Part shown: piece by piece, positions 1 to 64,000 of the stretch
Layout of the letters: each line of letters starts with the position of its first letter
How positions within the stretch are numbered: position 1 is the first letter of the stretch
NCBI GenBank assembly: GCA_977017575.1
Contig: CDRNVI010000002.1
Coordinates: 124,001 to 188,000, forward strand
Length of the DNA stretch: 64,000 nt
Source: Paramoeba atlantica
Lineage: Eukaryota; Protista; Discosea
Direction: 5' to 3'
Notes under the pieces: model-generated
The model's input: the letters and a program-made list of their open reading frames with translations, nothing else
Told to the model about the DNA's origin: nothing
The model's database searches: none
Position numbers and translations under genes: made by a program

Positions 1-274
1 ATTCTATCGAAAACTTGAACGAAGAACCTTTTAACTAGAAAATGTACGTGTAGTTGAAAACTTTTTCGTGTTTTCTTGGCATTCCCATTGGCAAGCTCCT
101 GGCCTTCTTTTTCATCAATTCGTAATGAACCCTCAGAGTCCCATCGCATGAGTCTCCTCAGATGTAGCCTCCTCAGATGAATGGATTAAATTTTACGCTA
201 TACACAAGATATACACTACAAACATACTGTGTAGTCTCCGTACAAAAATTTGTGCTTCGCTTGTTTGTGTACGA

Positions 275-2929
275 TTAATGTGACGAAAATTTGGGAAGCT
301 CCTGTTCAAAAGAAATGGTCTTGAGAGAGCTTCGAATTGTACATTTATCAGAATCTGAGAGTTGGCCTCGACGCTCCTTCAGCACAGCACAAATTGAGCG
401 AAGGGGACTGCACCAGGTATCATAATCTGAAAGAGCGGAGTAAGATGCAATGCGCGAAAGCAACAAAACGAGTTCGGAATTGCTCAGGTGTTTCGCTTTA
501 CGACTGGCAGATTGCAGCAAAATGAACAAAATACTCGGTTTTAAAGGAGTGTCAAGATTCAACAAGTCAAGCTGAGAGGTGAATGGCACGGAATCAATAG
601 GAAATTCCGTTGCGGATGATTCTTTACTGCCCGGCACCTTACTTCCAAGTGTATGAAGAATAATATTCTGATGAGTGGTGCCCCAAGAAGAGCTATCAAT
701 ACAGGCCAGGTTAGTAAAGAAAACGACCAATGCCGAACCGGTCGCACGTGCATAGAGATTACGAGCCTGTTTATAGAGCTTCTCAAAAAGTTGGATATCC
801 TTGCTATGGAATTGTCGAAGAGCTTTTATGAGGTTAGCTAATTCGCGGGCTCGCATTGAAAAACTTAGCAACAGCATTCGTTTCTCAACTGCGACAAGAA
901 TTTTAGCTGGAGCCCGAATACTTAAATGCTCAAAGCCATGTGCGACAGCATTGAGGTCGTGCGCGCTTGCGTTAGCGATATTACCTACTGTTAAATGTCG
1001 TGTTATAACTGCGCGCATTTCTGGAGGAGTCGTGTCATACTTTACGAAAACGCTCAACACTACCCCAGCGACGCGAACACTGGTATCGTTAACCGGCCTG
1101 GTTGCGAGACTACGAAGTAGGTGTGCAATCACAGGATGCTTCAAGAAGCCGAACTCAACTGCCGCGCTCAACAAGCAGCAACCCTCTCTAGAACTAAAAA
1201 GGGTGAATTCCATAGCTCTGTCAAATGCGCGCTGCAAAACAGCGCTCTCCGTGCTCTCCGAACATCGGAGGGCACTGAGATACAAAGATAATTCTCGTAC
1301 ATTGAATTGCTTTACGTGCGGGTCAAGGGTGTAAAATGCAACTTCTAGGGATTCCGAAGCAAAATTCAGTGTGTTCATACAGCTTAGTATATCACACCAT
1401 TGCCTAATATTTTTCATGTCCGTTCGTTCCACGGAAGATGCGTGTCGTAACGCTTTCATTATTTCTGATTGCACGGTAGGGGAAAGAGTAAATTTATGTA
1501 TGACTGCAATTTTTAGCAATGTATGCAATTGACCGCGCGTGAGCGCTCGACTTACACAGCTTTCCAATCCCCTCTTAACAGTATCCACCACCTTGTTAGA
1601 AAATGAACCGTGGTTCCATGTCAAACTTGCTCCTGCAATTTTCATAATGTGTTCTGTTGTAGCGAATCCTTCAATCGCCAACTTTTCAAAATGGGACAAA
1701 ACGTCATCAAAGTTTTTGGGAGCAAAGTCACCCATCAAGATTAAAGTAATAAAATTGACGCATTGTTCTGCCTGAAATTCGTTCGACAATTTCTTATTAA
1801 CTGGAGATGCCGCTAGATAAAGTTTGTTATAGGCGATTTTGTTATGTGTCACAGTTTTGTGAAGGAGCTTTAAACCTCGAAGAGCTGAAGTAGGATCCAG
1901 CTGATCAGCATTCCGAACGCACCATTGCAAAAGTTTTGGGGCAAGAGCGGAAACTTGTTCTTTATCAGTGTGCATTTCACAAACACCCAAAAGAACCTCA
2001 ATTCCTGACGATGACATTTCATTTATGGAGTCAGTATGTTCCAAAAACGTTTCTATGATCGGTTGTACTAAGAAGCGTTTATGCGCAAATTCAAAGTACA
2101 GCGCAATCTCCAAGACTTGCATACCCTCGATTTCGTCTAGTTGTTTCAAAGGTAGATTGTTCATGGACCTGAAACAGAGAATTCGCGACGACTGATGATA
2201 CTGTAGATTCCATTTTCGGAGAGTTGAAAGTAACTGAAGAAGTTTTTGGCGACCTACCTTCCAAAAAGGCGTTTTCCAACACTCTTTTTCGACGAGTTCT
2301 ACAATGCTTTTAATTGGTGGATAAAATCTTTCGTACTCAACATTTAATTGCAAAGCGAGTTTTGAGGACAGATACAGGGCGTATATCAGTTGATCTACAG
2401 TAAAGGAACTAGCTCCCGCTGCAATTGTATCCAATACCCTGCGAAAACTTTCTGGTCTCCATTTTATTTCCAAGCGTTCCAAAAGTACAAGACTGAAATA
2501 ACAATCCCTGTTGTTGAGCATTCCAATATGCTCCTCCAGGAAGTCAAGAGCGCTATGAAACAATTTATGTGACCTTGAACCTAGTTTATATAGTTCAAAC
2601 AACGATAATCGAACCGACGTCGGACTTAATTGAGTATAACGTTCTCTAAACGTTGCTTCAAGAATTGACAAAAGTTCTGAGTCGTATATATTTAAACGAA
2701 AACAACTATTAATGATGCCAACCAACTGATTGCAGTTGCATTCGGGAACAGCACGCGTTAAGCGTGGAACCATAAGCACCGTTGTCTTATCCAGTTCATC
2801 CTTTACTTGTAGGTCAACTTTTTGCTTTAAATCAGCAAGACTAACAATCAATGTCACACAAGAAATTGCGTTAAACTCAATTTCTGCACGTCGACACCTG
2901 CGCAGCAAATTGTATAGCGGATGCACCAT
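275..2929 (-). CDS. 884-aa helical-repeat protein, heptatricopeptide/octotricopeptide (HPR/OPR/FASTK-like) repeats, probably mitochondrial RNA-binding
   Basis: Long ATG-initiated ORF with 37-38-aa periodic helical units, e.g. CNCNQLVGIINSCFRLNIYDSELLSIL / LSPTSVRLSLFELYKLGSRSHKLF / LNNRDCYFSLVLLERL / FTVDQLIYAL. Arg-rich N-terminus LLRRCRR. ORF is secure; the family call is from pattern only. Confidence 0.6.
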   Translation of the reverse strand: MVHPLYNLLRRCRRAEIEFNAISCVTLIVSLADLKQKVDLQVKDELDKTTVLMVPRLTRAVPECNCNQLVGIINSCFRLNIYDSELLSILEATFRERYTQLSPTSVRLSLFELYKLGSRSHKLFHSALDFLEEHIGMLNNRDCYFSLVLLERLEIKWRPESFRRVLDTIAAGASSFTVDQLIYALYLSSKLALQLNVEYERFYPPIKSIVELVEKECWKTPFWKVGRQKLLQLLSTLRKWNLQYHQSSRILCFRSMNNLPLKQLDEIEGMQVLEIALYFEFAHKRFLVQPIIETFLEHTDSINEMSSSGIEVLLGVCEMHTDKEQVSALAPKLLQWCVRNADQLDPTSALRGLKLLHKTVTHNKIAYNKLYLAASPVNKKLSNEFQAEQCVNFITLILMGDFAPKNFDDVLSHFEKLAIEGFATTEHIMKIAGASLTWNHGSFSNKVVDTVKRGLESCVSRALTRGQLHTLLKIAVIHKFTLSPTVQSEIMKALRHASSVERTDMKNIRQWCDILSCMNTLNFASESLEVAFYTLDPHVKQFNVRELSLYLSALRCSESTESAVLQRAFDRAMEFTLFSSREGCCLLSAAVEFGFLKHPVIAHLLRSLATRPVNDTSVRVAGVVLSVFVKYDTTPPEMRAVITRHLTVGNIANASAHDLNAVAHGFEHLSIRAPAKILVAVEKRMLLLSFSMRARELANLIKALRQFHSKDIQLFEKLYKQARNLYARATGSALVVFFTNLACIDSSSWGTTHQNIILHTLGSKVPGSKESSATEFPIDSVPFTSQLDLLNLDTPLKPSILFILLQSASRKAKHLSNSELVLLLSRIASYSALSDYDTWCSPLRSICAVLKERRGQLSDSDKCTIRSSLKTISFEQELPKFSSH

Positions 2930-3392
2930 TTAAAGTTTAAGAGCCGAATTTCAGTGACGGAAGCAGAATGCCTGATAGCATATCTTACTAAAGTCTAATA
3001 GCTTATCGTACTAAAGCTTAAAGTTTTGGTTCGTTTTACCACAGAACAATATTTAATAGTATTGGATCTGGAATGTGCTTTCAAATTTATACAACAAAAG
3101 TTACGTAACGTACGCTTTGCTAATTTGTCGATGTAAATTGTAGGTGCCTATTAAAGTTTAGGTGCTCCTTAAATATTGCTATATGTCCAGTTTCTGAGAT
3201 GACTGTCCATTTCACTGTAACTTTGCCTCGTCAGTCACCCAACTTTATTATTCGTCTCGTTTGCGTTGTAAAATGGAAACAGAATACAGGATCATTTTGT
3301 ATCTGTTAATCAACTTAAAAGCAAAAATATTTCGCATTGGAACTTACATGTATGTTATAAAAAAAGAACAATAAGGAATAGAGATCGCTACG

Positions 3393-3635
3393 TCAAGTCG
3401 AGTACAAACTAGAAAAGGCCACAATAGGAACAGCAAATCCGGCTGAATACAAAAAATATGAGTTCTCCTTCCAGATACACATGTGTAGCTTTTCCCTGCT
3501 CAGCAAGCAATTAGAATGCGCGTAAAATTTTGTTCCCGGCTCAAGGGAAATTCTTTCAATTTTATTCACTACATTCGTATATGGTTTATATCCGGAAAGA
3601 GACTTGTGGCTTAAAAGGCGTCGAGTTAAATTCAT
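3393..3635 (-). CDS. possible 80-aa small protein (MNLTRRLL... with hydrophobic C-terminus)
   Basis: On the cluster strand in a 1.1-kb gap. Internal ATG gives an N-terminus resembling short kinetoplastid mitochondrial presequences and a hydrophobic tail. No recognisable domain. Confidence 0.25.
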   Translation of the reverse strand: MNLTRRLLSHKSLSGYKPYTNVVNKIERISLEPGTKFYAHSNCLLSREKLHMCIWKENSYFLYSAGFAVPIVAFSSLYST

Positions 3636-4060
3636 TTTGCAAGTGAATAATGGCTGGTCAAAGCAAAATACATCCAAAAAAAGATGCAACGTATATTAGG
3701 GTGCAGGTAAAGAGGTACTTACGGTAGAATTATTCTAGCTTTTTCTATTCGAAAGTCTAGGTCTCTTTAAAACGATATTGACGACGAATGTGCTATATTA
3801 TATACAAGTTGTATTCAATAAACTTATGTGCAGCCAGATTTATGCATAATTATCCAATACACGTGGCGAGAAGCAACATGTACACCCTTTACAAGTCTTG
3901 TATTTCGTACGATTTTGGAAATTAACCAAAACAATATTTAACGTCGTTTAATAATCGTATAAAATCGTGTGATACACGGATGCGATGTACATTTATCGTG
4001 AGTTCCACACGATCGACGCGAACGTACAGGAGGCGTGCGGAACAAACTGCTAAAAAAATA

Positions 4061-6796
4061 TTACGCCGTGTACATAGTTTGCGCATTCCCAGTAATGGCT
4101 AACTTGCTTATCTCCGCTTTTGCGTGTACTAACTCTGCCAATTCATCATCAGATGTTTTTAGGTTGTGTTTCACTTGTGGACGGTTCTGCATATAGGAAT
4201 CTATGACACTTAAGCATGCCTCACGTACCTTTTCCTCAGAATCAGGTTGATCTCTTATGTAAGAAATTCCATTAGCAATTACCTGCTTAATCCCTGACAC
4301 GGTAAGGTCTCTGACTTTTCCCAATTGTCGTACAGACCTCAAGAATATTGCTTCTAGAAAAGAGGAAAAATTTTCTTTGTATAGAGTGAGGCTGTGTTGT
4401 GCTACGTATCGTATAAGAAACAATAGCTCACGTTGGCTTTTCAAACTCTCGCAATTCATTTCCAGGCTACGCCAAATTATTTTTTGAAGATTTGAGCACA
4501 CCATATTTAGCTCCATTGTATCCCCAAGGAGACTTACGCACTCCTCGGCATTTAAGCTTCGGGCAATTTTTTTCATAAGTTCTTTGGCAATAACATTGTT
4601 TAATTCCGAATCATAACCCTTCGCGTAGCTCAGAGTGTTACACAATGTGTGTAGCGCTCTCACAAGTTCAACCACAGTAAAACTATGCAAATACGCCTTT
4701 AAGAACTTGATAATTAGCTGCGAAATATTGAGTGAGAGTTTACATTCTAGTGTATCTCCCAGCAAAGTTATGAAGCGAGCAATGTGGGGTAGCCCAATTC
4801 GATTGATAGCGGTCTTCCGACAGGTCAAAAGCTCCTCTAAAAAACATTCCAAACCAGAATTAGATTTCAAAGTAAGGTTGCCCTCCTTAAAAGCATTAAG
4901 CGCATACATGACGCATTCTACATCTTGTCTAGAGAAGCTGTTCGATTTAGCCAATAGTGTCATTTCCGAAAGTAACTGTTCCCACAACGCATTAAATATT
5001 TTGGAGTGGTACAAATGAAGTCTATTCGCTGCTCGAAAGACGCAAGCAATCTTTCGCGGACTTTTCCACGGTTCTTTTGATTTCACTAAATCCTTTAAAA
5101 CACTGTAGCACAACTCTATATGTTCCACATCGTCAACTGCAGCCAGGGAGTTGAAAAGACGAACTAACGTTTTACGACGTTTCGGTACTCGTGTGTATAC
5201 GTTGGCTAATTTGTAAATTAAACGCTTCGTTACATCATCCGTTGGCGCTATTTGGCTGTATGAGGAGATGAGGTCCACCAGAGTCACAGCAGAGAATTGA
5301 GCCAACATAGAATACACCTCGTCTCGGACCAAATGAAAAACGCCTTGATCGCTAACTTCCATTGTAGCATAAAAACACATGATGTTGCGAAGAAGGTTCT
5401 GCTTTAACGCATACTGTAATTCATTGTCCTTCCGAAGAAACGAAGTCGCGTGTCTCACCAGAACGGGACCCATCTTCCTTATTTCCGAAACGGAAGGATA
5501 GGGGAGCAAAGAAAACAGAAGATGAACGGTGTGCTCTACTGGTAAAAGATCGACTTTAGTTTCCAACAAGGTTGCAAAGCGGCCGACAAGTTTGTTGTCC
5601 AAACACTGAACACTGCTAAGAATGTCAATAACTTGGCATATTTTTTCAGGTTTGTACGATTCGCTATGCTGAGATAAACGAGATCGTAGAGATAAGTAAA
5701 ACTCGGCTGAGAAACGGGATGCGGCATTCCGAGCTTTTGACAAAGTTGATACGATTTGTAAAGCATCTTGAGGAGATCCACTAGACTCATGTGTAGCTAT
5801 TCGATCTGCTAGTGCAAGAGCATCTGGAGTTACACCGTTTGAACAGTTAAATGTCATCTCAAGAAAAAACAGTTGCGAGGTTTCTCGGAACGTTCTTGTA
5901 ATGTTTCGTTCAATTATTCTGCGTAGTAGATCGTGAAGCAAAACAAACACATCTGCGTCAGACCACACTGATATGGGAACCCACAACAGACATGCTAGGA
6001 TTTCGGAATCCTTGATAATGCTCTGTTGTCGTTGCATTTGTTGTAGCCAAGACGCCCAATGCTCTGTAAACACTGAGGTTTGATAAGTGTGTAGAATGAA
6101 ACCCATTTGAATACATTCTTTCACGTTAACATTTTCCCAAAGCATACCCCCGTGGAGAAAATAACCTAGAATATGCCTCACTTTGGGGTTCTCGTCGCCG
6201 TGACCAAGCTTCGCGAAGGAGTATAACAACGTCAACTTAGCTTGATTGTCCATTTCGTCATGAAATTCTACAAAAATAGAATTGCTGAAATTCTGAAGCT
6301 TCGCTTGGTTAATTGGAGGCTCGATGGAGCATAAAAAACGAAGTATCTCTGCGTACCGCCTACCATCAGGCGAATCAAGGCTTTCAATTTCAGAGAGAGT
6401 AAGTTTCCGTTCGTGAAGGAGCTCATTCGCACGTCGGGCAAGCTGCATGACTATTTCCCGCGTGCCTTCATAGTGTCGGAAGTGATGAATAGTACTGAGA
6501 ACATTATGAACCTCTGTCACCTGAAATTTTTCTAGAGCAGAAGGCACGCATGACAAGAGAAGGTTCAACAGCTCTGGAGTGTACTGGTTCGTAAGGCGCA
6601 CTGATTGAAAGAGCGAGAGCGCATGCGAAGGCCGAGGCGGATTCTGCAAATAGCTGTCACATGCAGCCCGCTCAATCTCTCTGTTCATCTCGTGCAGGGA
6701 TAGAGCTGCGTGAAGAATGTCGTTCATGTCATCGCCTTTCGCAAATGGTGCCCTTGCGGCACGTTTGAAAAGGTGCGACAAGCATGCCGCTACCAT
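4061..6796 (-). CDS. 911-aa helical-repeat protein, HPR/OPR-like
   Basis: Long ORF with ~37-aa units such as FQVTEVHNVLSTIHHF, YKPEKICQVIDILSSVQCLDNKLVGRF, FSAVTLVDLISSYSQI, FTVVELVRALHTL. Presequence-like N-terminus. Confidence 0.55.
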   Translation of the reverse strand: MVAACLSHLFKRAARAPFAKGDDMNDILHAALSLHEMNREIERAACDSYLQNPPRPSHALSLFQSVRLTNQYTPELLNLLLSCVPSALEKFQVTEVHNVLSTIHHFRHYEGTREIVMQLARRANELLHERKLTLSEIESLDSPDGRRYAEILRFLCSIEPPINQAKLQNFSNSIFVEFHDEMDNQAKLTLLYSFAKLGHGDENPKVRHILGYFLHGGMLWENVNVKECIQMGFILHTYQTSVFTEHWASWLQQMQRQQSIIKDSEILACLLWVPISVWSDADVFVLLHDLLRRIIERNITRTFRETSQLFFLEMTFNCSNGVTPDALALADRIATHESSGSPQDALQIVSTLSKARNAASRFSAEFYLSLRSRLSQHSESYKPEKICQVIDILSSVQCLDNKLVGRFATLLETKVDLLPVEHTVHLLFSLLPYPSVSEIRKMGPVLVRHATSFLRKDNELQYALKQNLLRNIMCFYATMEVSDQGVFHLVRDEVYSMLAQFSAVTLVDLISSYSQIAPTDDVTKRLIYKLANVYTRVPKRRKTLVRLFNSLAAVDDVEHIELCYSVLKDLVKSKEPWKSPRKIACVFRAANRLHLYHSKIFNALWEQLLSEMTLLAKSNSFSRQDVECVMYALNAFKEGNLTLKSNSGLECFLEELLTCRKTAINRIGLPHIARFITLLGDTLECKLSLNISQLIIKFLKAYLHSFTVVELVRALHTLCNTLSYAKGYDSELNNVIAKELMKKIARSLNAEECVSLLGDTMELNMVCSNLQKIIWRSLEMNCESLKSQRELLFLIRYVAQHSLTLYKENFSSFLEAIFLRSVRQLGKVRDLTVSGIKQVIANGISYIRDQPDSEEKVREACLSVIDSYMQNRPQVKHNLKTSDDELAELVHAKAEISKLAITGNAQTMYTA

Positions 6797-6889
6797 TTAC
6801 TAAACGATAAAAGGTCGCAAAAATATGACAAAATGGAATTTAAAAAAGTGTCGACGCTATAACCCTACGGATGTACTTGAAGCACCATA

Positions 6890-6991
6890 CACCCCCCAGT
6901 AACAGGCCCCCTCAGCAACATTTTATTAAATTTAATATTTAATATTAAATAATAATTAATATTTAATATTAATTTACATTACTGGGGGGTA
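6890..6991. repeat. small inverted repeat around an AT-only core (micro-MITE-like hairpin)
   Basis: ACCCCCCAGTAA (6891-6902) and TTACTGGGGGGT (6979-6990) are perfect reverse complements and bracket an almost pure A/T stretch. Confidence 0.55.
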
Positions 6992-7114
6992 TAGGGTAGT
7001 ATGAGAAGCAACAATAAAGTCCAATAAAGTTGAGAGTTAACAGCTAAACCCCACTTCGAGACTTTAACAGTAGATCCAGCGATCCGCTTGTTTTGAAATT
7101 TGTACGCTCTTCAA

Positions 7115-9769
7115 TTAAATCTTACCTGCTTTGCGAAGTTGTGAAACTAAGGCTTTTGCACTTTCCTTCTCTGGGGGTAATAAGCAGTGACGTCGCATGT
7201 GAAGCTCATTGATAAGCTCTTGTAAAACGATTCCTGGTACATCACCTAAGTTAATATTGTAACAGTCATGTAAAATTTGTAAAATATCGGACACGTGCAC
7301 GGTGCTCACAGGAAACATGTGAAGCTTTCGCACAATGCTGTGGAACACTCGATGGGGGTCGTTGAGTACCCTCCACTCTAATAATGTAGAGTAGGAAGCT
7401 AGCATAAAAAACGTCATGCGTCCCGTAGATTCGTTTTGCTCAAGTCTATGGCACACCACCTCAACAAGTTTTGCAATGAGAGACCCCTGCGGCATGTTGG
7501 CAAGTGTCATTGAATATAAAAAAGTAGAACCACACAGCGTGTTAAGTGAATCAGCAGACAGCGCAACATTTCTAAAAATGGCGCGCAGTTCTGCGGAAAA
7601 GCCTCCCAGTTTTGCCATTGTTAAGGAAATTAGAGCTAAATCTTGTGCGTCACGTTCCTTGTACGCACAATTCTTTAGAAGTATGCGTGTCGCTTCACGA
7701 AGGTACTGAATGGAAAGCTCTGTTTCGTAGTTTGCCGTAGGCTTGGAGGAAAATTTGGGAGAGTCTCTTCCATGAGCTTCGGAGAGCGACGTGTGGGTGT
7801 AGCGCACTAAATTGGCTATTGCAATCACAGCTCGCGCATTCTGTGATGCAGTTAGCATGCCTGAGCATTGTACTACCCGTTCCACTAGATTCCGTACGAT
7901 TTCGGCAGGTACTAAAGCAAATGGGTATCGAGCTACAGAAAGCAAAACGCTTGCTACTGTGCGGTGCTCCGTGGGTCCCACAAGATAGGTATCTGCGAGG
8001 GAGAGAAAAGCCTCTCGATAGTTGATATGAAGCCGTAGCATTGCGTTGAGCGCTGCAGCGCAATCCATAGGCCCCGGTCGCTTCTCGCTAAGTTCTTTTA
8101 CCAGTTTACTTGCGAGCTCGTGATTGACAATATCCGCGCGGGCTGCGGATACCAGTGCCGTGAGAACTCGACCTGTGTCCGCTGCGGAGAGTCTCTCTTT
8201 TTGCATGTCGAGCGCGGAGAATAAAACTTGCCATGCGGCTTCTCTAGGCGGGAGACCGATTTCCGTAAAGGCCAAAAAGATACCCGTAAGAGCGGGAGCC
8301 GACAGCTGGAAAGGGTTGTTCTCGAATACGGGACACAGTGCGACCAACAGATGACGTGCGGTATTATCAAAAATTTTAATAAACCTGACGAAAGTGAAGA
8401 AGTCTTGAACGTTGACTGTGCGCAGAAGAGAAAATGATTTTTCCGCGTCTGCAAGGAGCTCTTGCATGCGAGCTATGGCGATTTTAGCCAAAGCTGGAGT
8501 TTTTGGGTGTGACATGTACTTAATAAGGGCCAAACAATATCGGGCAAGATCGGAAAACGAAGAAAGAGAGATTACGTCTCCTAAGTTGTCAGATAATATT
8601 CCAAATGTCGCTTCATCCTTAACACCTACGGCAGTAACTGCTTCAAGGGTGCTCTCAATATCTTGCGAAGTAATCACTTCTTCCGTTCCGCGACGTATTT
8701 TTTGCCACATATCTCTTGTGAGAGTACGATTCCCCACATAATTTCGCGTAAAAGGGTTTAAAATAAAAATAACTTTCGGAAGCGAAAGGTCAGGATCGGA
8801 ACGAATACGACTCAAGAGCATGCGGTCGACAGCTTCGTCGCTCACGCCCAAAGCAATAGCGGAGGCAAGGGTTGTGATACAATCTGAGACTTCCCAAACT
8901 TCGCTCTCCATCTCTAGCAACTTGAGGTACAAATTATTCATTACCGCAACGTCAATGCGTAGTCGAGCCCCGCAAAACATCGCCTCCACTATACAAACGA
9001 AAGGAAGTTTCTTGTACTTACGAATGACCTCAACGGACATCAAGTAAAACTTATGCTGCAATTCAGGTTCGGAGCTTGCAAATGGGATGGCGCGCAACAC
9101 GATGAGTAAACCTTTGCTTCGGAGTTTACTAAACATGGCGCTGGCAGAAGCAAGTTCTTGAAACGCTTGGACGAAATGATCACTTGTTGTGCAGCGTGTT
9201 TCGGTCAAGGCCCGAATCTGACGTAGCATGAGACCGAAATCGTTCGGTACGGGGCGCAAAGGCCATAATGCGTCGACGACCTGCGCAGCCCATGGTGTCG
9301 CTCTTATAGGCTTAATTTTCCCCAAATATGTAAGAATTTTCTCTATATCAGAGGGCGAAAACAGTGCGACACTGGTGATCACATGTCGCAGAGTTTGTTC
9401 ATATACGGTGCTAGAAACAAAACCAGGAAGGTGGACAAACGCGTACAGGAGATTGAGAAGTTCCTTCGTATCGATACAAGGGAACAATGCGAGCTCTGAT
9501 TCAACCCTGTGTTGAATATTTTGAAGCAGGACACTATGAGTGGCATACATGTTAGCACATGCAACGAGAACATTAACACAATCGGAGCATGTAAAAGGCG
9601 GATGTTTCAGCAGAGCACTTTCCACCCTCCGGGATTCTGCAATGGATATTTCTTCCATTTGAGCCAAGTCACAGAAGGCAGAGCGCAGGTGTTGCAGCGT
9701 TAAAACGTTAGGTTGTAGTGCCTGACGGCGCAGCATTAGAAAAACCGCGGCGCCGCGCCGCTGTGACAT
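7115..9769 (-). CDS. 884-aa helical-repeat protein, HPR/OPR-like
   Basis: 36-38-aa units, e.g. WEVSDCITTLASAIALGVSDEAVDRML / LSLPKVIFILNPF / ITSQDIESTLEAVTAVGVKDEATFGIL / RDAQDLALISLTMAKLG. Arg-rich N-terminus. Confidence 0.62.
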   Translation of the reverse strand: MSQRRGAAVFLMLRRQALQPNVLTLQHLRSAFCDLAQMEEISIAESRRVESALLKHPPFTCSDCVNVLVACANMYATHSVLLQNIQHRVESELALFPCIDTKELLNLLYAFVHLPGFVSSTVYEQTLRHVITSVALFSPSDIEKILTYLGKIKPIRATPWAAQVVDALWPLRPVPNDFGLMLRQIRALTETRCTTSDHFVQAFQELASASAMFSKLRSKGLLIVLRAIPFASSEPELQHKFYLMSVEVIRKYKKLPFVCIVEAMFCGARLRIDVAVMNNLYLKLLEMESEVWEVSDCITTLASAIALGVSDEAVDRMLLSRIRSDPDLSLPKVIFILNPFTRNYVGNRTLTRDMWQKIRRGTEEVITSQDIESTLEAVTAVGVKDEATFGILSDNLGDVISLSSFSDLARYCLALIKYMSHPKTPALAKIAIARMQELLADAEKSFSLLRTVNVQDFFTFVRFIKIFDNTARHLLVALCPVFENNPFQLSAPALTGIFLAFTEIGLPPREAAWQVLFSALDMQKERLSAADTGRVLTALVSAARADIVNHELASKLVKELSEKRPGPMDCAAALNAMLRLHINYREAFLSLADTYLVGPTEHRTVASVLLSVARYPFALVPAEIVRNLVERVVQCSGMLTASQNARAVIAIANLVRYTHTSLSEAHGRDSPKFSSKPTANYETELSIQYLREATRILLKNCAYKERDAQDLALISLTMAKLGGFSAELRAIFRNVALSADSLNTLCGSTFLYSMTLANMPQGSLIAKLVEVVCHRLEQNESTGRMTFFMLASYSTLLEWRVLNDPHRVFHSIVRKLHMFPVSTVHVSDILQILHDCYNINLGDVPGIVLQELINELHMRRHCLLPPEKESAKALVSQLRKAGKI

Positions 9770-10052
9770 GAAAAAGACACTTAACTAATATCTATAATAT
9801 AAAAGAAGAGTATTCTGTGTGATGTACAATGTATAGGTGTATTTTAAAGGTATTTGCTCTTGTCATAGGAATCTTTTGATATTACGTTGTACCATGTTTT
9901 AGCATAGTTACGTACAGTTCATCGCAAAAACATTGTACTGCTTACTTAACCATTTCACTTTGATCGCACAAAACTGTGTGAATAGACGACAGTACCAAAT
10001 TTTACACGTTTTTCGCTTTCTTTCGCACTTCCGCTTGCCTCCTTGCTTCTTT

Positions 10053-10490
10053 CTATGCCCGTAATACCACCGCACCTCCAATCTCCTTTAATTTCTTCTC
10101 GGCAATACGGCTGCAATATCTAGCCTTGACAATCACGGGACGAGTAATACGACCGTTTCCAAGCACTTTGGCGTATCCGTGGCGGAGCAAGTCTACCACT
10201 GGGAGCTTAGAGGTTCCCTCACACGCCTTCCAGTCCTCGGCGGGCACAAGAGACTCCACACGATCAAGGTTCACCGCGGGCTTCCAGTGTACGTTCTTTT
10301 TCATGTGAAGGTGGCGCTGTCCAACCTTGCCAAAGTACCCCGGGTGGTATTTGTCAAAGTTGATTTTGTGATGGTGCATTCCACCAGCATTTCCTCGACC
10401 GCTAGGGTGCTTGCGGTGTTTGCCAATGCGCCCGTGTCCGGCCGAAACGGAACCACGCGCCTTTCGGTTCTTCTTAAAGCGAGACGGCAT
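10053..10490 (-). CDS. RPL27A: 60S ribosomal protein L27a (uL15)
   Basis: [57 protein letters not shown] is canonical. True start taken as the ATG at 10490, not the upstream ORF start. Confidence 0.98.
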
Positions 10491-10850
10491 GTAGTAGAAA
10501 AATATGCAAGAAAGAAAAGGCTTTCCAAAAAGGTGTAACAAGAATAACAATAAACACAAGAGAAATATTGAGGAGAAGGGGACCGCGTAACTATTTTCCA
10601 AACGTACCGTCACAGCAATTACATCGCAGTGTAGTGATTATTTCTCAGAATTTTACCATTGCATGAAACGTTTCATTCGCACCCTTCAAATTTTATTGTA
10701 AAATATCCAACGTGGTTCATGGTAAACCCAATAAAATCGCCCAGCACGCCCAAAAACGTACCCGCGTGACAATAATAACCCAACGTAATAGCGAATACCA
10801 ATGGAGAAAGTTTGTCCACATCAGGAGAACTCTCCGCTTTACGAACTTAC

Positions 10851-11636
10851 CTACCCTAGATACTGCTTACACCGCCGTATCTCCTGCGACACATTCGCCG
10901 AGGGCTGGACGGCATTCACCGCCGTGAAATCCGCCATCGCCGCCTTCCACCGCTCCAACCCCTTATACGCATACGCCCGACGCAACGTCGCCTTCACATT
11001 CCCCGGATCCAACTCCAACACCGCACTCGTATCCGCAATCACCTGCGGGTAGTTATGCGTCTGCGTGTGACACGCCGCGCGGTTATTATACCCCGCCACC
11101 TTCTTCCCCACCTCCCCCTCCCCGGCCAACTCAATCGCCCGGGTGTAATACCCCATCGCCTGTTCATACCGCCCCCTCCGGAACCACTGATTCCCCACCT
11201 CCCGGGCCTCCTCCCCACTCCCCACCCTCCCCGGGGTCATCCGCTCCAGCCGCTCCCGTGCCCCGCTGCGGCACGTGTTCAGCCTCTCCTGGACCTCCCC
11301 GTTGTGGGGGTCGAGCCCCAGGGCCCGCTCCAGCGCCCGCTCCGCCCCGGGGTAGTCCCCGAGCGCCATACGGGCGACCCCCTCGCGGTAGGGCCCCTTC
11401 ACCCACCCGGGCTGGGCTGCGGTACACGCCAGCGCGTCCTGTAACGCCTTCGTGTGCTCGGAGAGGGCCGAGTGGGCTGCGGCCCGGTTGGAGTAGAGGG
11501 GGGCGGCCGCGGGGTTAAAGGTAGAGGTCGTCGAGGGGTTGAGGGCGTGGAGGGCTGCGGTGTAGTGGGTGATGGCGTCACGGTGGAGACCGGCACGGAA
11601 GGCGGTGTTGCCGAGGGTTTTGTGGTCGGGGGACAT
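10851..11636 (-). CDS. STI1-like TPR co-chaperone (two three-TPR domains, 261 aa)
   Basis: TPR motifs GNTAFRAG..DAITHYTAAL, LYSNRAAAH, GNQWFRRGRYEQAMGYYTRAIE, YNNRAACH, DPGNVKATLRRAYAY. Confidence 0.85.
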   Translation of the reverse strand: MSPDHKTLGNTAFRAGLHRDAITHYTAALHALNPSTTSTFNPAAAPLYSNRAAAHSALSEHTKALQDALACTAAQPGWVKGPYREGVARMALGDYPGAERALERALGLDPHNGEVQERLNTCRSGARERLERMTPGRVGSGEEAREVGNQWFRRGRYEQAMGYYTRAIELAGEGEVGKKVAGYNNRAACHTQTHNYPQVIADTSAVLELDPGNVKATLRRAYAYKGLERWKAAMADFTAVNAVQPSANVSQEIRRCKQYLG

Positions 11637-11860
11637 GGGGGGGAGTAGAGGGGTTAAGAGGGGGTAGGAGGGGGGTGGAAAAAAAAGAGAAAGGGGATAG
11701 AGGAGAGGAAAGGAGAGGGGAGGATGGAATGGAGAGGGGGGGGGTGGAAAGAGAGGGTAGGGGTGTGGGGTTTTTTAAATGTTTTTTAAAGGTGTAAGGT
11801 TTAAAAGTGATTTTTAGTTTTTGGAGTGTTGAGGGGATGTATTATTAGAATGGTTTTTAA
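10900..11860. other. GC-skew-switch island 1 (C-rich left half, G-rich right half on + strand; switch near 11400)
   Basis: Runs of C to the left and runs of G to the right of about 11400. No C at all on + from 11635 to 11862. Confidence 0.85.
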
Positions 11861-12067
11861 AACAAAACGGGACAGCATGTTATGCTGTATACAGCGCTAT
11901 GTACGATAATGCGTGGTTGATATAATTGTTGAAATATAGATAGAAGAGATTGTGTTCAGGCTTTCTGAATTTGATTTAATATACGGGATAAATTTATATA
12001 CAATATTATGGCATTTCGTTTAAGTAAAAATATGGGGAACTAATGTACATCACATCAGAATTTCATC

Positions 12068-12601
12068 CTATTCGTCGTCTTCTGCTGCAGCTGTTTCCTC
12101 TTCGTCTTCCGCGTTTTCATAAATTGGCTTCTTTCCCTTTACCAGAATGTCATGGAGAATGGGGGCGTGCTCTCTCCAGTCAGCGGCGTCCTCAGCGAAC
12201 AAAGGCTCGTGGTCACGCGAGAGCCAGAACTCATAGGCCCCAGGTCGATTCTTCTTTACGGGCTGGTAATACGGAACGAATTCGGGCCACGGTTTGGCGC
12301 CGTACAAAAGTGTGTAGTCATAGTGTCCCAACTTACGGCGTTCTTCAAAACGCTCAAAAATATGATCAAAGAGCATTTTTCGGGCGTACCAGTATGCCTT
12401 TTTGCACATACTGTGTTCCTCTCCCCAGTTCCCTACGCAGTGCAAGTACTGGTAGTACGCAATGTAGCCATGCTTGTGGACGCTACCTGAGGTCGCCATT
12501 CCATGGCTCTGAGCGAATCGAGGATCAGTGAAATCGGTAAAGTGCGGCATGTGGTACTTACGGCGTGGAATCTTATACTTGTGGCTGTCAGGGTGTACCA
12601 T
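12068..12601 (-). CDS. COX6: kinetoplastid cytochrome c oxidase subunit VI (COX6B-like)
   Basis: PHFTDFTDPRF...AYYQYLHCVGNWGEEHSMCKK...LGHYDYTLLYGAKPW.EF.P.YQPVKKNRPGAYEFWL...DAADWREHAPILHD matches the trypanosomatid COX VI sequence as recalled. Confidence 0.88.
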   Translation of the reverse strand: MVHPDSHKYKIPRRKYHMPHFTDFTDPRFAQSHGMATSGSVHKHGYIAYYQYLHCVGNWGEEHSMCKKAYWYARKMLFDHIFERFEERRKLGHYDYTLLYGAKPWPEFVPYYQPVKKNRPGAYEFWLSRDHEPLFAEDAADWREHAPILHDILVKGKKPIYENAEDEEETAAAEDDE

Positions 12602-13065
12602 TGTTAGAGACTTATAGAAAATGGATGAAGACCTACAGAATATGAAAAACGCATGCAGTGTAGTTCCCCCAAAAAGTATCTAAAAGATTGCGTTTTTAAC
12701 AATATGAAACTATGATTACATTTCGCTTTCACAAATTTTTAACATGACAGTTGTATATTAACTGCTTTCATCCAAGCTCATAAAGTTGCAAATAGGGGTA
12801 CAAAACTATGAAGATTGGATATTTACAAAGCAATTTAGGATAGCGCCCAAGTTTCATTCCTCTAATACTTTTAAAGAATTCATCCGTAAATATATGGAAC
12901 GCTGGTGTAGAAAAGTTGGTGTAGAAAAGTTTATGAGTGTGGTAAATAAATGTGAAACACTACGAGATACAAAAATAAAATCGAAAATTTAATCACATGA
13001 AATTTCTGTGCATAAAGTCGGCTTCAGGACGCTTCTCGAGGCCTATCTCATAGGTGGCTTTTCTA

Positions 13066-14346
13066 TTACTTGAAAATTTTGTAATCCAACACTGGCTTAG
13101 TAGCAAACGTCGGTCCCTCGCACGAAAGGTAATCCGTAATTCGTTCCCGCATGCTTAAGAGATCCTGGACCTCTTCCCACTCATGGTGCTCTACGTCATC
13201 CACAATTTTCATAAGTTCGGGCATGCCTTTTCCTCGAACCACCCAGAAGCCCACAATCTCTTGCTGAGCTTCCTCACCGATAATCAAGACAGTACCGAAA
13301 ACGTATTTGTGCAACGCATCCATACGCTGGAACATACCTCCAACGAGATTTGAGGTCATAAAAACCATTTTGCTAAGTTCGTCATTGTATTTGTACTTCG
13401 ACCAGAGGCAGGTATAGCCACTTGGGTCGTATTTCTCAAAGAAGAATGGAGCCGCAATTGTTCGGGTATCATTGTTGGAGTAGCAACGCTTGAATTCATC
13501 CATAATAAACGTAGGACTTGGGGGCAATGTGTCCAGCGCTGCTTTCATCGCCTTCATCTTTAATTTCTCCTCATTGTTGTCATCCTCAAAACCAGGTGGT
13601 GCATCCTCATCGTCGGCTTCTTTGGATTTCTTCGCCTTTTCAGCCTTTTTAGCCTCTGGTTTCTTCTCCGCCTTCTTTTCTACCTTTGCTTCCTTTTTCG
13701 CTACTGTGACCTTGGGGGATTCTTGAAGTACCGAGGCGAAGTGGAGTTGGTTAATGACCGTATCTACGTATCGTAACAAGTGCACGTGACCCTCCTTCAG
13801 TGGCTTGCTCTTACAGATACGAAAGAATTCCTCCAGAGCACCTCCGAGAACGAGATCGGCAATTGTCACACGCTCGCCCACTAGAAAGGTGCGTGTCTCC
13901 AATTGCTGATTGAGCGACGAAAAAACAGTCTTTAGAGTTTTCATTGCGGTCTCGGTTTGTGTGCTGTTTGTTCCCTTAGCAAGATACCCGAGTTCGGCTC
14001 CAATCAACAACTTAACTGCAGGAGTCATTTCGGTACTCACAAGATCTAACCAGGCGTCTACTTGGGATTGCTCATAGGCCCCAGTTCCTCCGTAGAGCGC
14101 TAAATTGGCGTCCTGTCGCGCGAGATAACGAGCAATCGCGTGGGTTTCGAAAAGGTAGCCCTCGTCGACTTTCGCCACGGGGACGCGTCCTAAGGGATCG
14201 CAGTTCAGGGCATAGGCAACGGTGGCGCTGTCTTTTTCCACTTCAAAGGAAGGGAGACGGACTTCCACATCAGCATACTTGGCTGCAACCTTTAAAGGCA
14301 CGAGTCTAGCATCTTCCGGAAACGAGTAAAGCTCGATATGAGGCAT
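13066..14346 (-). CDS. EEF1G: elongation factor 1B gamma
   Basis: GST-like N-domain (LFETHAIARYLAR, QSQVDAWLD), Lys/Glu-rich linker, C-domain FIMDEFKRCYSNNDTRTIAAPFFFEKYDPSGY...SNLVGGMFQRMD. Confidence 0.95.
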   Translation of the reverse strand: MPHIELYSFPEDARLVPLKVAAKYADVEVRLPSFEVEKDSATVAYALNCDPLGRVPVAKVDEGYLFETHAIARYLARQDANLALYGGTGAYEQSQVDAWLDLVSTEMTPAVKLLIGAELGYLAKGTNSTQTETAMKTLKTVFSSLNQQLETRTFLVGERVTIADLVLGGALEEFFRICKSKPLKEGHVHLLRYVDTVINQLHFASVLQESPKVTVAKKEAKVEKKAEKKPEAKKAEKAKKSKEADDEDAPPGFEDDNNEEKLKMKAMKAALDTLPPSPTFIMDEFKRCYSNNDTRTIAAPFFFEKYDPSGYTCLWSKYKYNDELSKMVFMTSNLVGGMFQRMDALHKYVFGTVLIIGEEAQQEIVGFWVVRGKGMPELMKIVDDVEHHEWEEVQDLLSMRERITDYLSCEGPTFATKPVLDYKIFK

Positions 14347-14746
14347 TGAATGGGGTATAGGGTTAAAGCTAAAATGGTTCTTGATATTATTATGGTCCTT
14401 TGGTTGTTGTTACATTTCAGTCATTTGTCTCATACATAATAGATAACGGAATAAAGATTTATTCGCGTTTTCCGTATACGCTTTCCGCTTTTGGAATTGC
14501 ATATCAGTCCTCGCACGTAAATGAAGCATGACTAGGAATGAAGCATGACGAATTGATCGCAAAGGTCTTTTGTAATCGACCACTCCTCCATCCCTCTTTC
14601 CTCCACCAATTCCTTTTTTTAATTTAAAAGAGCGGTGAGGGAACTTTAAATTAAAATGTACAAATGAGGTGTACACATATGAGAATACACATGTTTCGCG
14701 GGTGGGTCGATCGTATTGCAGTGGGCTTCTCAGTGACCTTTTTGCA

Positions 14747-16009
14747 TCATTCTTCCGTTTCCCCTTCTTTACAAAATTCGGTTTCTCCTTCTTCGCAGTG
14801 CTCTTCCGGATAGGGATCCTCAAGAGAAGTGGTTCGGCCCCACAATTCAGTTTCCCCCCCTTCACAGTCCTGTTCATTGCCTTGAAAATTTGCAGTTGCA
14901 TTGCCTTCAAAATTTAAATTCGGCTCGATCCAAGGTTGATATTCGGGAGTCATTTTCACCACTAGAGCCTTTTCAACCGGAACATCCCCTGAAACCTTGT
15001 TCCCAGTCAAGTCGAGAAGTTCTAGTCGAGAAGGTAGCGAATCTAAAAATAGTTCGCCACTGAACGAATTGTGTGACAGGTTAAGAATTTTAAGTGCTTT
15101 TGGTAGTAAATAAAATTGTGGCGTACCAGATAAAAAATTCCCCTCGATGTGCAATTCTATCAACCCTTTGGGTAGATTCGATATGTCAATAGGAGAGGAA
15201 AATAGGTTATTGCTAAGAGTTAAGATAAGAAGCGAAGGACTCAGGTTAGAAAGGTCAAGTTGACCACTCAGGCGATTCGTATCCAGATTAAGCGTCTCAA
15301 GTAACTCAGGTAAATGGCGAAGCGATATATTTCCTGCAAAATGATTGCTACCTAGTTGCAGCGTACGAAGTGAGGAGGGAAGTGCTTTGAGGAACAATTG
15401 TCCCTCAATACGATTATGACTAATATCTAGCATTTCCAGAGTATCTGGTACATGCGTGAAGTCGAGCTGACCGCAGAACAAATTATGAGATACGCTTAGC
15501 CTCCTTATATGATGAGGCAACGAATGCAGTTCAAGGGTAGAATCAAACATATTATTGTCTACAATGAAGTATTCCAAATCTCGGGGAAGGTGGTGAAGAT
15601 TGATAGCCCCTCCCAGTTTATTGTCACCTGCCGAAAAACTTATCAAGCCATCACACAGCTCTGAAGTGTGTATTTGGCCCGTGATTTTGTTTTTACTTAG
15701 AGTCAGGGCAGTGGTGGTCGCAGGAATATGTGTCCACGACAATTCGCCAAATAGACATTCTCCTAACCTCATGAAAGACGACCAGATAATTTGTGAAACA
15801 AAACCTTCCTTGCAATGAATCCCCGACCATTGACAGGCGGGCGTATTTACCGACCAAGTAGGATGCACACCGTGGGTTAGATGCTCAATAAAGCGCGACA
15901 AATGTACCTCCTGAGGAAGCAGTATACGACTGGGTTTTCCAATTCTTTGCCTTTTCCGAGGCGGAGGAGAGTCACATCCCCACGCTAAGGACACACACCC
16001 GTAATTCAT
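14747..16009 (-). CDS. leucine-rich repeat protein, 23-aa repeats with N-cap
   Basis: Cap W...TPACQWSGIHC then repeats xLxLxxLPxxLxxLxLxxNxFxG. Acidic C-tail, no signal peptide or TM segment seen. Confidence 0.9.
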   Translation of the reverse strand: MNYGCVSLAWGCDSPPPRKRQRIGKPSRILLPQEVHLSRFIEHLTHGVHPTWSVNTPACQWSGIHCKEGFVSQIIWSSFMRLGECLFGELSWTHIPATTTALTLSKNKITGQIHTSELCDGLISFSAGDNKLGGAINLHHLPRDLEYFIVDNNMFDSTLELHSLPHHIRRLSVSHNLFCGQLDFTHVPDTLEMLDISHNRIEGQLFLKALPSSLRTLQLGSNHFAGNISLRHLPELLETLNLDTNRLSGQLDLSNLSPSLLILTLSNNLFSSPIDISNLPKGLIELHIEGNFLSGTPQFYLLPKALKILNLSHNSFSGELFLDSLPSRLELLDLTGNKVSGDVPVEKALVVKMTPEYQPWIEPNLNFEGNATANFQGNEQDCEGGETELWGRTTSLEDPYPEEHCEEGETEFCKEGETEE

Positions 16010-16345
16010 GAACGGCTACGTAAATAAACTACATAAAAATCACTCTTGTTGTAAATAGAGGTGTAAACTTCTACAGGAAGGACTTTAATTTTAATAAACA
16101 CTCTAAGTAACATAAAATTGAGACATGATAGATTAAGGCAAAGAAATATTCTGTCTAAACAAACCAAGAAGAAAGAAGAAACAATACGGAAGAAAGAAAA
16201 AAGGAAAGCTGCAAAAGCAACTCAGAAAATAAGTGAAAACCTACATCAGGAGTGATTGTGTATGCTCCTGGGCAAATAAAGCTATATCAAGGCTATGTAA
16301 AATAAAGTCTAGAGGACGATGAGGTGTTGCTGAACGTCTAGAAAC

Positions 16346-17566
16346 TCAAGCAGCATCCGCAGGTGGCTTTGTGACAGGCACGCTCCGGTACCGCAACCGT
16401 CGTTGACAGCGTGAAATCAAAACGGTGATATTTCTTCGCATTGTGGGAACTCGGTCATATTCATATTCCATTGCACGATATTGCTCGGACTTTGGCACCT
16501 CCCTTCGAGATACGCGTGGGATGCGGCACTTCACATTTCTGTGCGTCTTCATCCGCTCATAATGAATCTGGTACAAGTCCTCAGTGGCAATTCGCTCCTT
16601 GGGATCCAGTCGCAACATCATCCGAAGCAGCTCGCACTCGTATCGTGTGGCCGTTTTCTCCAACTGTTGGACTCTCTCCGCAACTCGTTTGCGGTCCCGT
16701 TCCAGGTGACACTCCTTTCGGTTGAACAACGTGCGGCCGGATATCATCCTCGCCAGGACACACCCGAGTGCCCAAATATCAGAGGCCCCACTGAAGTATC
16801 CCTGCTCCGTCTCTGGGGCACGATATGGGTACGTACTGACATACTTTCCCACCGTATGCCGGGAGTTCTCCTCCCACATACGGGAGGTGCCAAAATCTAC
16901 CAGTTTCACCTGCGAGAGGTCACGCTGCAGCACAATGTTCTCCGGCTTAATATCCCGATGAAGCACCCCATGGTGGTGCATGTGACGTAACCCACACAAC
17001 AACTGACCAAACAGCACCAGTCGCGTCTCCTCCGGCAACGCCTCACCCCCACATTTCGTCGCACTCTGCGACCGTACCCTCTCATTCAAAAACAAATGCA
17101 ACGAGCACTCCATCCGTGGCAGCACCAGGTACACCCCGTTATCCCCCTCCCAGGCCTGAATCAGCTCCATCACATTGGGATGCCGCCTATCCGGGGCGGT
17201 GAAGTAATACAGCACGCTGAGTTCCCGCATCGAGGCCTCACAATCCGCGGCCTCGTTGAGGATCTCCTGTTTCACGACCACCTCGGTGCCGTCACGACGA
17301 CGGGTCGCGGTGAAGACGACACCAAAGGCCCCGTCGTCCCCGAGGTGGGTGAAATGGTCGTAGGCGTTCGAGGGGTAGACCACACGACGGGTGCCGTGGG
17401 GGACGGGGACGTGGGTGACGGAGAAGGGGGCGTGTTGAGGATCTGCGGCACGCCCGGTGAGACTCTCGCAGGCCGCGGAGTGGGGGGTGGAGTACGTGCT
17501 GGAGGGGGCACCCCCGCGACTGGAGGTGGCGGGGGTGGAGCAGAGACTACGGGGTCGTTTGCGCAT
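16346..17566 (-). CDS. Ser/Thr protein kinase, CMGC (MAPK/CDK-like)
   Basis: GAFGVV, VVVK, HPNVMEL, LHRDIKPEN, KLVDFGTSR, STYPYRAPE, DIWALGCV all present. No TxY activation motif. Confidence 0.9.
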   Translation of the reverse strand: MRKRPRSLCSTPATSSRGGAPSSTYSTPHSAACESLTGRAADPQHAPFSVTHVPVPHGTRRVVYPSNAYDHFTHLGDDGAFGVVFTATRRRDGTEVVVKQEILNEAADCEASMRELSVLYYFTAPDRRHPNVMELIQAWEGDNGVYLVLPRMECSLHLFLNERVRSQSATKCGGEALPEETRLVLFGQLLCGLRHMHHHGVLHRDIKPENIVLQRDLSQVKLVDFGTSRMWEENSRHTVGKYVSTYPYRAPETEQGYFSGASDIWALGCVLARMISGRTLFNRKECHLERDRKRVAERVQQLEKTATRYECELLRMMLRLDPKERIATEDLYQIHYERMKTHRNVKCRIPRVSRREVPKSEQYRAMEYEYDRVPTMRRNITVLISRCQRRLRYRSVPVTKPPADAA

Positions 17567-17720
17567 GGCAGCAGGAGGAGGGGGAGGACAAGGAAAATGA
17601 GGTTTTTAGTGTGGGTGGGGTTGTGTGAGATAAAGGGAGGGAAAGAGAAGGAAAAATATAGAGGAGGTTGAGGAAAGATAGGTTATGAAAGGATTGGGAT
17701 TACGCGTGGGGGAGATGATA
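16990..17720. other. GC-skew-switch island 2 (switch near 17350)
   Basis: C-rich 17000-17340, G-rich 17390-17700 on +. No C from 17590 to 17702. Confidence 0.75.
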
Positions 17721-17772
17721 AAGATGAGATAAGAAGCATAATCTAAGGAGTTTTTTTCAAAGGAAAATACTA

Positions 17773-18098
17773 CTCCTCTCATTAATTTCTATAAATATAA
17801 ATTATAACAAAAAAGAAAATTTATATTAACATTTATAGAAATTAATGAGAATGGTTAGGCAAAAAGTCCTGATAAATGATCCTGCCTGATGGAAAAACGC
17901 TATTTTTCTGCGATAAGCTTTCGCGGAACGTGAGATCCAAGGCCCTTGTCGGAAGTGAGGGTCAAAATTTTCTGCGGTGTTCTCCCCTCTATACTAGCTT
18001 TTCCTGTTTGTTTTCTTCAAAACATAATTTTTTGAAAAACTATAATTTTTCTCGGAAAAATTAGGAATGGCGTTTATAGAAATTAGAGAGAAGCGGAG
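17773..18098. mobile_element. Stowaway/mariner-like MITE, imperfect ~25-bp TIRs, TA flanks
   Basis: TA|CTCCTCTCATTAATTTCTATAAA at left, TTTATAGAAATTAGAGAGAAGCGGAG|TA at right. An extra inverted copy of the arm lies at 17831-17849. Confidence 0.45.
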
Positions 18099-18164
18099 TA
18101 TCCTCCTCCGTTTTAGCCCACCTCGTTTTCCGTTAAAAGCAGGGGTCTGAAAATATATTATATA

Positions 18165-19310
18165 CAGGGGGGTGCACGAAAATATGGGGGGGGTCAAAAT
18201 TCTTATAACTTGGCCAATTTTGGAAAATAATAGCGTATTCGAGAGCTCTCGCAGAGTTACGTGTCATGTGATAATGCGTTTCCCGCACTTTTTAATTTTG
18301 TAGAAAAATTAAAAAAATCATGCACTTTTTCAAAGTGCAGAATTCTGCAGTTTTTTGAATAAAATACTTTTTTTTTGTGAATTTATCGACTTTTTTGATC
18401 CTAATACACTACTATACCCCAGAAAAGGTCATATTCGAATAATAAAAAGGTGCAGAAACGGAGTAGATTTTGCTATTCGCTTCGTGGGCAACTTAAAGCA
18501 TCTCATAGGATACATTTGGTTAAAAAAATTGAGGAAACTAATTCTTTTTCAGCTGTCGCCAAGATGTTTAGGTGTCACGAGGACACTGTCAAGCGTTGGA
18601 TGCAGCGTTACGAAGAGACTGGTGAGGTCGATAGGTCTCCCTATAAAACTCGCCAATCTCCTGTAATATCTGACCGTCTGTTGAAGCGAGCACTTAATCT
18701 TATTGATCAAGCAACAAGGAATGAAACCTATGATATCGCTTCTTGGGATCACCTTCTGAACCTTCTTGTAGGAGAGGGTTTCAGATGCTCCCGTCGCGCT
18801 CTGATACGTTCCCTCAAGAAGGAGGGTATCATATCCCGCACAGTCCCCCGAAGCTCTGCACTCACAAAGGAGCACAAAAGGAAACGAGTAGAGCTATGCC
18901 AGGAGTTGGCAACATGGACCCCTGCTCAGCTTGAGGCTATCGTCTGGACAGAGGAGAAAAAATTTACTTGCGGGGGCAGCCGCAAGATTACCTACCTTTG
19001 CCGTCGTTCAGACCTCCCAAAGGAGCACGCCGGTAAGAGGGAGAACTTTAAAGAGTGTTCCAAAGCGCGTGAAAATTGTGTCGGAGAAAAAAGGTGGAAA
19101 TTGTGGATACTAACATTTTTTTACCAGAAAAAAGACTTGCAGTTGCCATATTTACGGTATTCAGGAGAATGCATATACCTGGAAACTACGTAAAACGTAA
19201 TATCACATGACACGTAACTCTGCGAGAGCTCTCGAATGCGCTATTATTTTCCGAAATTGGCCGAGTTATAAGAATTTTGACCCCCCCCCATATTTTCGTG
19301 CACCCCCCAG
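18165..19310 (+). mobile_element. Tc1/mariner (IS630-superfamily) element A, ~110-bp TIRs, truncated transposase
   Basis: 18165-18273 and 19201-19310 are reverse complements (4 substitutions and one G-run indel by eye). TATA at 18161-64 and 19311-14. Termini CAGGGGGGTG...CACCCCCCAG. Confidence 0.92.
18450..19193 (+). pseudogene. Tc1-type transposase, DNA-binding domains intact, DDE domain truncated
   Basis: HTH1 SFSAVAKMFRCHEDTVKRWMQRYEETG, HTH2 SRRALIRSLKKEG, linker LTKEHKRKRVELC, and IVWTEEKKF where Tc1 has xxSDExxF. Similarity is lost afterwards. GTG start. Confidence 0.85.
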
Positions 19311-19544
19311 TATACAGGGGGGATCACCAATATCGGGACACCCGACATTTTTGTGCCATGTGTCCGTTTCACCTGATTTTTGTTGCAAAAGAGAGATCTC
19401 GACGCGAATATAATCGGAACGACATTTTGCGCCTATTTAAACGCACCTAAAAAGTAGGGTATGCACGACAAAAACGATTTTTTTCAAAATTTGCACATTT
19501 GAAAATGTGGATTAAAATGTCTTAAAAAGCATTGAAAAAGTTAT

Positions 19545-20556
19545 TTAGTATGAAATAACCCCTCCGTTACACTTTCGTAACTCTTCTAACCGTTTTGGGA
19601 GGCTCTTCAGGGTCTTCTCTAGGATATCCCGCTTTTCGGGTAGGAGATATTCAATAGCCTTGGGTATACAGGGGTGTAAATTTGGGTATAGGGGGGGTCT
19701 AAAATTTATAAAAATTGGCCAATTTCGGAAAATAATAGCGCATTCGAGAGCTCTCGAACAGGGCTCATGAACGTAACATGACCGAACTAGGCACAAGGGG
19801 GTATTACCCCCTAGACAAATGCTACTTGCAACTAAACCCCCAAATGCTATTTGCAACTTTCTAAAGCAATAGCAAATATCAAAAAATATATATTAATAAT
19901 TGCCATTATCGTCGTTTTATCTCAATTACAATACGGCATCGCTTTCGAAAGCTCTGCATGGCATTTTCAGGGGCCTTGAAACGATACTTCGATCGCAATG
20001 ATCAAATCTGCGCGATTCCGAGGGGCTCAACCATTTTTGAAGTCGCCCACTATGGAAAATAAATTTTTAGAGCGAAAAAGATTGTGTTGTTTCGTAATCG
20101 GCAACAAGAACCATGCACCAGCTTGCTTTTACGTGCCCAGGCGAAGAATAAGCCCTTTCGTAGTCTTTGTGTTCGGGTGATGGCCCACAGCCCCGTCTTT
20201 GTAGCATGAATCAGGGGAGAAATCAGAAAACCTGTGAAAAATGCAAGATTTTGTCTCCCAAAAAAATGAGTTTTTTATGTGCACTTGAAAATCTAATTAA
20301 CGCAGATGCCGTACATGCACGTTCATGAGCCCTGTTCGAGGGCTCTCGAATGCGCCACTATTTTCCAAAATAGGCCAAGTTTTACAAATTTTAGACCCCC
20401 CCCACATCCAAATTTACACCCCTTTATAACACTGCTCTTTCCGCAATCCATCATACATGCTGTTTCCCTCATAGACTTGCCTTGATGCACTTCGTGCGCG
20501 CTCACAATCCGTGTGCCGTAGGATGCATGCTCGGGGGATACATGACGGAAGTTTAA
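19545..20556 (-). pseudogene. split Tc1 transposase remnant (N-terminal HTH plus extreme C-terminus)
   Basis: 5' piece RIVSAHEVHQGKSMRETACMMDCGKSSV (HTH-like) at about 20427-20520. 3' piece KTLKSLPKRLEELRKCNGGVISY* (Tc1 C-terminal SMPxRLxxVIxxxGGxTxY motif) at 19545-19664. Confidence 0.65.
19669..20424. mobile_element. non-coding Tc1-type MITE C nested in element B, ~106-bp TIRs related to element A
   Basis: 19669-19774 and 20319-20424 are inverted. Shares the core GGCCAATTTCGGAAAATAATAGCGCATTCGAGAGCTCTCG with the TIRs of A. TATA flanks at 19665-68 and 20425-28. Confidence 0.88.
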
Positions 20557-20857
20557 TCTATGTCATTTTCTCATTTGGAACTTAATAAAAGAGAATTGTA
20601 TCCTTTAATGGACAATTTTAACGGGATTTGCACAATTTTTACATAAATTTGCATATTTTTTGGAGATTTGTTTTATTTTTTTTATACCATTTTTTACAAG
20701 TGCGTTTAAATAGGCGCAAAATGTCGTTCCGATCATATTCGCGTCGAGATCTCTCTTTTGCAACAAAAATCAGGTGAAACAGACCCACGGCCCAAAAATG
20801 GGAGGTGTCCCGATATTGGTGATCCCCCCTGTATATTTATAGTATTTGAAAAAAAAT

Positions 20858-20903
20858 ATAGTACTATTATAGTACTATAAATAGTACTATATAATAGTAC
20901 TAT
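20858..20903. repeat. four tandem copies of the palindrome ATAGTACTAT (fifth at 21151-21160)
   Basis: Copies start at 20858, 20869, 20881 and 20894. 20833-20867 is loosely repeated at about 21118-21160. Confidence 0.8.
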
Positions 20904-21622
20904 TTTGATGCTCTTTTTTAGCACGAATGGCACCAAGTACAAAATCAATTTATGACAGGCGTAATCAAGTTTCTTATGTTTCGCGGCAGAAAACTTAGTT
21001 TTCAGTTTTGTGATTGTGCTTCTTCCACCAAAGGAGAAAAAAGAAGCTACAAGGACTCTCTTTTGAGGGAAAAACTCATCCAAACCCGCCAAAAATCCTT
21101 CAAAAAATTATAATTTTTTATATATAGTATTTGAAAAATTATAATACTATATAGTACTATAATTATCGATTTTGTAAATTTTCAGACCCCTGGTTAAAAG
21201 TGTGCTTCAACGGGGGGGGGGGTCTGAATCACGACACAATAAAAAAAATCTGCGCCTCAACTCCATGTGCGCTTTAACGGGGGTCTGATCAGGTGCGCTT
21301 AAGGGGAGGGGGACAAAAATTTACATAAATTGTGCATTCAGACTGAATCACTGCTTGTTTGTCAAGTTAATGTATAAGGTCTTACACCGGAAGTAGATTT
21401 ACCAAATCATTATCATTTTTCCTTGGATTAAATTTCTGCTTCGAAGTCTGTGTGTTCTACAAAGTTTGTACAAAGTTGGGCTGACATTGAGAACAGCGCC
21501 GTCTCACAGCAACAACCGACACCGTGACCCGTAGCCCCTCAATTTAAAATTACTAGTAGTAAGTAAATTAAAAGTAATTAATAATGTTTACTACTAATTA
21601 GTAATAATACTAGCGGAACGAA

Positions 21623-22588
21623 CTAATACCTTTGGTCTGCAAGTGCGCCACTCTCCACATCAATACGAGTCTCTTGAATATAACCTGACGCTTGGGCCTC
21701 ATGACCCAATACTTTAATTTGTGTATTCCTGACAAACATTCCTCGAGGAAGAATTTCAATCTCACCCTGCATAGCCACATTATCAGATAAATTGTAGTAA
21801 TTTATTTCAGGCAGTCGTGTCAGATCGGGGCTGCCACTGAATGCATTGCCGCTAATGTCCAATGATTCAAGCGTTCTTGGAAGTTTGCTGAAGCATAAGT
21901 CACCTGAAAACTTATTCATGCTTAAACTCAGTGCTTTAATACTCGTAGGAAGCTGCGTTAAATCTATGGACCCCGAAAGGCTATTCGAGTCAAGGGACAG
22001 CCGTTCAAGATGTGTAGGAAGCATTGCCAGACATACTTCTCCCGTAAATTGATTGCTCGACAAATTTGTCGATAATAGAGCTCTGGGAAGTGATGCCAAG
22101 TCTAGTGCCCCGAAAAACTTGTTCCGGTTAAGATTAAAGTATTCCAATGTAATTGGTAAAACATGGAGCAACGCAGGACCTGAAAATTTATTTACTTCTA
22201 CACAAAAACTGGAAAGCGTGTGCGGCAAATGTCTGAGGTTTAACTCCCCGTGAAGACCTTGAGCCCACCATCTAATCTCTTTTACAACGCCTTGCGCGTC
22301 ACATTTTACACCAAACCAGTTACAGATTCCCGTTTTTGAATTCCAAGATTTGTGGGGATTTTCTACCTTTGCGACAAGTCGTAAAAGTACGTGTTCCGGT
22401 GGAAGTACCATACTATTGACTTTTGCACCAACTGTTCTGGTACTGTAGTTTTGCTGTGAGGCACGGTTGCCAAACATACCCACTTTGAAAGCAGCGCTCA
22501 GACTTGATTTCTTTCCTTGTTTCTTCGGAATGTCGGCCAGGCGAATACCGGTGCTTGAAGAAAAGCATTGAACCGCAAAAAAACTCAT
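21623..22588 (-). CDS. leucine-rich repeat protein, 23-aa repeats with N-cap
   Basis: SWNSKTGICNWFGVKC cap then LDLASLPRALLSTNLSSNQFTG-type repeats. Confidence 0.9.
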   Translation of the reverse strand: MSFFAVQCFSSSTGIRLADIPKKQGKKSSLSAAFKVGMFGNRASQQNYSTRTVGAKVNSMVLPPEHVLLRLVAKVENPHKSWNSKTGICNWFGVKCDAQGVVKEIRWWAQGLHGELNLRHLPHTLSSFCVEVNKFSGPALLHVLPITLEYFNLNRNKFFGALDLASLPRALLSTNLSSNQFTGEVCLAMLPTHLERLSLDSNSLSGSIDLTQLPTSIKALSLSMNKFSGDLCFSKLPRTLESLDISGNAFSGSPDLTRLPEINYYNLSDNVAMQGEIEILPRGMFVRNTQIKVLGHEAQASGYIQETRIDVESGALADQRY

Positions 22589-22796
22589 TCCACTTGTATC
22601 GTTGTAAAGAAAAGTCGTTGTTTAGAAAAAGTGTTCACATGTGCACTACCATATGCATAGCGCTTTACCAAGGTTCAACTGATTCCAAAGTATTCACTGT
22701 ACAATTTTCCAAAGTATTCACTGTAATGTAATTTCTTTTCATTCTTCATCATTTACAAATAGGGATCTTTGCCCCTCCACGTTTAACTTTGATCAT

Positions 22797-23615
22797 TCAC
22801 ATAAATAGAAATCTTTGTCCCTCCACGTGTATTTTTTCGGGAATTGGTGTGGGAGTAAAACTTTCGAGACAATTATGAGCCAAATTTACTGTAACATGTT
22901 CCGGAACTACTGAAAAATCAGCCCGTCCTGTTAAACTGTTCCATTGGAGCTCAATGTTTTGCACGGACATAGGAATATCTTGTAAAATGAGATCTCCGTT
23001 CATTCGGTTGTGGTTTAGCACGATAAACCGAAGTAATGGCGGAAGTGAGCATAATTTCAGGTCGCCAGTAAATAGGTTGTATGAGGCCCGAAGATTGGTG
23101 AGTGTTTGGGGGAGATTATTTAACTTGATATTTCCCGCAAAACTGTTCAATGAAATGTCAAGTTTTTTTAATGTTGGCGGCAAGACGCTGAAATTGAAAG
23201 GTCCGTGGAAGCCATTTTCCGCAAGTTCCATGATTCGTAGATCCTTCGGAAGCTCTTCACAAGGAAATAGGCCCGTAAATTTATTGTGTGCGAGGGCAAG
23301 TACTTCCAATTGACGAGGGAGCTGTCCGACGGAAACTTCGCCATGCAAGCGGTTGTTCATAATCGAGAACTGTACTAGACTAGTGGGGAGGTACTGCCAC
23401 TGTATTGTTCCAGAAATATGAAAATGATTCCAAGTGATACTTTCTACATTTTGTTGTGAATTGCACCTTACTCCGGGCCACTTGGATATAGGGTTCTGGG
23501 ATTCCCACTCTTTTCTTCTCATGTTTAGTTGTGCAACCACTCTTTCCATGTCATATTCCGCGGGTAATTGTGATCCGCGTAAGCGCAGTCGTCGCGAAAC
23601 ATCTGCGCATTTCAT
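22797..23615 (-). CDS. leucine-rich repeat protein, tandem paralogue
   Basis: WESQNPISKWPGVRC cap then FNFSVLPPTLKKLDISLNSFAG-type repeats. First ATG at 23615. Confidence 0.9.
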   Translation of the reverse strand: MKCADVSRRLRLRGSQLPAEYDMERVVAQLNMRRKEWESQNPISKWPGVRCNSQQNVESITWNHFHISGTIQWQYLPTSLVQFSIMNNRLHGEVSVGQLPRQLEVLALAHNKFTGLFPCEELPKDLRIMELAENGFHGPFNFSVLPPTLKKLDISLNSFAGNIKLNNLPQTLTNLRASYNLFTGDLKLCSLPPLLRFIVLNHNRMNGDLILQDIPMSVQNIELQWNSLTGRADFSVVPEHVTVNLAHNCLESFTPTPIPEKIHVEGQRFLFM

Positions 23616-24770
23616 ATTGATCAATTATGTGATGGAAACCAATATAATAATAGGGATAACATAACTGTAGAATAATGACGCCATGTTTCTTAAGCAAATG
23701 AAACACTTTCTTATGTCGTCAATTACGTTCGAATTCTTTTATGTGTGTCAAGTAATAAATGAAACAAAGGTTTAGTACTTTCATGCTTTGAAGCTAAAAT
23801 TTTTATCATACAATAGTTTTATAGTAAGACCTCTTAGTTCCTTAAAAAACATTGATCATAACATACGAATATTTATAGCGAATGCTAACAAACGAGTGCT
23901 CAGTGCTGAGAACAGACTAGTAGTAAAATACAAAGATATTTATTCATTAAGATAAAGATAATAAAAGCGCGCACGAGTTTTACAAGTAGCTTTTTTGAGG
24001 TTCACCGGCACTATAAATGTAGGTTGAAAACAAGTAAAATTTGTTTGAACAATCATGCCCAAAAGTACTCAAGAAAAAGTTTTTGATCTTTCGTTGATCT
24101 CTTTTCTTATTTATTTTTTTAGCTTACTTACCAGACCACACGTTTTTTCGATCAGATGTGCCTCCTAACTCTAATGGTAAGACCCCAAAAAACGTCCGAA
24201 ATATGGGGAAAATACGAAATATGGGGAGAATCGGGTATTTGTACCAAAAGTTGGATTATTCTGGATCGTTTCGCAATTTTTTGCTTTTTAGTCTCTTCAT
24301 TAAATGCGGAAGCAGTTCTCAACGCGAAGGGGGCAGCCGTGGTGGCTTCCAAGAGGGTTCAAACTGGATGGGAGTGTCTGGGAGCGCCTGGGAGCGCACC
24401 TTATCCTTTTTACAGGTCACCAATACCAAGTAGACGAATGTAATAGACCAATGTAGTATGTCCTGGGCGGTCCATTGAGTATTCCAAGCATTGAAATATA
24501 AGTTGGAACGTCATGAGTATGAGTGGAAACGTTTTAAAAAGTCACGTAAAAGTTTTTTCGAGCGGAAAAAAATCATCAGAAAAAAATGGATTTTAACCTA
24601 CATTTATAATGCCGGTTACCCCCTTTTTTTATTTCAAAACAATTGACGGCAATAAATCTCCGTCATAGTTTCTCCGTTAGTACGAGGTTCGCGTTTCACC
24701 TTTGAGCCACATGTGTAAACACACGTGGTGATGCTTACGAATTATGTGGACAGGCATTAATTCATATTAA

Positions 24771-25808
24771 ACCCCGTTCCGGGTTAATGTACCTCTAGCT
24801 CGCTATTGTACCGGGGGGGGGGGTGCAATAAGTGGGAACGCTTGGTTTTATTGTACCCCCCTGCGTAAAAGAGGGCCCTTTTTTGCCTTTCTACCGATTT
24901 CTTTTCAAAATTGGTTACAAATTTACCATTTTTACCAACGAAGGCATGTTTTTTTGCCAACCTTTTTTTTGCACTAGTTTCGTTATTTTTCGGAATTTTT
25001 ATTGTGCCTGTAGCTAGGTATTGTAGCTAGTTATAGAGAGAGATACTACTCCCTCGCTACCATAGGTTAATTCGTCGTGCCCGATTTGTGGCCCGATTTC
25101 GTGCCCAATATCGTTTGAGGTGTGTTTTCGAAAAAAATGTTTACAAAGACGTATGAATCGAATTGAGTGACAAGATCACTAGTTTTTCAACAATTCCGAT
25201 GGGTACCCCCTGCCCCCCTCCCCACCAGGGTGATCGTAGTAAATTTTGAAACTTTGAAAAAAGAACTGAAAAAGTATGGGTGAAATAAAAAAAAATATAT
25301 TTTTCCCAAATCAACTCCTAGACCGTTTTTTGAGAGTTTGGGGCCTGATACCCCGTATACGCTTTGGTTTCATTCGATATTTCTCCACCTTGTGCTGGTA
25401 ATACACCTACAAAGGTCAAGCGTTACCTGGAAGTGTGTGACACGCAAGGCCGTAGAGGAATGAGGAGGCGCAAGGCAAAAAGGGAGAAGGCGGAGCCTTC
25501 TGTCTTTTTGCCACGGCGACGACGACTTCCTCACGTGGGAAGGTGTAAAGCGCCCTACGCAGCATGTTCCCATGGTTATGTAACCCAGGCTAAAGTGGAC
25601 GAGGGAGATACTAAAGGTACCTTTTGAAATCCACCACAAAACTGGAACGGTATCTCCCGGTTTGTAGAGCATTCTGATGTGACAAAAGGGTCCGTAACTG
25701 GAGATACCGTTCCAGTTTTGTGGTGGATTTCAAAAGGTACCTTTAGTATCTCCCTCGTCCACTTTAGCCTGGGTTGTACCGGGGGAGTACATTAACCCGG
25801 ACGGGGGT
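24771..25808. mobile_element. non-autonomous TIR element flanked by TTAA (TAA/TTAA-target family)
   Basis: TTAA|ACCCCGTTCCGGGTTAATGTAC ... GTACATTAACCCGGACGGGGGT|TTAA. Ends are homologous to the 70-bp mini element at 31697-31766. Subterminal motif TTATTGTGCCTGTAGCTA near 24999. Confidence 0.6.
25582..25775. repeat. perfect 76-bp inverted repeat with 42-nt loop (foldback)
   Basis: 25582-25657 is the exact reverse complement of 25700-25775. Confidence 0.97.
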
Positions 25809-25967
25809 TTAATGCATGGTGAGAGTGACAGGTGCATGTCAGAGCCTGCTCTTTCGAATTTCAGCATACTTGCTAAAATCTTAAAAAGTCTACGAAAATA
25901 TTGTGTATTAGGACGCGGGGGGATCAGGGTCCATATTAAAGGGGGTCACAGTGTGTATCACTGCGCT

Positions 25968-26876
25968 TTATATACACTTTAAATAGTAATATCCACCCCT
26001 CTCACGTAAAAGGGGGGAATTCCGAAGGTACTCGGCGACTGATCTCCTCTGTTGAAACAGACCAGACAGAAGTTCCATTAAAACGAGAATACTGCTGTCG
26101 TATTGCCCACCTCTGTAGTCGGGAACCATTACACAACGTTTTCGGTCTTTAGATAGGACGCTGTGCTCATTGTTTTCTATTAAAAGCACGTGCTGGAGAT
26201 CTCGACCTAGCCGAGTCAGTGGTTTTCGCCCAGCATCTGTGTACCACCTTCGGTCTCGGTAAATAACATGATCTATGACCGGCCTGGAAGACGCCTCCAG
26301 AGATTTTATTCCATGCACAAAACCAGACGCGTAGCAACGCATGCCACACGTCCATATTACATTTTCTGATACTCCATGGAGCAAGCGAAGAAGCGGATCA
26401 AGATGGGGCCGAGCCTCGAAACAGATTCCGTCCGGGTCACGCGCGAACGCGAGTGTCTCATCTAAATCAAACACGACGGTGTATGGAGTCTGGGGCCACG
26501 CGTGTGTTTGTAGTAAGGTAGTGGTTTCTTTGGCCACTATTTTTCGTCCTTGGCGCTTCCCTCTTACAGCATCATCAACGAACAAGACGGGTGAGCTCAA
26601 ATATTTCCTTCTCTTTCGAGGAAGCAGAGGGCGTAGCGCATGAGATATTGATGCCTTTGATCGGCTCCGTACGAGGTCGAAATTATGTTTTACATTCAAA
26701 ATTTCACTGCTTTTAGATGAATCCCTCTTCGTAACATGCAGTGCCGTAAAGGAAGGAACAAGACGTCCTGAGTTGTTCAATACTGTACTGTTCGGAGAAT
26801 CAATAGTACCTTTGCCGAAATGTGGACTTGTGTTTTGTTCCGAATCACTATTCGGAGAAGCGCATACCACGCTCAT
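25968..26876 (-). CDS. FCP/SCP (NIF-domain) HAD-family phosphatase
   Basis: TVVFDLDETL (DxDxT), RPHLDPLL, VIWTCG..YA, KPLTRLGRDLQHVLLIENN. First ATG at 26876. Confidence 0.88.
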   Translation of the reverse strand: MSVVCASPNSDSEQNTSPHFGKGTIDSPNSTVLNNSGRLVPSFTALHVTKRDSSKSSEILNVKHNFDLVRSRSKASISHALRPLLPRKRRKYLSSPVLFVDDAVRGKRQGRKIVAKETTTLLQTHAWPQTPYTVVFDLDETLAFARDPDGICFEARPHLDPLLRLLHGVSENVIWTCGMRCYASGFVHGIKSLEASSRPVIDHVIYRDRRWYTDAGRKPLTRLGRDLQHVLLIENNEHSVLSKDRKRCVMVPDYRGGQYDSSILVLMELLSGLFQQRRSVAEYLRNSPLLRERGGYYYLKCI

Positions 26877-27058
26877 AATTCTCAATAATCTTATGATTAC
26901 GTAATTATATCAATTAATGTACGAAATTTACGCAAGCGTGTACGAACATACGAAAGCATATACGGCACATGACATGAACTGCAGTAATAACTACTGTAAG
27001 AACGAATAACCAAATAAGACGTATCCTTAATAGAGCTTTTTGTGTACCTTTATGCATA

Positions 27059-27793
27059 TCAACAAATTAATATTTGATCGTTCTCAATATTGTTATAGTT
27101 GGCGCTTGCAGAGTCTTCGTTATCATCGTCCTTGTGTTGCGTATGAGTGTTCTGCATGGGACTGTTTACCGCAATGGCCGAATTCCGAAGTGCAGGCCAC
27201 AATGGAGCGTTAGACAACGCATGTAATCGGGAGCTCTTGGTTTCACCAATGCCAGGAATCAATGCTAATTCTTCGCGAGAGGATGTGAGCACAGACGCAA
27301 GATTTCCACCGGACTGTACAAGAGCCTTGGAATCTTTAACTGTGATCAGGCCTCGTATGCGGGGGATCAGGGTAGAGGCCTGTGTGTTGGCGTTACCCTT
27401 TAGAATATCGGGATCAACACTTTGAGCTCTCACGAGTGAAGTAAGATATTTTGCTGCTTCTCGGACGGAGTAACAACACAGAAGAGTAAAACCGGACTGT
27501 AAGCACAACAGATTCACCTCCTGCATTAACTTCTCATTTTCGGGAATATCTGCATAGCAAAGACAGATACAGCAACGAAAAGTGGATTTAGAACCGAACG
27601 GACGCATCCGACTCAGCAAATACGTATCGTGAGAGAGAAGATAGCGCAATTGAATATATAGAACAACTATCTCGTTTCCATATTGGTAATCTGCAATCGT
27701 ATTCCCAAAACTCCACGGAAAACGGGAGGGCAGATGCTTGAGTAAACTGTTACCCCGTTGGCACGAATTTACTACCATAGAGAGACTGGTCAT
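27059..27793 (-). CDS. ERCC1: DNA excision repair protein ERCC1/Rad10
   Basis: VNSCQRGNSLLKHL, ADY, LYIQLRYLLSHDTYLLSRM, CYSVREAAKYL and C-terminal HhH LALIPGIGETKSSRLH. Confidence 0.85.
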   Translation of the reverse strand: MTSLSMVVNSCQRGNSLLKHLPSRFPWSFGNTIADYQYGNEIVVLYIQLRYLLSHDTYLLSRMRPFGSKSTFRCCICLCYADIPENEKLMQEVNLLCLQSGFTLLCCYSVREAAKYLTSLVRAQSVDPDILKGNANTQASTLIPRIRGLITVKDSKALVQSGGNLASVLTSSREELALIPGIGETKSSRLHALSNAPLWPALRNSAIAVNSPMQNTHTQHKDDDNEDSASANYNNIENDQILIC

Positions 27794-28369
27794 TCAATGT
27801 GAATGCTATCAGGAGCAGTAGCACAGAATCTAGTTGTCGGTAAAAAAAAAGATGGTTGCGCAAGTTGTCTGACTCATTTCCCAGATTTAAGTCGACGTAA
27901 TCAACGAGATACTAGCATGCCAGTTCATAAAGTGAGTGAAGACATTCTAGCGACGATATTGTAGGAAGATAGGAAGTGGTATTTAAAAAATGTTCAAAAA
28001 TAGTGTTAACTCGTAAGTCCGCTCCATTGAAGCTTGCATTATTAAAGATAAATGCAAGTAACTGTTTCGAAAGTTTAGGAAACATTCAGAAGAGTGGAAA
28101 ACTTTAGAGCAGGGTAACAGTTAAGTACATAAAGATCAGAAAGTCGTATTTCCCAGGTACCAGAGGCCTTTTACATGTTACGCGGTTCGTTATTTTCTAA
28201 CGATAATTTTGATTGATCGTTTCAAAATGTGTTCAGTCCGGATAGTGCCGTCTTTCTCGTACAAATCCATTGTAACTTTTAGACTTTGAAACTACGTTCT
28301 CGACTAAGTTTTTATACTATATGTGGACCCCTCAGCATGACAATACCACGATTGAGCAATTACAAATCA

Positions 28370-29644
28370 TTAAAAATATCCGAATGGAAATCCTGAACGG
28401 TATACTTGTCGGGGCGGAAACCATTCGTCCTGATACCCTTCACTCGCGTACGGACTTTGGGGACCTTCTTCTGCTATTCCGTAGGGTAGTGCCGATTGAT
28501 CTGGAGCATAATAGGGTGCCGAAGTGTATTCATCATGGTCATATGATGGCATTCTACGATTTCTAGACCCATCAAACGTCTCTTGAGGGACATAACTACG
28601 AGAATGGTTGTGATGGTGCCCGGAATAAAAATTTGGCCGACCGCGAGACCAATACTGTCGTCTGCGGGATACAGGCGGCGCGTGAGTCTTTACATGTCGA
28701 TCAGATTCCTGCTTAGTTGAATCATTGCGCGCCGCATAGTGAGCACGTTGTGCATGCTGTGGTGCTCCGTGTGCGCCTTGTCGCTGAACAGCTTGTATAT
28801 ATCGTGCTGAGGGATAACCTGAAGGCGCTCCAGTTAATGGGATCTTTTGCGCTCTATCACTTTGTAGATCTTGAAGAACTGAAACAGAATCTGGCTCCTC
28901 ATCGTCCGGGGATGTTGATGCAACAGATGAAGATCGTTTGCTTGAGGTATTCTCTTGCGTGCTCTGATTAGAAGATTCGTCACTTGACAAAATAGTCAAG
29001 CACCCTTCATTATCAACCATATTTAGAAGCTGCTGCAAGAGCTTTTCCGTATTGACTGTCTTCGAAACAGGAATTATGTCACTTTCCATAAAATCTTGGG
29101 CATACTCTCCGAATTCCTTTAACATGGGAAGTACGGTACGCTTCCATAGTTTAATTCTGAGGAATGCGAATGGAATGCGCTGCAATATTTCGCTTATCTC
29201 CTCAGACATGTTGTGCACTGTAGATACGATGTCACCACCGTCAAGCAACGTGTGACGCGCTCGAGCACATGCCTCATACACCGTACTTTCAAGTTGTTTG
29301 TCTGACAGTAGTACGGTTCCATCTTCCATGTTTTCAATAAAGCGATGAATATCTTTGTTCATTTCACGCCTTCGCTCTCGATTAGTGCTCTTGTCGACAT
29401 ATTCACACTGTACAGGCCCAAGTAAAGCTGTTTCAATAAGAGAACGTACCTTGGGAAGCTCCGTCGATATTTTACTTGTTGAAATTCTGTCCAATGCGAT
29501 AGTTAAATGTTCTGCAAAATATTCAAGCACATGAACAGCAAGATCCAACGGTTCGGTGTTCTCACCTACGTTCTCTCGGTTGACAGATGATTTGAAAGCG
29601 AGTGTGTCTTGCAGTAATTTACGAACTGAGATTTCTAGAGACAT
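28370..29644 (-). CDS. hypothetical protein, helical N-half and low-complexity Ser/Gln/Arg/Tyr/Pro C-half
   Basis: 424-aa ATG ORF on the cluster strand. No family recognised. Confidence 0.75.
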   Translation of the reverse strand: MSLEISVRKLLQDTLAFKSSVNRENVGENTEPLDLAVHVLEYFAEHLTIALDRISTSKISTELPKVRSLIETALLGPVQCEYVDKSTNRERRREMNKDIHRFIENMEDGTVLLSDKQLESTVYEACARARHTLLDGGDIVSTVHNMSEEISEILQRIPFAFLRIKLWKRTVLPMLKEFGEYAQDFMESDIIPVSKTVNTEKLLQQLLNMVDNEGCLTILSSDESSNQSTQENTSSKRSSSVASTSPDDEEPDSVSVLQDLQSDRAQKIPLTGAPSGYPSARYIQAVQRQGAHGAPQHAQRAHYAARNDSTKQESDRHVKTHAPPVSRRRQYWSRGRPNFYSGHHHNHSRSYVPQETFDGSRNRRMPSYDHDEYTSAPYYAPDQSALPYGIAEEGPQSPYASEGYQDEWFPPRQVYRSGFPFGYF

Positions 29645-30007
29645 CGTCCAATAAAAATACTAGAGAAACTATGAACTGAGGCGTAATATGGAAGCTAAAA
29701 TAACGAACACCAAAAAAGAACACAGAAATACAAAAGATATCCGTTAAAAGTGACTGCAATCACTCTGATGACTTTTTCGAGGCGTCTCGTCGCAGACAGG
29801 TACAAATGCATTGTCATAAGATTGAAGTTCAAACTCCTAGGCAAAATTTGCGTTTTAAGCGACTCCAAACTCTATGCAATGAATTTTCAGTTCAAAGCGC
29901 ATTAGAAGAAGTATTCATGTACATCATACAAGGCTGAAACAAGGGTATCATCATGTGAGAAGAAGTAGATAAAGACCCCTCTAGTAGGGCCAAGTATTTA
30001 CGATATA

Positions 30008-30041
30008 CAGGGGCGGGCACGAAAATGTGGGGGGGTCAAAA
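30008..30041 (+). mobile_element. solo end of an element A-family TIR
   Basis: TATA|CAGGGGCGGGCACGAAAATGTGGGGGGGTCAAAA resembles 18165-18199. No partner end found. Confidence 0.65.
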
Positions 30042-30499
30042 GTAAGGTTTTTGGATAGTCAAAATTCTGCAGTTAGGTCATTTTTTCACTATTTTCTTCT
30101 TCTTTCCGTCTTTACTTTTGTTCTCAGAAAGGAGAATTTTCGAAAGTACGATACAGAAACGTCGTAGCCGTTGCCAGAGTCCTTGTACACAAAAAATGAA
30201 TGCCTCTCACATGATCCTCTTAGTAAGAAATTCGTCAACGATCCATGAATGGCGGAGATGTTGAAGACAACTTCCTATAATGAGAGCTATGATTGGCTCC
30301 TGTCCAACCCAAGCTACATGTAGATGCCACCGCACTTATTTGAGATAGCCGTCAAGCCCTACCTTGGGGTGCATCATCCAAGGATTTCTGAAGCTCTGAT
30401 GTGTCCTGGAAGCCGAGCTTCAATTGATTCAAACACTGCGTTAACTCACATCCCCGGATGCGCAAGGCACATGTTTCAATGCCGCAGCGAAACGTGGTA

Positions 30500-31051
30500 C
30501 GGGTGTGCGGGTCTAAGGCTGAAATGTGTGTCTTTCACAACGTTTCTTGAAACTCCTCACCGTTTTCTGGACCGTTGCAGAGTGAGTTTGTTTAAATTTA
30601 AGGAAAGACTCCTCGATAGCGGCTTCTAATTGTTATCGTTTTAGGGTCGAAGAAGATATTTGTCTGTATCGATCAGGTTGCGCTGTGGCAGAGTGCGATC
30701 CCGTGCGCTCGTACTCCGCCATAAAAATGTTTTATTAAAAAGCATGCGGTGACTCTCTTTCACGGGGGGATCTTTCACGGGAGGGGGATGACTAAGTTCT
30801 ATGGTTCCGTACACCGCGGGAAGTCCACGAACGAGCGCGCTTTTGGTACATTTTCTGGTAAAAAATGAAATTTTTGCAGGGGGAAAAAGCGAAATATGGT
30901 ATCAAAAGATATATCAGGCTAAAATTTTGAAGTAAAACATGGCCACTAAAACATACAACTGTGTGAGAGCTATCCAAAGCTGTATTACTTTCCAAAATTG
31001 GATAAGTTTCACGAATTTAAGACCCCTCTCACCTTTAGACCCGCACCCCTG
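30500..31051. mobile_element. degenerate Tc1-type MITE, TA flanks
   Basis: Left TA|CGGGTGTGCGGGTCTAAGGCTGA. Right end reverse complement TA|CAGGGGTGCGGGTCTAAAGGTGA. The right TIR continues with the family core CCAATTTTGGAAAGTAATACAGC. Confidence 0.55.
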
Positions 31052-31329
31052 TATGTTGACTAAGTTTGTGTATGATCTTAACATGAGGGCAGACATCCCG
31101 TGCAAAAGAGAATCTCGTTCCCTCAGTGCATGGACATGTCTCACATTCGGAAATCTAATCGACTATAACTATCAGCGTTGTAGAAACTTTCTTGTACCTG
31201 AAGGACCCCCCCTAATACTATCTTCTCTGATACTGAGTGCAATGCAATGAGAACAGAAGGATCCACTTCATGATTTCAGACTTTGAGCACGCCTAAAAAA
31301 CGTACCAACGAATGCGCGTAAATTTAGAA

Positions 31330-31581
31330 TTATCCATCCAGTTTAGCTAGAGCTCCTCCACGTAACGCGAGAACGAGGTGTAGTGTGGAGCCTTGTTGTA
31401 TACCAAGAGAATCTAAAGTCTTATCATTCTGCATTTGCCTTCCATTGTAAATTAGTCGCTGTTGCTCGACAGGAATACCTTCAATTTCCTGTAATTTTTC
31501 TTTTATATACACGACTTGATAGTCTGCTTGAACATTCATATCGACTTCACGGCCTGAAAGAGTCTTCACTTTAATTAACAT
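31330..31581 (-). CDS. NEDD8: ubiquitin-like protein NEDD8/Rub1 precursor
   Basis: [12 protein letters not shown]...[28 protein letters not shown]...[13 protein letters not shown] plus a 7-aa propeptide. Confidence 0.92.
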
Positions 31582-31696
31582 TTTTCCAGTATAATAAAGA
31601 AGAGTTAGATAAAATTGGGGCTAGGAACATATTTTTTCTCTTGGCCGTGCATTCTTTATTGCTTTACACCTTCATATCTTATACATGTACCTGTAA

Positions 31697-31766
31697 ACTG
31701 TGTTCCGGGTTATTGTGCCTATAGCTACTTATTGTGCCCGGGGGGCACAATAACCCGGAACACGGC
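31697..31766. mobile_element. 70-bp hairpin mini-MITE with TAA flanks
   Basis: 31700-31719 and 31744-31763 form a perfect 20-bp inverted repeat. TAA at 31694-96 and 31767-69. Homologous to the ends of 24771-25808. Confidence 0.7.
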
Positions 31767-31972
31767 TAATATCTAATTCTTATGTCTTGTATAAACATTT
31801 ACTAGAAGTAATCTAAGAACTAAAGAAGACGAGCGACAGACAATTACAAATGTGTAGTAAAACTGTTTCTAACGGATGCTCTACTAAAAATAATTCTTAT
31901 CGAAACACACCAATAAATTACATTACACTGTAAGCGGAGCTGTTAAGCTTCACCGTTGGAATGCGTTCCTGG

Positions 31973-33094
31973 TCACGCTACTCCAAAGTAGCCCCCCACG
32001 ACTGACATAAATGTGGTTCTTACTGGAGTAGGCTCTATTGGCGGTAAAGTCTCTTGGTTTGTTGTAATCGGCGAGCTGGGTTCTGGTTTGGAATTAGACT
32101 GGGAACTACCTTCTGTGACATCTTTCTTCCCCTCCTCTGCCTGACTCTCTAGGTTACTTTCGCCGACGGACGCATCAATCGGGATTCTGGGACTCGGAGA
32201 GGGCGACGGAGCAAGCTCATCCATCGTTTTTTCAGAAGGCATAATGTTTTCTACTTCTGGAGACTTCCCACTGTATTCCTCCGAAGGAAACGCCTCCCCG
32301 GATTGTACCCGTCTGCTTCCGGCTGCTGAGATCTCCATACTTTGGGAACGCTGAAATAGCACCGGTGATAGTGTCCCCTCCGTCAAACGGGTCAGACGAC
32401 CAGGTTCCTCATCTACATTCCTACTTTCATCTTCGGAAATCTCACTTTTGCAAAACGTCCTTGCTCCTATGTTCGCAGTGCTATCAGATTTGGAGTTCTG
32501 TTGTAGCGATTTTTTATAAAATAGTGAAGTGAACTGGGCAGTCAGTCGGCTTATGTGATGTGCCACAGATATGCGAGGAACAGTTGGTGTGAAAGAGAGT
32601 TCGAGTTCCTCGCTTTCACCACTCGAAGAGCTGACTTCAACGACATCTATCATTTCATTTTCATCGCGTGCTGCACCGAGAGCTTCGCTGTTTAAACTTT
32701 TAGTAAGATCAGCAGCATCAGTCGAAATATTGCTTCGTATGACTGGTGTGGCCGAAAACTTTCCCGGAGTCGAAAACTTCTGCAAAGTATCCGAGCTTTG
32801 TGCATAAGCCTGTTTGATCCATTTTTCATAAAGATATGTAGATCCGTGACGCATCCATAGCCAAAGACAAAAAGCAGTTTTTACATAGGGATAAAATCCC
32901 AAGAATGGAATCACGGGAGACGCTACGATCTCCCATGATAAAAGAACGGACAGCACAAGCCAATATGTTAACCAAGATCGCTCAACATCTTTCTTTTTGC
33001 TGCATAGCATACGTATCGTAAAGAGAGTGGGTAGAAACACGCTGACTATGAAGCACAGGGGACCTATTCCTATCGTAGCTGCCACGAGCTTCAT
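31973..33094 (-). CDS. TB2/DP1/HVA22 (REEP/Yop1) family protein with long disordered tail
   Basis: FLPTLFTIRML...WLTYWLVLSVLLSWE...FYPYVKTAFCLWL..HGSTYLYEKWIK. Confidence 0.82.
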   Translation of the reverse strand: MKLVAATIGIGPLCFIVSVFLPTLFTIRMLCSKKKDVERSWLTYWLVLSVLLSWEIVASPVIPFLGFYPYVKTAFCLWLWMRHGSTYLYEKWIKQAYAQSSDTLQKFSTPGKFSATPVIRSNISTDAADLTKSLNSEALGAARDENEMIDVVEVSSSSGESEELELSFTPTVPRISVAHHISRLTAQFTSLFYKKSLQQNSKSDSTANIGARTFCKSEISEDESRNVDEEPGRLTRLTEGTLSPVLFQRSQSMEISAAGSRRVQSGEAFPSEEYSGKSPEVENIMPSEKTMDELAPSPSPSPRIPIDASVGESNLESQAEEGKKDVTEGSSQSNSKPEPSSPITTNQETLPPIEPTPVRTTFMSVVGGYFGVA

Positions 33095-33322
33095 AGTTCT
33101 TTATGTTGGAAAGATATATTAAAAAGTATGTAAGATGAAATACTATTGGAGAAACACGGCAAAGTACAACACAAAATCAAAATGATGTGGTTTGTATGAC
33201 GTACTGTATGTGCATGGGATACCTCATACACAATGTATCATCAAGGTTGCGCTGTTTGTAATTCATTCAATGATGAAGTGCATAAATTTGGTACGCAACA
33301 TCTCTCCTGTATTCTCAGGTCA

Positions 33323-34717
33323 TTATCTATTTGCGCTACGCATTTCCCTGGCACGGGATATGCGAGCTGGGTGTGGGCTTCCGGATCTTCGACGAGGCTT
33401 TGCTTCGGCCTCCGATGCGACTTGACGAAACGAAGAGGATAGAACGTATCTCCTCGGATCTCTCTGAAATCGATCGTTAATCTGTGAGGAATGTTCACGG
33501 TCTACCGTGGACGAAGGAAGGGCATTATCTGTGAGAGTCCCCAACTGAGAATATGATGTCGGGTCAATAGGTACATGTAATTTACTGCATTTTGAGATTG
33601 AGCTATTGCGGTGTGCAGGTCTATAGCCAAGAGCGCTCAAACACTTCGATGAATTACGTTCCATTCTTTCTGGTTGTGGCGCATGCAGTGGATGTGCTTC
33701 GAAGGGTACCAAATTTGTATCCCTGGCGTACTCAATGTAAATTCTTGTAGAATCTTTCACCGCATGCGTGTACTGATCAGATGCGGTTGCTAGCTTGACT
33801 TTTGGGGAATTCTGCTTTTCGAAATCAGATTTCGAATCATCTATAGATTTCGAAGTGGGTGGCTTTCTCGGCAAATCATGTTTAATATCGAGCATCTGAT
33901 CGAAAGATGCTTTGCGCACAAGAGTGGATTGCCGTGATCCAGATTTCTGAGCTTCTTGTACCGTAGAACCTCTTGGGGATTCGGACAAGCTTCGCATCTG
34001 AGCGTAACTCGTAGAACGAAAACTCAGTCGTCGTGGATTGACATACAGAGGATTTTGACTAGGTCGAGAATTTACTTTCCTAGAAGAATTTTCTACGGAC
34101 AACTCCCGAATTTTGGTAAATACTGATTCAAGGTCGTTCACACATTGTTTTGAGCCGACAGAAAGATGAAAAGAATTTTTCGTATTCGCATTGCAGTACG
34201 TATTGCGTATCGTGACATTCTCCTCTAAAGAGCTCACCTTTTCTGGCGTTGCACTCAGATTTCCGATAAGAGCCATTTCAAGTCCTTGCAACTGGACCAG
34301 TAACTCGTTATTCAAATCCATCTCTGGATGCAAGCCTTGCACGAGATCAAGCGCTTCCGCGAGTGTCCAATGAAATTTCCACATTGCATAAGCAACTGCT
34401 AGTGCCCCCGCACGTCCTGTTCCGTGCAACGAATGAAGAAGTACACAATTCCCTTCGTCGAGACCTTCATCTATAAAACGGAAGATGGATGTACCTGGCT
34501 GCAGCCCAACGAAAGCTTTGTTCCTTCTCCACTTCAGAGAGAGAAATTTGATATGCAGCGCCTCGAAGAGATTCGGCGCCTCTAGTGCGCAGCAGTTTAC
34601 GATATATCGAATCTTGTTTAGTGTCAAAAACTCGTCATCTTGCGCCGCTGTTCCGTTGCCCACGAATAGACCATCTGTAATTCGGACTGCCGTAAGAGGA
34701 GAAAGTTCAGAATCCAT
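33323..34717 (-). CDS. dual-specificity phosphatase-like protein with Cys-to-Ser active site (pseudophosphatase)
   Basis: VRITDGLFVGNGTAAQDDEFLTLNKIRYIVNC and CVLLHSLHGTGRAGAL in place of HCxxGxxR. Confidence 0.8.
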   Translation of the reverse strand: MDSELSPLTAVRITDGLFVGNGTAAQDDEFLTLNKIRYIVNCCALEAPNLFEALHIKFLSLKWRRNKAFVGLQPGTSIFRFIDEGLDEGNCVLLHSLHGTGRAGALAVAYAMWKFHWTLAEALDLVQGLHPEMDLNNELLVQLQGLEMALIGNLSATPEKVSSLEENVTIRNTYCNANTKNSFHLSVGSKQCVNDLESVFTKIRELSVENSSRKVNSRPSQNPLYVNPRRLSFRSTSYAQMRSLSESPRGSTVQEAQKSGSRQSTLVRKASFDQMLDIKHDLPRKPPTSKSIDDSKSDFEKQNSPKVKLATASDQYTHAVKDSTRIYIEYARDTNLVPFEAHPLHAPQPERMERNSSKCLSALGYRPAHRNSSISKCSKLHVPIDPTSYSQLGTLTDNALPSSTVDREHSSQINDRFQRDPRRYVLSSSFRQVASEAEAKPRRRSGSPHPARISRAREMRSANR

Positions 34718-35275
34718 TGCTTCAGCGCCGAACAGAAGAAAAGAGAATAAGCATCAAAATAAAAGAATAAGTGTAAAATTAGCAGTCTAAACAGGCTCAA
34801 GAATTAAAGAGTCTCAACGAGCATAATGAAAAAAGAATTTACATGAAAAGGTGCGATGTGTTTCAATCTTATTGCAAAAAGATCAAATGGGAAACTAGGT
34901 TCTCAACAGGAGGCATCTCATGGGAACTTTTTAAAAAAACACATTATCTATAGATACAGAAACGGAGTGTTATCCATCTAACTTGACTCAATTATACACA
35001 TCCTTAGGATCAAAAGGGCGAATTAGGGCGAATCAAAATACTGTAGAATACTTGATTTCTAACTATTTTTAGACAGGATAATTCGGTTCAAAACATACGT
35101 TAGGCGATGTATATTCCTCTGACCAAAAGGCCACATTTCCGGCTGTTAGATTTAAATTAGATTCATGACAATAATTCTTTCGAACTACACGATTTTTAAT
35201 GTACTGCACGGGAAGTTTCATTTCGCTATAAATAGAGATTTTGGCAAAGATGCTTCACAGCGAATTACCGCTCTT

Positions 35276-36763
35276 TCAAATCACAATTTCTGTCAATTGT
35301 GCGGACAAATCACACCCTGTGGTCCTGTCTTCCCACCCACCACCTTCACTTCCTACCGTACCAAGCCTCCTCGACGGACGCATGGAGAGCCAATTTCTCA
35401 CCCTCCCCAAACCCTCCCGCACCCACGTTCGCATCTCTAACGTGTAGTAGTTATGCCAGTTCACCACCTGCGCCGCCACAACCACCACCGGCAGCACCAC
35501 AACCATCGACCGCGGACTCTCCAAAGCACTACCCCAGGACCCCACCCCACCCCCAAGTGCGGACCCGAGATTACTCCAAGAGCTTCTAAACGCCGCACTT
35601 AACGGCGCAGCACCCTGCCCCACCCCCGGACTCTCCCACCCAAACACACTCCCGGGGCTCTCCCCCGTACCCGCACCACCCTGACCCCTCCCACCCCCAC
35701 TACCCGAATACGACACCAACGGCGTACTCACCCCTGCTCCCACCCGTTGTTGTGCTCGCATCATCGTAGCGTTACTCCCTCCAATGGTAGTACCACTCCC
35801 ACTCCCCTCGGCCAGCACATCCCGCCATAGGGAGACACACACCCCTTGCAGTACCCTCACCCCCTCCCCCTCCCCGTCACTCCCTTCCCCCTCCCCCTCA
35901 TGGGCCACATGGGTAGGTGGGTTCCCTTTCACGATTACTCCTTTTTCCCTCTTACTGTTGTAAGAGCCGTCGTAAGGGGTAACCCGTGAGGGGGAGAGGG
36001 GGGCGTGGGTGGAGGTCGGGGTGGTACGGGGGAGACTCATGGCTTGGGTTTGGCCCTCACGGCTGTGGCAGGGGCTAAGGCTACTGTAAGGACTACTGCC
36101 GTTGCCATGGCTACCCGCAGCACAACGACTACCCGTAGTACAGGTACTCCCCGTAGTGCGACGACGGCTCGTAGTACCGGTACTACGGGGCGTAGCGTTA
36201 CTCTGGGACTCGGAGCCTGGGATACGGTTGTGTTCGTTTCCGATAAGAGAGGGAGAGATGGTTGAGGGGAGTGACGGGTTGAGGACTGGGGTATCAAGGG
36301 CGTCATGAGAGGCGGCAAAGAGTTGTCCAAGACGTTGTCGGGCGAGAACCGCGTGGTGAGCGGCAACCACCCGGGTTCCGGTTTGGTGGAGTTGCAGGAG
36401 ACGGGTGTGGAGGGAGCGTTCGTCGTCGCAGTCGATCAGGAGACCGGAGAGACGACCCCAGCGGGTGCGAAGCTGACTGGGGGCGCGGTGGTGGGCAAAG
36501 TAGTTTTCGGAGATTTTGCCCCAGGAGTGACCGTGGAGTGCGATGGCGCGGAGCAGGGTCCAGTCCTCGTCGAAGGTGAAGGCGGTGTAGCGCGCGCTGA
36601 GACTGACACGGTGGTGGGCGAGGGTTTGGTAGTGGGATTGAATTTGTTTGGTGGAGCGGTCGCCAAAGTGTTGGCTGATTTCTTGGAGTGATTTACCTTC
36701 GTGCGTGAGGGTGAGGAGTGTGGAACTATCTTCTGCACTCCAGTGAAGCTTTCGTATCTTCAT
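35276..36763 (-). CDS. two-repeat Myb/SANT domain protein with long low-complexity tail
   Basis: WSAEDSSTLL...QEISQHFGDRSTKQIQSHYQTL and FTFDEDWTLLRAIALHGHSWGKISEN...RAPSQLRTRWGRL. Confidence 0.78.
   Translation of the reverse strand: MKIRKLHWSAEDSSTLLTLTHEGKSLQEISQHFGDRSTKQIQSHYQTLAHHRVSLSARYTAFTFDEDWTLLRAIALHGHSWGKISENYFAHHRAPSQLRTRWGRLSGLLIDCDDERSLHTRLLQLHQTGTRVVAAHHAVLARQRLGQLFAASHDALDTPVLNPSLPSTISPSLIGNEHNRIPGSESQSNATPRSTGTTSRRRTTGSTCTTGSRCAAGSHGNGSSPYSSLSPCHSREGQTQAMSLPRTTPTSTHAPLSPSRVTPYDGSYNSKREKGVIVKGNPPTHVAHEGEGEGSDGEGEGVRVLQGVCVSLWRDVLAEGSGSGTTIGGSNATMMRAQQRVGAGVSTPLVSYSGSGGGRGQGGAGTGESPGSVFGWESPGVGQGAAPLSAAFRSSWSNLGSALGGGVGSWGSALESPRSMVVVLPVVVVAAQVVNWHNYYTLEMRTWVREGLGRVRNWLSMRPSRRLGTVGSEGGGWEDRTTGCDLSAQLTEIVI
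35310..36740. other. GC-skew-switch island 3 (switch near 35975)
   Basis: C-run-rich 35310-35960, G-run-rich 35990-36740 on +. Confidence 0.85.
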
Positions 36764-36952
36764 TTCATGGATTTAGGCAAACAAGAAATTCTCAAATAAA
36801 AATAGGTGTTGCGTAAATTATGAGGATTTCTAATGTCAATAACCTAAACAGATGATTTATGCAAATAAATTTTGAAACACAGTACATAAATTTATAAGAG
36901 CGATACTCAGGTTTCTGATAAACGAAAGCAACAAGTGAATGCACATCGATCA

Positions 36953-38146
36953 CTACATCTCATCTAAAAAATCTTTGATTTTTCGACCTACTACTTCGTG
37001 TTGTTTTACAGCAAACTTTTTCATCTTTGAAAACGTTTCTCCAAGCTGCCACGCAACGTCCGAAAGGTATTCTGCCTCACTGCTTCGAGCTGTACTACGA
37101 GAACTGCCCATGCCGCTGTAGTCTGGTCCTGTGGCTGTCCTGCGCTCTATTCTATTCCTGGGAACCCCAAGCGTGTCCTGTGGTAGTGGGGCGGATCCCA
37201 TTCCGCCGTATCGATTCTTCTTTGGAGCAATCTCTGGTTGTGGTTGCGCGTTTCTCTGAGGAACACTTTCTATGGTATGACCCAGGAAACCAGAGGAGCT
37301 GGAATCCTTTGGCTTCGGCTGACTTGAGTCGTATGTCTCATGGGTCGCAACACCGGATGTGTGTGCGGTAGTTGGTGAGTGGGATGACAAAGGCGAGACC
37401 ACTAGAGGTGGTTGTGCAAGGTGCTGCATCCTCTCTTTTTGTTTTTGAGTACTCTCTTCGGGGGCATAAATTTCTTCCTCGATAGGTGTGTCCAAACTTT
37501 CAACCTTAATAGCTCCCAAACCTTTCTTTTTGCGAAGTACAGGACGGGATATTGGTGCCACAGGTTGTGCAGCAGACAGGGGTGGAGGTTTAGAGGTAGT
37601 GAATGTAGTGGGATTGTGCACAATTTGTGACACGTTAAGCTCTCTAGAGCTCTGATGCATCTCAAGAGCGTCTTCAGAATCCACTAAATAAATTGCTTCA
37701 GATTTTTTTGTTTGTGTGATAACCTCCTCTACCTTGTTGTCCAAATACCGTTTGTAGGACGATGCAGCCGCTGAGGTGTACTTTGCAAGGCCATGAAGCC
37801 TTCCGGATGGATCGAGATGTTGTTGGGCTATTCGATTCCCGCCACATCTCATTCGTTCGACATCGTCAGGCCTCCATTCGTCTAACTCAAGAGAGCGAAC
37901 AAATGATACGTGTACACCGTATCCTCGGTGTTTCGCGGAACACTCCATACACAAATAAATGCCATACGTTATTGAACACCAGGAAGGGTTCGGGGCGCCA
38001 CAATCAAAGCATTGTGTATTCGGTTTCTGACGTCGTAAGGCGCAGAGCTGTTTTTCTGTGTCTAGCTCCGGAATGGAGCGCGTAAACGCATCTGAGACAT
38101 TTGTTTCATCGTGGAAGACCGTTTTTGAGGCCAATCCTGTCATCAT
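36953..38146 (-). CDS. ADP-ribosylation factor GTPase-activating protein (ArfGAP, Glo3/Gcs1 type)
   Basis: NTQCFDCGAPNPSWCSITYGIYLCMECSAKHRGYGVHVSFVRSLELDEW. First ATG at 38146. Confidence 0.93.
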   Translation of the reverse strand: MMTGLASKTVFHDETNVSDAFTRSIPELDTEKQLCALRRQKPNTQCFDCGAPNPSWCSITYGIYLCMECSAKHRGYGVHVSFVRSLELDEWRPDDVERMRCGGNRIAQQHLDPSGRLHGLAKYTSAAASSYKRYLDNKVEEVITQTKKSEAIYLVDSEDALEMHQSSRELNVSQIVHNPTTFTTSKPPPLSAAQPVAPISRPVLRKKKGLGAIKVESLDTPIEEEIYAPEESTQKQKERMQHLAQPPLVVSPLSSHSPTTAHTSGVATHETYDSSQPKPKDSSSSGFLGHTIESVPQRNAQPQPEIAPKKNRYGGMGSAPLPQDTLGVPRNRIERRTATGPDYSGMGSSRSTARSSEAEYLSDVAWQLGETFSKMKKFAVKQHEVVGRKIKDFLDEM

Positions 38147-38487
38147 GAAGTAAAGAAGCAAGGTTCTTTCGGTATAAAGCGAAATAAAAAGTAACAAGAG
38201 TGAAAGAAAACGACAGAAAATTATATTCTCCGTTCGAATATTTCTCAGATAAAAACGGAGCGGGTACCACGTACTACACCTGCAATGTTCCAGTAATCAA
38301 AAACCCTACTTTTAGAAAAGAACTGAACAAATGTTGAACATCATAAAAAATGAATAGTTTTCTAAACATCCTCATTTTCCTCTTTAGAAAGTATTAATAA
38401 ATCCGAATCTTGTAAGATAAAAAAAAGACAGCACAACAGCAAGTCAAAAAATTATGGGACGTCGACGTGTGAGAAGAATAAGCTTCT

Positions 38488-38763
38488 CTATATGATATCC
38501 TCAGTAATACCCTCTCTAGCATTCACCTTGCTCGACGATTCTTGCAGCTTCTGAACGTAATCATTGTATGCTGTTTTCGCCCTAAAATCGATTTCCAAGT
38601 TCGGCTGCCATTGTTGGGCCCTGTCGCTCAGTGTTGAATTAATCAGCAGTTCTTCATACGTGTCAATCGCTTGTACTAATTTATCAATTACGTGCATCTT
38701 ATCGGTCCCAGGTAAAGAGCTCGTGCTAACCCATCTAAAAATACTCTCATCAAGTGTTGTCAT
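38488..38763 (-). CDS. small hypothetical helical protein (91 aa)
   Basis: ATG ORF on the cluster strand filling the gap between ArfGAP and RPL5. No family recognised. Confidence 0.4.
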   Translation of the reverse strand: MTTLDESIFRWVSTSSLPGTDKMHVIDKLVQAIDTYEELLINSTLSDRAQQWQPNLEIDFRAKTAYNDYVQKLQESSSKVNAREGITEDII

Positions 38764-39034
38764 TTAGTGTACAAAGTAAATAAAAAAATGAAACCGACTT
38801 AGGAAGTAGAAAAAAGCTTTAACTGCAGGATAGCGTCAAAATCATAGGCTGAAAAATATTTACCTACCTCAAACTTTGGAATTGCATTGTATTTTATGAA
38901 TGTATTCAACAACAACTCCTTTTTCAAAATTCAGACAAGAAACATGACGATTTGTTTTCACATACTCTTCATCACTCAAAGTATTTCGATACCTTTTTCT
39001 TTCTTAGCTTCACACTCTTCCCTTTTCCTCGTAC

Positions 39035-39946
39035 TTACGCCACTTGGGCCATGCGATTCTTCAAGCTTTGGATCTTTTGACGCACCGTGTTCTTGCGATC
39101 CTTGAGCGTGCGCGGGCGCTTGCGGTAGGACTTGGGCTTGTAGTCCGGTGCCTTCGCCTTCGCCCCCTCCTTCTGCTTCTTCTTCATCGGGTCCGCACGA
39201 ATCTCGGCATGGGCCTCACGATACATCCCCTCCAGCTTATCCGCCGTGATCCCTTTCGCCACGTACCGACTAAAATGCGCCTGGTACCGCGCCGGGTCCT
39301 CCTGCTGCAACTTCTCCATGTACTTCGCCACATGGAGGCCAAAAATCCGCTCCCGGTGCACCTCCCCGTTCAACGTCTCACTCTCCTTGTCATACCCCGG
39401 GAACCGGGTCTCACTGTGCGGGACGTTCACCCCCCCATCCACCACCCCTTTCATTACGCCAAACACGCGGGCGCCGGTGGTGGTCCGGGTCAGCCCGGTG
39501 TCCAGGATCGCCTTAAACGGGCGCCGCTCCTCCGCGCGGGTCTCCTCCTCGGGGTTGTAATACCCCCCATCGGGGCCGGTCACCCCGAGGTAGTCCTTAT
39601 CGAGGCCGAAGTGCGCCAACGTGCGGCGGGCCAGCAGCAGCCCGGTGCAGTAGCACGCGGCGTAGTTCGTGAGCCCGAGCTCGACGCCGTAGGCCGGGAG
39701 CTCGTGGGCGTAGGCGGCCGCGACCACGCGGTCCCCGGTGAGCGTCGCGGCACAGATCTGCGCCACCACGTCGGTGTTGGTGATGCGGGCGACGAGACGG
39801 TACTTCGGGGTGTTGTACTTGGTGCGGTCCTGGAGGACGAGCTTGCGGCGGGCCTGGTAGTCGGTCTTGCCCTCGCGACGGCGGCGGTACTTGACCTGGT
39901 AGCGCTTGAAGTAGGTGGAGTTTTTGACGACTTTGACGAAGACCAT
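39035..39946 (-). CDS. RPL5: 60S ribosomal protein L5 (uL18)
   Basis: [34 protein letters not shown]...[18 protein letters not shown]...[27 protein letters not shown]. Confidence 0.99.
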
Positions 39947-40086
39947 GGGGAGGGAGGGAGGGAGGGGGTGGAGGTGAGAGAAAGAGAAGAGAAAAAAAGG
40001 GTGAAGAGGAGGGAGAAAAAAAGGTGAGGAAGGGATGGAGGGTGGGTAAGGGTGTAGGGGAAATGTTGTGTGGAGGGAAAGGAATA
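39150..40086. other. GC-skew-switch island 4 (switch near 39600-39700)
   Basis: RPL5 third positions go from C-ending (GTC, CGC, ACC, GCC) to G-ending (GTG, CGG, GGG, GCG). No C on + from 39945 to 40086. Confidence 0.8.
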
Positions 40087-40256
40087 CAAATACAGGGTTT
40101 TTGATTTGAAATGTTTTTTTTCTATTTTTGAAGAAAGGTACATATTAAGCTTGTATACAAAGGTTTTGAGTTCAAAAGCATACAAACGTTTTGTGGATGG
40201 CCACGTTAGCGTGTGCGTTGGTTGGCGGATCCATCTGACCCACAACATGAAAATCC

Positions 40257-41123
40257 TTAGGTTTGATTCTCATCCTGCTTGTGATCCTCCGTAGAATCGT
40301 GCGCGTGGACGGATTTTTTATCGTTTTCAAGTGGGTTGTCTTCCTCCTCATGTGACAACTCTACTGAAAAATAGGAGGACACAAAGTGAGTTAGGAAAAG
40401 AATTGCTCCACATCCTAAAATGCGTAGTTCATTTCCGCTGTATGGGGTTCGGCTGGTATTTGTTGTGGAGTAGGGTACGTAGTGAGCCTCTAACCTCCAT
40501 TCATGAGACTTAGAGAGCTGAGATTGTATCTGCGGAAACTCTTGGACAGTAAAATTGCGGTAGGATTCTGGAAGCATGGAAATAAACTCCAACACAGATG
40601 ATGTCGCACTTAGACACAATACTGATGATCCACAACGAAAAAGTGCATTGCTCCACGCACGAAACTCGCTTTTGAATTTCAAAAAGAGATATTCATCAGG
40701 CTCAATATCTGGAGGTGCCCTCCGAGTTTCCTGACTCCGTATCGGGTGTAGCCAGCGTTGCCACAATGTCAATTTGTCACGTCGTATGGTTTCTATTTCC
40801 TCGGGATGGTGGTATAAATAGATGCTCCAAAGGAGAGGACACAAAACGTTCTCGAGGTATGATAAATAAATAATGGCGATACCTGTTGCACCGAAGAGGC
40901 GTCGCGCAATTTCTTCGATGCCTACCAGCGATGCAGAACGAGATGCAATGGAGATAGAGGGATCGTTATGCGGAGAACAGTGAATCGTGTAACAAAGATT
41001 TTGTACAAGAGAGAACCAACTCGCAGCTATTGTTGCTTGCGGGGACAAATATCGTATGGTGCCGTATTTCGAAGAGCTATCTTTAACACTGACACGCGGT
41101 GGTAAATGTAAACCACAGTTCAT
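40257..41123 (-). CDS. hypothetical protein with short hydrophobic segments
   Basis: About 288-aa ORF from the first ATG (MNCGLHLPP). No family recognised. Confidence 0.65.
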   Translation of the reverse strand: MNCGLHLPPRVSVKDSSSKYGTIRYLSPQATIAASWFSLVQNLCYTIHCSPHNDPSISIASRSASLVGIEEIARRLFGATGIAIIYLSYLENVLCPLLWSIYLYHHPEEIETIRRDKLTLWQRWLHPIRSQETRRAPPDIEPDEYLFLKFKSEFRAWSNALFRCGSSVLCLSATSSVLEFISMLPESYRNFTVQEFPQIQSQLSKSHEWRLEAHYVPYSTTNTSRTPYSGNELRILGCGAILFLTHFVSSYFSVELSHEEEDNPLENDKKSVHAHDSTEDHKQDENQT

Positions 41124-41668
41124 ATCGTATTGTAAGGATGATGAAAAAGCAGTCACTAAAGCCGTTAGGGATGAGTAATATACGTACTAGAGGAGACTAT
41201 AGTGCAAATACGTTAGTTGTCTCTAATTTCAAATATTGACCGTTACATGAGAATATTATTAGATTCGTGGTGAATTGCATTGCATGTGAATTTGGCTTGG
41301 TTTCAACGTGAACAGCTATGATTTAAAACTTAAAGGCAAACCTCGTTAAGATTCATATTTACGATACTTGTGAATGGTAAGAAAAGACGACAACCCACGA
41401 ATATTATTTTGCAAATGGGTAAACAACTTCTGCACATTATGCAAAGACTAAATCAGGTTAAATTCCGTCCTATAGTTTGAGATAAAAAACATAAGTACAT
41501 ACTACATATCTCGTTGCACCTTTGTCCTACATGAATGAAATCAAAATGACCATAGATTCTTGTTTGTATACCTTGACGTAGAAATATGATGAGAGCACAT
41601 AATTCCAGATAAATAATCAAACCCTAAAAAGATTTCGTGCTCCATTTTACCCCTTGTCATTTCCTGTC

Positions 41669-42019
41669 TTACTGCTCCTCACGCGCGGCAAGACGTGCGG
41701 CGCGTTTCTCCTTGTCCACTTCGTAGAGCTCCTTAAACTCAGGGGTTTTCACAACCCACACCTGCAGACGGCCTACATCCCGGCGCGCATCCTCATCCTG
41801 CTCATCAACACGAGAGGTGCGAAGTTTGGTAACTTTGCAGTAGCCCGAGGTGCAGAGAATGTCAGCAACAGAGGCAACGCGATCGACACTGTAGCCAAGA
41901 CCGCTGATAACAATTTCCTTCTCGCCCTCGTCAAGGAGTCGCTTGATGACAGCCATGTAGGTAAACAGAGGGCGTCGGGAAGACACGTTGACCACGTTGT
42001 TCGGCTTGGTAGCAGACAT
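41669..42019 (-). CDS. ALBA: Alba-domain RNA/DNA-binding protein (kinetoplastid Alba1/2 type)
   Basis: NVVNVSSRRPLFTYMAVIKRLLDEGEKEIVISGLGYSV..VASVADIL....KVTKLRTSR. ATG at 42019. Confidence 0.85.
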   Translation of the reverse strand: MSATKPNNVVNVSSRRPLFTYMAVIKRLLDEGEKEIVISGLGYSVDRVASVADILCTSGYCKVTKLRTSRVDEQDEDARRDVGRLQVWVVKTPEFKELYEVDKEKRAARLAAREEQ

Positions 42020-42547
42020 AGAATAAGAGTTAGGTGAAAGGTTGGTAGAGGTATAGAAGGGAGATTTAGTAAAAGAATTCTGATCCAAAGTAAAGGCTAT
42101 GCTAACTGTGGAAAGCAAAAGGGGCTAAGAATAGTTCTTTCAGTCAAACTTAGAGGGTCAAAGTAGGTAGTATGAGCAAAAACCAAAAATAAGAGTATGC
42201 ACGGATAACAATGTACGTTAGAGTTTATCTTTTTCTAACCGTACTCTAAAATTGTTCATTTATGGAAACAAATGTGGTAGTAAACTAACGGCAATGGTGA
42301 ATTTTTTTTAAAGTCTTTTTTTTAAAACGCGGCATTGCCTCTATATTTTTACCCAGTAGACGAACCAAGTAGGTCCATTGGGGGGGTACATATATGGTAG
42401 GATATGGTATATACCTATGGTATTTATATATGGTGAAAATAAGGGTAAAAAGACAGATAAAACAGAAACAAAATTCTATGAGGCTCAAAAAGAGTAAAAC
42501 ACAGTTGTGAAAAACTAAAAATTATTGTGCAAGATCGATTTCATATT

Positions 42548-45500
42548 TTATAACCCCAACAAAGTTGGCAGTGTTTTCCATCCTTCGGCAAGTGAATATC
42601 GGATACTTGTGCGTACATGTTCCGCCAACTTTTTATCTTTAGTATTAAGCCAAATTGAACACTCGTTCGTGATATATGAAACATTCTCATCAAATTCAGT
42701 AGAAAGCAAGAAATGGCGCCATAAATATCCGACCAACACGGAAACAACTTCATGAACTAATGCTGAAAATAGAACGTCGCATCGAAATCCGGACGGCTCT
42801 GATTTCATTTCTTGATTCGCAGAGCTACGTTTTTGTTCTATGCAGTCAAGCCGTGATTCAGAATCGTTCGTTTTCACAGGGTATACATTCCTTGTGTGAC
42901 ATTCCCGCAACCCACGCATGGAAAAACAACCTCCGGAAGGAAGATACAGAAATAAAGGTTCATCAGGATCAGAGTTGGTGTCTGTAGCACACGTAAGAGA
43001 TGGCCAGCAATACGGGTTAGTAGTGCTATTCCGCGAAAATGATGAAATAAGACTTTTTAACACAGCAGGCTTCAATTTTGAGAAGTAAAGTGCCAGAAGA
43101 GATCTTCGAAGCCAGATTTCAAAAGATTCATATTTTCTAACTTGTCCTGAGACATCCAAAGCAGAAAAAGTTTCAAACAAAATATCGAGTTCAACCCAAT
43201 TTCGTTCATCAGGGATCGAAACGTCACAGCGTTCGATACACGAATCCTTTCTACCGTAACTCACAGTACTCATTTTCTCAGGGGTGGGTGCAAACTCGAG
43301 TCCTTGAAGTAGACCTACATTTTGTGACATGAAGGGTACAAAATATATCGATTTCACGGAATTTTGGAAAGTACACTTACCCACCGGAATTATGGATGGA
43401 GAAATAGAGGTGCTAAAGCGGGTTGATGTCTGAGAATTACAAGCGTCATTGTATGCGACTAGAAGATTGGGAACTTCGAACAATTTACTTTTCTCCCCCA
43501 CCTGCTTCAGTCTTGGGCCGGGATATGCATCCCTTTTAGTCTCAGCGCTTGTACTCTGTAGAAAGTGACGACGTAGTACGGTATCGTAAAAACAAATAAG
43601 ATCAGCGCTCAAGGAACAGCCTTTTAGCGCACGCTGCAGAAGAACTCTCAGAAAACAGTTGGGTGTAGAAGTGCGCACTTGATGAGCTGATTCTTTAAAG
43701 CGTTCATCTGTGTGAGTGGTATCTTTTCTTCCGTGTCCTATTGTACCAGGTAAAGTAATATAAAAATCAGAAGAAATACATCTTCTCGCGTTGTCATCTC
43801 TAGAAAGATATCTCCCTATGTAACGCAATATTGCAGTAGCCAAGTCTAGTCCCTGATCACTCGCATTCCTAGTAGACATCATTCCTTCTCGTATAGTGCT
43901 CTTGACAGGACACGTCATTCGCCGACCACCAGCTGCGTTTTGAGGCACCGAAAGAGGAGAAAACTCTTTAATGGAATTAGTAGAAAGATCAATCATGTCC
44001 AAAATATCACACGGCATACAAAGTAGAACTACGCATCCCGTAGCCGCCGAAAAAGTAGAACGAAGACATGATTTTTGAGAATAATCTGAAGTTTTTCGAG
44101 CAACATCCCTCTCAACTCCTTCCAGTTCACTGGAACGCATTGACACATTCGAATTAGTTGGTGCACAAGTGGAATTGCACGGATAAATCTCTGGAAGAAA
44201 ATCAAGAAGTTTTTCGTAGGCACTGTTCGAAAAACAGCTACGGACGAGGTCTTTACTCGTGTCGTACGGCTCATATACAATAATGAATCGCATCGCTCTG
44301 GAATTACACGTAATCTGTTGAAATATATTTAAAAGATAATCAGAAAAACCCTTGCGCTCGTAGACAAGAAAGCGATCATTCTTATTATTGGACTCCCGAG
44401 TGAAAGGACAATCGCTTAGTTTGATATTTTGAGACCGGTTGCTGCGGGCACAGCGAAAATTCGCAAAGTTCGATGGTTCGCCGATAAGATTTTTAGAAAG
44501 TGCGCATCCTGGACGACAGAGAAGTACTTCATACTGCTCCATCCTTTCCGTCGAACCTGCGCCGTCAAACTTCTTGGCAGCGTAGAGATGAAGAGATCTC
44601 TCATTCCACCTTGAAGATGTGAATGAATCAAGTCCCAAAGCAACTTTGAAAAAGGGAATGGCTACGTGATTGAAAAACTCGGTAGACCAAATTCCTCCCG
44701 AGCAGAGAGTAAGCTGAAGCACTGCAGAATATTTGCAGAACGAAGTAAGATTTCGGTGTTGAATCGGCAGCGATGCCGGGAGCCGAGAACTAGGCTGATT
44801 AGTCTGCAAAGCCTCCACACGCAAGGTAGGGTTACCCCTCGCGCGGTATTCGCCACCCGAAAAGATCTTTGAAACAAAGTCGAGATCAAATAAGAGTGCA
44901 GAAGGCGATATTTCTTTTGCCTTTCTTAACTTCCTTTCCATCCTTGACAAGAATTCACAATCGTCCTTGCTTTTTTTCTTCGAACGTTCAAACGCTTTTT
45001 TCAATATTTTCGTAGTCATAGTTTCTATGTCACATTCTCCTGAAGGGGCACAGCTTTGGCTTTTATGCAATCGATATGCTAATACGCAATCCATACGCGA
45101 GGAGAGAACACGAAGTTGATGAGAAGCATGAGCGAAATGAATTTGTGCGTAAACCATTTTCTTCAACTGCTCAAGATGACGAACCAATGCGTCTGAAATA
45201 CATTCTTTGGCAGTCGAATACGTTTCGCCAGTAGAAAGTTCATGCCCCCCTAAGACATATGAGGCGAAATTCACGTCCCAGACCCTACCTCCATGCAGGA
45301 AAAAATAATCTAGTCTAAGTGGGGTCCAAAGAAAATGCAATAAACTACGTAGGTTCGTGCCTGCTATAACCGTGCATGGTGTCAACAGAGATTGTAACTG
45401 TTCACTATCCTTCGATGCAATCGCAATTTCGCTAATCTTAATTTGCAAAACAGTGTTCTCATTACTCAGAACGACCAGCGTAAACTCAGGATTAATTTTC

Positions 45501-47251
45501 TGCTTCCCTTCCTTGTCCGTGCAATCATGCTTCTTTTGTAGATATACAACTAGTAAGTTACTATAGGCGAGCAATTCCTTGTCTTGCAGTCTGCCTCGAT
45601 CAGACTGCATCCAACTCAAGCGAATGTATTCCATAAATGCAGAAGCATATTGATCTCGATACGGTCGAAGCTTTCGTGTGGATGGAAACATGGAACTGGA
45701 ACGCAAAAGCTTACGGGGATTCCCCATGGCTTTCGTAAGTTCCTTTTCCGGAACTTCCGAACACTGTTCAGAAATCGTTTCTTGATTTGCTAGCGTTTCC
45801 TCCAATGCAGGCTCTGAATAAACAGCTGCAGCGGCTTGCCTTTGAACGCATTCATATTGGGCATGTAGAATACGGTTGGGCGATACAGCGCAAGACAATT
45901 TTTTCCACACGATCTGAGCGTGCATAAGGGGATTGGGATCCAATTGAGCTTTCCGGGCCCTCTTCCCAGGCAAGACATTAGCACAATCGGTTGTGATTAC
46001 ATTGTTTGTGCTTGACACACCTTCAAAATCGCATTGCTTAGTGTGCTTCAAGGGTTCGGCCTTCGCCTCTTCTACATTTCTTTGATGTTCAAGTTTAGCA
46101 TCAGATGAACACAAAGAGAATTTCATCCCTGTAGATGGTGACCACTGCCGATGTTTGTGTCCCGCTTTTAGATACTGTGAGGCAGCCAGAAAGCGCTCTA
46201 CTGGAAGTACATGTAACACTCGAAAGATTGTGTGTTCGTTCAACTTCTGCACGATGCCGCCAATTTCCCGTACGTCAACGTCTTCGCAAAAGATGGGCAA
46301 TTTTAAAGGATGAAACTTAGACTTCTCGTCCTCTTTTGTAATAAAACCTCCACAATCTGCGGAATCATGTTTCGTATCATTTTGGGGGAACGCGCCTTCA
46401 GCTGTATCCACTGCCGCAATTGGAATCAAGACTATATTACACGGCACTGTATATTTAAGGCGCAAACATTCGTAGACTTGTGCAACGGCACCGCTGAAAT
46501 TCGATTTCTTTTCTACTATATCGGCCTTTTGTGGAGAGGAGCCGTGAACTAGAGTGCCTTCAGTACTGCCTTCTGACAAGCGGCGGTACCGGAATAGACA
46601 TACGTGTAGTGGCCACCAAATATGACTGTAAAATTCTCGATCAGTGAATTTCAAAGCGCGTACTAAGCGGGCAATTATTTCAGCTTTTTCGCGTGCTGTG
46701 GTGTCCAGGATAAAGTCCTGAGAAAAGTTCGATTTTTGCAACGGTTGTTTTTCTTGTTGTGCACTTGATGGAATGTTATTGCAGTTGACTGTTTCGGTCG
46801 AGTTTTCTGCACTACTTTCTCCTATATTGTAACCGATACCCGGGGTTGGTTCGACTATTTGATCTTTCAAATTCTCCAGCGGACGATTGCCCTCCATGAT
46901 TTCCACCAGAAGTTTCACTTTGCTTGGTAGTTCAGACTTTTGCTGTACCATTGTGAAAATATCTACTAGAAATGGTGTTTCGAGAAGAGAAGCTGCCGTA
47001 ATAACTGGACTCCAAATTTTATACGGCAATATCATGGCTGTTGCACCTCTCGCATTCATTGCTTGACGATGTATCCATTGTTGAACAGCACAAACTGTAA
47101 GCTTCTGAGAAACATTAAAAACAAAGCTTTCTTGAGATCTAACGTGGTGTACAGCCATTTCACTCGGGTTTTTGCCATTCCACCCCAAAGTAAATATCGT
47201 TGCCGTGGGTAGCATTCCTACTCGGAACCTCTGCTTTTGCCCTCCGAACAT
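42548..47251 (-). CDS. highly degenerate relative of kinetoplast DNA polymerases Pol IB/IC/ID, catalytic motifs lost
   Basis: Exonuclease-region signature VIAGTNLRSLLHFLW...FFLHGGRVWDVNFASYVLGG...AQIHFA...QLRVLSSRMDCVL and C-terminal HEVVSVLVGYLWRHFL...YITNECSIWL. These align by recall to GHNIKFDLLYLW / FLxRGGRVWCTMxAEYLL / RMDGLL and EIVQxMLGRLWRHFL...NTVHDCVW. Confidence 0.7.
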   Translation of the reverse strand: MFGGQKQRFRVGMLPTATIFTLGWNGKNPSEMAVHHVRSQESFVFNVSQKLTVCAVQQWIHRQAMNARGATAMILPYKIWSPVITAASLLETPFLVDIFTMVQQKSELPSKVKLLVEIMEGNRPLENLKDQIVEPTPGIGYNIGESSAENSTETVNCNNIPSSAQQEKQPLQKSNFSQDFILDTTAREKAEIIARLVRALKFTDREFYSHIWWPLHVCLFRYRRLSEGSTEGTLVHGSSPQKADIVEKKSNFSGAVAQVYECLRLKYTVPCNIVLIPIAAVDTAEGAFPQNDTKHDSADCGGFITKEDEKSKFHPLKLPIFCEDVDVREIGGIVQKLNEHTIFRVLHVLPVERFLAASQYLKAGHKHRQWSPSTGMKFSLCSSDAKLEHQRNVEEAKAEPLKHTKQCDFEGVSSTNNVITTDCANVLPGKRARKAQLDPNPLMHAQIVWKKLSCAVSPNRILHAQYECVQRQAAAAVYSEPALEETLANQETISEQCSEVPEKELTKAMGNPRKLLRSSSMFPSTRKLRPYRDQYASAFMEYIRLSWMQSDRGRLQDKELLAYSNLLVVYLQKKHDCTDKEGKQKINPEFTLVVLSNENTVLQIKISEIAIASKDSEQLQSLLTPCTVIAGTNLRSLLHFLWTPLRLDYFFLHGGRVWDVNFASYVLGGHELSTGETYSTAKECISDALVRHLEQLKKMVYAQIHFAHASHQLRVLSSRMDCVLAYRLHKSQSCAPSGECDIETMTTKILKKAFERSKKKSKDDCEFLSRMERKLRKAKEISPSALLFDLDFVSKIFSGGEYRARGNPTLRVEALQTNQPSSRLPASLPIQHRNLTSFCKYSAVLQLTLCSGGIWSTEFFNHVAIPFFKVALGLDSFTSSRWNERSLHLYAAKKFDGAGSTERMEQYEVLLCRPGCALSKNLIGEPSNFANFRCARSNRSQNIKLSDCPFTRESNNKNDRFLVYERKGFSDYLLNIFQQITCNSRAMRFIIVYEPYDTSKDLVRSCFSNSAYEKLLDFLPEIYPCNSTCAPTNSNVSMRSSELEGVERDVARKTSDYSQKSCLRSTFSAATGCVVLLCMPCDILDMIDLSTNSIKEFSPLSVPQNAAGGRRMTCPVKSTIREGMMSTRNASDQGLDLATAILRYIGRYLSRDDNARRCISSDFYITLPGTIGHGRKDTTHTDERFKESAHQVRTSTPNCFLRVLLQRALKGCSLSADLICFYDTVLRRHFLQSTSAETKRDAYPGPRLKQVGEKSKLFEVPNLLVAYNDACNSQTSTRFSTSISPSIIPVGKCTFQNSVKSIYFVPFMSQNVGLLQGLEFAPTPEKMSTVSYGRKDSCIERCDVSIPDERNWVELDILFETFSALDVSGQVRKYESFEIWLRRSLLALYFSKLKPAVLKSLISSFSRNSTTNPYCWPSLTCATDTNSDPDEPLFLYLPSGGCFSMRGLRECHTRNVYPVKTNDSESRLDCIEQKRSSANQEMKSEPSGFRCDVLFSALVHEVVSVLVGYLWRHFLLSTEFDENVSYITNECSIWLNTKDKKLAEHVRTSIRYSLAEGWKTLPTLLGL

Positions 47252-47634
47252 ACGTGTATGAACTTCCGATAGAAAACCGTAGGAAGGCAAAAGGCACTTG
47301 TTGTATCGAATTTTTACCTCTTATGTGAAAGATTTAAGCATAATTATTGCAATTCTTCTTATTATCTTCTTCTTCTTATCTGACAGTCATAAATATACAA
47401 ACACGCATAAAGATTCCTTTACAAGCCTTGTCGAAATGAGTTTTGCAAGTGAGATTTCATTGATGTTCGAATACATGATATGTACTGATGACGCCCCTCT
47501 AACACTGTCAAAATATTCAAAAGTAAAATGCATCAAGGGAGTAAAGTATTCTCAGATACTTAGAAGAGCATGTGGCTAAACACCACGAAGGCATAAAACA
47601 CAATGCATATCACAGAGTATGATTGCCCGAAATT

Positions 47635-49188
47635 TTATTGAGCTTCCGTCTTGAATGACGAAAACCAGGCACGCGCCGTTGTAAGAAGTTCCTGACATCT
47701 GCAAACCTCCGAAAAATTAGGACGATGTGTCCGAACAGGAATTGTGTGAACTCGGGGATCGCTTAGTTCAATCGGACAACCTGAATAGCGCAAAATATTA
47801 CGGTTTGCCGGACCAGGAACGCCTAACAGAAGCAAAGAACACTTTTGAATGTGTTCCCCCCATTCCTCCAATGTTGTACGGATATCTTCAATCCAACGTG
47901 TCTCTTGGCTTCGTCGTATTTGAGTCCCCGCACTACGGCCACAGTGACCTGCACTGGACTCATGAGTGCTCTGCCTACCGCCTTGCCCTTTTCTAACAAC
48001 GTAGCGCTCAAAAGTTCGATGAACATGACAGGTCTTTCCATGAAATATCCCTCCGGAAAAATAACCCCCGTGAAATAAAACAATACACCAGGGAGAGGTA
48101 CTTAGCTCAGAGAGAGTTGAAAACAAATCAGGCAACTTGGGGTTCTTATCGGCGTGTAATTGAGCATTTACTTGGCGTAGATACTCTGTCTGAGTCAAAC
48201 ACTTAACGTCCTCGTGCGCTGCTGCATTGTACAAGCTGCTGCCTTCTTCTATTGGTGTGTAAGGGTCGGTACTATTGTCGATCGATCTAGATTTATCATT
48301 TTGAGAAATGCCTTCTAAGTTCGTGTCGCTTTCTCCAGGACTCGAGTAAGAACTCTGAAAACACCTCTGCAATGCGATACGCAACAAAAAAGTGTGGAGC
48401 TCTAGAACAAGAATATATTCTCTAGCCTCGTCTGCATTGGGAGATGCCAGATCACTCAATACACATACAATTTGCTCTGAAATCTCAGATGAAGCGCTAA
48501 TATCAATTCTGGAATTAAGTGTAAAATAGCAACGAATTAGAGCAGAATCTGTCACTGCCTCTACGTGACTCAAAGCCTTTATAGAGTGTACTGTACCTGC
48601 AGAATCGCGTATATAAATTTGATTATCATGATCAGGTAACGTCTGTTTACATCTAATGTGACTCGGGCTCCATAATCCCCACAAGGGAAAAACTTTTCTT
48701 GCACAATCGTTTTTCTGCGCTAAAATGTCGAGAAAAGATTTATGCATGTGTGGTCTAAGGTCCGCTTTTCCTTTAAACGGAGATTCAAACTCATAGAGAG
48801 GATGTCCCCTATCGAGTTTGTTCGTCGAATTGTCTGTTTGTAAAAAATTGTGAGCAGTGGTTCTTTTCTGGTTTAAAGCGTGTTGATTTTTAAGACTTTG
48901 ATTTTGGAGCAGCAGCTCCGCGGTGTCCGTTCTCTCTCTTAAACCGGCACGTTGACCTTTTTTTAGATTCCTGGCTTGCCCTGCCTTTTTTCGCGACAAT
49001 TTTTCTTCGGTCTGTAGGCGTTGAATAACCTCCCGGTCTTCTTCGGTCATAATGTTTTCCGTATGTGTTTGAGCCACACTTTTATCGAAATCAATTGCGG
49101 AAGAAAGAGAGGTACGTGACGCTTGCTTTGCTGCTTCATACTTTTCTGCCAAAAGTTGGCGCACTTTTTGAAGCTCAGTCCAAACCAT
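47635..49188 (-). CDS. VMS1: Vms1/ANKZF1-like protein with C-terminal VLRF1 (eRF1-like) domain
   Basis: WCIVLFHGGYFSGGIF...HRTFERYVVRKGQGGRQS...SAGTQIRRSQE...DPRVHTIPVRTHRPNFSEV. First ATG at 49188. Confidence 0.82.
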   Translation of the reverse strand: MVWTELQKVRQLLAEKYEAAKQASRTSLSSAIDFDKSVAQTHTENIMTEEDREVIQRLQTEEKLSRKKAGQARNLKKGQRAGLRERTDTAELLLQNQSLKNQHALNQKRTTAHNFLQTDNSTNKLDRGHPLYEFESPFKGKADLRPHMHKSFLDILAQKNDCARKVFPLWGLWSPSHIRCKQTLPDHDNQIYIRDSAGTVHSIKALSHVEAVTDSALIRCYFTLNSRIDISASSEISEQIVCVLSDLASPNADEAREYILVLELHTFLLRIALQRCFQSSYSSPGESDTNLEGISQNDKSRSIDNSTDPYTPIEEGSSLYNAAAHEDVKCLTQTEYLRQVNAQLHADKNPKLPDLFSTLSELSTSPWCIVLFHGGYFSGGIFHGKTCHVHRTFERYVVRKGQGGRQSTHESSAGHCGRSAGTQIRRSQETRWIEDIRTTLEEWGEHIQKCSLLLLGVPGPANRNILRYSGCPIELSDPRVHTIPVRTHRPNFSEVCRCQELLTTARAWFSSFKTEAQ

Positions 49189-50491
49189 AAGGAAGTAAAT
49201 CTGCTGGATGCTAATGAAGACACTATTGTTTGTAAATATGGGATATACCAAGACAGGAGCGCACGCTATTCATGACAAATCAAACTTTGCGCACAAATAC
49301 TATAATTTTGGGTACAGATGGTTCAAAAAAAGAGTTTAGAATTTGATATCGGAGCTCTCAAGCCTCAAAATCACATTTTTGATGTACTTCAACAATTGCG
49401 TATAATCTATACGTAATGGTTTCATAATAAAAAATTTAAATGGTTCTTAATATGGTTCACAATGGAGGTTCCGGGGTCGAGTGAAATTACAATCACCTCT
49501 CTAAAAAACTCTAAAAACACCTTGATTCACTCTAAGCATGTCACTTCAACTTCTTGACTTACTTGCTTCTTGAGAAATCAAGTTAGTGTTGTTCTTCTGT
49601 TGCATAGGATGAAAAATGATCAGAAATGTCATCAAATCTTCAGCGACACCTTCCTCACCAGGCGATGACCCAGATTGGACATTGATTCCTCCATTGACTC
49701 CAGCGAAAATTCTCTAATCAGTGAGCATAAATGGAGTGGAGACGGGCTTGTGGCGCACGAGCAGTCATCTGGTAACATATAGGCTCGTAGAGGCACTAAA
49801 TAGAGGCACTACGTTCGTAGAGGCACTAAGATCTCGGAGAGGATGGAGCGTCTATGAGGACACTGCAAAAATAAAGGCAAACGTGTAATTTCGGTCGAAG
49901 TGAAACTAGTATGAACCCCTCTCTTCTCAGGAAAACTATGATCTTGTGGAGGATGAGTTCATAGGCAAAGGTACCACACAAGAAACGGAAACCGCCCGTA
50001 AGAAAGACGACCAGAGGACTCCACCTTGGCGTTCCGGCCTACAGAACCTCCGTACTAACCCCCCCACAGACTCATTAATTCATGAAAATACTGAAAATAA
50101 TACGCTGGCCATCCCCGAACTCACATCTAATGAAGTGCGGAGAAATGAAACAATGGAACGCACTCTTCGTAGGCGAATCGAACGCCTGCAAGAGAAACTA
50201 CGTTTACGTATCCAATAACTAAACCTTGTTAGCCGCAGCGGCAAGCAAGAGGCACGGTATGAAGAGCTGACCTACTTCTTCAAAATCAAAGCATCAATTT
50301 ATTAGTATTCCAATAAACCGTAAAGACGCTGCTTCTGCAAAATCTACACTCTTCAACGCTAGTAGTTTAAAAAAGACCAAAGGAGCCACTAAAACTAAAA
50401 TTTCTTGGAAAAAATAAAAGAAGCTTTTGGTCAATATTTACTACTTACTTACTACAATAGCAACGGACAATTCATCAATTGGATTGAGACA

Positions 50492-51952
50492 CTACTTAGC
50501 CATTTGGGCGCGCTTGTGAATTACGAAGGGTGGAACGCCACGTACCATTGGCTTTTTCCCAGATACAATATCCAAAGCATGTAAATCAATATAGGGAATC
50601 GGATGTTTCGGCAAGAATGCAAACAATGATTTCGCGTTCCAAGTGCTGCTACAAACTGATTGAATCCCATCTACAGACGCTTTAGTGATACCCGTCCGGG
50701 CCCTTTCAGAGGGGCGTGCAGAAATGCGCACTTCTTCATTCTTCATTTCCTCCTCGGCTCGCATGTCTTCTGGTGGTCGCGATGAAAAAGAGAAAAATTC
50801 ACTCGAGCTCCCCAAAGCATCACAGTTTCGACGATCACGATCTTTTACCTCGCTCTTCCCCGCGTTTGCAGACCCAATCGTTTCCCCCTCAACCCTATCC
50901 ACCTCATCCCCCGAAACGTCACACAAATCCACCGTTCGGGTAACCCCCACCCCCTCCACCTGCCCCACCCTCCCCTCCACCCACTTCGCCGCCTCCAACG
51001 CCGCCCAATCCACCGCAGACCCTTTATCCACCGCACACAACCTCTCCCACCTCACCGCCTCAACCACCGCTCCCCCACCCCCCCTTCCCCCAATCCCCCC
51101 GATCGCTCCCCCACCCCTTCCCACCCCCTCCCCTCTCTCCTCCCCCCTCTCTCCCCCCGAACCTCTTCTTGTCCCGGTTCCACGTCCCCCTTCCTCCCTC
51201 CCCCCTCTCCCTCTCCCTCCCCCCACCCCCACCCCCACCCTCAAATACCCCCACCCCCCCTCCCCCCCTCCCACGCCCCTGCACCGCTGCATCGTGCGCT
51301 GCACCGCACACACCCCCGGGTGGGTACTCCACCACCACCACGAGCCCCCCGACACCCGCACGGCCCCCAGCGGCGTCGTCGGGTCATCCACCACCACCAG
51401 CAGGTCGCGGCAGCCCAGGTGGGGGTAGGCCGTGAGGAGGGCCTCGAGCGCGGGGTCCGGGGACCCACCGGGGAGAGGGGACAGCGGACGGCTGTTGTCG
51501 TTGTGGTTACGGTTGTTGTTATCGTTGTAGGGGTAGTAGTTCTGAGGAACCGTACTGGCCAGTACCGCCGCACAGGATCCCAGGAAGGGACAGAAGTAGC
51601 CGTGAAAGGGGTAGGGGGGTTGTTGGGGGTAGGGGTGTTGGGGTTGTTGTTGTTGTGGTCCGGGGGAGAGGGGGGGAGGGAAGGGGTATTGGAGTTTGCG
51701 TAAGGGGCTGTCGAGGGGGAGGGGTTTGAGGGCACGGGGGTGGGTGCGGGTTGGGGGATTTGTTGTGGGAAGTAAGGGGTTGGGGAGGGTGGGGTTGTGA
51801 AGGAGATCCCAGGGGTGGGTGTTGGCGTGGAGAAGGAGACGGAGGGCGGTGAGGGCGCCGAGGGAACGGGTGGGGTAGTGGTGGGGAGGGGAGGTTGTGG
51901 GGGAGGAGGTGCCAATACCGTAGACGAGTTTGGTGAAACGGGGTTCGGTCAT
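50492..51952 (-). CDS. hypothetical protein, Pro/Thr/His-rich N-half and Gly/Glu/Val-rich middle
   Basis: 486-aa ATG ORF on the cluster strand whose composition tracks the nucleotide skew. A 5' duplicate at 53556-53696 keeps the same start and frame. Confidence 0.6.
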   Translation of the reverse strand: MTEPRFTKLVYGIGTSSPTTSPPHHYPTRSLGALTALRLLLHANTHPWDLLHNPTLPNPLLPTTNPPTRTHPRALKPLPLDSPLRKLQYPFPPPLSPGPQQQQPQHPYPQQPPYPFHGYFCPFLGSCAAVLASTVPQNYYPYNDNNNRNHNDNSRPLSPLPGGSPDPALEALLTAYPHLGCRDLLVVVDDPTTPLGAVRVSGGSWWWWSTHPGVCAVQRTMQRCRGVGGGEGGWGYLRVGVGVGGGRGRGGREEGGRGTGTRRGSGGERGEERGEGVGRGGGAIGGIGGRGGGGAVVEAVRWERLCAVDKGSAVDWAALEAAKWVEGRVGQVEGVGVTRTVDLCDVSGDEVDRVEGETIGSANAGKSEVKDRDRRNCDALGSSSEFFSFSSRPPEDMRAEEEMKNEEVRISARPSERARTGITKASVDGIQSVCSSTWNAKSLFAFLPKHPIPYIDLHALDIVSGKKPMVRGVPPFVIHKRAQMAK

Positions 51953-52030
51953 GGGGAGAGAGGATGAGGGAGGGGAAAGAGGACGGGGGAAGGCGCCATG
52001 GGGGGTTGAATGTAAAGGAAGGAGATTTAC
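50860..52030. other. GC-skew-switch island 5 (switch near 51420)
   Basis: Extreme C-runs 50880-51400, extreme G-runs 51420-52020 on +. Confidence 0.88.
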
Positions 52031-52299
52031 TTTTCCATCTGTTTACAAAAGTTTTTGATAAAACAATCTCTTACATTGCTTTTTTACGATATTCTTATGG
52101 AATGGTGGTTTATTAGAAATTGCATCGGATGCCCAGCAAACCTGTTGGCAGGCTATCTCTCTATTGCCAGAGTGGAACACGTGCGTATCAATTTGCGACG
52201 AATATGAATTGAACACTGGGAATATCCTACCGAAGGAGAACAACACAGGTCGTTGATCAGAATATGAGCGTACACTGGTTTCGCTGAAGGCGAGTACTC

Positions 52300-53150
52300 A
52301 CTGCGCCGAGCCTAGAAGACCCTCAACCACCATCCCCACCGTGCGACAACAGTTTCATACGATGGACCAACTCTGCCAGGAATTTCCCCCGGACTCAGCC
52401 CGCTCGGTCTTCAGCAGTGAAGGGGGGAGCCGGAGCTACCGCACCCTCCTTCCGGCTTGCGCACTTCAATAGGAACTCTCGTCCTTGTCGGAGCGCGAGG
52501 CCTTAATGAGGCGCCTGCTTACCATGGAGGCGGTGTGGGGAGCATACGTCGTCCAGAAAATCTGCAAGGCGTGCATAGCCCTCCTCAATGGGCCCACCTT
52601 CGCGGGGGAGCCCAAGGTATGTGGGGCGGCCCTGGAGGCTTTAGGATAGTTAAAATACCTAAGGTTGCGGCTCAACGCGACCAAATGTACGCTGGCCACG
52701 CGCCAACGCAGCCTCCTCTCTGAGTTCTCACAAACCAGAATGGCGCACTCCCCCGGAGGGGTTAAGCTACTAGGGGCTGTGAGACAACCATGGGGAAGGC
52801 CCCGTCAGCAAGAAAACTAGTCTGCATGAGGCAGATACAAAACGTTAATTACACCAAGCGGATGAACCCGTAGCCCAACAGGCGGGAGCACTATACGTGA
52901 TCCTATATGGGAGACACCTGCGGTACCGGGTTGCCCTGACATCCAAGCCTGAGCTCCAATACGTGCGCGGCACAACCCTTTGAAACGAGAAGTTCTGTGT
53001 TCATGCACTGCATTGCAAAAAGGTGAGAGGGAAGACCCACCTTCTAAATTAGAAGGTGCCATTAGACTAATGGCAATAGGGGTGGTCATTCAGAAGGGTA
53101 ATGCCCAGATCGTACAGGCGGCGGTTTCAGGACTGGTACCGCCGCGGGGT
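52300..53150 (+). mobile_element. degenerate CRE/SLACS-clade non-LTR retrotransposon relic
   Basis: One frame gives MDQLCQEFP...ALLNGPTFAGEPKVCGAALEAL...LRLNATKC (52671-88)...GGVKLLGA (52755-78) with two TAG stops. Later, IRLMAIGVVIQKGNAQIV (53061-53114) resembles the CRE terminal RLSVALQRGNA motif. Confidence 0.5.
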
Positions 53151-53541
53151 ACTATAACTGGGCGAGGGGTTTGGGGGAGTGACGAAGAATTCCTAATGAA
53201 TTCGAAGGCTCCTCTTCCTTCTACGGGCCATTCTTCAACTCACATCCTTTTTTTCGCCGCGTATTGCAGATCAGGAGCAAGCATGACGAAACAATTATCG
53301 GCGCGAAACAATCGGCAGAGGCATGTCAATGTTCATGCGAGGAGTAAGGTCGGAATTTCATCAGAAAGTGTAAATAAGCAAGAAAATATCCTTGAAGCGA
53401 TTCGCTGTGCGAGCGAACTGTTTACAATGGTACCGGTTCTTGATGCAGCAGAACAAAATGACGAGGGCATACTTTCCCCTGAAAGTGGTGATCAGCCCTT
53501 TGTTTTGTAAAAGACTTCGTATTAACCACCAGTAGATAAGT

Positions 53542-53778
53542 TTGTGAAGGAGATCTCAGGGGTGGGTGTTGGCATGGAGGAGGAGACGGAGGGCGGTGAG
53601 GGCGCCGAGGGAACGGGTGGGGTAGTGGTGGAGAGGGGAGGTTGTGGGGGAGGTGCCAATACCGTGGACGAGTTTGGTGAAACAGGGCTTGGTCATGGAG
53701 GGAGAGGACGGGGGAGGGGAAAGAGCGGGAAGGCGCCATGTGAAGTTGAGTGAAAGGGGGCTTTACTTTACCTTTCAT
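53542..53778 (-). pseudogene. partial duplicate of the 5' end and leader of the 50492-51952 gene
   Basis: About 240-bp diverged direct repeat of 51795-52038. Encodes MTKPCFTKLVHGIGTSPTTSPLHHYPTRSLGALTALRLLLHANTHP then TGA where the intact copy has TGG. Confidence 0.9.
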
Positions 53779-54002
53779 TGAGTTTTTGTAAAAAGAATCT
53801 CCTATTGTTTCTTAAAGAGGCTTTCATTTACGAATTGTTTATGTTGCAGGGAAGAGACCATTATTACGGAAATAATAAAAATCCATTCGATTTCGTTCGA
53901 TAAGAATCATAGAGGGTAATCAAAGTACAACCAGGGTATTTTCCAACAACCCCGTTTCAGCATAAATTACGCATCAGAACTACAGGCGAAAAGAGATGTC
54001 AT

Positions 54003-57000
54003 CTAGTCACTATCTTGGTCTTTATACTTTTTGTCAAGTGCTGCCGATGAGATCGAACCAAGCGAACTTGTTGATGCTACAGGTGTCTTTTTGATTACAG
54101 GCTGCGAAACAGCTTTTCGTTTTCTCATTACAGTGGTAGGTCTTTTTGGTGCATATTTTTCAACTTTTGGCACGGTGGATGCCGTTGAAACATCTGCTAC
54201 CTGAGTATCCGAGCTTGGTACAATCGACGTAAGCAGAGACTGTAATTGATTGGGCGCGTCATTCCTCGAATTAGGATGAATTTTTTCAAAATCATCCATT
54301 CCGAATACACGTGTTTTCTTGAAGTCAGCTTTCTCTGGAGCATGCGTAGCTGAGGATGAACTAGCGGAATGAGATACTTTATCCTTTTCAAGAACAGCAT
54401 CAAGTTGATGATCAGCATCAGGTTCTTCTATTTCAACGTTGTTCATCATCTTTGTTGCAGATGATTGTTCGACGGGCGATTCGCTGCTTTTTTCGAGTAT
54501 ATTTCTTGTTTGATTGTGAACTGGACGTACAGATTGTGGATTTGGAATAGCGGAAGGAGGCAAAGAGGGCTTGACGGGGGATAATAATTTTTCTGTTAGT
54601 CGAGGCGAAGTAACTTGTTTTTGCCTTTCTTTTTCCCACTGAATTACTTTTCTAAATAAAGTATCCTTTTCTTTGTCGGATATTTCGTGTCCAGGATCGG
54701 GCAAGTCACTTACGCGTTTCCTCTTGTGCTTCATCTTCCGAAGTGTAACTAATTTTTCCATCAATAACGTAAGCCGCTTCGTGTGACAGTGTCGAATCGC
54801 ATTGTCTAACGTACCCTGAAGTTCGAACAAACAGCTGATGTCCAAGGCACGAGCCGTTTGCTCTTCTTCGACAAAGGCGCAGAATAGTTCAAACAAAACT
54901 GAATCCATTTGAATATCTTTTTGAGCAATATCCTCATTGTAACTCTTCGCTCGATTCTTTAGTTCGAGTAATTTACACCCTTGACGTAGCACCCACTCTC
55001 GTTGAACCTGCTGTCTCTCCGTTCCGATAAGTGCTATAGGAACGCGAAACTTTACGCGCTCCGCGGATTGTACAGTTCCGTACGAAGGATAGTACTTCTC
55101 GCTTACTTGCAGCGGCTGAGCCAGTATTGCATCTTCGGCAACACCCCATATCCAATACCTGGATGATCCTTCAATTGTGTTGTCTGGGTCGTACACAGGA
55201 AGCCACGAGTTGCCCCACGCGGCTCGCAGCATACACAGTAAGCCTTCTCGACTGGAGACGTAAAAAAAACCGTCCTCTCCCCAACCCATCCAACTAAGAT
55301 ATTTTACAGGTAACGAGCATTCTAGGATTTGTTGTTGTACGCTGGCGTTGTAAACGTGAAGGTGCAAATCAGAAAAGCATTTCTCGTAGCACACAGCAAC
55401 CAGATCACGATCAACCTTTTTAGACGAAAGAGATGACATCGAAATGCATATGACGCGATGTGGGGACCGCATAACAGAATATTCGACTCCTGCATGAGTA
55501 AAAAACCTTATGTGCTTCGTTGTTGAGATAGCAGCACACCGGGTACCAACTGCAACAAGTTCGATTTCTTCATCTGGCGAAAGTTGAACCCTCCAATCTG
55601 CGTTCGTACCGAGAGAAACGAAAGACTTATAGAATACGGACGTTGCTGTGGCAAGCATAGCTCCATTTTCACCCAAAGAAGCGGAATGAATTCCACTCTG
55701 TTCGTTAATTCGTATTGCCAGTCGTCCGAGGTCATGAAAATGAATTGTAACTTGCTCCCCAACCTTGCATATCATACCGATAGTGTTGTAGCAAAGATAA
55801 CACCCAGCATCGCTGGGGGGAGTGGAACCGATGGGAACTAGCTCATGCAGGTGAACTGATACTGTTTCTGTAGGTTTTAAAATTGTAGGCCCTGGAGCCG
55901 AGCAAGAACTGGCTCCCGTATTTCCATGGTATGAGAAGTCACTGTTTTTGTCCATTTCATCGAGATCTCCCTTTCTTTTGCCGGTCCGTGTTTCCACATC
56001 GGATAACGAATTCCCGGAGCCTTCGTCAAGGAGACTTGCATACGTCGATTTCCTAAGTGGGAGAACGTTGGAGGAAGGGATCTCCATCTCTCCTTCATCT
56101 TCCTCTTCTTCACTACCTTCCTCTGCTTCGTCATCAAGATAGCGGTTACGCACGCCCATAGACCGTAACTCCGTTTTTAAATCCGTCACAACCTCTTCTA
56201 AAGATTCAGATACTGGCGTTTTAGAATGTAAATGAGAGTCAATTTGAACGTTCGAAAATCCTAACTGATGATCAGAAAAACAAACTATCGCATCAGCAGA
56301 GATTCTTATTTGAAAAGGCTCGTGTTCCAAAGAGAGAGTAGGTGCAATACTGTAAGTTTGTCTTCGAAGATTTAGTTTATACGGAGTGAGCTCCTTGGTC
56401 TTAATTCTACCGGCAATACACGTCCTAGGTGAAACCAGAAATGCCGAAAACACGGAGTGTGAGTCCTGACTACGCATTTCAAGAACGAAATTTAAGCCAT
56501 CCTTAGGAGAAAAAGCGTAAAGCGCTACGTTTGTTCCGGTAGGCACTGCGATGTAATCAATTCCATCAAAAGAGCAGCAACTTACCGCAATGCTCTGTGC
56601 CGATGCACGACGCAGCGCCCCAGAAATTACAAGTTGTGAGTAATGTGAGACGTTCCCGGCTGAGGAGTCAAATATTCGTAGCACTCCGTCATCTCCGAGC
56701 GATGCAATATGCTGAGTTGCCAACCTTAACCAGCAGCAAGCCAAGTGGTTGTAGCTTCGAGTGACCACCTCGTCTTCATGATGAGCTTGCATAAGCCGAA
56801 TGTCACCATCTGAAAGCAGCACTCTCAAACCCTCCCCGCCGAGAGCTATAGGACACTCCAGTGCCTTATCCTGATCCGAGCTAACTACTAAATTTCCTAA
56901 AGCCAAACATCGAACTGCAGAACTGGTTTGAAGCAACAACTTCCCATCCGGCTTCGCTATACTGTAACCGCGTACAGATCCATCGCGAGAAGCACTCACC

Positions 57001-57206
57001 ATTATATCGGACTTCTCTGGGTGCAATTCCAGACAAGCGATCTCATCCTCGTGAGGTGAGGATCGGAGACCCGCGATTTCAGTGTCCAAGCACGACGTGT
57101 CGAGGCGTGCGATTTCACACCCCGAGTGGACAACCGTCAAGATGGTTCCTTCATCCGATAGGGCAACCTTGGAAATGCGAACGTCACAAAAATCGTACCA
57201 CTGCAT
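54003..57206 (-). CDS. CTF4: Ctf4/Mcl1/AND-1 replisome adaptor (WD40 plus SepB domain)
   Basis: N-terminal WD repeats (SASRDGSVR, ASLGDDGVLRIFD), acidic linker YLDDEAEEGSE, PIGSTP...YLCYNTIGMI...VTIHFHD...ASLGENGAMLA...DWRVQLSPDEEIELVAVG. Confidence 0.88.
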   Translation of the reverse strand: MQWYDFCDVRISKVALSDEGTILTVVHSGCEIARLDTSCLDTEIAGLRSSPHEDEIACLELHPEKSDIMVSASRDGSVRGYSIAKPDGKLLLQTSSAVRCLALGNLVVSSDQDKALECPIALGGEGLRVLLSDGDIRLMQAHHEDEVVTRSYNHLACCWLRLATQHIASLGDDGVLRIFDSSAGNVSHYSQLVISGALRRASAQSIAVSCCSFDGIDYIAVPTGTNVALYAFSPKDGLNFVLEMRSQDSHSVFSAFLVSPRTCIAGRIKTKELTPYKLNLRRQTYSIAPTLSLEHEPFQIRISADAIVCFSDHQLGFSNVQIDSHLHSKTPVSESLEEVVTDLKTELRSMGVRNRYLDDEAEEGSEEEEDEGEMEIPSSNVLPLRKSTYASLLDEGSGNSLSDVETRTGKRKGDLDEMDKNSDFSYHGNTGASSCSAPGPTILKPTETVSVHLHELVPIGSTPPSDAGCYLCYNTIGMICKVGEQVTIHFHDLGRLAIRINEQSGIHSASLGENGAMLATATSVFYKSFVSLGTNADWRVQLSPDEEIELVAVGTRCAAISTTKHIRFFTHAGVEYSVMRSPHRVICISMSSLSSKKVDRDLVAVCYEKCFSDLHLHVYNASVQQQILECSLPVKYLSWMGWGEDGFFYVSSREGLLCMLRAAWGNSWLPVYDPDNTIEGSSRYWIWGVAEDAILAQPLQVSEKYYPSYGTVQSAERVKFRVPIALIGTERQQVQREWVLRQGCKLLELKNRAKSYNEDIAQKDIQMDSVLFELFCAFVEEEQTARALDISCLFELQGTLDNAIRHCHTKRLTLLMEKLVTLRKMKHKRKRVSDLPDPGHEISDKEKDTLFRKVIQWEKERQKQVTSPRLTEKLLSPVKPSLPPSAIPNPQSVRPVHNQTRNILEKSSESPVEQSSATKMMNNVEIEEPDADHQLDAVLEKDKVSHSASSSSATHAPEKADFKKTRVFGMDDFEKIHPNSRNDAPNQLQSLLTSIVPSSDTQVADVSTASTVPKVEKYAPKRPTTVMRKRKAVSQPVIKKTPVASTSSLGSISSAALDKKYKDQDSD

Positions 57207-57356
57207 GAAGGTTCATTGGAAATTATAAAGCTGACCTAGGTGCGAATTTAAGTAAACTTACTACAGTACATTCGAACTTACTAGAGCACAAAAAGGCATA
57301 AGAGAGTGTTGTTTTCTAGTCAAAGAGGAATAAAAAAAATCACCACCCGGTGCATG

Positions 57357-57935
57357 TCAAGTGTGCTTCTGCAGAAGAGCTTCGTATGCATCGTGAACAA
57401 CATGGAAGTAGGTTGGGGAACCTCCTTGATTTTCAATCTTGTCCGGATGCGTCTTTAGCATTAGCCTTTTGTACGCTTGGCGTATATCGGCATTGCTTGC
57501 GGTTTCCGGAATATTCAGTATTTCATACGGAGAGAACGATGAATAAAATTCGTTCGACAGGCTGGGCACGTTACCATCTTTAGAAATGCGTTCTCTCATG
57601 CTTGTTCGGGATTTTGTGTGACTGGAAGCTCTGGCCAAATTAGAGGAATATTCGAAGCATTCCACGTTGTGCTTCGCAAGATGCCTCCGGGGATTCGTAA
57701 GATCAGTAATATTCAACATTGGGGCGTCTGCATCAAGGGACGCATCCCCTACGTCCTTCGACTGAAAAAGCGGGTCTAATGATGAATCATTCAGCGTTGC
57801 AAAAAGCATTGAATTTTGTATATTATTTACCGTTTCATTCGTAGCAGCCGTAAGTTTATGAGTTTCCCTACATGTGCCGGATCCTACGAGTCCTGAAGTT
57901 TTTTTTTCGGCTTCATCAGGAAAAAGCTCGTTCAT
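57357..57935 (-). CDS. DnaJ-family protein with C-terminal J domain
   Basis: PYEILNIPETASNADIRQAYKRLMLKTHPDK...VHDAYEALL with HPD intact. First ATG at 57935. Confidence 0.88.
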   Translation of the reverse strand: MNELFPDEAEKKTSGLVGSGTCRETHKLTAATNETVNNIQNSMLFATLNDSSLDPLFQSKDVGDASLDADAPMLNITDLTNPRRHLAKHNVECFEYSSNLARASSHTKSRTSMRERISKDGNVPSLSNEFYSSFSPYEILNIPETASNADIRQAYKRLMLKTHPDKIENQGGSPTYFHVVHDAYEALLQKHT

Positions 57936-58251
57936 CAAATAAAGTAAAGCAAGTGACACAAAATCAATAGCTTAGCAAAATATTTTCCAGAGCGTCACGC
58001 TTACTTCCACCTCTCGTAAAATACTATCCTTTCTACATATGGGGGAGCACGATATTCCTGTATGTCTGACATGTCGAGTCTGGCATGTGCGTGCTCTGAC
58101 AAATTCCTGCATATCCTTTTATATAGGGCGATGTTTCTGACAAAAAAAAACTTTTCCAAATGACTTACCCGAAATGAACCTATCAACCAAATGATACATC
58201 ATTGTGATGGGTGCATTTTTACCATACACAGGAGGGTTTACCATGTACACC

Positions 58252-58743
58252 TTAACGTGACCACGACGTAAACTTCGGAGGAGGAACAATAGGACCAGAT
58301 GGGGGGTGACCCCGCCAAATGCCTCGAAACGCGACTTCATCACCAAATGCGCTCGGCCTCTTTGCACTAAACTCCGGCCATGTCATACCAAATTGTAATA
58401 AATCTTTCAGCCTGCGCTCTGATTCAAGTCGCATCATCGCCTCGTATGTCCCGATACATTTTTGCTTCACAAATACCAATGGAAAACTAAGCACTTTATT
58501 TTCGACCATATCCAATGCCTCTTTGTTCCATTTCGTTTGCCACATCCTCCTTAAGAGGTCTTCCACTTCGAGACCCTGTGGGTGTTTGTCGATATAGTAC
58601 TGCCGAGGTTTGGCGTGGTACCAAGCTGCAATGCTGGAGAGTCGTGGCGCTCGTATTCCATCGTAAGAGAAACAAAACCAAGCTGTGTGATTCTCACAGA
58701 TTGCACGCTCGATGAACGAACAAGCGCTGGACGCAGCTAACAT
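58252..58743 (-). CDS. glutaredoxin-fold protein lacking the CxxC motif
   Basis: FIERAICEN...IDKHPQGLEVEDLL...SFPLVFVKQKCIGTYEAMMRLESERRLKDLL follows the Grx pattern. YDGI occupies the CPYC position. Confidence 0.55.
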   Translation of the reverse strand: MLAASSACSFIERAICENHTAWFCFSYDGIRAPRLSSIAAWYHAKPRQYYIDKHPQGLEVEDLLRRMWQTKWNKEALDMVENKVLSFPLVFVKQKCIGTYEAMMRLESERRLKDLLQFGMTWPEFSAKRPSAFGDEVAFRGIWRGHPPSGPIVPPPKFTSWSR

Positions 58744-59003
58744 TTATAGAAACACATGAAACTAAGAATACGCATTTAAAACAAGTATTGTGACAATCGT
58801 CAGAACAAGTCTTTGAGAGCTACTGCTAAATAACTGAAAGATAGTGGATATCACCCTCGTACCATGTTTTCTTCTGTTTAGATAGACCTCACACCTTACA
58901 CTTGTATTGTAATACAATAGCATACCTTTAACATACCTTAGATAGACCTTACACTTTTTTGTATTACAGTAGCATACCATTATAGCGAGTGCATCTCTTT
59001 GTT

Positions 59004-60365
59004 TCAGCTTCTTGAGGAGACGTAACCAAGCGCGATAGATTCAATAACATTGGTATAAGCGGGCCCAACTCTTTCCCATGTATATTTCATTGCGAATTGT
59101 TTGGCTTCGTACCCTAATGTTTCACATTTGGAAGTGTTCAGTAACGCCGCTCTTAGCATTTCTTTCAGCCGTTTCTCCGTTTTGTAAAAGAAATCCCCTT
59201 GTCGAGCTAAGGGAATGTGCTCAGGGTATACCAGACGTTTAGGAAGGATTGGCATCACACCATGAGACATGGCTTCCAAGACACTGAGTCCGAAGAAATC
59301 TTGGTTTGAAGTAACTGGAAGTATGTGGCATTTCTTGACAAGCTCGACGTACTGATCTCTTTCTGCGAATCCCCAGTGCTTGATACAATCCGAAAAGTCT
59401 TTCCGTGCGGTGCTAAAGACAGAAACAGGCCCAGATGAGGAGCTCTCGCCCAATACCACAAGATAAAAGCTATATCCCTCATTTTTCAATTCCTTGAGCA
59501 CCCTGAAGAATCCCTCTGGATTCTTGTCGTATTCCCAGCGATGGTTCCATAGTACGATTGGCGCGAATGAATCAGGTGGAGATGGAGCTATACGCTTACC
59601 CTTCACCCTGCGATTCAGTAATGGTTTCCGAAACGCTGCAAGCTGGGAACATCTTTGCCGCAGCGTTCTCCAGTATTTCACCAATAGGAATTTGAAACTC
59701 AAAGAAGAATCTACGCAAGTAAATTCAAGGTTTTCGATTGCTGGTACGCATGGGTTATTTATACCAATGTAGGCTACGGTACATTTCGCTTCCAAGCCCT
59801 CGATATATTTTAGGTTAGTTTCCCCGTCTGGTTGAGAGCGCAAGTACTTTTGCGCTGCGTCCAAGAACGACTTTTTGTGATAATTGGAGTTGAATAGACA
59901 GAGAGAGGCCGCGAGCGCTGATCGAATCTGTATCATGGAAAAGCGATTTGATGTTCCTGCCAAAACGTCTCGATCGTTCGGTTCCCATGGATATGTCAAC
60001 TGGTTTTCATGACAATAAAGTACGATGCGATCAAATTTCGTTAGAGCCATAAAGGTGGGTACGTCAATCATGTTTGAGATAAGCACGACGTCGGGCGCGC
60101 TGTCATTGTGTCTTGAGTCAACGCGATTGAACCTCGCGTTGAACTCCTGTGCAAGTCGGACGGCGCCAAATTCCATGCGCCATTTCCAATGCTGTCCAGG
60201 AAGAGTCAGCATTGAAACGAAATATGACGGTTTCGCAATATCCTCTGCACCACAGACCAGCGACTCCAAATATTGGCGTAAAGCTTTCGCCCATGTCGCA
60301 TGACTCCCACAAAAATAAGGCTCAATGATTACTACATGTACAGCGTTTTTCAGCTCTTGTGTCAT
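59004..60365 (-). CDS. GTDC1: GT4 glycosyltransferase of the GTDC1/QTMAN (DUF3524) family
   Basis: IIEPYFCGSHATWA, LTLPGQHWKWRM, YCHENQLTYPW, FNSNYH, WNHRWEYDKNPEGFF, DFFGLSVLEAM, PKRLVYPE. Confidence 0.88.
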   Translation of the reverse strand: MTQELKNAVHVVIIEPYFCGSHATWAKALRQYLESLVCGAEDIAKPSYFVSMLTLPGQHWKWRMEFGAVRLAQEFNARFNRVDSRHNDSAPDVVLISNMIDVPTFMALTKFDRIVLYCHENQLTYPWEPNDRDVLAGTSNRFSMIQIRSALAASLCLFNSNYHKKSFLDAAQKYLRSQPDGETNLKYIEGLEAKCTVAYIGINNPCVPAIENLEFTCVDSSLSFKFLLVKYWRTLRQRCSQLAAFRKPLLNRRVKGKRIAPSPPDSFAPIVLWNHRWEYDKNPEGFFRVLKELKNEGYSFYLVVLGESSSSGPVSVFSTARKDFSDCIKHWGFAERDQYVELVKKCHILPVTSNQDFFGLSVLEAMSHGVMPILPKRLVYPEHIPLARQGDFFYKTEKRLKEMLRAALLNTSKCETLGYEAKQFAMKYTWERVGPAYTNVIESIALGYVSSRS

Positions 60366-60480
60366 TAAAAATAATGGAAGCTAAATCTTGAGTCACATAC
60401 TTTGTGCCAGCGATGGAGCATACGGTTCTGGATTAAGAGAATTCAACACTTACATGTGAAAAAATAAAAGGCTATGGTGC

Positions 60481-62088
60481 TTATGGCTTTTGGTAGCACA
60501 GCATATACCTCGCCTTTTGCTGCCCGTTGCTCCAAAATTTGTCAAAAAAACTACATCCATAAGATTCGGGCAAAGGACGTCCCCATAAAAAGTAATTCGA
60601 ACAGGGTATCCAAAGATGACTCAGTTCTTTTTTCATCCTTGAAGCCACATCGAATGCCAGCTTTCCATCATCAGTTACAAACGTGAATCGTCCTCCCGGC
60701 TGTAGAATACGATGTAATGTTCGAAGGAATGTGTTATTGTATAAGTACGTTTCGGCTTCTCCAAGTGATGGGGGTTCTGGAAAATTAACGTAAATACTGG
60801 AAAAGTAGTCAGAGGAACAAAATGACAAAGACTCTCGCGCATCACCCCCGACCAGGGACAAATGGCATGCAGGTATGCGTGCAAACGTTCTCTTGGCCCA
60901 TATGTGAAACAGTCTGTCAAAGCGCAACTCCAAACATGCCCAAGACTGATAGGAGGAAGGTAGAAAAGGTTCGGTGTGGGAGTTGTGTGCTGTACCGAGC
61001 CTTGAGGAAAGGTGTTGAATAATCCAATCTCCGGTGCCGCTACCGATTTCAAGTGCTCGTCCAGATCCAATGGCGTCCCAAGAGGAGGTGTCCCGAATTC
61101 CGTGCGCATATACAGAAGGATCGCGCACAAAAGAAACCTGCGTACTGTCGCAATGATTCATGCCATAAGACCTTGCTTTCAAAATCAAATGCTCCCACGG
61201 CCCTAACATGTAATCATGAAACTCATTCTTTAGATTCGATCCTTTACTGTTCTTATCACTGCTCGACGACCTGTAGTTCTCAAAGGCGGTGGCCATTGCG
61301 TTTACCAGCTTAGATTCACCTCTTATTGCAGCTGTGACACATACAGCAGCGTAACAGATCGGTGTGCCATGGGAGCGATATGTTTCGATTAAGTGCAGCG
61401 CTTCCTTGGTATGAAAACGATGACATAATATTTGTGTAAAACTTTCCACTATGTTAGAAGTAATAACCATACCGTCTTCATTAGGTGACGGACAACTCTT
61501 GTTTTCACCTTGATTAGCGTTACGTTTCTGTATGGCTTCCGCAAAAATAAATCTCGCCAGCTGCAAATGACCTGTGTGTAGACATAACCTCAAAATAGTT
61601 TGCCATGTTCTGATATTTGGGGTAATGTGAGATTGCTTCATTTCTTCATACAGATCCGCAACAAGTCGAAGATTACCATTTTCAGACGCCGCTCGGATTG
61701 CTGCTGTATAGGCTACAACGTTAAAACGGAGTCTCTTGCCCTGTACCTGTCCTCGCAAGGCATCAAAGTACTTGAGCGCCTCGTCGTTCCTCCCCATGTG
61801 AAGGGCGACACTCATTGCTGCAACGAACGTATGCACCGTGGGTTGTATCTGTCGTTCCTTAACAATAACAAATATTTCCTCTAATACGGACGGAGGTACG
61901 CAATTTAGATGGCTCCATCGTCGTAAAAGAGTATTGACACCAAAGCTGTCCGTCCCTGCACGCGCTTTGCGAACACGCGCTATATCCCTCGAAAATAACT
62001 TTCGCTCATGTGTAGATTGCCTTTCGTGGGAGCGTAGTGTTCGGTCACCTGCAATCAATTGCTCTAGCGATGGGATAAAGTTTTCCAT
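60481..62088 (-). CDS. PPR-repeat plus TrmB-like tRNA (guanine-N7) methyltransferase fusion (PPR-TGM type)
   Basis: 35-aa PPR units (QPTVHTFVAAMSVAL, RFNVVAYTAAIRAASENG, TPNIRTWQTILRLC) then LEIGSGTGDW, CLELRFDR, GDARESL, IYVNFPEP, LHRILQPGGRFTFVTDD. First ATG at 62088. Confidence 0.85.
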   Translation of the reverse strand: MENFIPSLEQLIAGDRTLRSHERQSTHERKLFSRDIARVRKARAGTDSFGVNTLLRRWSHLNCVPPSVLEEIFVIVKERQIQPTVHTFVAAMSVALHMGRNDEALKYFDALRGQVQGKRLRFNVVAYTAAIRAASENGNLRLVADLYEEMKQSHITPNIRTWQTILRLCLHTGHLQLARFIFAEAIQKRNANQGENKSCPSPNEDGMVITSNIVESFTQILCHRFHTKEALHLIETYRSHGTPICYAAVCVTAAIRGESKLVNAMATAFENYRSSSSDKNSKGSNLKNEFHDYMLGPWEHLILKARSYGMNHCDSTQVSFVRDPSVYAHGIRDTSSWDAIGSGRALEIGSGTGDWIIQHLSSRLGTAHNSHTEPFLPSSYQSWACLELRFDRLFHIWAKRTFARIPACHLSLVGGDARESLSFCSSDYFSSIYVNFPEPPSLGEAETYLYNNTFLRTLHRILQPGGRFTFVTDDGKLAFDVASRMKKELSHLWIPCSNYFLWGRPLPESYGCSFFDKFWSNGQQKARYMLCYQKP

Positions 62089-62378
62089 TATCAAACACTT
62101 AATGCGTCCCGTAGTTCTTTTTCTGAATAATGAGTAAGTTAGTGCTATAAAATAAATGTATAAATGGCGAATCAATCTTGTGAAGATATAGTAATTTAAC
62201 GTTCTAGGAAAGAAACTATGTATGGCCAGTATGATTGTGAAAGTAAAACATTGCTACACAAAGTTGAGAGCTTATCAATAAACTATAGCACTTCTGCATA
62301 AAGCAATACGTTTAAAAAACGTGGTAGGCGAACTATTGTTTCTGAATCTCAGACTCGCGAAATTATGGATGATATTAA

Positions 62379-62443
62379 GAGGGGTGACTCTGGGGGGAGC
62401 GCCTGGAAGCGCCAAGGACCTTTGTGGATAGGAGTCACCCCTC
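62379..62443. mobile_element. 65-bp Tourist/Harbinger-like micro-MITE
   Basis: TAA|GAGGGGTGACTC...GAGTCACCCCTC|TAA. The interior GGAGCGCCTGGAAGCGC resembles GGAGCGCCTGGGAGCGC at about 24381-24397. Confidence 0.55.
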
Positions 62444-62789
62444 TAAGATCCACACTGCATCCAACAAATCGATTGATGCAGATTCCGTAGCGTAGGTCGC
62501 ACGCGGCATAATTTCTCGTACGCGTTCAGAAATTCTTGTGCAACATGGAGGTCCGTATGTATTTTGTAATTCTTGGGCACGATAAATTTTGCACGACAAT
62601 GCATTCGCAGTGTGAACTGCTACCTTAAACATTTTGCTTCAGTTAGTTTTAAACATTGACGAATTTTTCTGCAGAATGGATTGCGACTATAAATATGGAT
62701 AATTGCGAGTATAAATATAGATATTGCGAAAATTGTGACTGGACCCGGGATCGACCTGTGAAGGGGAAACCGATACAATTATCCGGATG

Positions 62790-63760
62790 ACATCAGGGTT
62801 TCAGGTGCACAATCCTTGTATCAACGGATGGTCGGTTTCATCGAGATAATCTTCTTTGGAAGGGGTCTACGAGTGCAGTGCATGCTAAAGGATCAGATAA
62901 AACTATTGACGAACGCATAACACAAAATCATCGGGCAGGTTCCCACTTTCAAGATGCAGAAACCTTTAAAAAATGGATAGAACTGTTTTGGCAACCACTT
63001 CTTCCGGGACAACGGCAGACATCGATAAAACAAATGCTCATGGTTCTCTACGGTATTCGATTTGGAAATGAGCCTACAGAGGTGGCCAAGGAGTTTGGTT
63101 TAAGCGTCCGCACAGTTACTCTTTTTTCAAAGGGTTCTCAAAGTCATGCTTTCAGTTGCATACGAAACTGCTTTCGACGAAAGTCATGCTTTCAGTTGCT
63201 TTGACGAAAGCCATGCTTTCATATGATGAAAGCTGAATGTATGAATTACGTCGTGATGCCGCGAGCGGAACATTATCCTACATTGCAGAAAGATGAAACT
63301 TGCTCTTCAAAGTCTAAACGGAGAGGCAACAATCGTCCTCAGCGAATACGCAGGGAGGGATCACAGTGGGCTAGCGTTGTGGCGATCACAAACGCATATC
63401 AAAAGGCCAAAGAAGTCTTCGTCAGTCGTTTAGAAAGCCGCCAGTCGGATACGATAGGTTTTGCACATTTCGATAATGTTTCATTTTTTTCATGGAACGG
63501 ACCATGATCTGACGTGGATAAAAGACGCTGTTCAGATTGTCTGTTGCAGTGAATCGTTTGCTTGCGGCAGAACTCCAATATGATTTTGACCGTTCGATCA
63601 ATTTCCATTTACATATTGAGTGTAATTGTAATTGGCCTGCAAAAGCCAAATGGGTGTAAACAACAACATACTTCCCCATTATGCACTCACATCAGGAGTG
63701 GTAAATTTATTTTCCATAATTCTAGTCTAGAAGGTGTGGAGGGGGTTGATGATGATTGTG
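62790..63760 (+). pseudogene. Merlin/IS1595 (ISXO2)-type transposase relic
   Basis: RAGSHF...TSIKQMLMVLYGIRFGNEPTEVAKEFGLSVRTV (Merlin pre-HTH/HTH), LQKDETCSSKSKRRGNNR...SQW...VFVSRLESRQSDT (first catalytic DE block), later HIRSGKFIFHNSSLEG. Broken by frameshifts and stops. Confidence 0.55.
63140..63220. repeat. imperfect tandem repeat AAAGTCATGCTTTCAGTTGC
   Basis: Exact 20-mers at 63140 and 63180, shorter variants at about 63164 and 63207. Interrupts the transposase relic. Confidence 0.85.
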
Positions 63761-64000
63761 TATCATCCCTTCCCGTAGTCTACTCCTTCCTCGGAGTACC
63801 ACCAAACGCATGCATAGATAACATGTACAGATCACTTGGAATATAGACCACTTGGAAATACGTATAAGAAACGCAACTAAACGCAATGAGGTGACAAATA
63901 AAAAGGAACTTAAAATATAAAAAAATCTGACGACGCTTCGCGCCGCAGGCAGCCAGAGGCTTCGTCAAAAAGGACTCTTTAACCCCCTATAAGTAGGGGG

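Follow-up and report, generated by a model that had tools for sequence, protein, structure and literature searches.

Kinetoplastids and their relatives have unusual mitochondrial genomes that are replicated by several phage-derived family A DNA polymerases. The PolIBCD+, or POLID-like, group comprises mitochondrial polymerases of the Kinetoplastea (Harada et al. 2020, PMC7238167). One member of the group, T. brucei POLIC, is an active enzyme with motifs A-C intact, and it is also reported to have a polymerisation-independent role in kDNA distribution (bioRxiv 10.1101/730523; cited in PMC9731263). In POLIC, then, the protein body or uncharacterised region acts without catalysis, a precedent for polymerase-shaped proteins that matter without synthesis. 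Trypanosomatids also encode 'prozymes', paralogues that lack catalytic activity and pair with active enzymes, as in the AdoMetDC prozyme (PMC5201418) and the PRMT1 prozyme (bioRxiv 10.1101/776112); these are of another enzyme class and are conserved across trypanosomatids. Among other family A enzymes, Pol theta and Pol nu (PDB 4xvk, 8e23) keep the DEDD exonuclease fold structurally while having lost its catalytic residues, but their polymerase domains are active.

The window (the whole 64,000-nucleotide stretch analysed here) has no Rfam matches and contains a series of minus-strand genes, a setting typical of a euglenozoan polycistronic unit. One of these is an ORF that runs unbroken from the ATG at 47251 to a stop codon at 42548-42550, and translation confirms the earlier description of 1567 uninterrupted codons. 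The predicted product has the following features.

42548-47251, minus strand: whole ORF, 1567 codons plus stop; the first ATG is at 47251 and an in-frame stop lies 13 codons upstream
47206-47251, minus strand: residues 1-15 (MFGGQKQRFRVGMLP), short, basic and acid-free, read directly from the sequence
46946-47200, minus strand: N-terminal POLID-type block, residues 18-102 (FTLGWN ... QQWI ... ILPY), from hhalign and phmmer
45077-45631, minus strand: 3'-5' exonuclease-like domain (DEDDy, PF01612-type), residues 541-725, from hhalign, hmmsearch, AF2 and VIA
45536-45544, minus strand: Exo I position, where the family D-x-E is Y570-L-Q572, from the hmmsearch alignment and translation
45338-45358, minus strand: Exo II position, where the family HNIKFDL is TNLRSLL (632-638) and the Asp is L637, from profile alignments and translation
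45176-45190, minus strand: Exo III position, where the family Y-x-x-x-D is A688-L-V-R-H692, from the hmmsearch domain 2 alignment and translation
44852-45034, minus strand: polymerase domain start, residues 740-800, a weak likeness in MAFFT that is not significant alone
42824-44851, minus strand: residues 801-1476, the expected thumb, motif A, fingers and motif B, with zero detectable family similarity
44075-44086, minus strand: DYSQ at residues 1056-1059, a lone tetrapeptide that equals the first four letters of motif A but lacks the motif's context
42563-42823, minus strand: C-terminal palm block, residues 1477-1563, with the LWRHFL helix, motif C beta-hairpin and closing helix, from hmmsearch, hhalign, BLASTP and AF2
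42650-42670, minus strand: motif C position, where the family T-V-H-D-C-V-W is T-N-E1530-C1531-S-I-W, from profile alignment and translation

Sequence comparison relates this protein, at considerable divergence, to the POLID-like (PolIBCD+) family A polymerases of kinetoplastids. An HMM of the family, made from 42 relatives, gives it 55.6 bits (E 1.7e-19 for a single comparison) in three collinear domains, and three blocks (residues 18-102, 541-725 and 1477-1563) match the family in order. The N-terminal block, which follows a possible short mitochondrial presequence at residues 1-15, matches the N-termini of 19 POLID-like proteins in hhalign (probability 88%, E 2.9e-6) and P0048 residues 228-280 in phmmer (iE 0.0015), and the string LFTLGWN is common to the protein and the Trypanosoma POLID rows. 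Together with the HMM score this block places the protein with the PolIBCD+/POLID-like enzymes; the phage relatives in the set lack it and start at the exonuclease domain. The exonuclease block matches the family with 97.1% probability in hhalign (E 5.9e-11 over 185 columns) and with a domain E of 3e-14 in hmmsearch, and the palm block does so with a domain E of 3e-5 in hmmsearch, E 2.7e-4 in hhalign and E 3e-5 to P0048 in BLASTP. An exhaustive HMMER search of 1.84 billion sequences recovered the family A polymerases P0005 (E 2e-4) and P0006 (E 8e-4), both of which match PF00476. The closest pairwise relative is P0048, a paralogue that is active and encoded by the same genome; P0048 and P0005 lie on ctg3915l of assembly ERZ24900291 and both retain DYSQLEV and VHD, and because these active family A polymerases are present in the same genome the protein is an extra paralogue. 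The POLID-like proteins P0008, P0009, P0011 and P0046 belong to other samples rather than to this genome.

It is extremely improbable that these resemblances are chance features of a fast-evolving orphan with no relation to polymerases, even though several searches taken on their own would suggest it. The full ORF matches zero Pfam families even at E<=10, including PF00476 DNA_pol_A, NCBIfam and PDB sequence searches are empty even at permissive E-values, and a word-indexed search among 5.8 billion proteins found no match. Other than pieces of the 1567-codon gene itself, the sole match of the exhaustive search with E <1e-10 is P0004 (E 2.5e-11), which we discounted as an artefact of cadherin repeats, seven of which contribute one weak match apiece. 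Against this, three separate collinear blocks all match one family, the AF2 exonuclease domain resembles DEDD nucleases and family A polymerases, and the only PHROGs match, although below threshold, is likewise a DNA polymerase at the same place in the protein. The earlier note had proposed an extra paralogue related to the Pol IB/IC/ID group, and both parts of that proposal hold, with the POLID architecture the nearest; the family A similarity that it looked for in profile searches is found by the family HMM and hhalign, though Pfam DNA_pol_A gives none. The tree that it called for was run on the exonuclease domain by maximum likelihood: the protein's end branch is 5.46 substitutions per site long and no supported set contains it. 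The highest identity is 29%, to P0048. Because the branch is too long, the protein is not placed in subclade B, C, D, Perk or dipl.

The protein has the same order of parts as POLID of kinetoplastids and the related P0048/P0047 group (same genome; EukProt 'PhF_6'), namely the FTLGW...W[IM]...P block, a PF01612-type exonuclease with GG-x-W-D and RMD, the LWRHF helix and the motif C hairpin, and is of similar length (1567 aa versus 1496-1720), although approximately 180 P0048 N-terminal residues upstream of the shared block are absent. The scaffold motifs GGRVW, RMD and LWRHFL, noted previously from inspection, each fall at the proposed family position: GGRVW at residue 654 aligns to RGGxIWD, RMD at residue 719 to RMDGL, and LWRHFL at residue 1510 to LWRHF. 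It differs from these relatives in that other residues occupy every DEDDy position and the place of the motif C His-Asp, and in that the DYSQLEV motif and motif B helix are unrecognisable; the protein also differs from the PF00476-matching P0005 and P0006 in having no Pfam DNA_pol_A match. In the exonuclease domain the four acidic residues and the tyrosine expected of a DEDDy enzyme are Y570, Q572, L637, A688 and H692, so that with five of five replaced the domain is, on alignment, catalytically dead; the reported substitution of TNLRSLL for HNxKFD is confirmed, since residue 632 aligns to HNIKFDLL. Similarly, ITNECSIW (residue 1527) aligns to TNTVHDCVW, as had been suggested for TVHDCVW, and the His-Asp pair is E1530-C1531 or deleted, leaving the catalytic Asp absent. 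The hairpin turn in the AF2 model lands on E1530/C1531. By comparison, VHD is present in 45 of 45 relatives checked, and DYSQ and VHD are both kept in all 44 active relatives in which both motifs were located, at a spacing of 204-223 aa.

Between the exonuclease and palm blocks the relationship fades. At the predicted start of the polymerase domain MAFFT sets CDIETMTTKIL opposite the family CTTEMEFNGL and FSGG opposite FGG, and the stretch matched to POLIC by phmmer is limited to residues ~612-779. For residues 801-1476 neither hmmsearch --max nor hhalign finds anything significant, AF2 pLDDT is mostly 30-50, and in the part that was shuffled (residues 1205-1480) MAFFT identities number 14 versus 13.4 +/- 2.8 in 200 shuffles. 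Because the family alignment of residues ~800-1480 does not surpass that of shuffled sequence (as measured at 1205-1480), motifs A and B cannot be placed: there is no DYSQLEV at the collinear place ~210 aa before motif C and no profile match to the motif B O-helix (R..AK.F.F.R.YG). Motif A candidates near residue 903 (hhalign E 0.16) and at 1308-1343 (hhalign E 0.97) were rejected, as was one at 1297 from MAFFT, where the alignment is persuasive by eye but is equalled by the 200 shuffles, so no motif A candidate is accepted; a MAFFT placement of motif B at residues 1356-1374 likewise did no better than shuffled sequence. The earlier note's report that motif A (DYSQLE) and motif B are missing therefore stands at the collinear positions, but it had missed the DYSQ at 1056-1059, which we do not accept as motif A: it is absent from the profile alignment and BLASTP against the P0006 motif A gives E 2.1.

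This tetrapeptide bears on the idea that the protein is still an enzyme, either through non-canonical residues such as Asp 1056 of DYSQ acting with Glu1530 or through a new activity. Its identity to the start of motif A has a rough chance expectation of ~0.008 for a protein of this length and composition, the Glu adjoins the lost motif C Asp, and the frame is maintained. However, the chance probability rises to roughly 0.1 once the many noticeable motif tetrapeptides are allowed for; the DYSQ is not followed by the conserved LEV, has no strand before it, and is 474 aa from motif C, far outside the spacing in the 44 relatives. The motif B Lys/Tyr helix is not recognisable, and all five exonuclease replacements are non-acidic or hydrophobic. 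We consider continued catalysis very unlikely. With the DEDDy residues and the motif C His-Asp lost and motifs A and B unrecognisable, the predicted protein very probably neither polymerises nor proofreads. The earlier conclusion that it is catalytically dead is thus supported for the exonuclease and for motif C, whereas motifs A and B are unrecognisable rather than demonstrably dead; the term 'dead polymerase' refers to motif C together with the loss of all recognisable motifs.

Structural predictions, which had been proposed as a check with AlphaFold and Foldseek, agree with the sequence alignments for the exonuclease domain. The exonuclease core is modelled with pLDDT mostly 70-90 and has an RNase H-like DEDD fold as in PF01612-type exonucleases, with VIA matches to E. 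coli RNase D (Z 11.7, rmsd 3.3, 151 aligned) and NrnC (Z 11.0) and Foldseek matches to REXO2, RNase D and Pol nu. Mean pLDDT over the whole protein is 49 in model 1 and 48 in model 2, and the only confident region of the polymerase part is the C-terminal helix-hairpin-helix of the palm block (pLDDT 70-82). Family A polymerases head the VIA-align list for model 1 (Pol nu Z 14.4, 284 aligned, rmsd 4.1), with Pol theta and Pol nu the top structural matches, and fill all 50 of the matches listed for model 2 (T7 polymerase Z 8.9, 218 aligned, rmsd 5.0), but outside the exonuclease domain these matches are partly circular because the alignment behind the models consisted of family A polymerases. The loss of exonuclease residues from a retained fold resembles the situation in Pol theta and Pol nu, but here the polymerase active site appears to be lost as well. 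An ESM-Atlas feature search gave scores of 0.77-0.81 toward exonuclease families, which we regard as a lead only.

The gene is known from only one free-living euglenozoan genome and evolves very fast. Word-indexed, exhaustive HMMER and JGI metagenome searches found no orthologue in any other organism, the JGI metagenome scan found no relatives, and a synteny route through the neighbouring VLRF1 gene gave two distant matches, of which one (L007) is at a locus that is not syntenic; with no orthologue to compare, the dead state is known from this gene only. The four within-species substitutions in the gene are all non-synonymous (R770K, T305P, N156K and I132R), whereas those in the neighbouring RPL5 and ORF299 are synonymous in six of six cases (Fisher p 0.005 versus the gene). 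This pattern of four non-synonymous and no synonymous changes, in what is a very small sample, suggests weak present-day constraint. The orphan status in a single genome and the polymorphism together make the earlier claim of a new kind of kDNA factor an over-reach.

A rival reading is a decaying relic: a duplicated polymerase gene would have become redundant, lost its function and begun to drift neutrally, its frame still open only because the loss of constraint is recent. The absence of orthologues and the polymorphism pattern speak for this, as does our failure to find an RNA run holding the 1567-codon gene. The codon signal of the coding frame exceeds zero in all 15 of the 100-codon windows of the ORF, although several of those in the second half give a weaker signal. 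Furthermore, the ENA long-read contig L001, from the same locus, has two one-base indels (window 44839 and 44523) that break the gene call into 806, 146 and 581 aa. These lie in a G-run and a TC-rich stretch and are accompanied by zero substitutions over 4.7 kb, a pattern expected from long-read assembly errors, and Logan contigs of X1 (depth 27) and X2 (depth 49), two separate sequencing runs of one study, cover the whole ORF without gaps. A further objection is that divergence is saturating (an exonuclease branch of ~5.5 substitutions per site and a middle of 700 residues that is unalignable), yet 1567 codons contain no stop; neutral drift on that scale would have interrupted such a frame repeatedly. 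The polymorphism, moreover, comprises only four variants. On balance we regard a relic as unlikely, but as a more serious contender than retained catalysis.

We therefore favour, as the probable explanation, a lineage-specific, extremely diverged POLID-like paralogue, a pseudo-polymerase whose frame selection has kept open for a non-catalytic role. It retains the family order of parts, from the POLID-type block and exonuclease fold through a middle of about the right length to the palm helix and motif C hairpin, and a frame that stays open through saturating divergence would imply that the protein has been produced and kept under selection for a purpose that is not catalytic. Its likeliest role would be in the replication of organellar DNA, where it would assist the active paralogues as a scaffold, by binding DNA or as a regulator, and such a role is plausible given the dead prozyme paralogues of trypanosomatids and the polymerisation-independent role of T. 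brucei POLIC. The parallels are incomplete in both cases: POLIC is active, whereas no intact motif A, B or C is recognisable here, and although a dead paralogue beside active paralogues (P0048 and P0005) in one euglenozoan genome recalls the prozymes, this gene has no known orthologue. A more specific version, which we offer tentatively and judge considerably less likely than not, is a true pseudo-polymerase subunit, inert and imported into the mitochondrion, that would work with the cell's active POLID-like enzyme(s), whether by scaffolding, by aiding processivity or positioning, or by activating them in the manner of a prozyme.

The protein may also belong to a broader array of unusual family A polymerases that has radiated in the same genome. 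A paralogue with the polymerase body plan and both active sites lost would show that this family also yields non-enzymatic components, and a dead POLID-like paralogue would extend the trypanosomatid prozyme theme to DNA replication. As a natural example of separated functions, it would bear on the non-catalytic roles suspected for POLIC and, if the subunit interpretation is true, would be the first family A polymerase paralogue that is inactive yet dedicated to replicating organellar DNA.

The putative pseudo-polymerase gene occupies a single open frame on the minus strand, among the following features of the window.

42548-47251, minus strand: pseudo-polymerase ORF, 1567 codons from the first ATG (47251), or 1580 codons in the mechanical call from a TTG
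41157-42547: 1391 bp spacer to its 3' side
34001-38000: segment of raised GC content, spanning DSP-phosphatase, Myb and ArfGAP genes
275-2929, 4061-6796 and 7115-9769, minus strand: three tandem ORFs of 884, 911 and 884 aa

Around the pseudo-polymerase ORF lie conventional eukaryotic genes (VLRF1, Ctf4/Mcl1, RPL5, ArfGAP, a Myb protein, a PPR-methyltransferase, EF1-gamma and a protein kinase). In the 64-kb window almost every long ORF is encoded on the minus strand and separated from the next by a short spacer, the arrangement of a euglenozoan polycistronic unit; a search of the window for RNA genes gave no Rfam match. The 3' spacer is several-fold longer than most in the gene run and holds no ORF of at least 150 aa. 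The three tandem ORFs appear to make up a local tandem gene family, and the two that were checked (275-2929 and 4061-6796) are without a Pfam match. GC content reaches 0.48-0.51 in the 34001-38000 segment, where the GC skew is strong and opposite in sign (-0.21, then +0.16).

The same locus is present in an ENA long-read contig (L001; ERZ24900291, ctg3991l) with 99.86% identity to the window, although there the gene is called in three pieces (806, 146 and 581 aa). The split is due to two one-base indels, and no substitutions separate the two versions across the 4.7-kb ORF.

Window 44839, codon 805 (L001 position 8414): extra G within a G-run of L001
Window 44523, codon 910 (L001 position 8729): T absent from L001

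Logan contigs from two sequencing runs of the same organism, X1 (depth 27) and X2 (depth 49), span the entire ORF with zero gaps and at both sites match the window, not L001. The intact frame is therefore taken to be the true one, and the L001 indels are put down to probable errors of long-read assembly. The uninterrupted 1567-codon frame described in the earlier note stands both in translation and in these contigs. The coding-frame codon signal, modelled on 17 other genes in the window, is above zero in all 15 of the 100-codon segments of the ORF, with lower values in some segments of its second half. The differences that set L001 apart from the window fall in a cluster: 14 substitutions and several indels lie in ~2.2 kb (38831-41004) around RPL5 and ORF299, and none besides the two ORF indels in the ~12 kb from 41005 to 53251, a pattern suggestive of a change of haplotype or strain in one of the assemblies.

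The ORF has no match in Pfam or PDB sequences (each at E<=10), in NCBIfam, or in a word-indexed search of 5.8 billion proteins, and PHROGs gives a single sub-threshold match of residues 613-671 to a phage DNA polymerase. With residues 368-1567 as the query, exhaustive HMMER against 1.84 billion representatives returned seven matches, three of which are pieces of the gene itself and one (P0004) a cadherin-repeat artefact that we rejected. The three genuine relatives are P0005 and P0006, family A polymerases with Pfam DNA_pol_A and 3'-5' exonuclease domains, and P0007, an exonuclease fragment. A search seeded with P0006 recovers trypanosomatid and Bodo POLID and POLIC, diplonemid polymerases and phage relatives of these, and a family HMM of 42 of them matches the ORF with 55.6 bits in three collinear domains (E 1.7e-19, single comparison). 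With hhalign, residues 541-725 match the family exonuclease domain (97.1% probability, E 5.9e-11, 185 columns), residues 1440-1536 the motif C region (E 2.7e-4), and residues 18-102 an N-terminal region common to POLID-like proteins (88%, E 2.9e-6), within which the string FTLGWN is also present in Trypanosoma POLID. The Pol I-like affinity proposed earlier is thus recovered by profile searches, though Pfam is silent. Of the individual relatives, P0048 (1496 aa) matches best, aligning in three collinear blocks, and these comparisons identify the gene as a diverged POLID-like paralogue. Phage enzymes in the set of relatives start at the exonuclease domain, and the ORF, with its POLID-type N-terminal block, thus descends from the eukaryotic POLID-like lineage rather than from a new phage acquisition.

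Catalytic positions were read from the HMM alignment and confirmed against the translation.

Exo I: family D-x-E, in the ORF Y570-L-Q572
Exo II: family HNIKFD, in the ORF TNLRSL, with Asp replaced by L637
Exo III: family Y-x-x-x-D, in the ORF A688-x-x-x-H692
Motif C: family TNTVHDCVW, in the ORF ITNECSIW, with His-Asp read as E1530-C1531 without gaps, or deleted in the gapped HMMER alignment

DYSQ and VHD are both kept, 204-223 residues apart, in the 44 relatives with located motifs. The TNLRSLL and ITNECSIW replacements noted earlier are borne out, and Exo I and Exo III are substituted as well; to the extent that their residues can be placed, the exonuclease and polymerase active sites are both lost.

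Thumb, motif A, fingers and motif B are expected in residues ~800-1480, for which hmmsearch --max, hhalign and hmmalign give no significant family match, in agreement with the reported lack of a DYSQLE motif A and a recognisable motif B. TERMEQYEV near residue 903 and an exact DYSQ at residue 1056 were rejected as local resemblances without significant profile support. A length-preserving MAFFT placement (N1297 as the motif A Asp, E1360 as the motif B Lys) was not accepted, since it is no better than 200 shuffles of residues 1205-1480 realigned in the same way: 14 identities fall at highly conserved columns versus 13.4 +/- 2.8 in shuffles, and the profile score is below the shuffle mean. About 715 aa lie between the exonuclease domain and the motif C block, compared with about 640 in P0006; the length of the region fits the family, and its conserved polymerase motifs appear to have been erased.

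AF2 models are poor over residues ~800-1480 (pLDDT 30-50), and both give a confident helix, beta-hairpin and helix (pLDDT 70-82) for the motif C stretch, with the hairpin turn on E1530-C1531. In VIA-align, family A polymerases head the list for model 1 (Pol nu, Z 14.4, 284 aligned, rmsd 4.1) and fill all 50 rows among the matches listed for model 2, from which the exonuclease domain is absent (T7 polymerase, Z 8.9, 218 aligned, rmsd 5.0). Because the models were built on a family A alignment, these matches are consistent with a retained palm/fingers fold and are not independent proof of it.

No orthologue of the pseudo-polymerase was found in the 1.84 billion representatives, the word index or JGI metagenomes; the active paralogue P0048 shares only ~46% identity with its orthologues in other organisms, so sampling of the lineage is thin. 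The pseudo-polymerase branch reaches 5.46 substitutions per site in a tree of exonuclease domains, and no placement was obtained. A 1567-codon frame still open after such saturating divergence cannot be a neutral relic of long standing. All four substitutions in the ORF in runs X1 and X2 are non-synonymous (I132R, N156K, T305P, R770K), versus six of six synonymous in RPL5 and ORF299 nearby when L001 is compared with the window (Fisher's exact test, p = 0.005; small numbers, different sample pairs), and selection at the residue level is therefore weak or diversifying.

This retained, diverged paralogue co-exists with active ones in the same genome, where P0048 and P0005 (1108 aa) are encoded in tandem (L002 137-8327, on contig ctg3915l). 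P0005 looks like a mosaic, with residues 365-641 of its exonuclease region 74% identical to P0048 and a polymerase domain whose nearest matches (31-35%) are diplonemid PolI-dipl-like proteins, among them that of Hemistasia, a pattern that points to gene conversion or to a chimeric gene. Close to the tandem is a fragment of a DDE_3 transposase.

No catalytically dead member of PolIBCD+, the kinetoplastid mitochondrial clade that includes POLIB, POLIC and POLID, was found in the inventory paper PMC7238167, among the listed entries PMC7883662 and PMC10877234, or in literature searches, a limited literature in which absence is no proof. There are two precedents for use without catalysis: a role independent of polymerisation is documented for T. 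brucei POLIC (bioRxiv 10.1101/730523; PMC9731263), and dead 'prozyme' paralogues are in use in trypanosomatids (PMC5201418; bioRxiv 10.1101/776112). The weight of the finding is limited by its occurrence in a single genome and its fast evolution. The earlier interpretation is supported in part: its homology and dead sites hold, and a part in kinetoplast maintenance is a candidate function. The first 15 residues of the pseudo-polymerase are basic and without acidic residues, and short mitochondrial presequences occur in kinetoplastids. We infer that the pseudo-polymerase would be kept for a non-catalytic role, predicted to be in the mitochondrion, where it may work together with its active paralogues.
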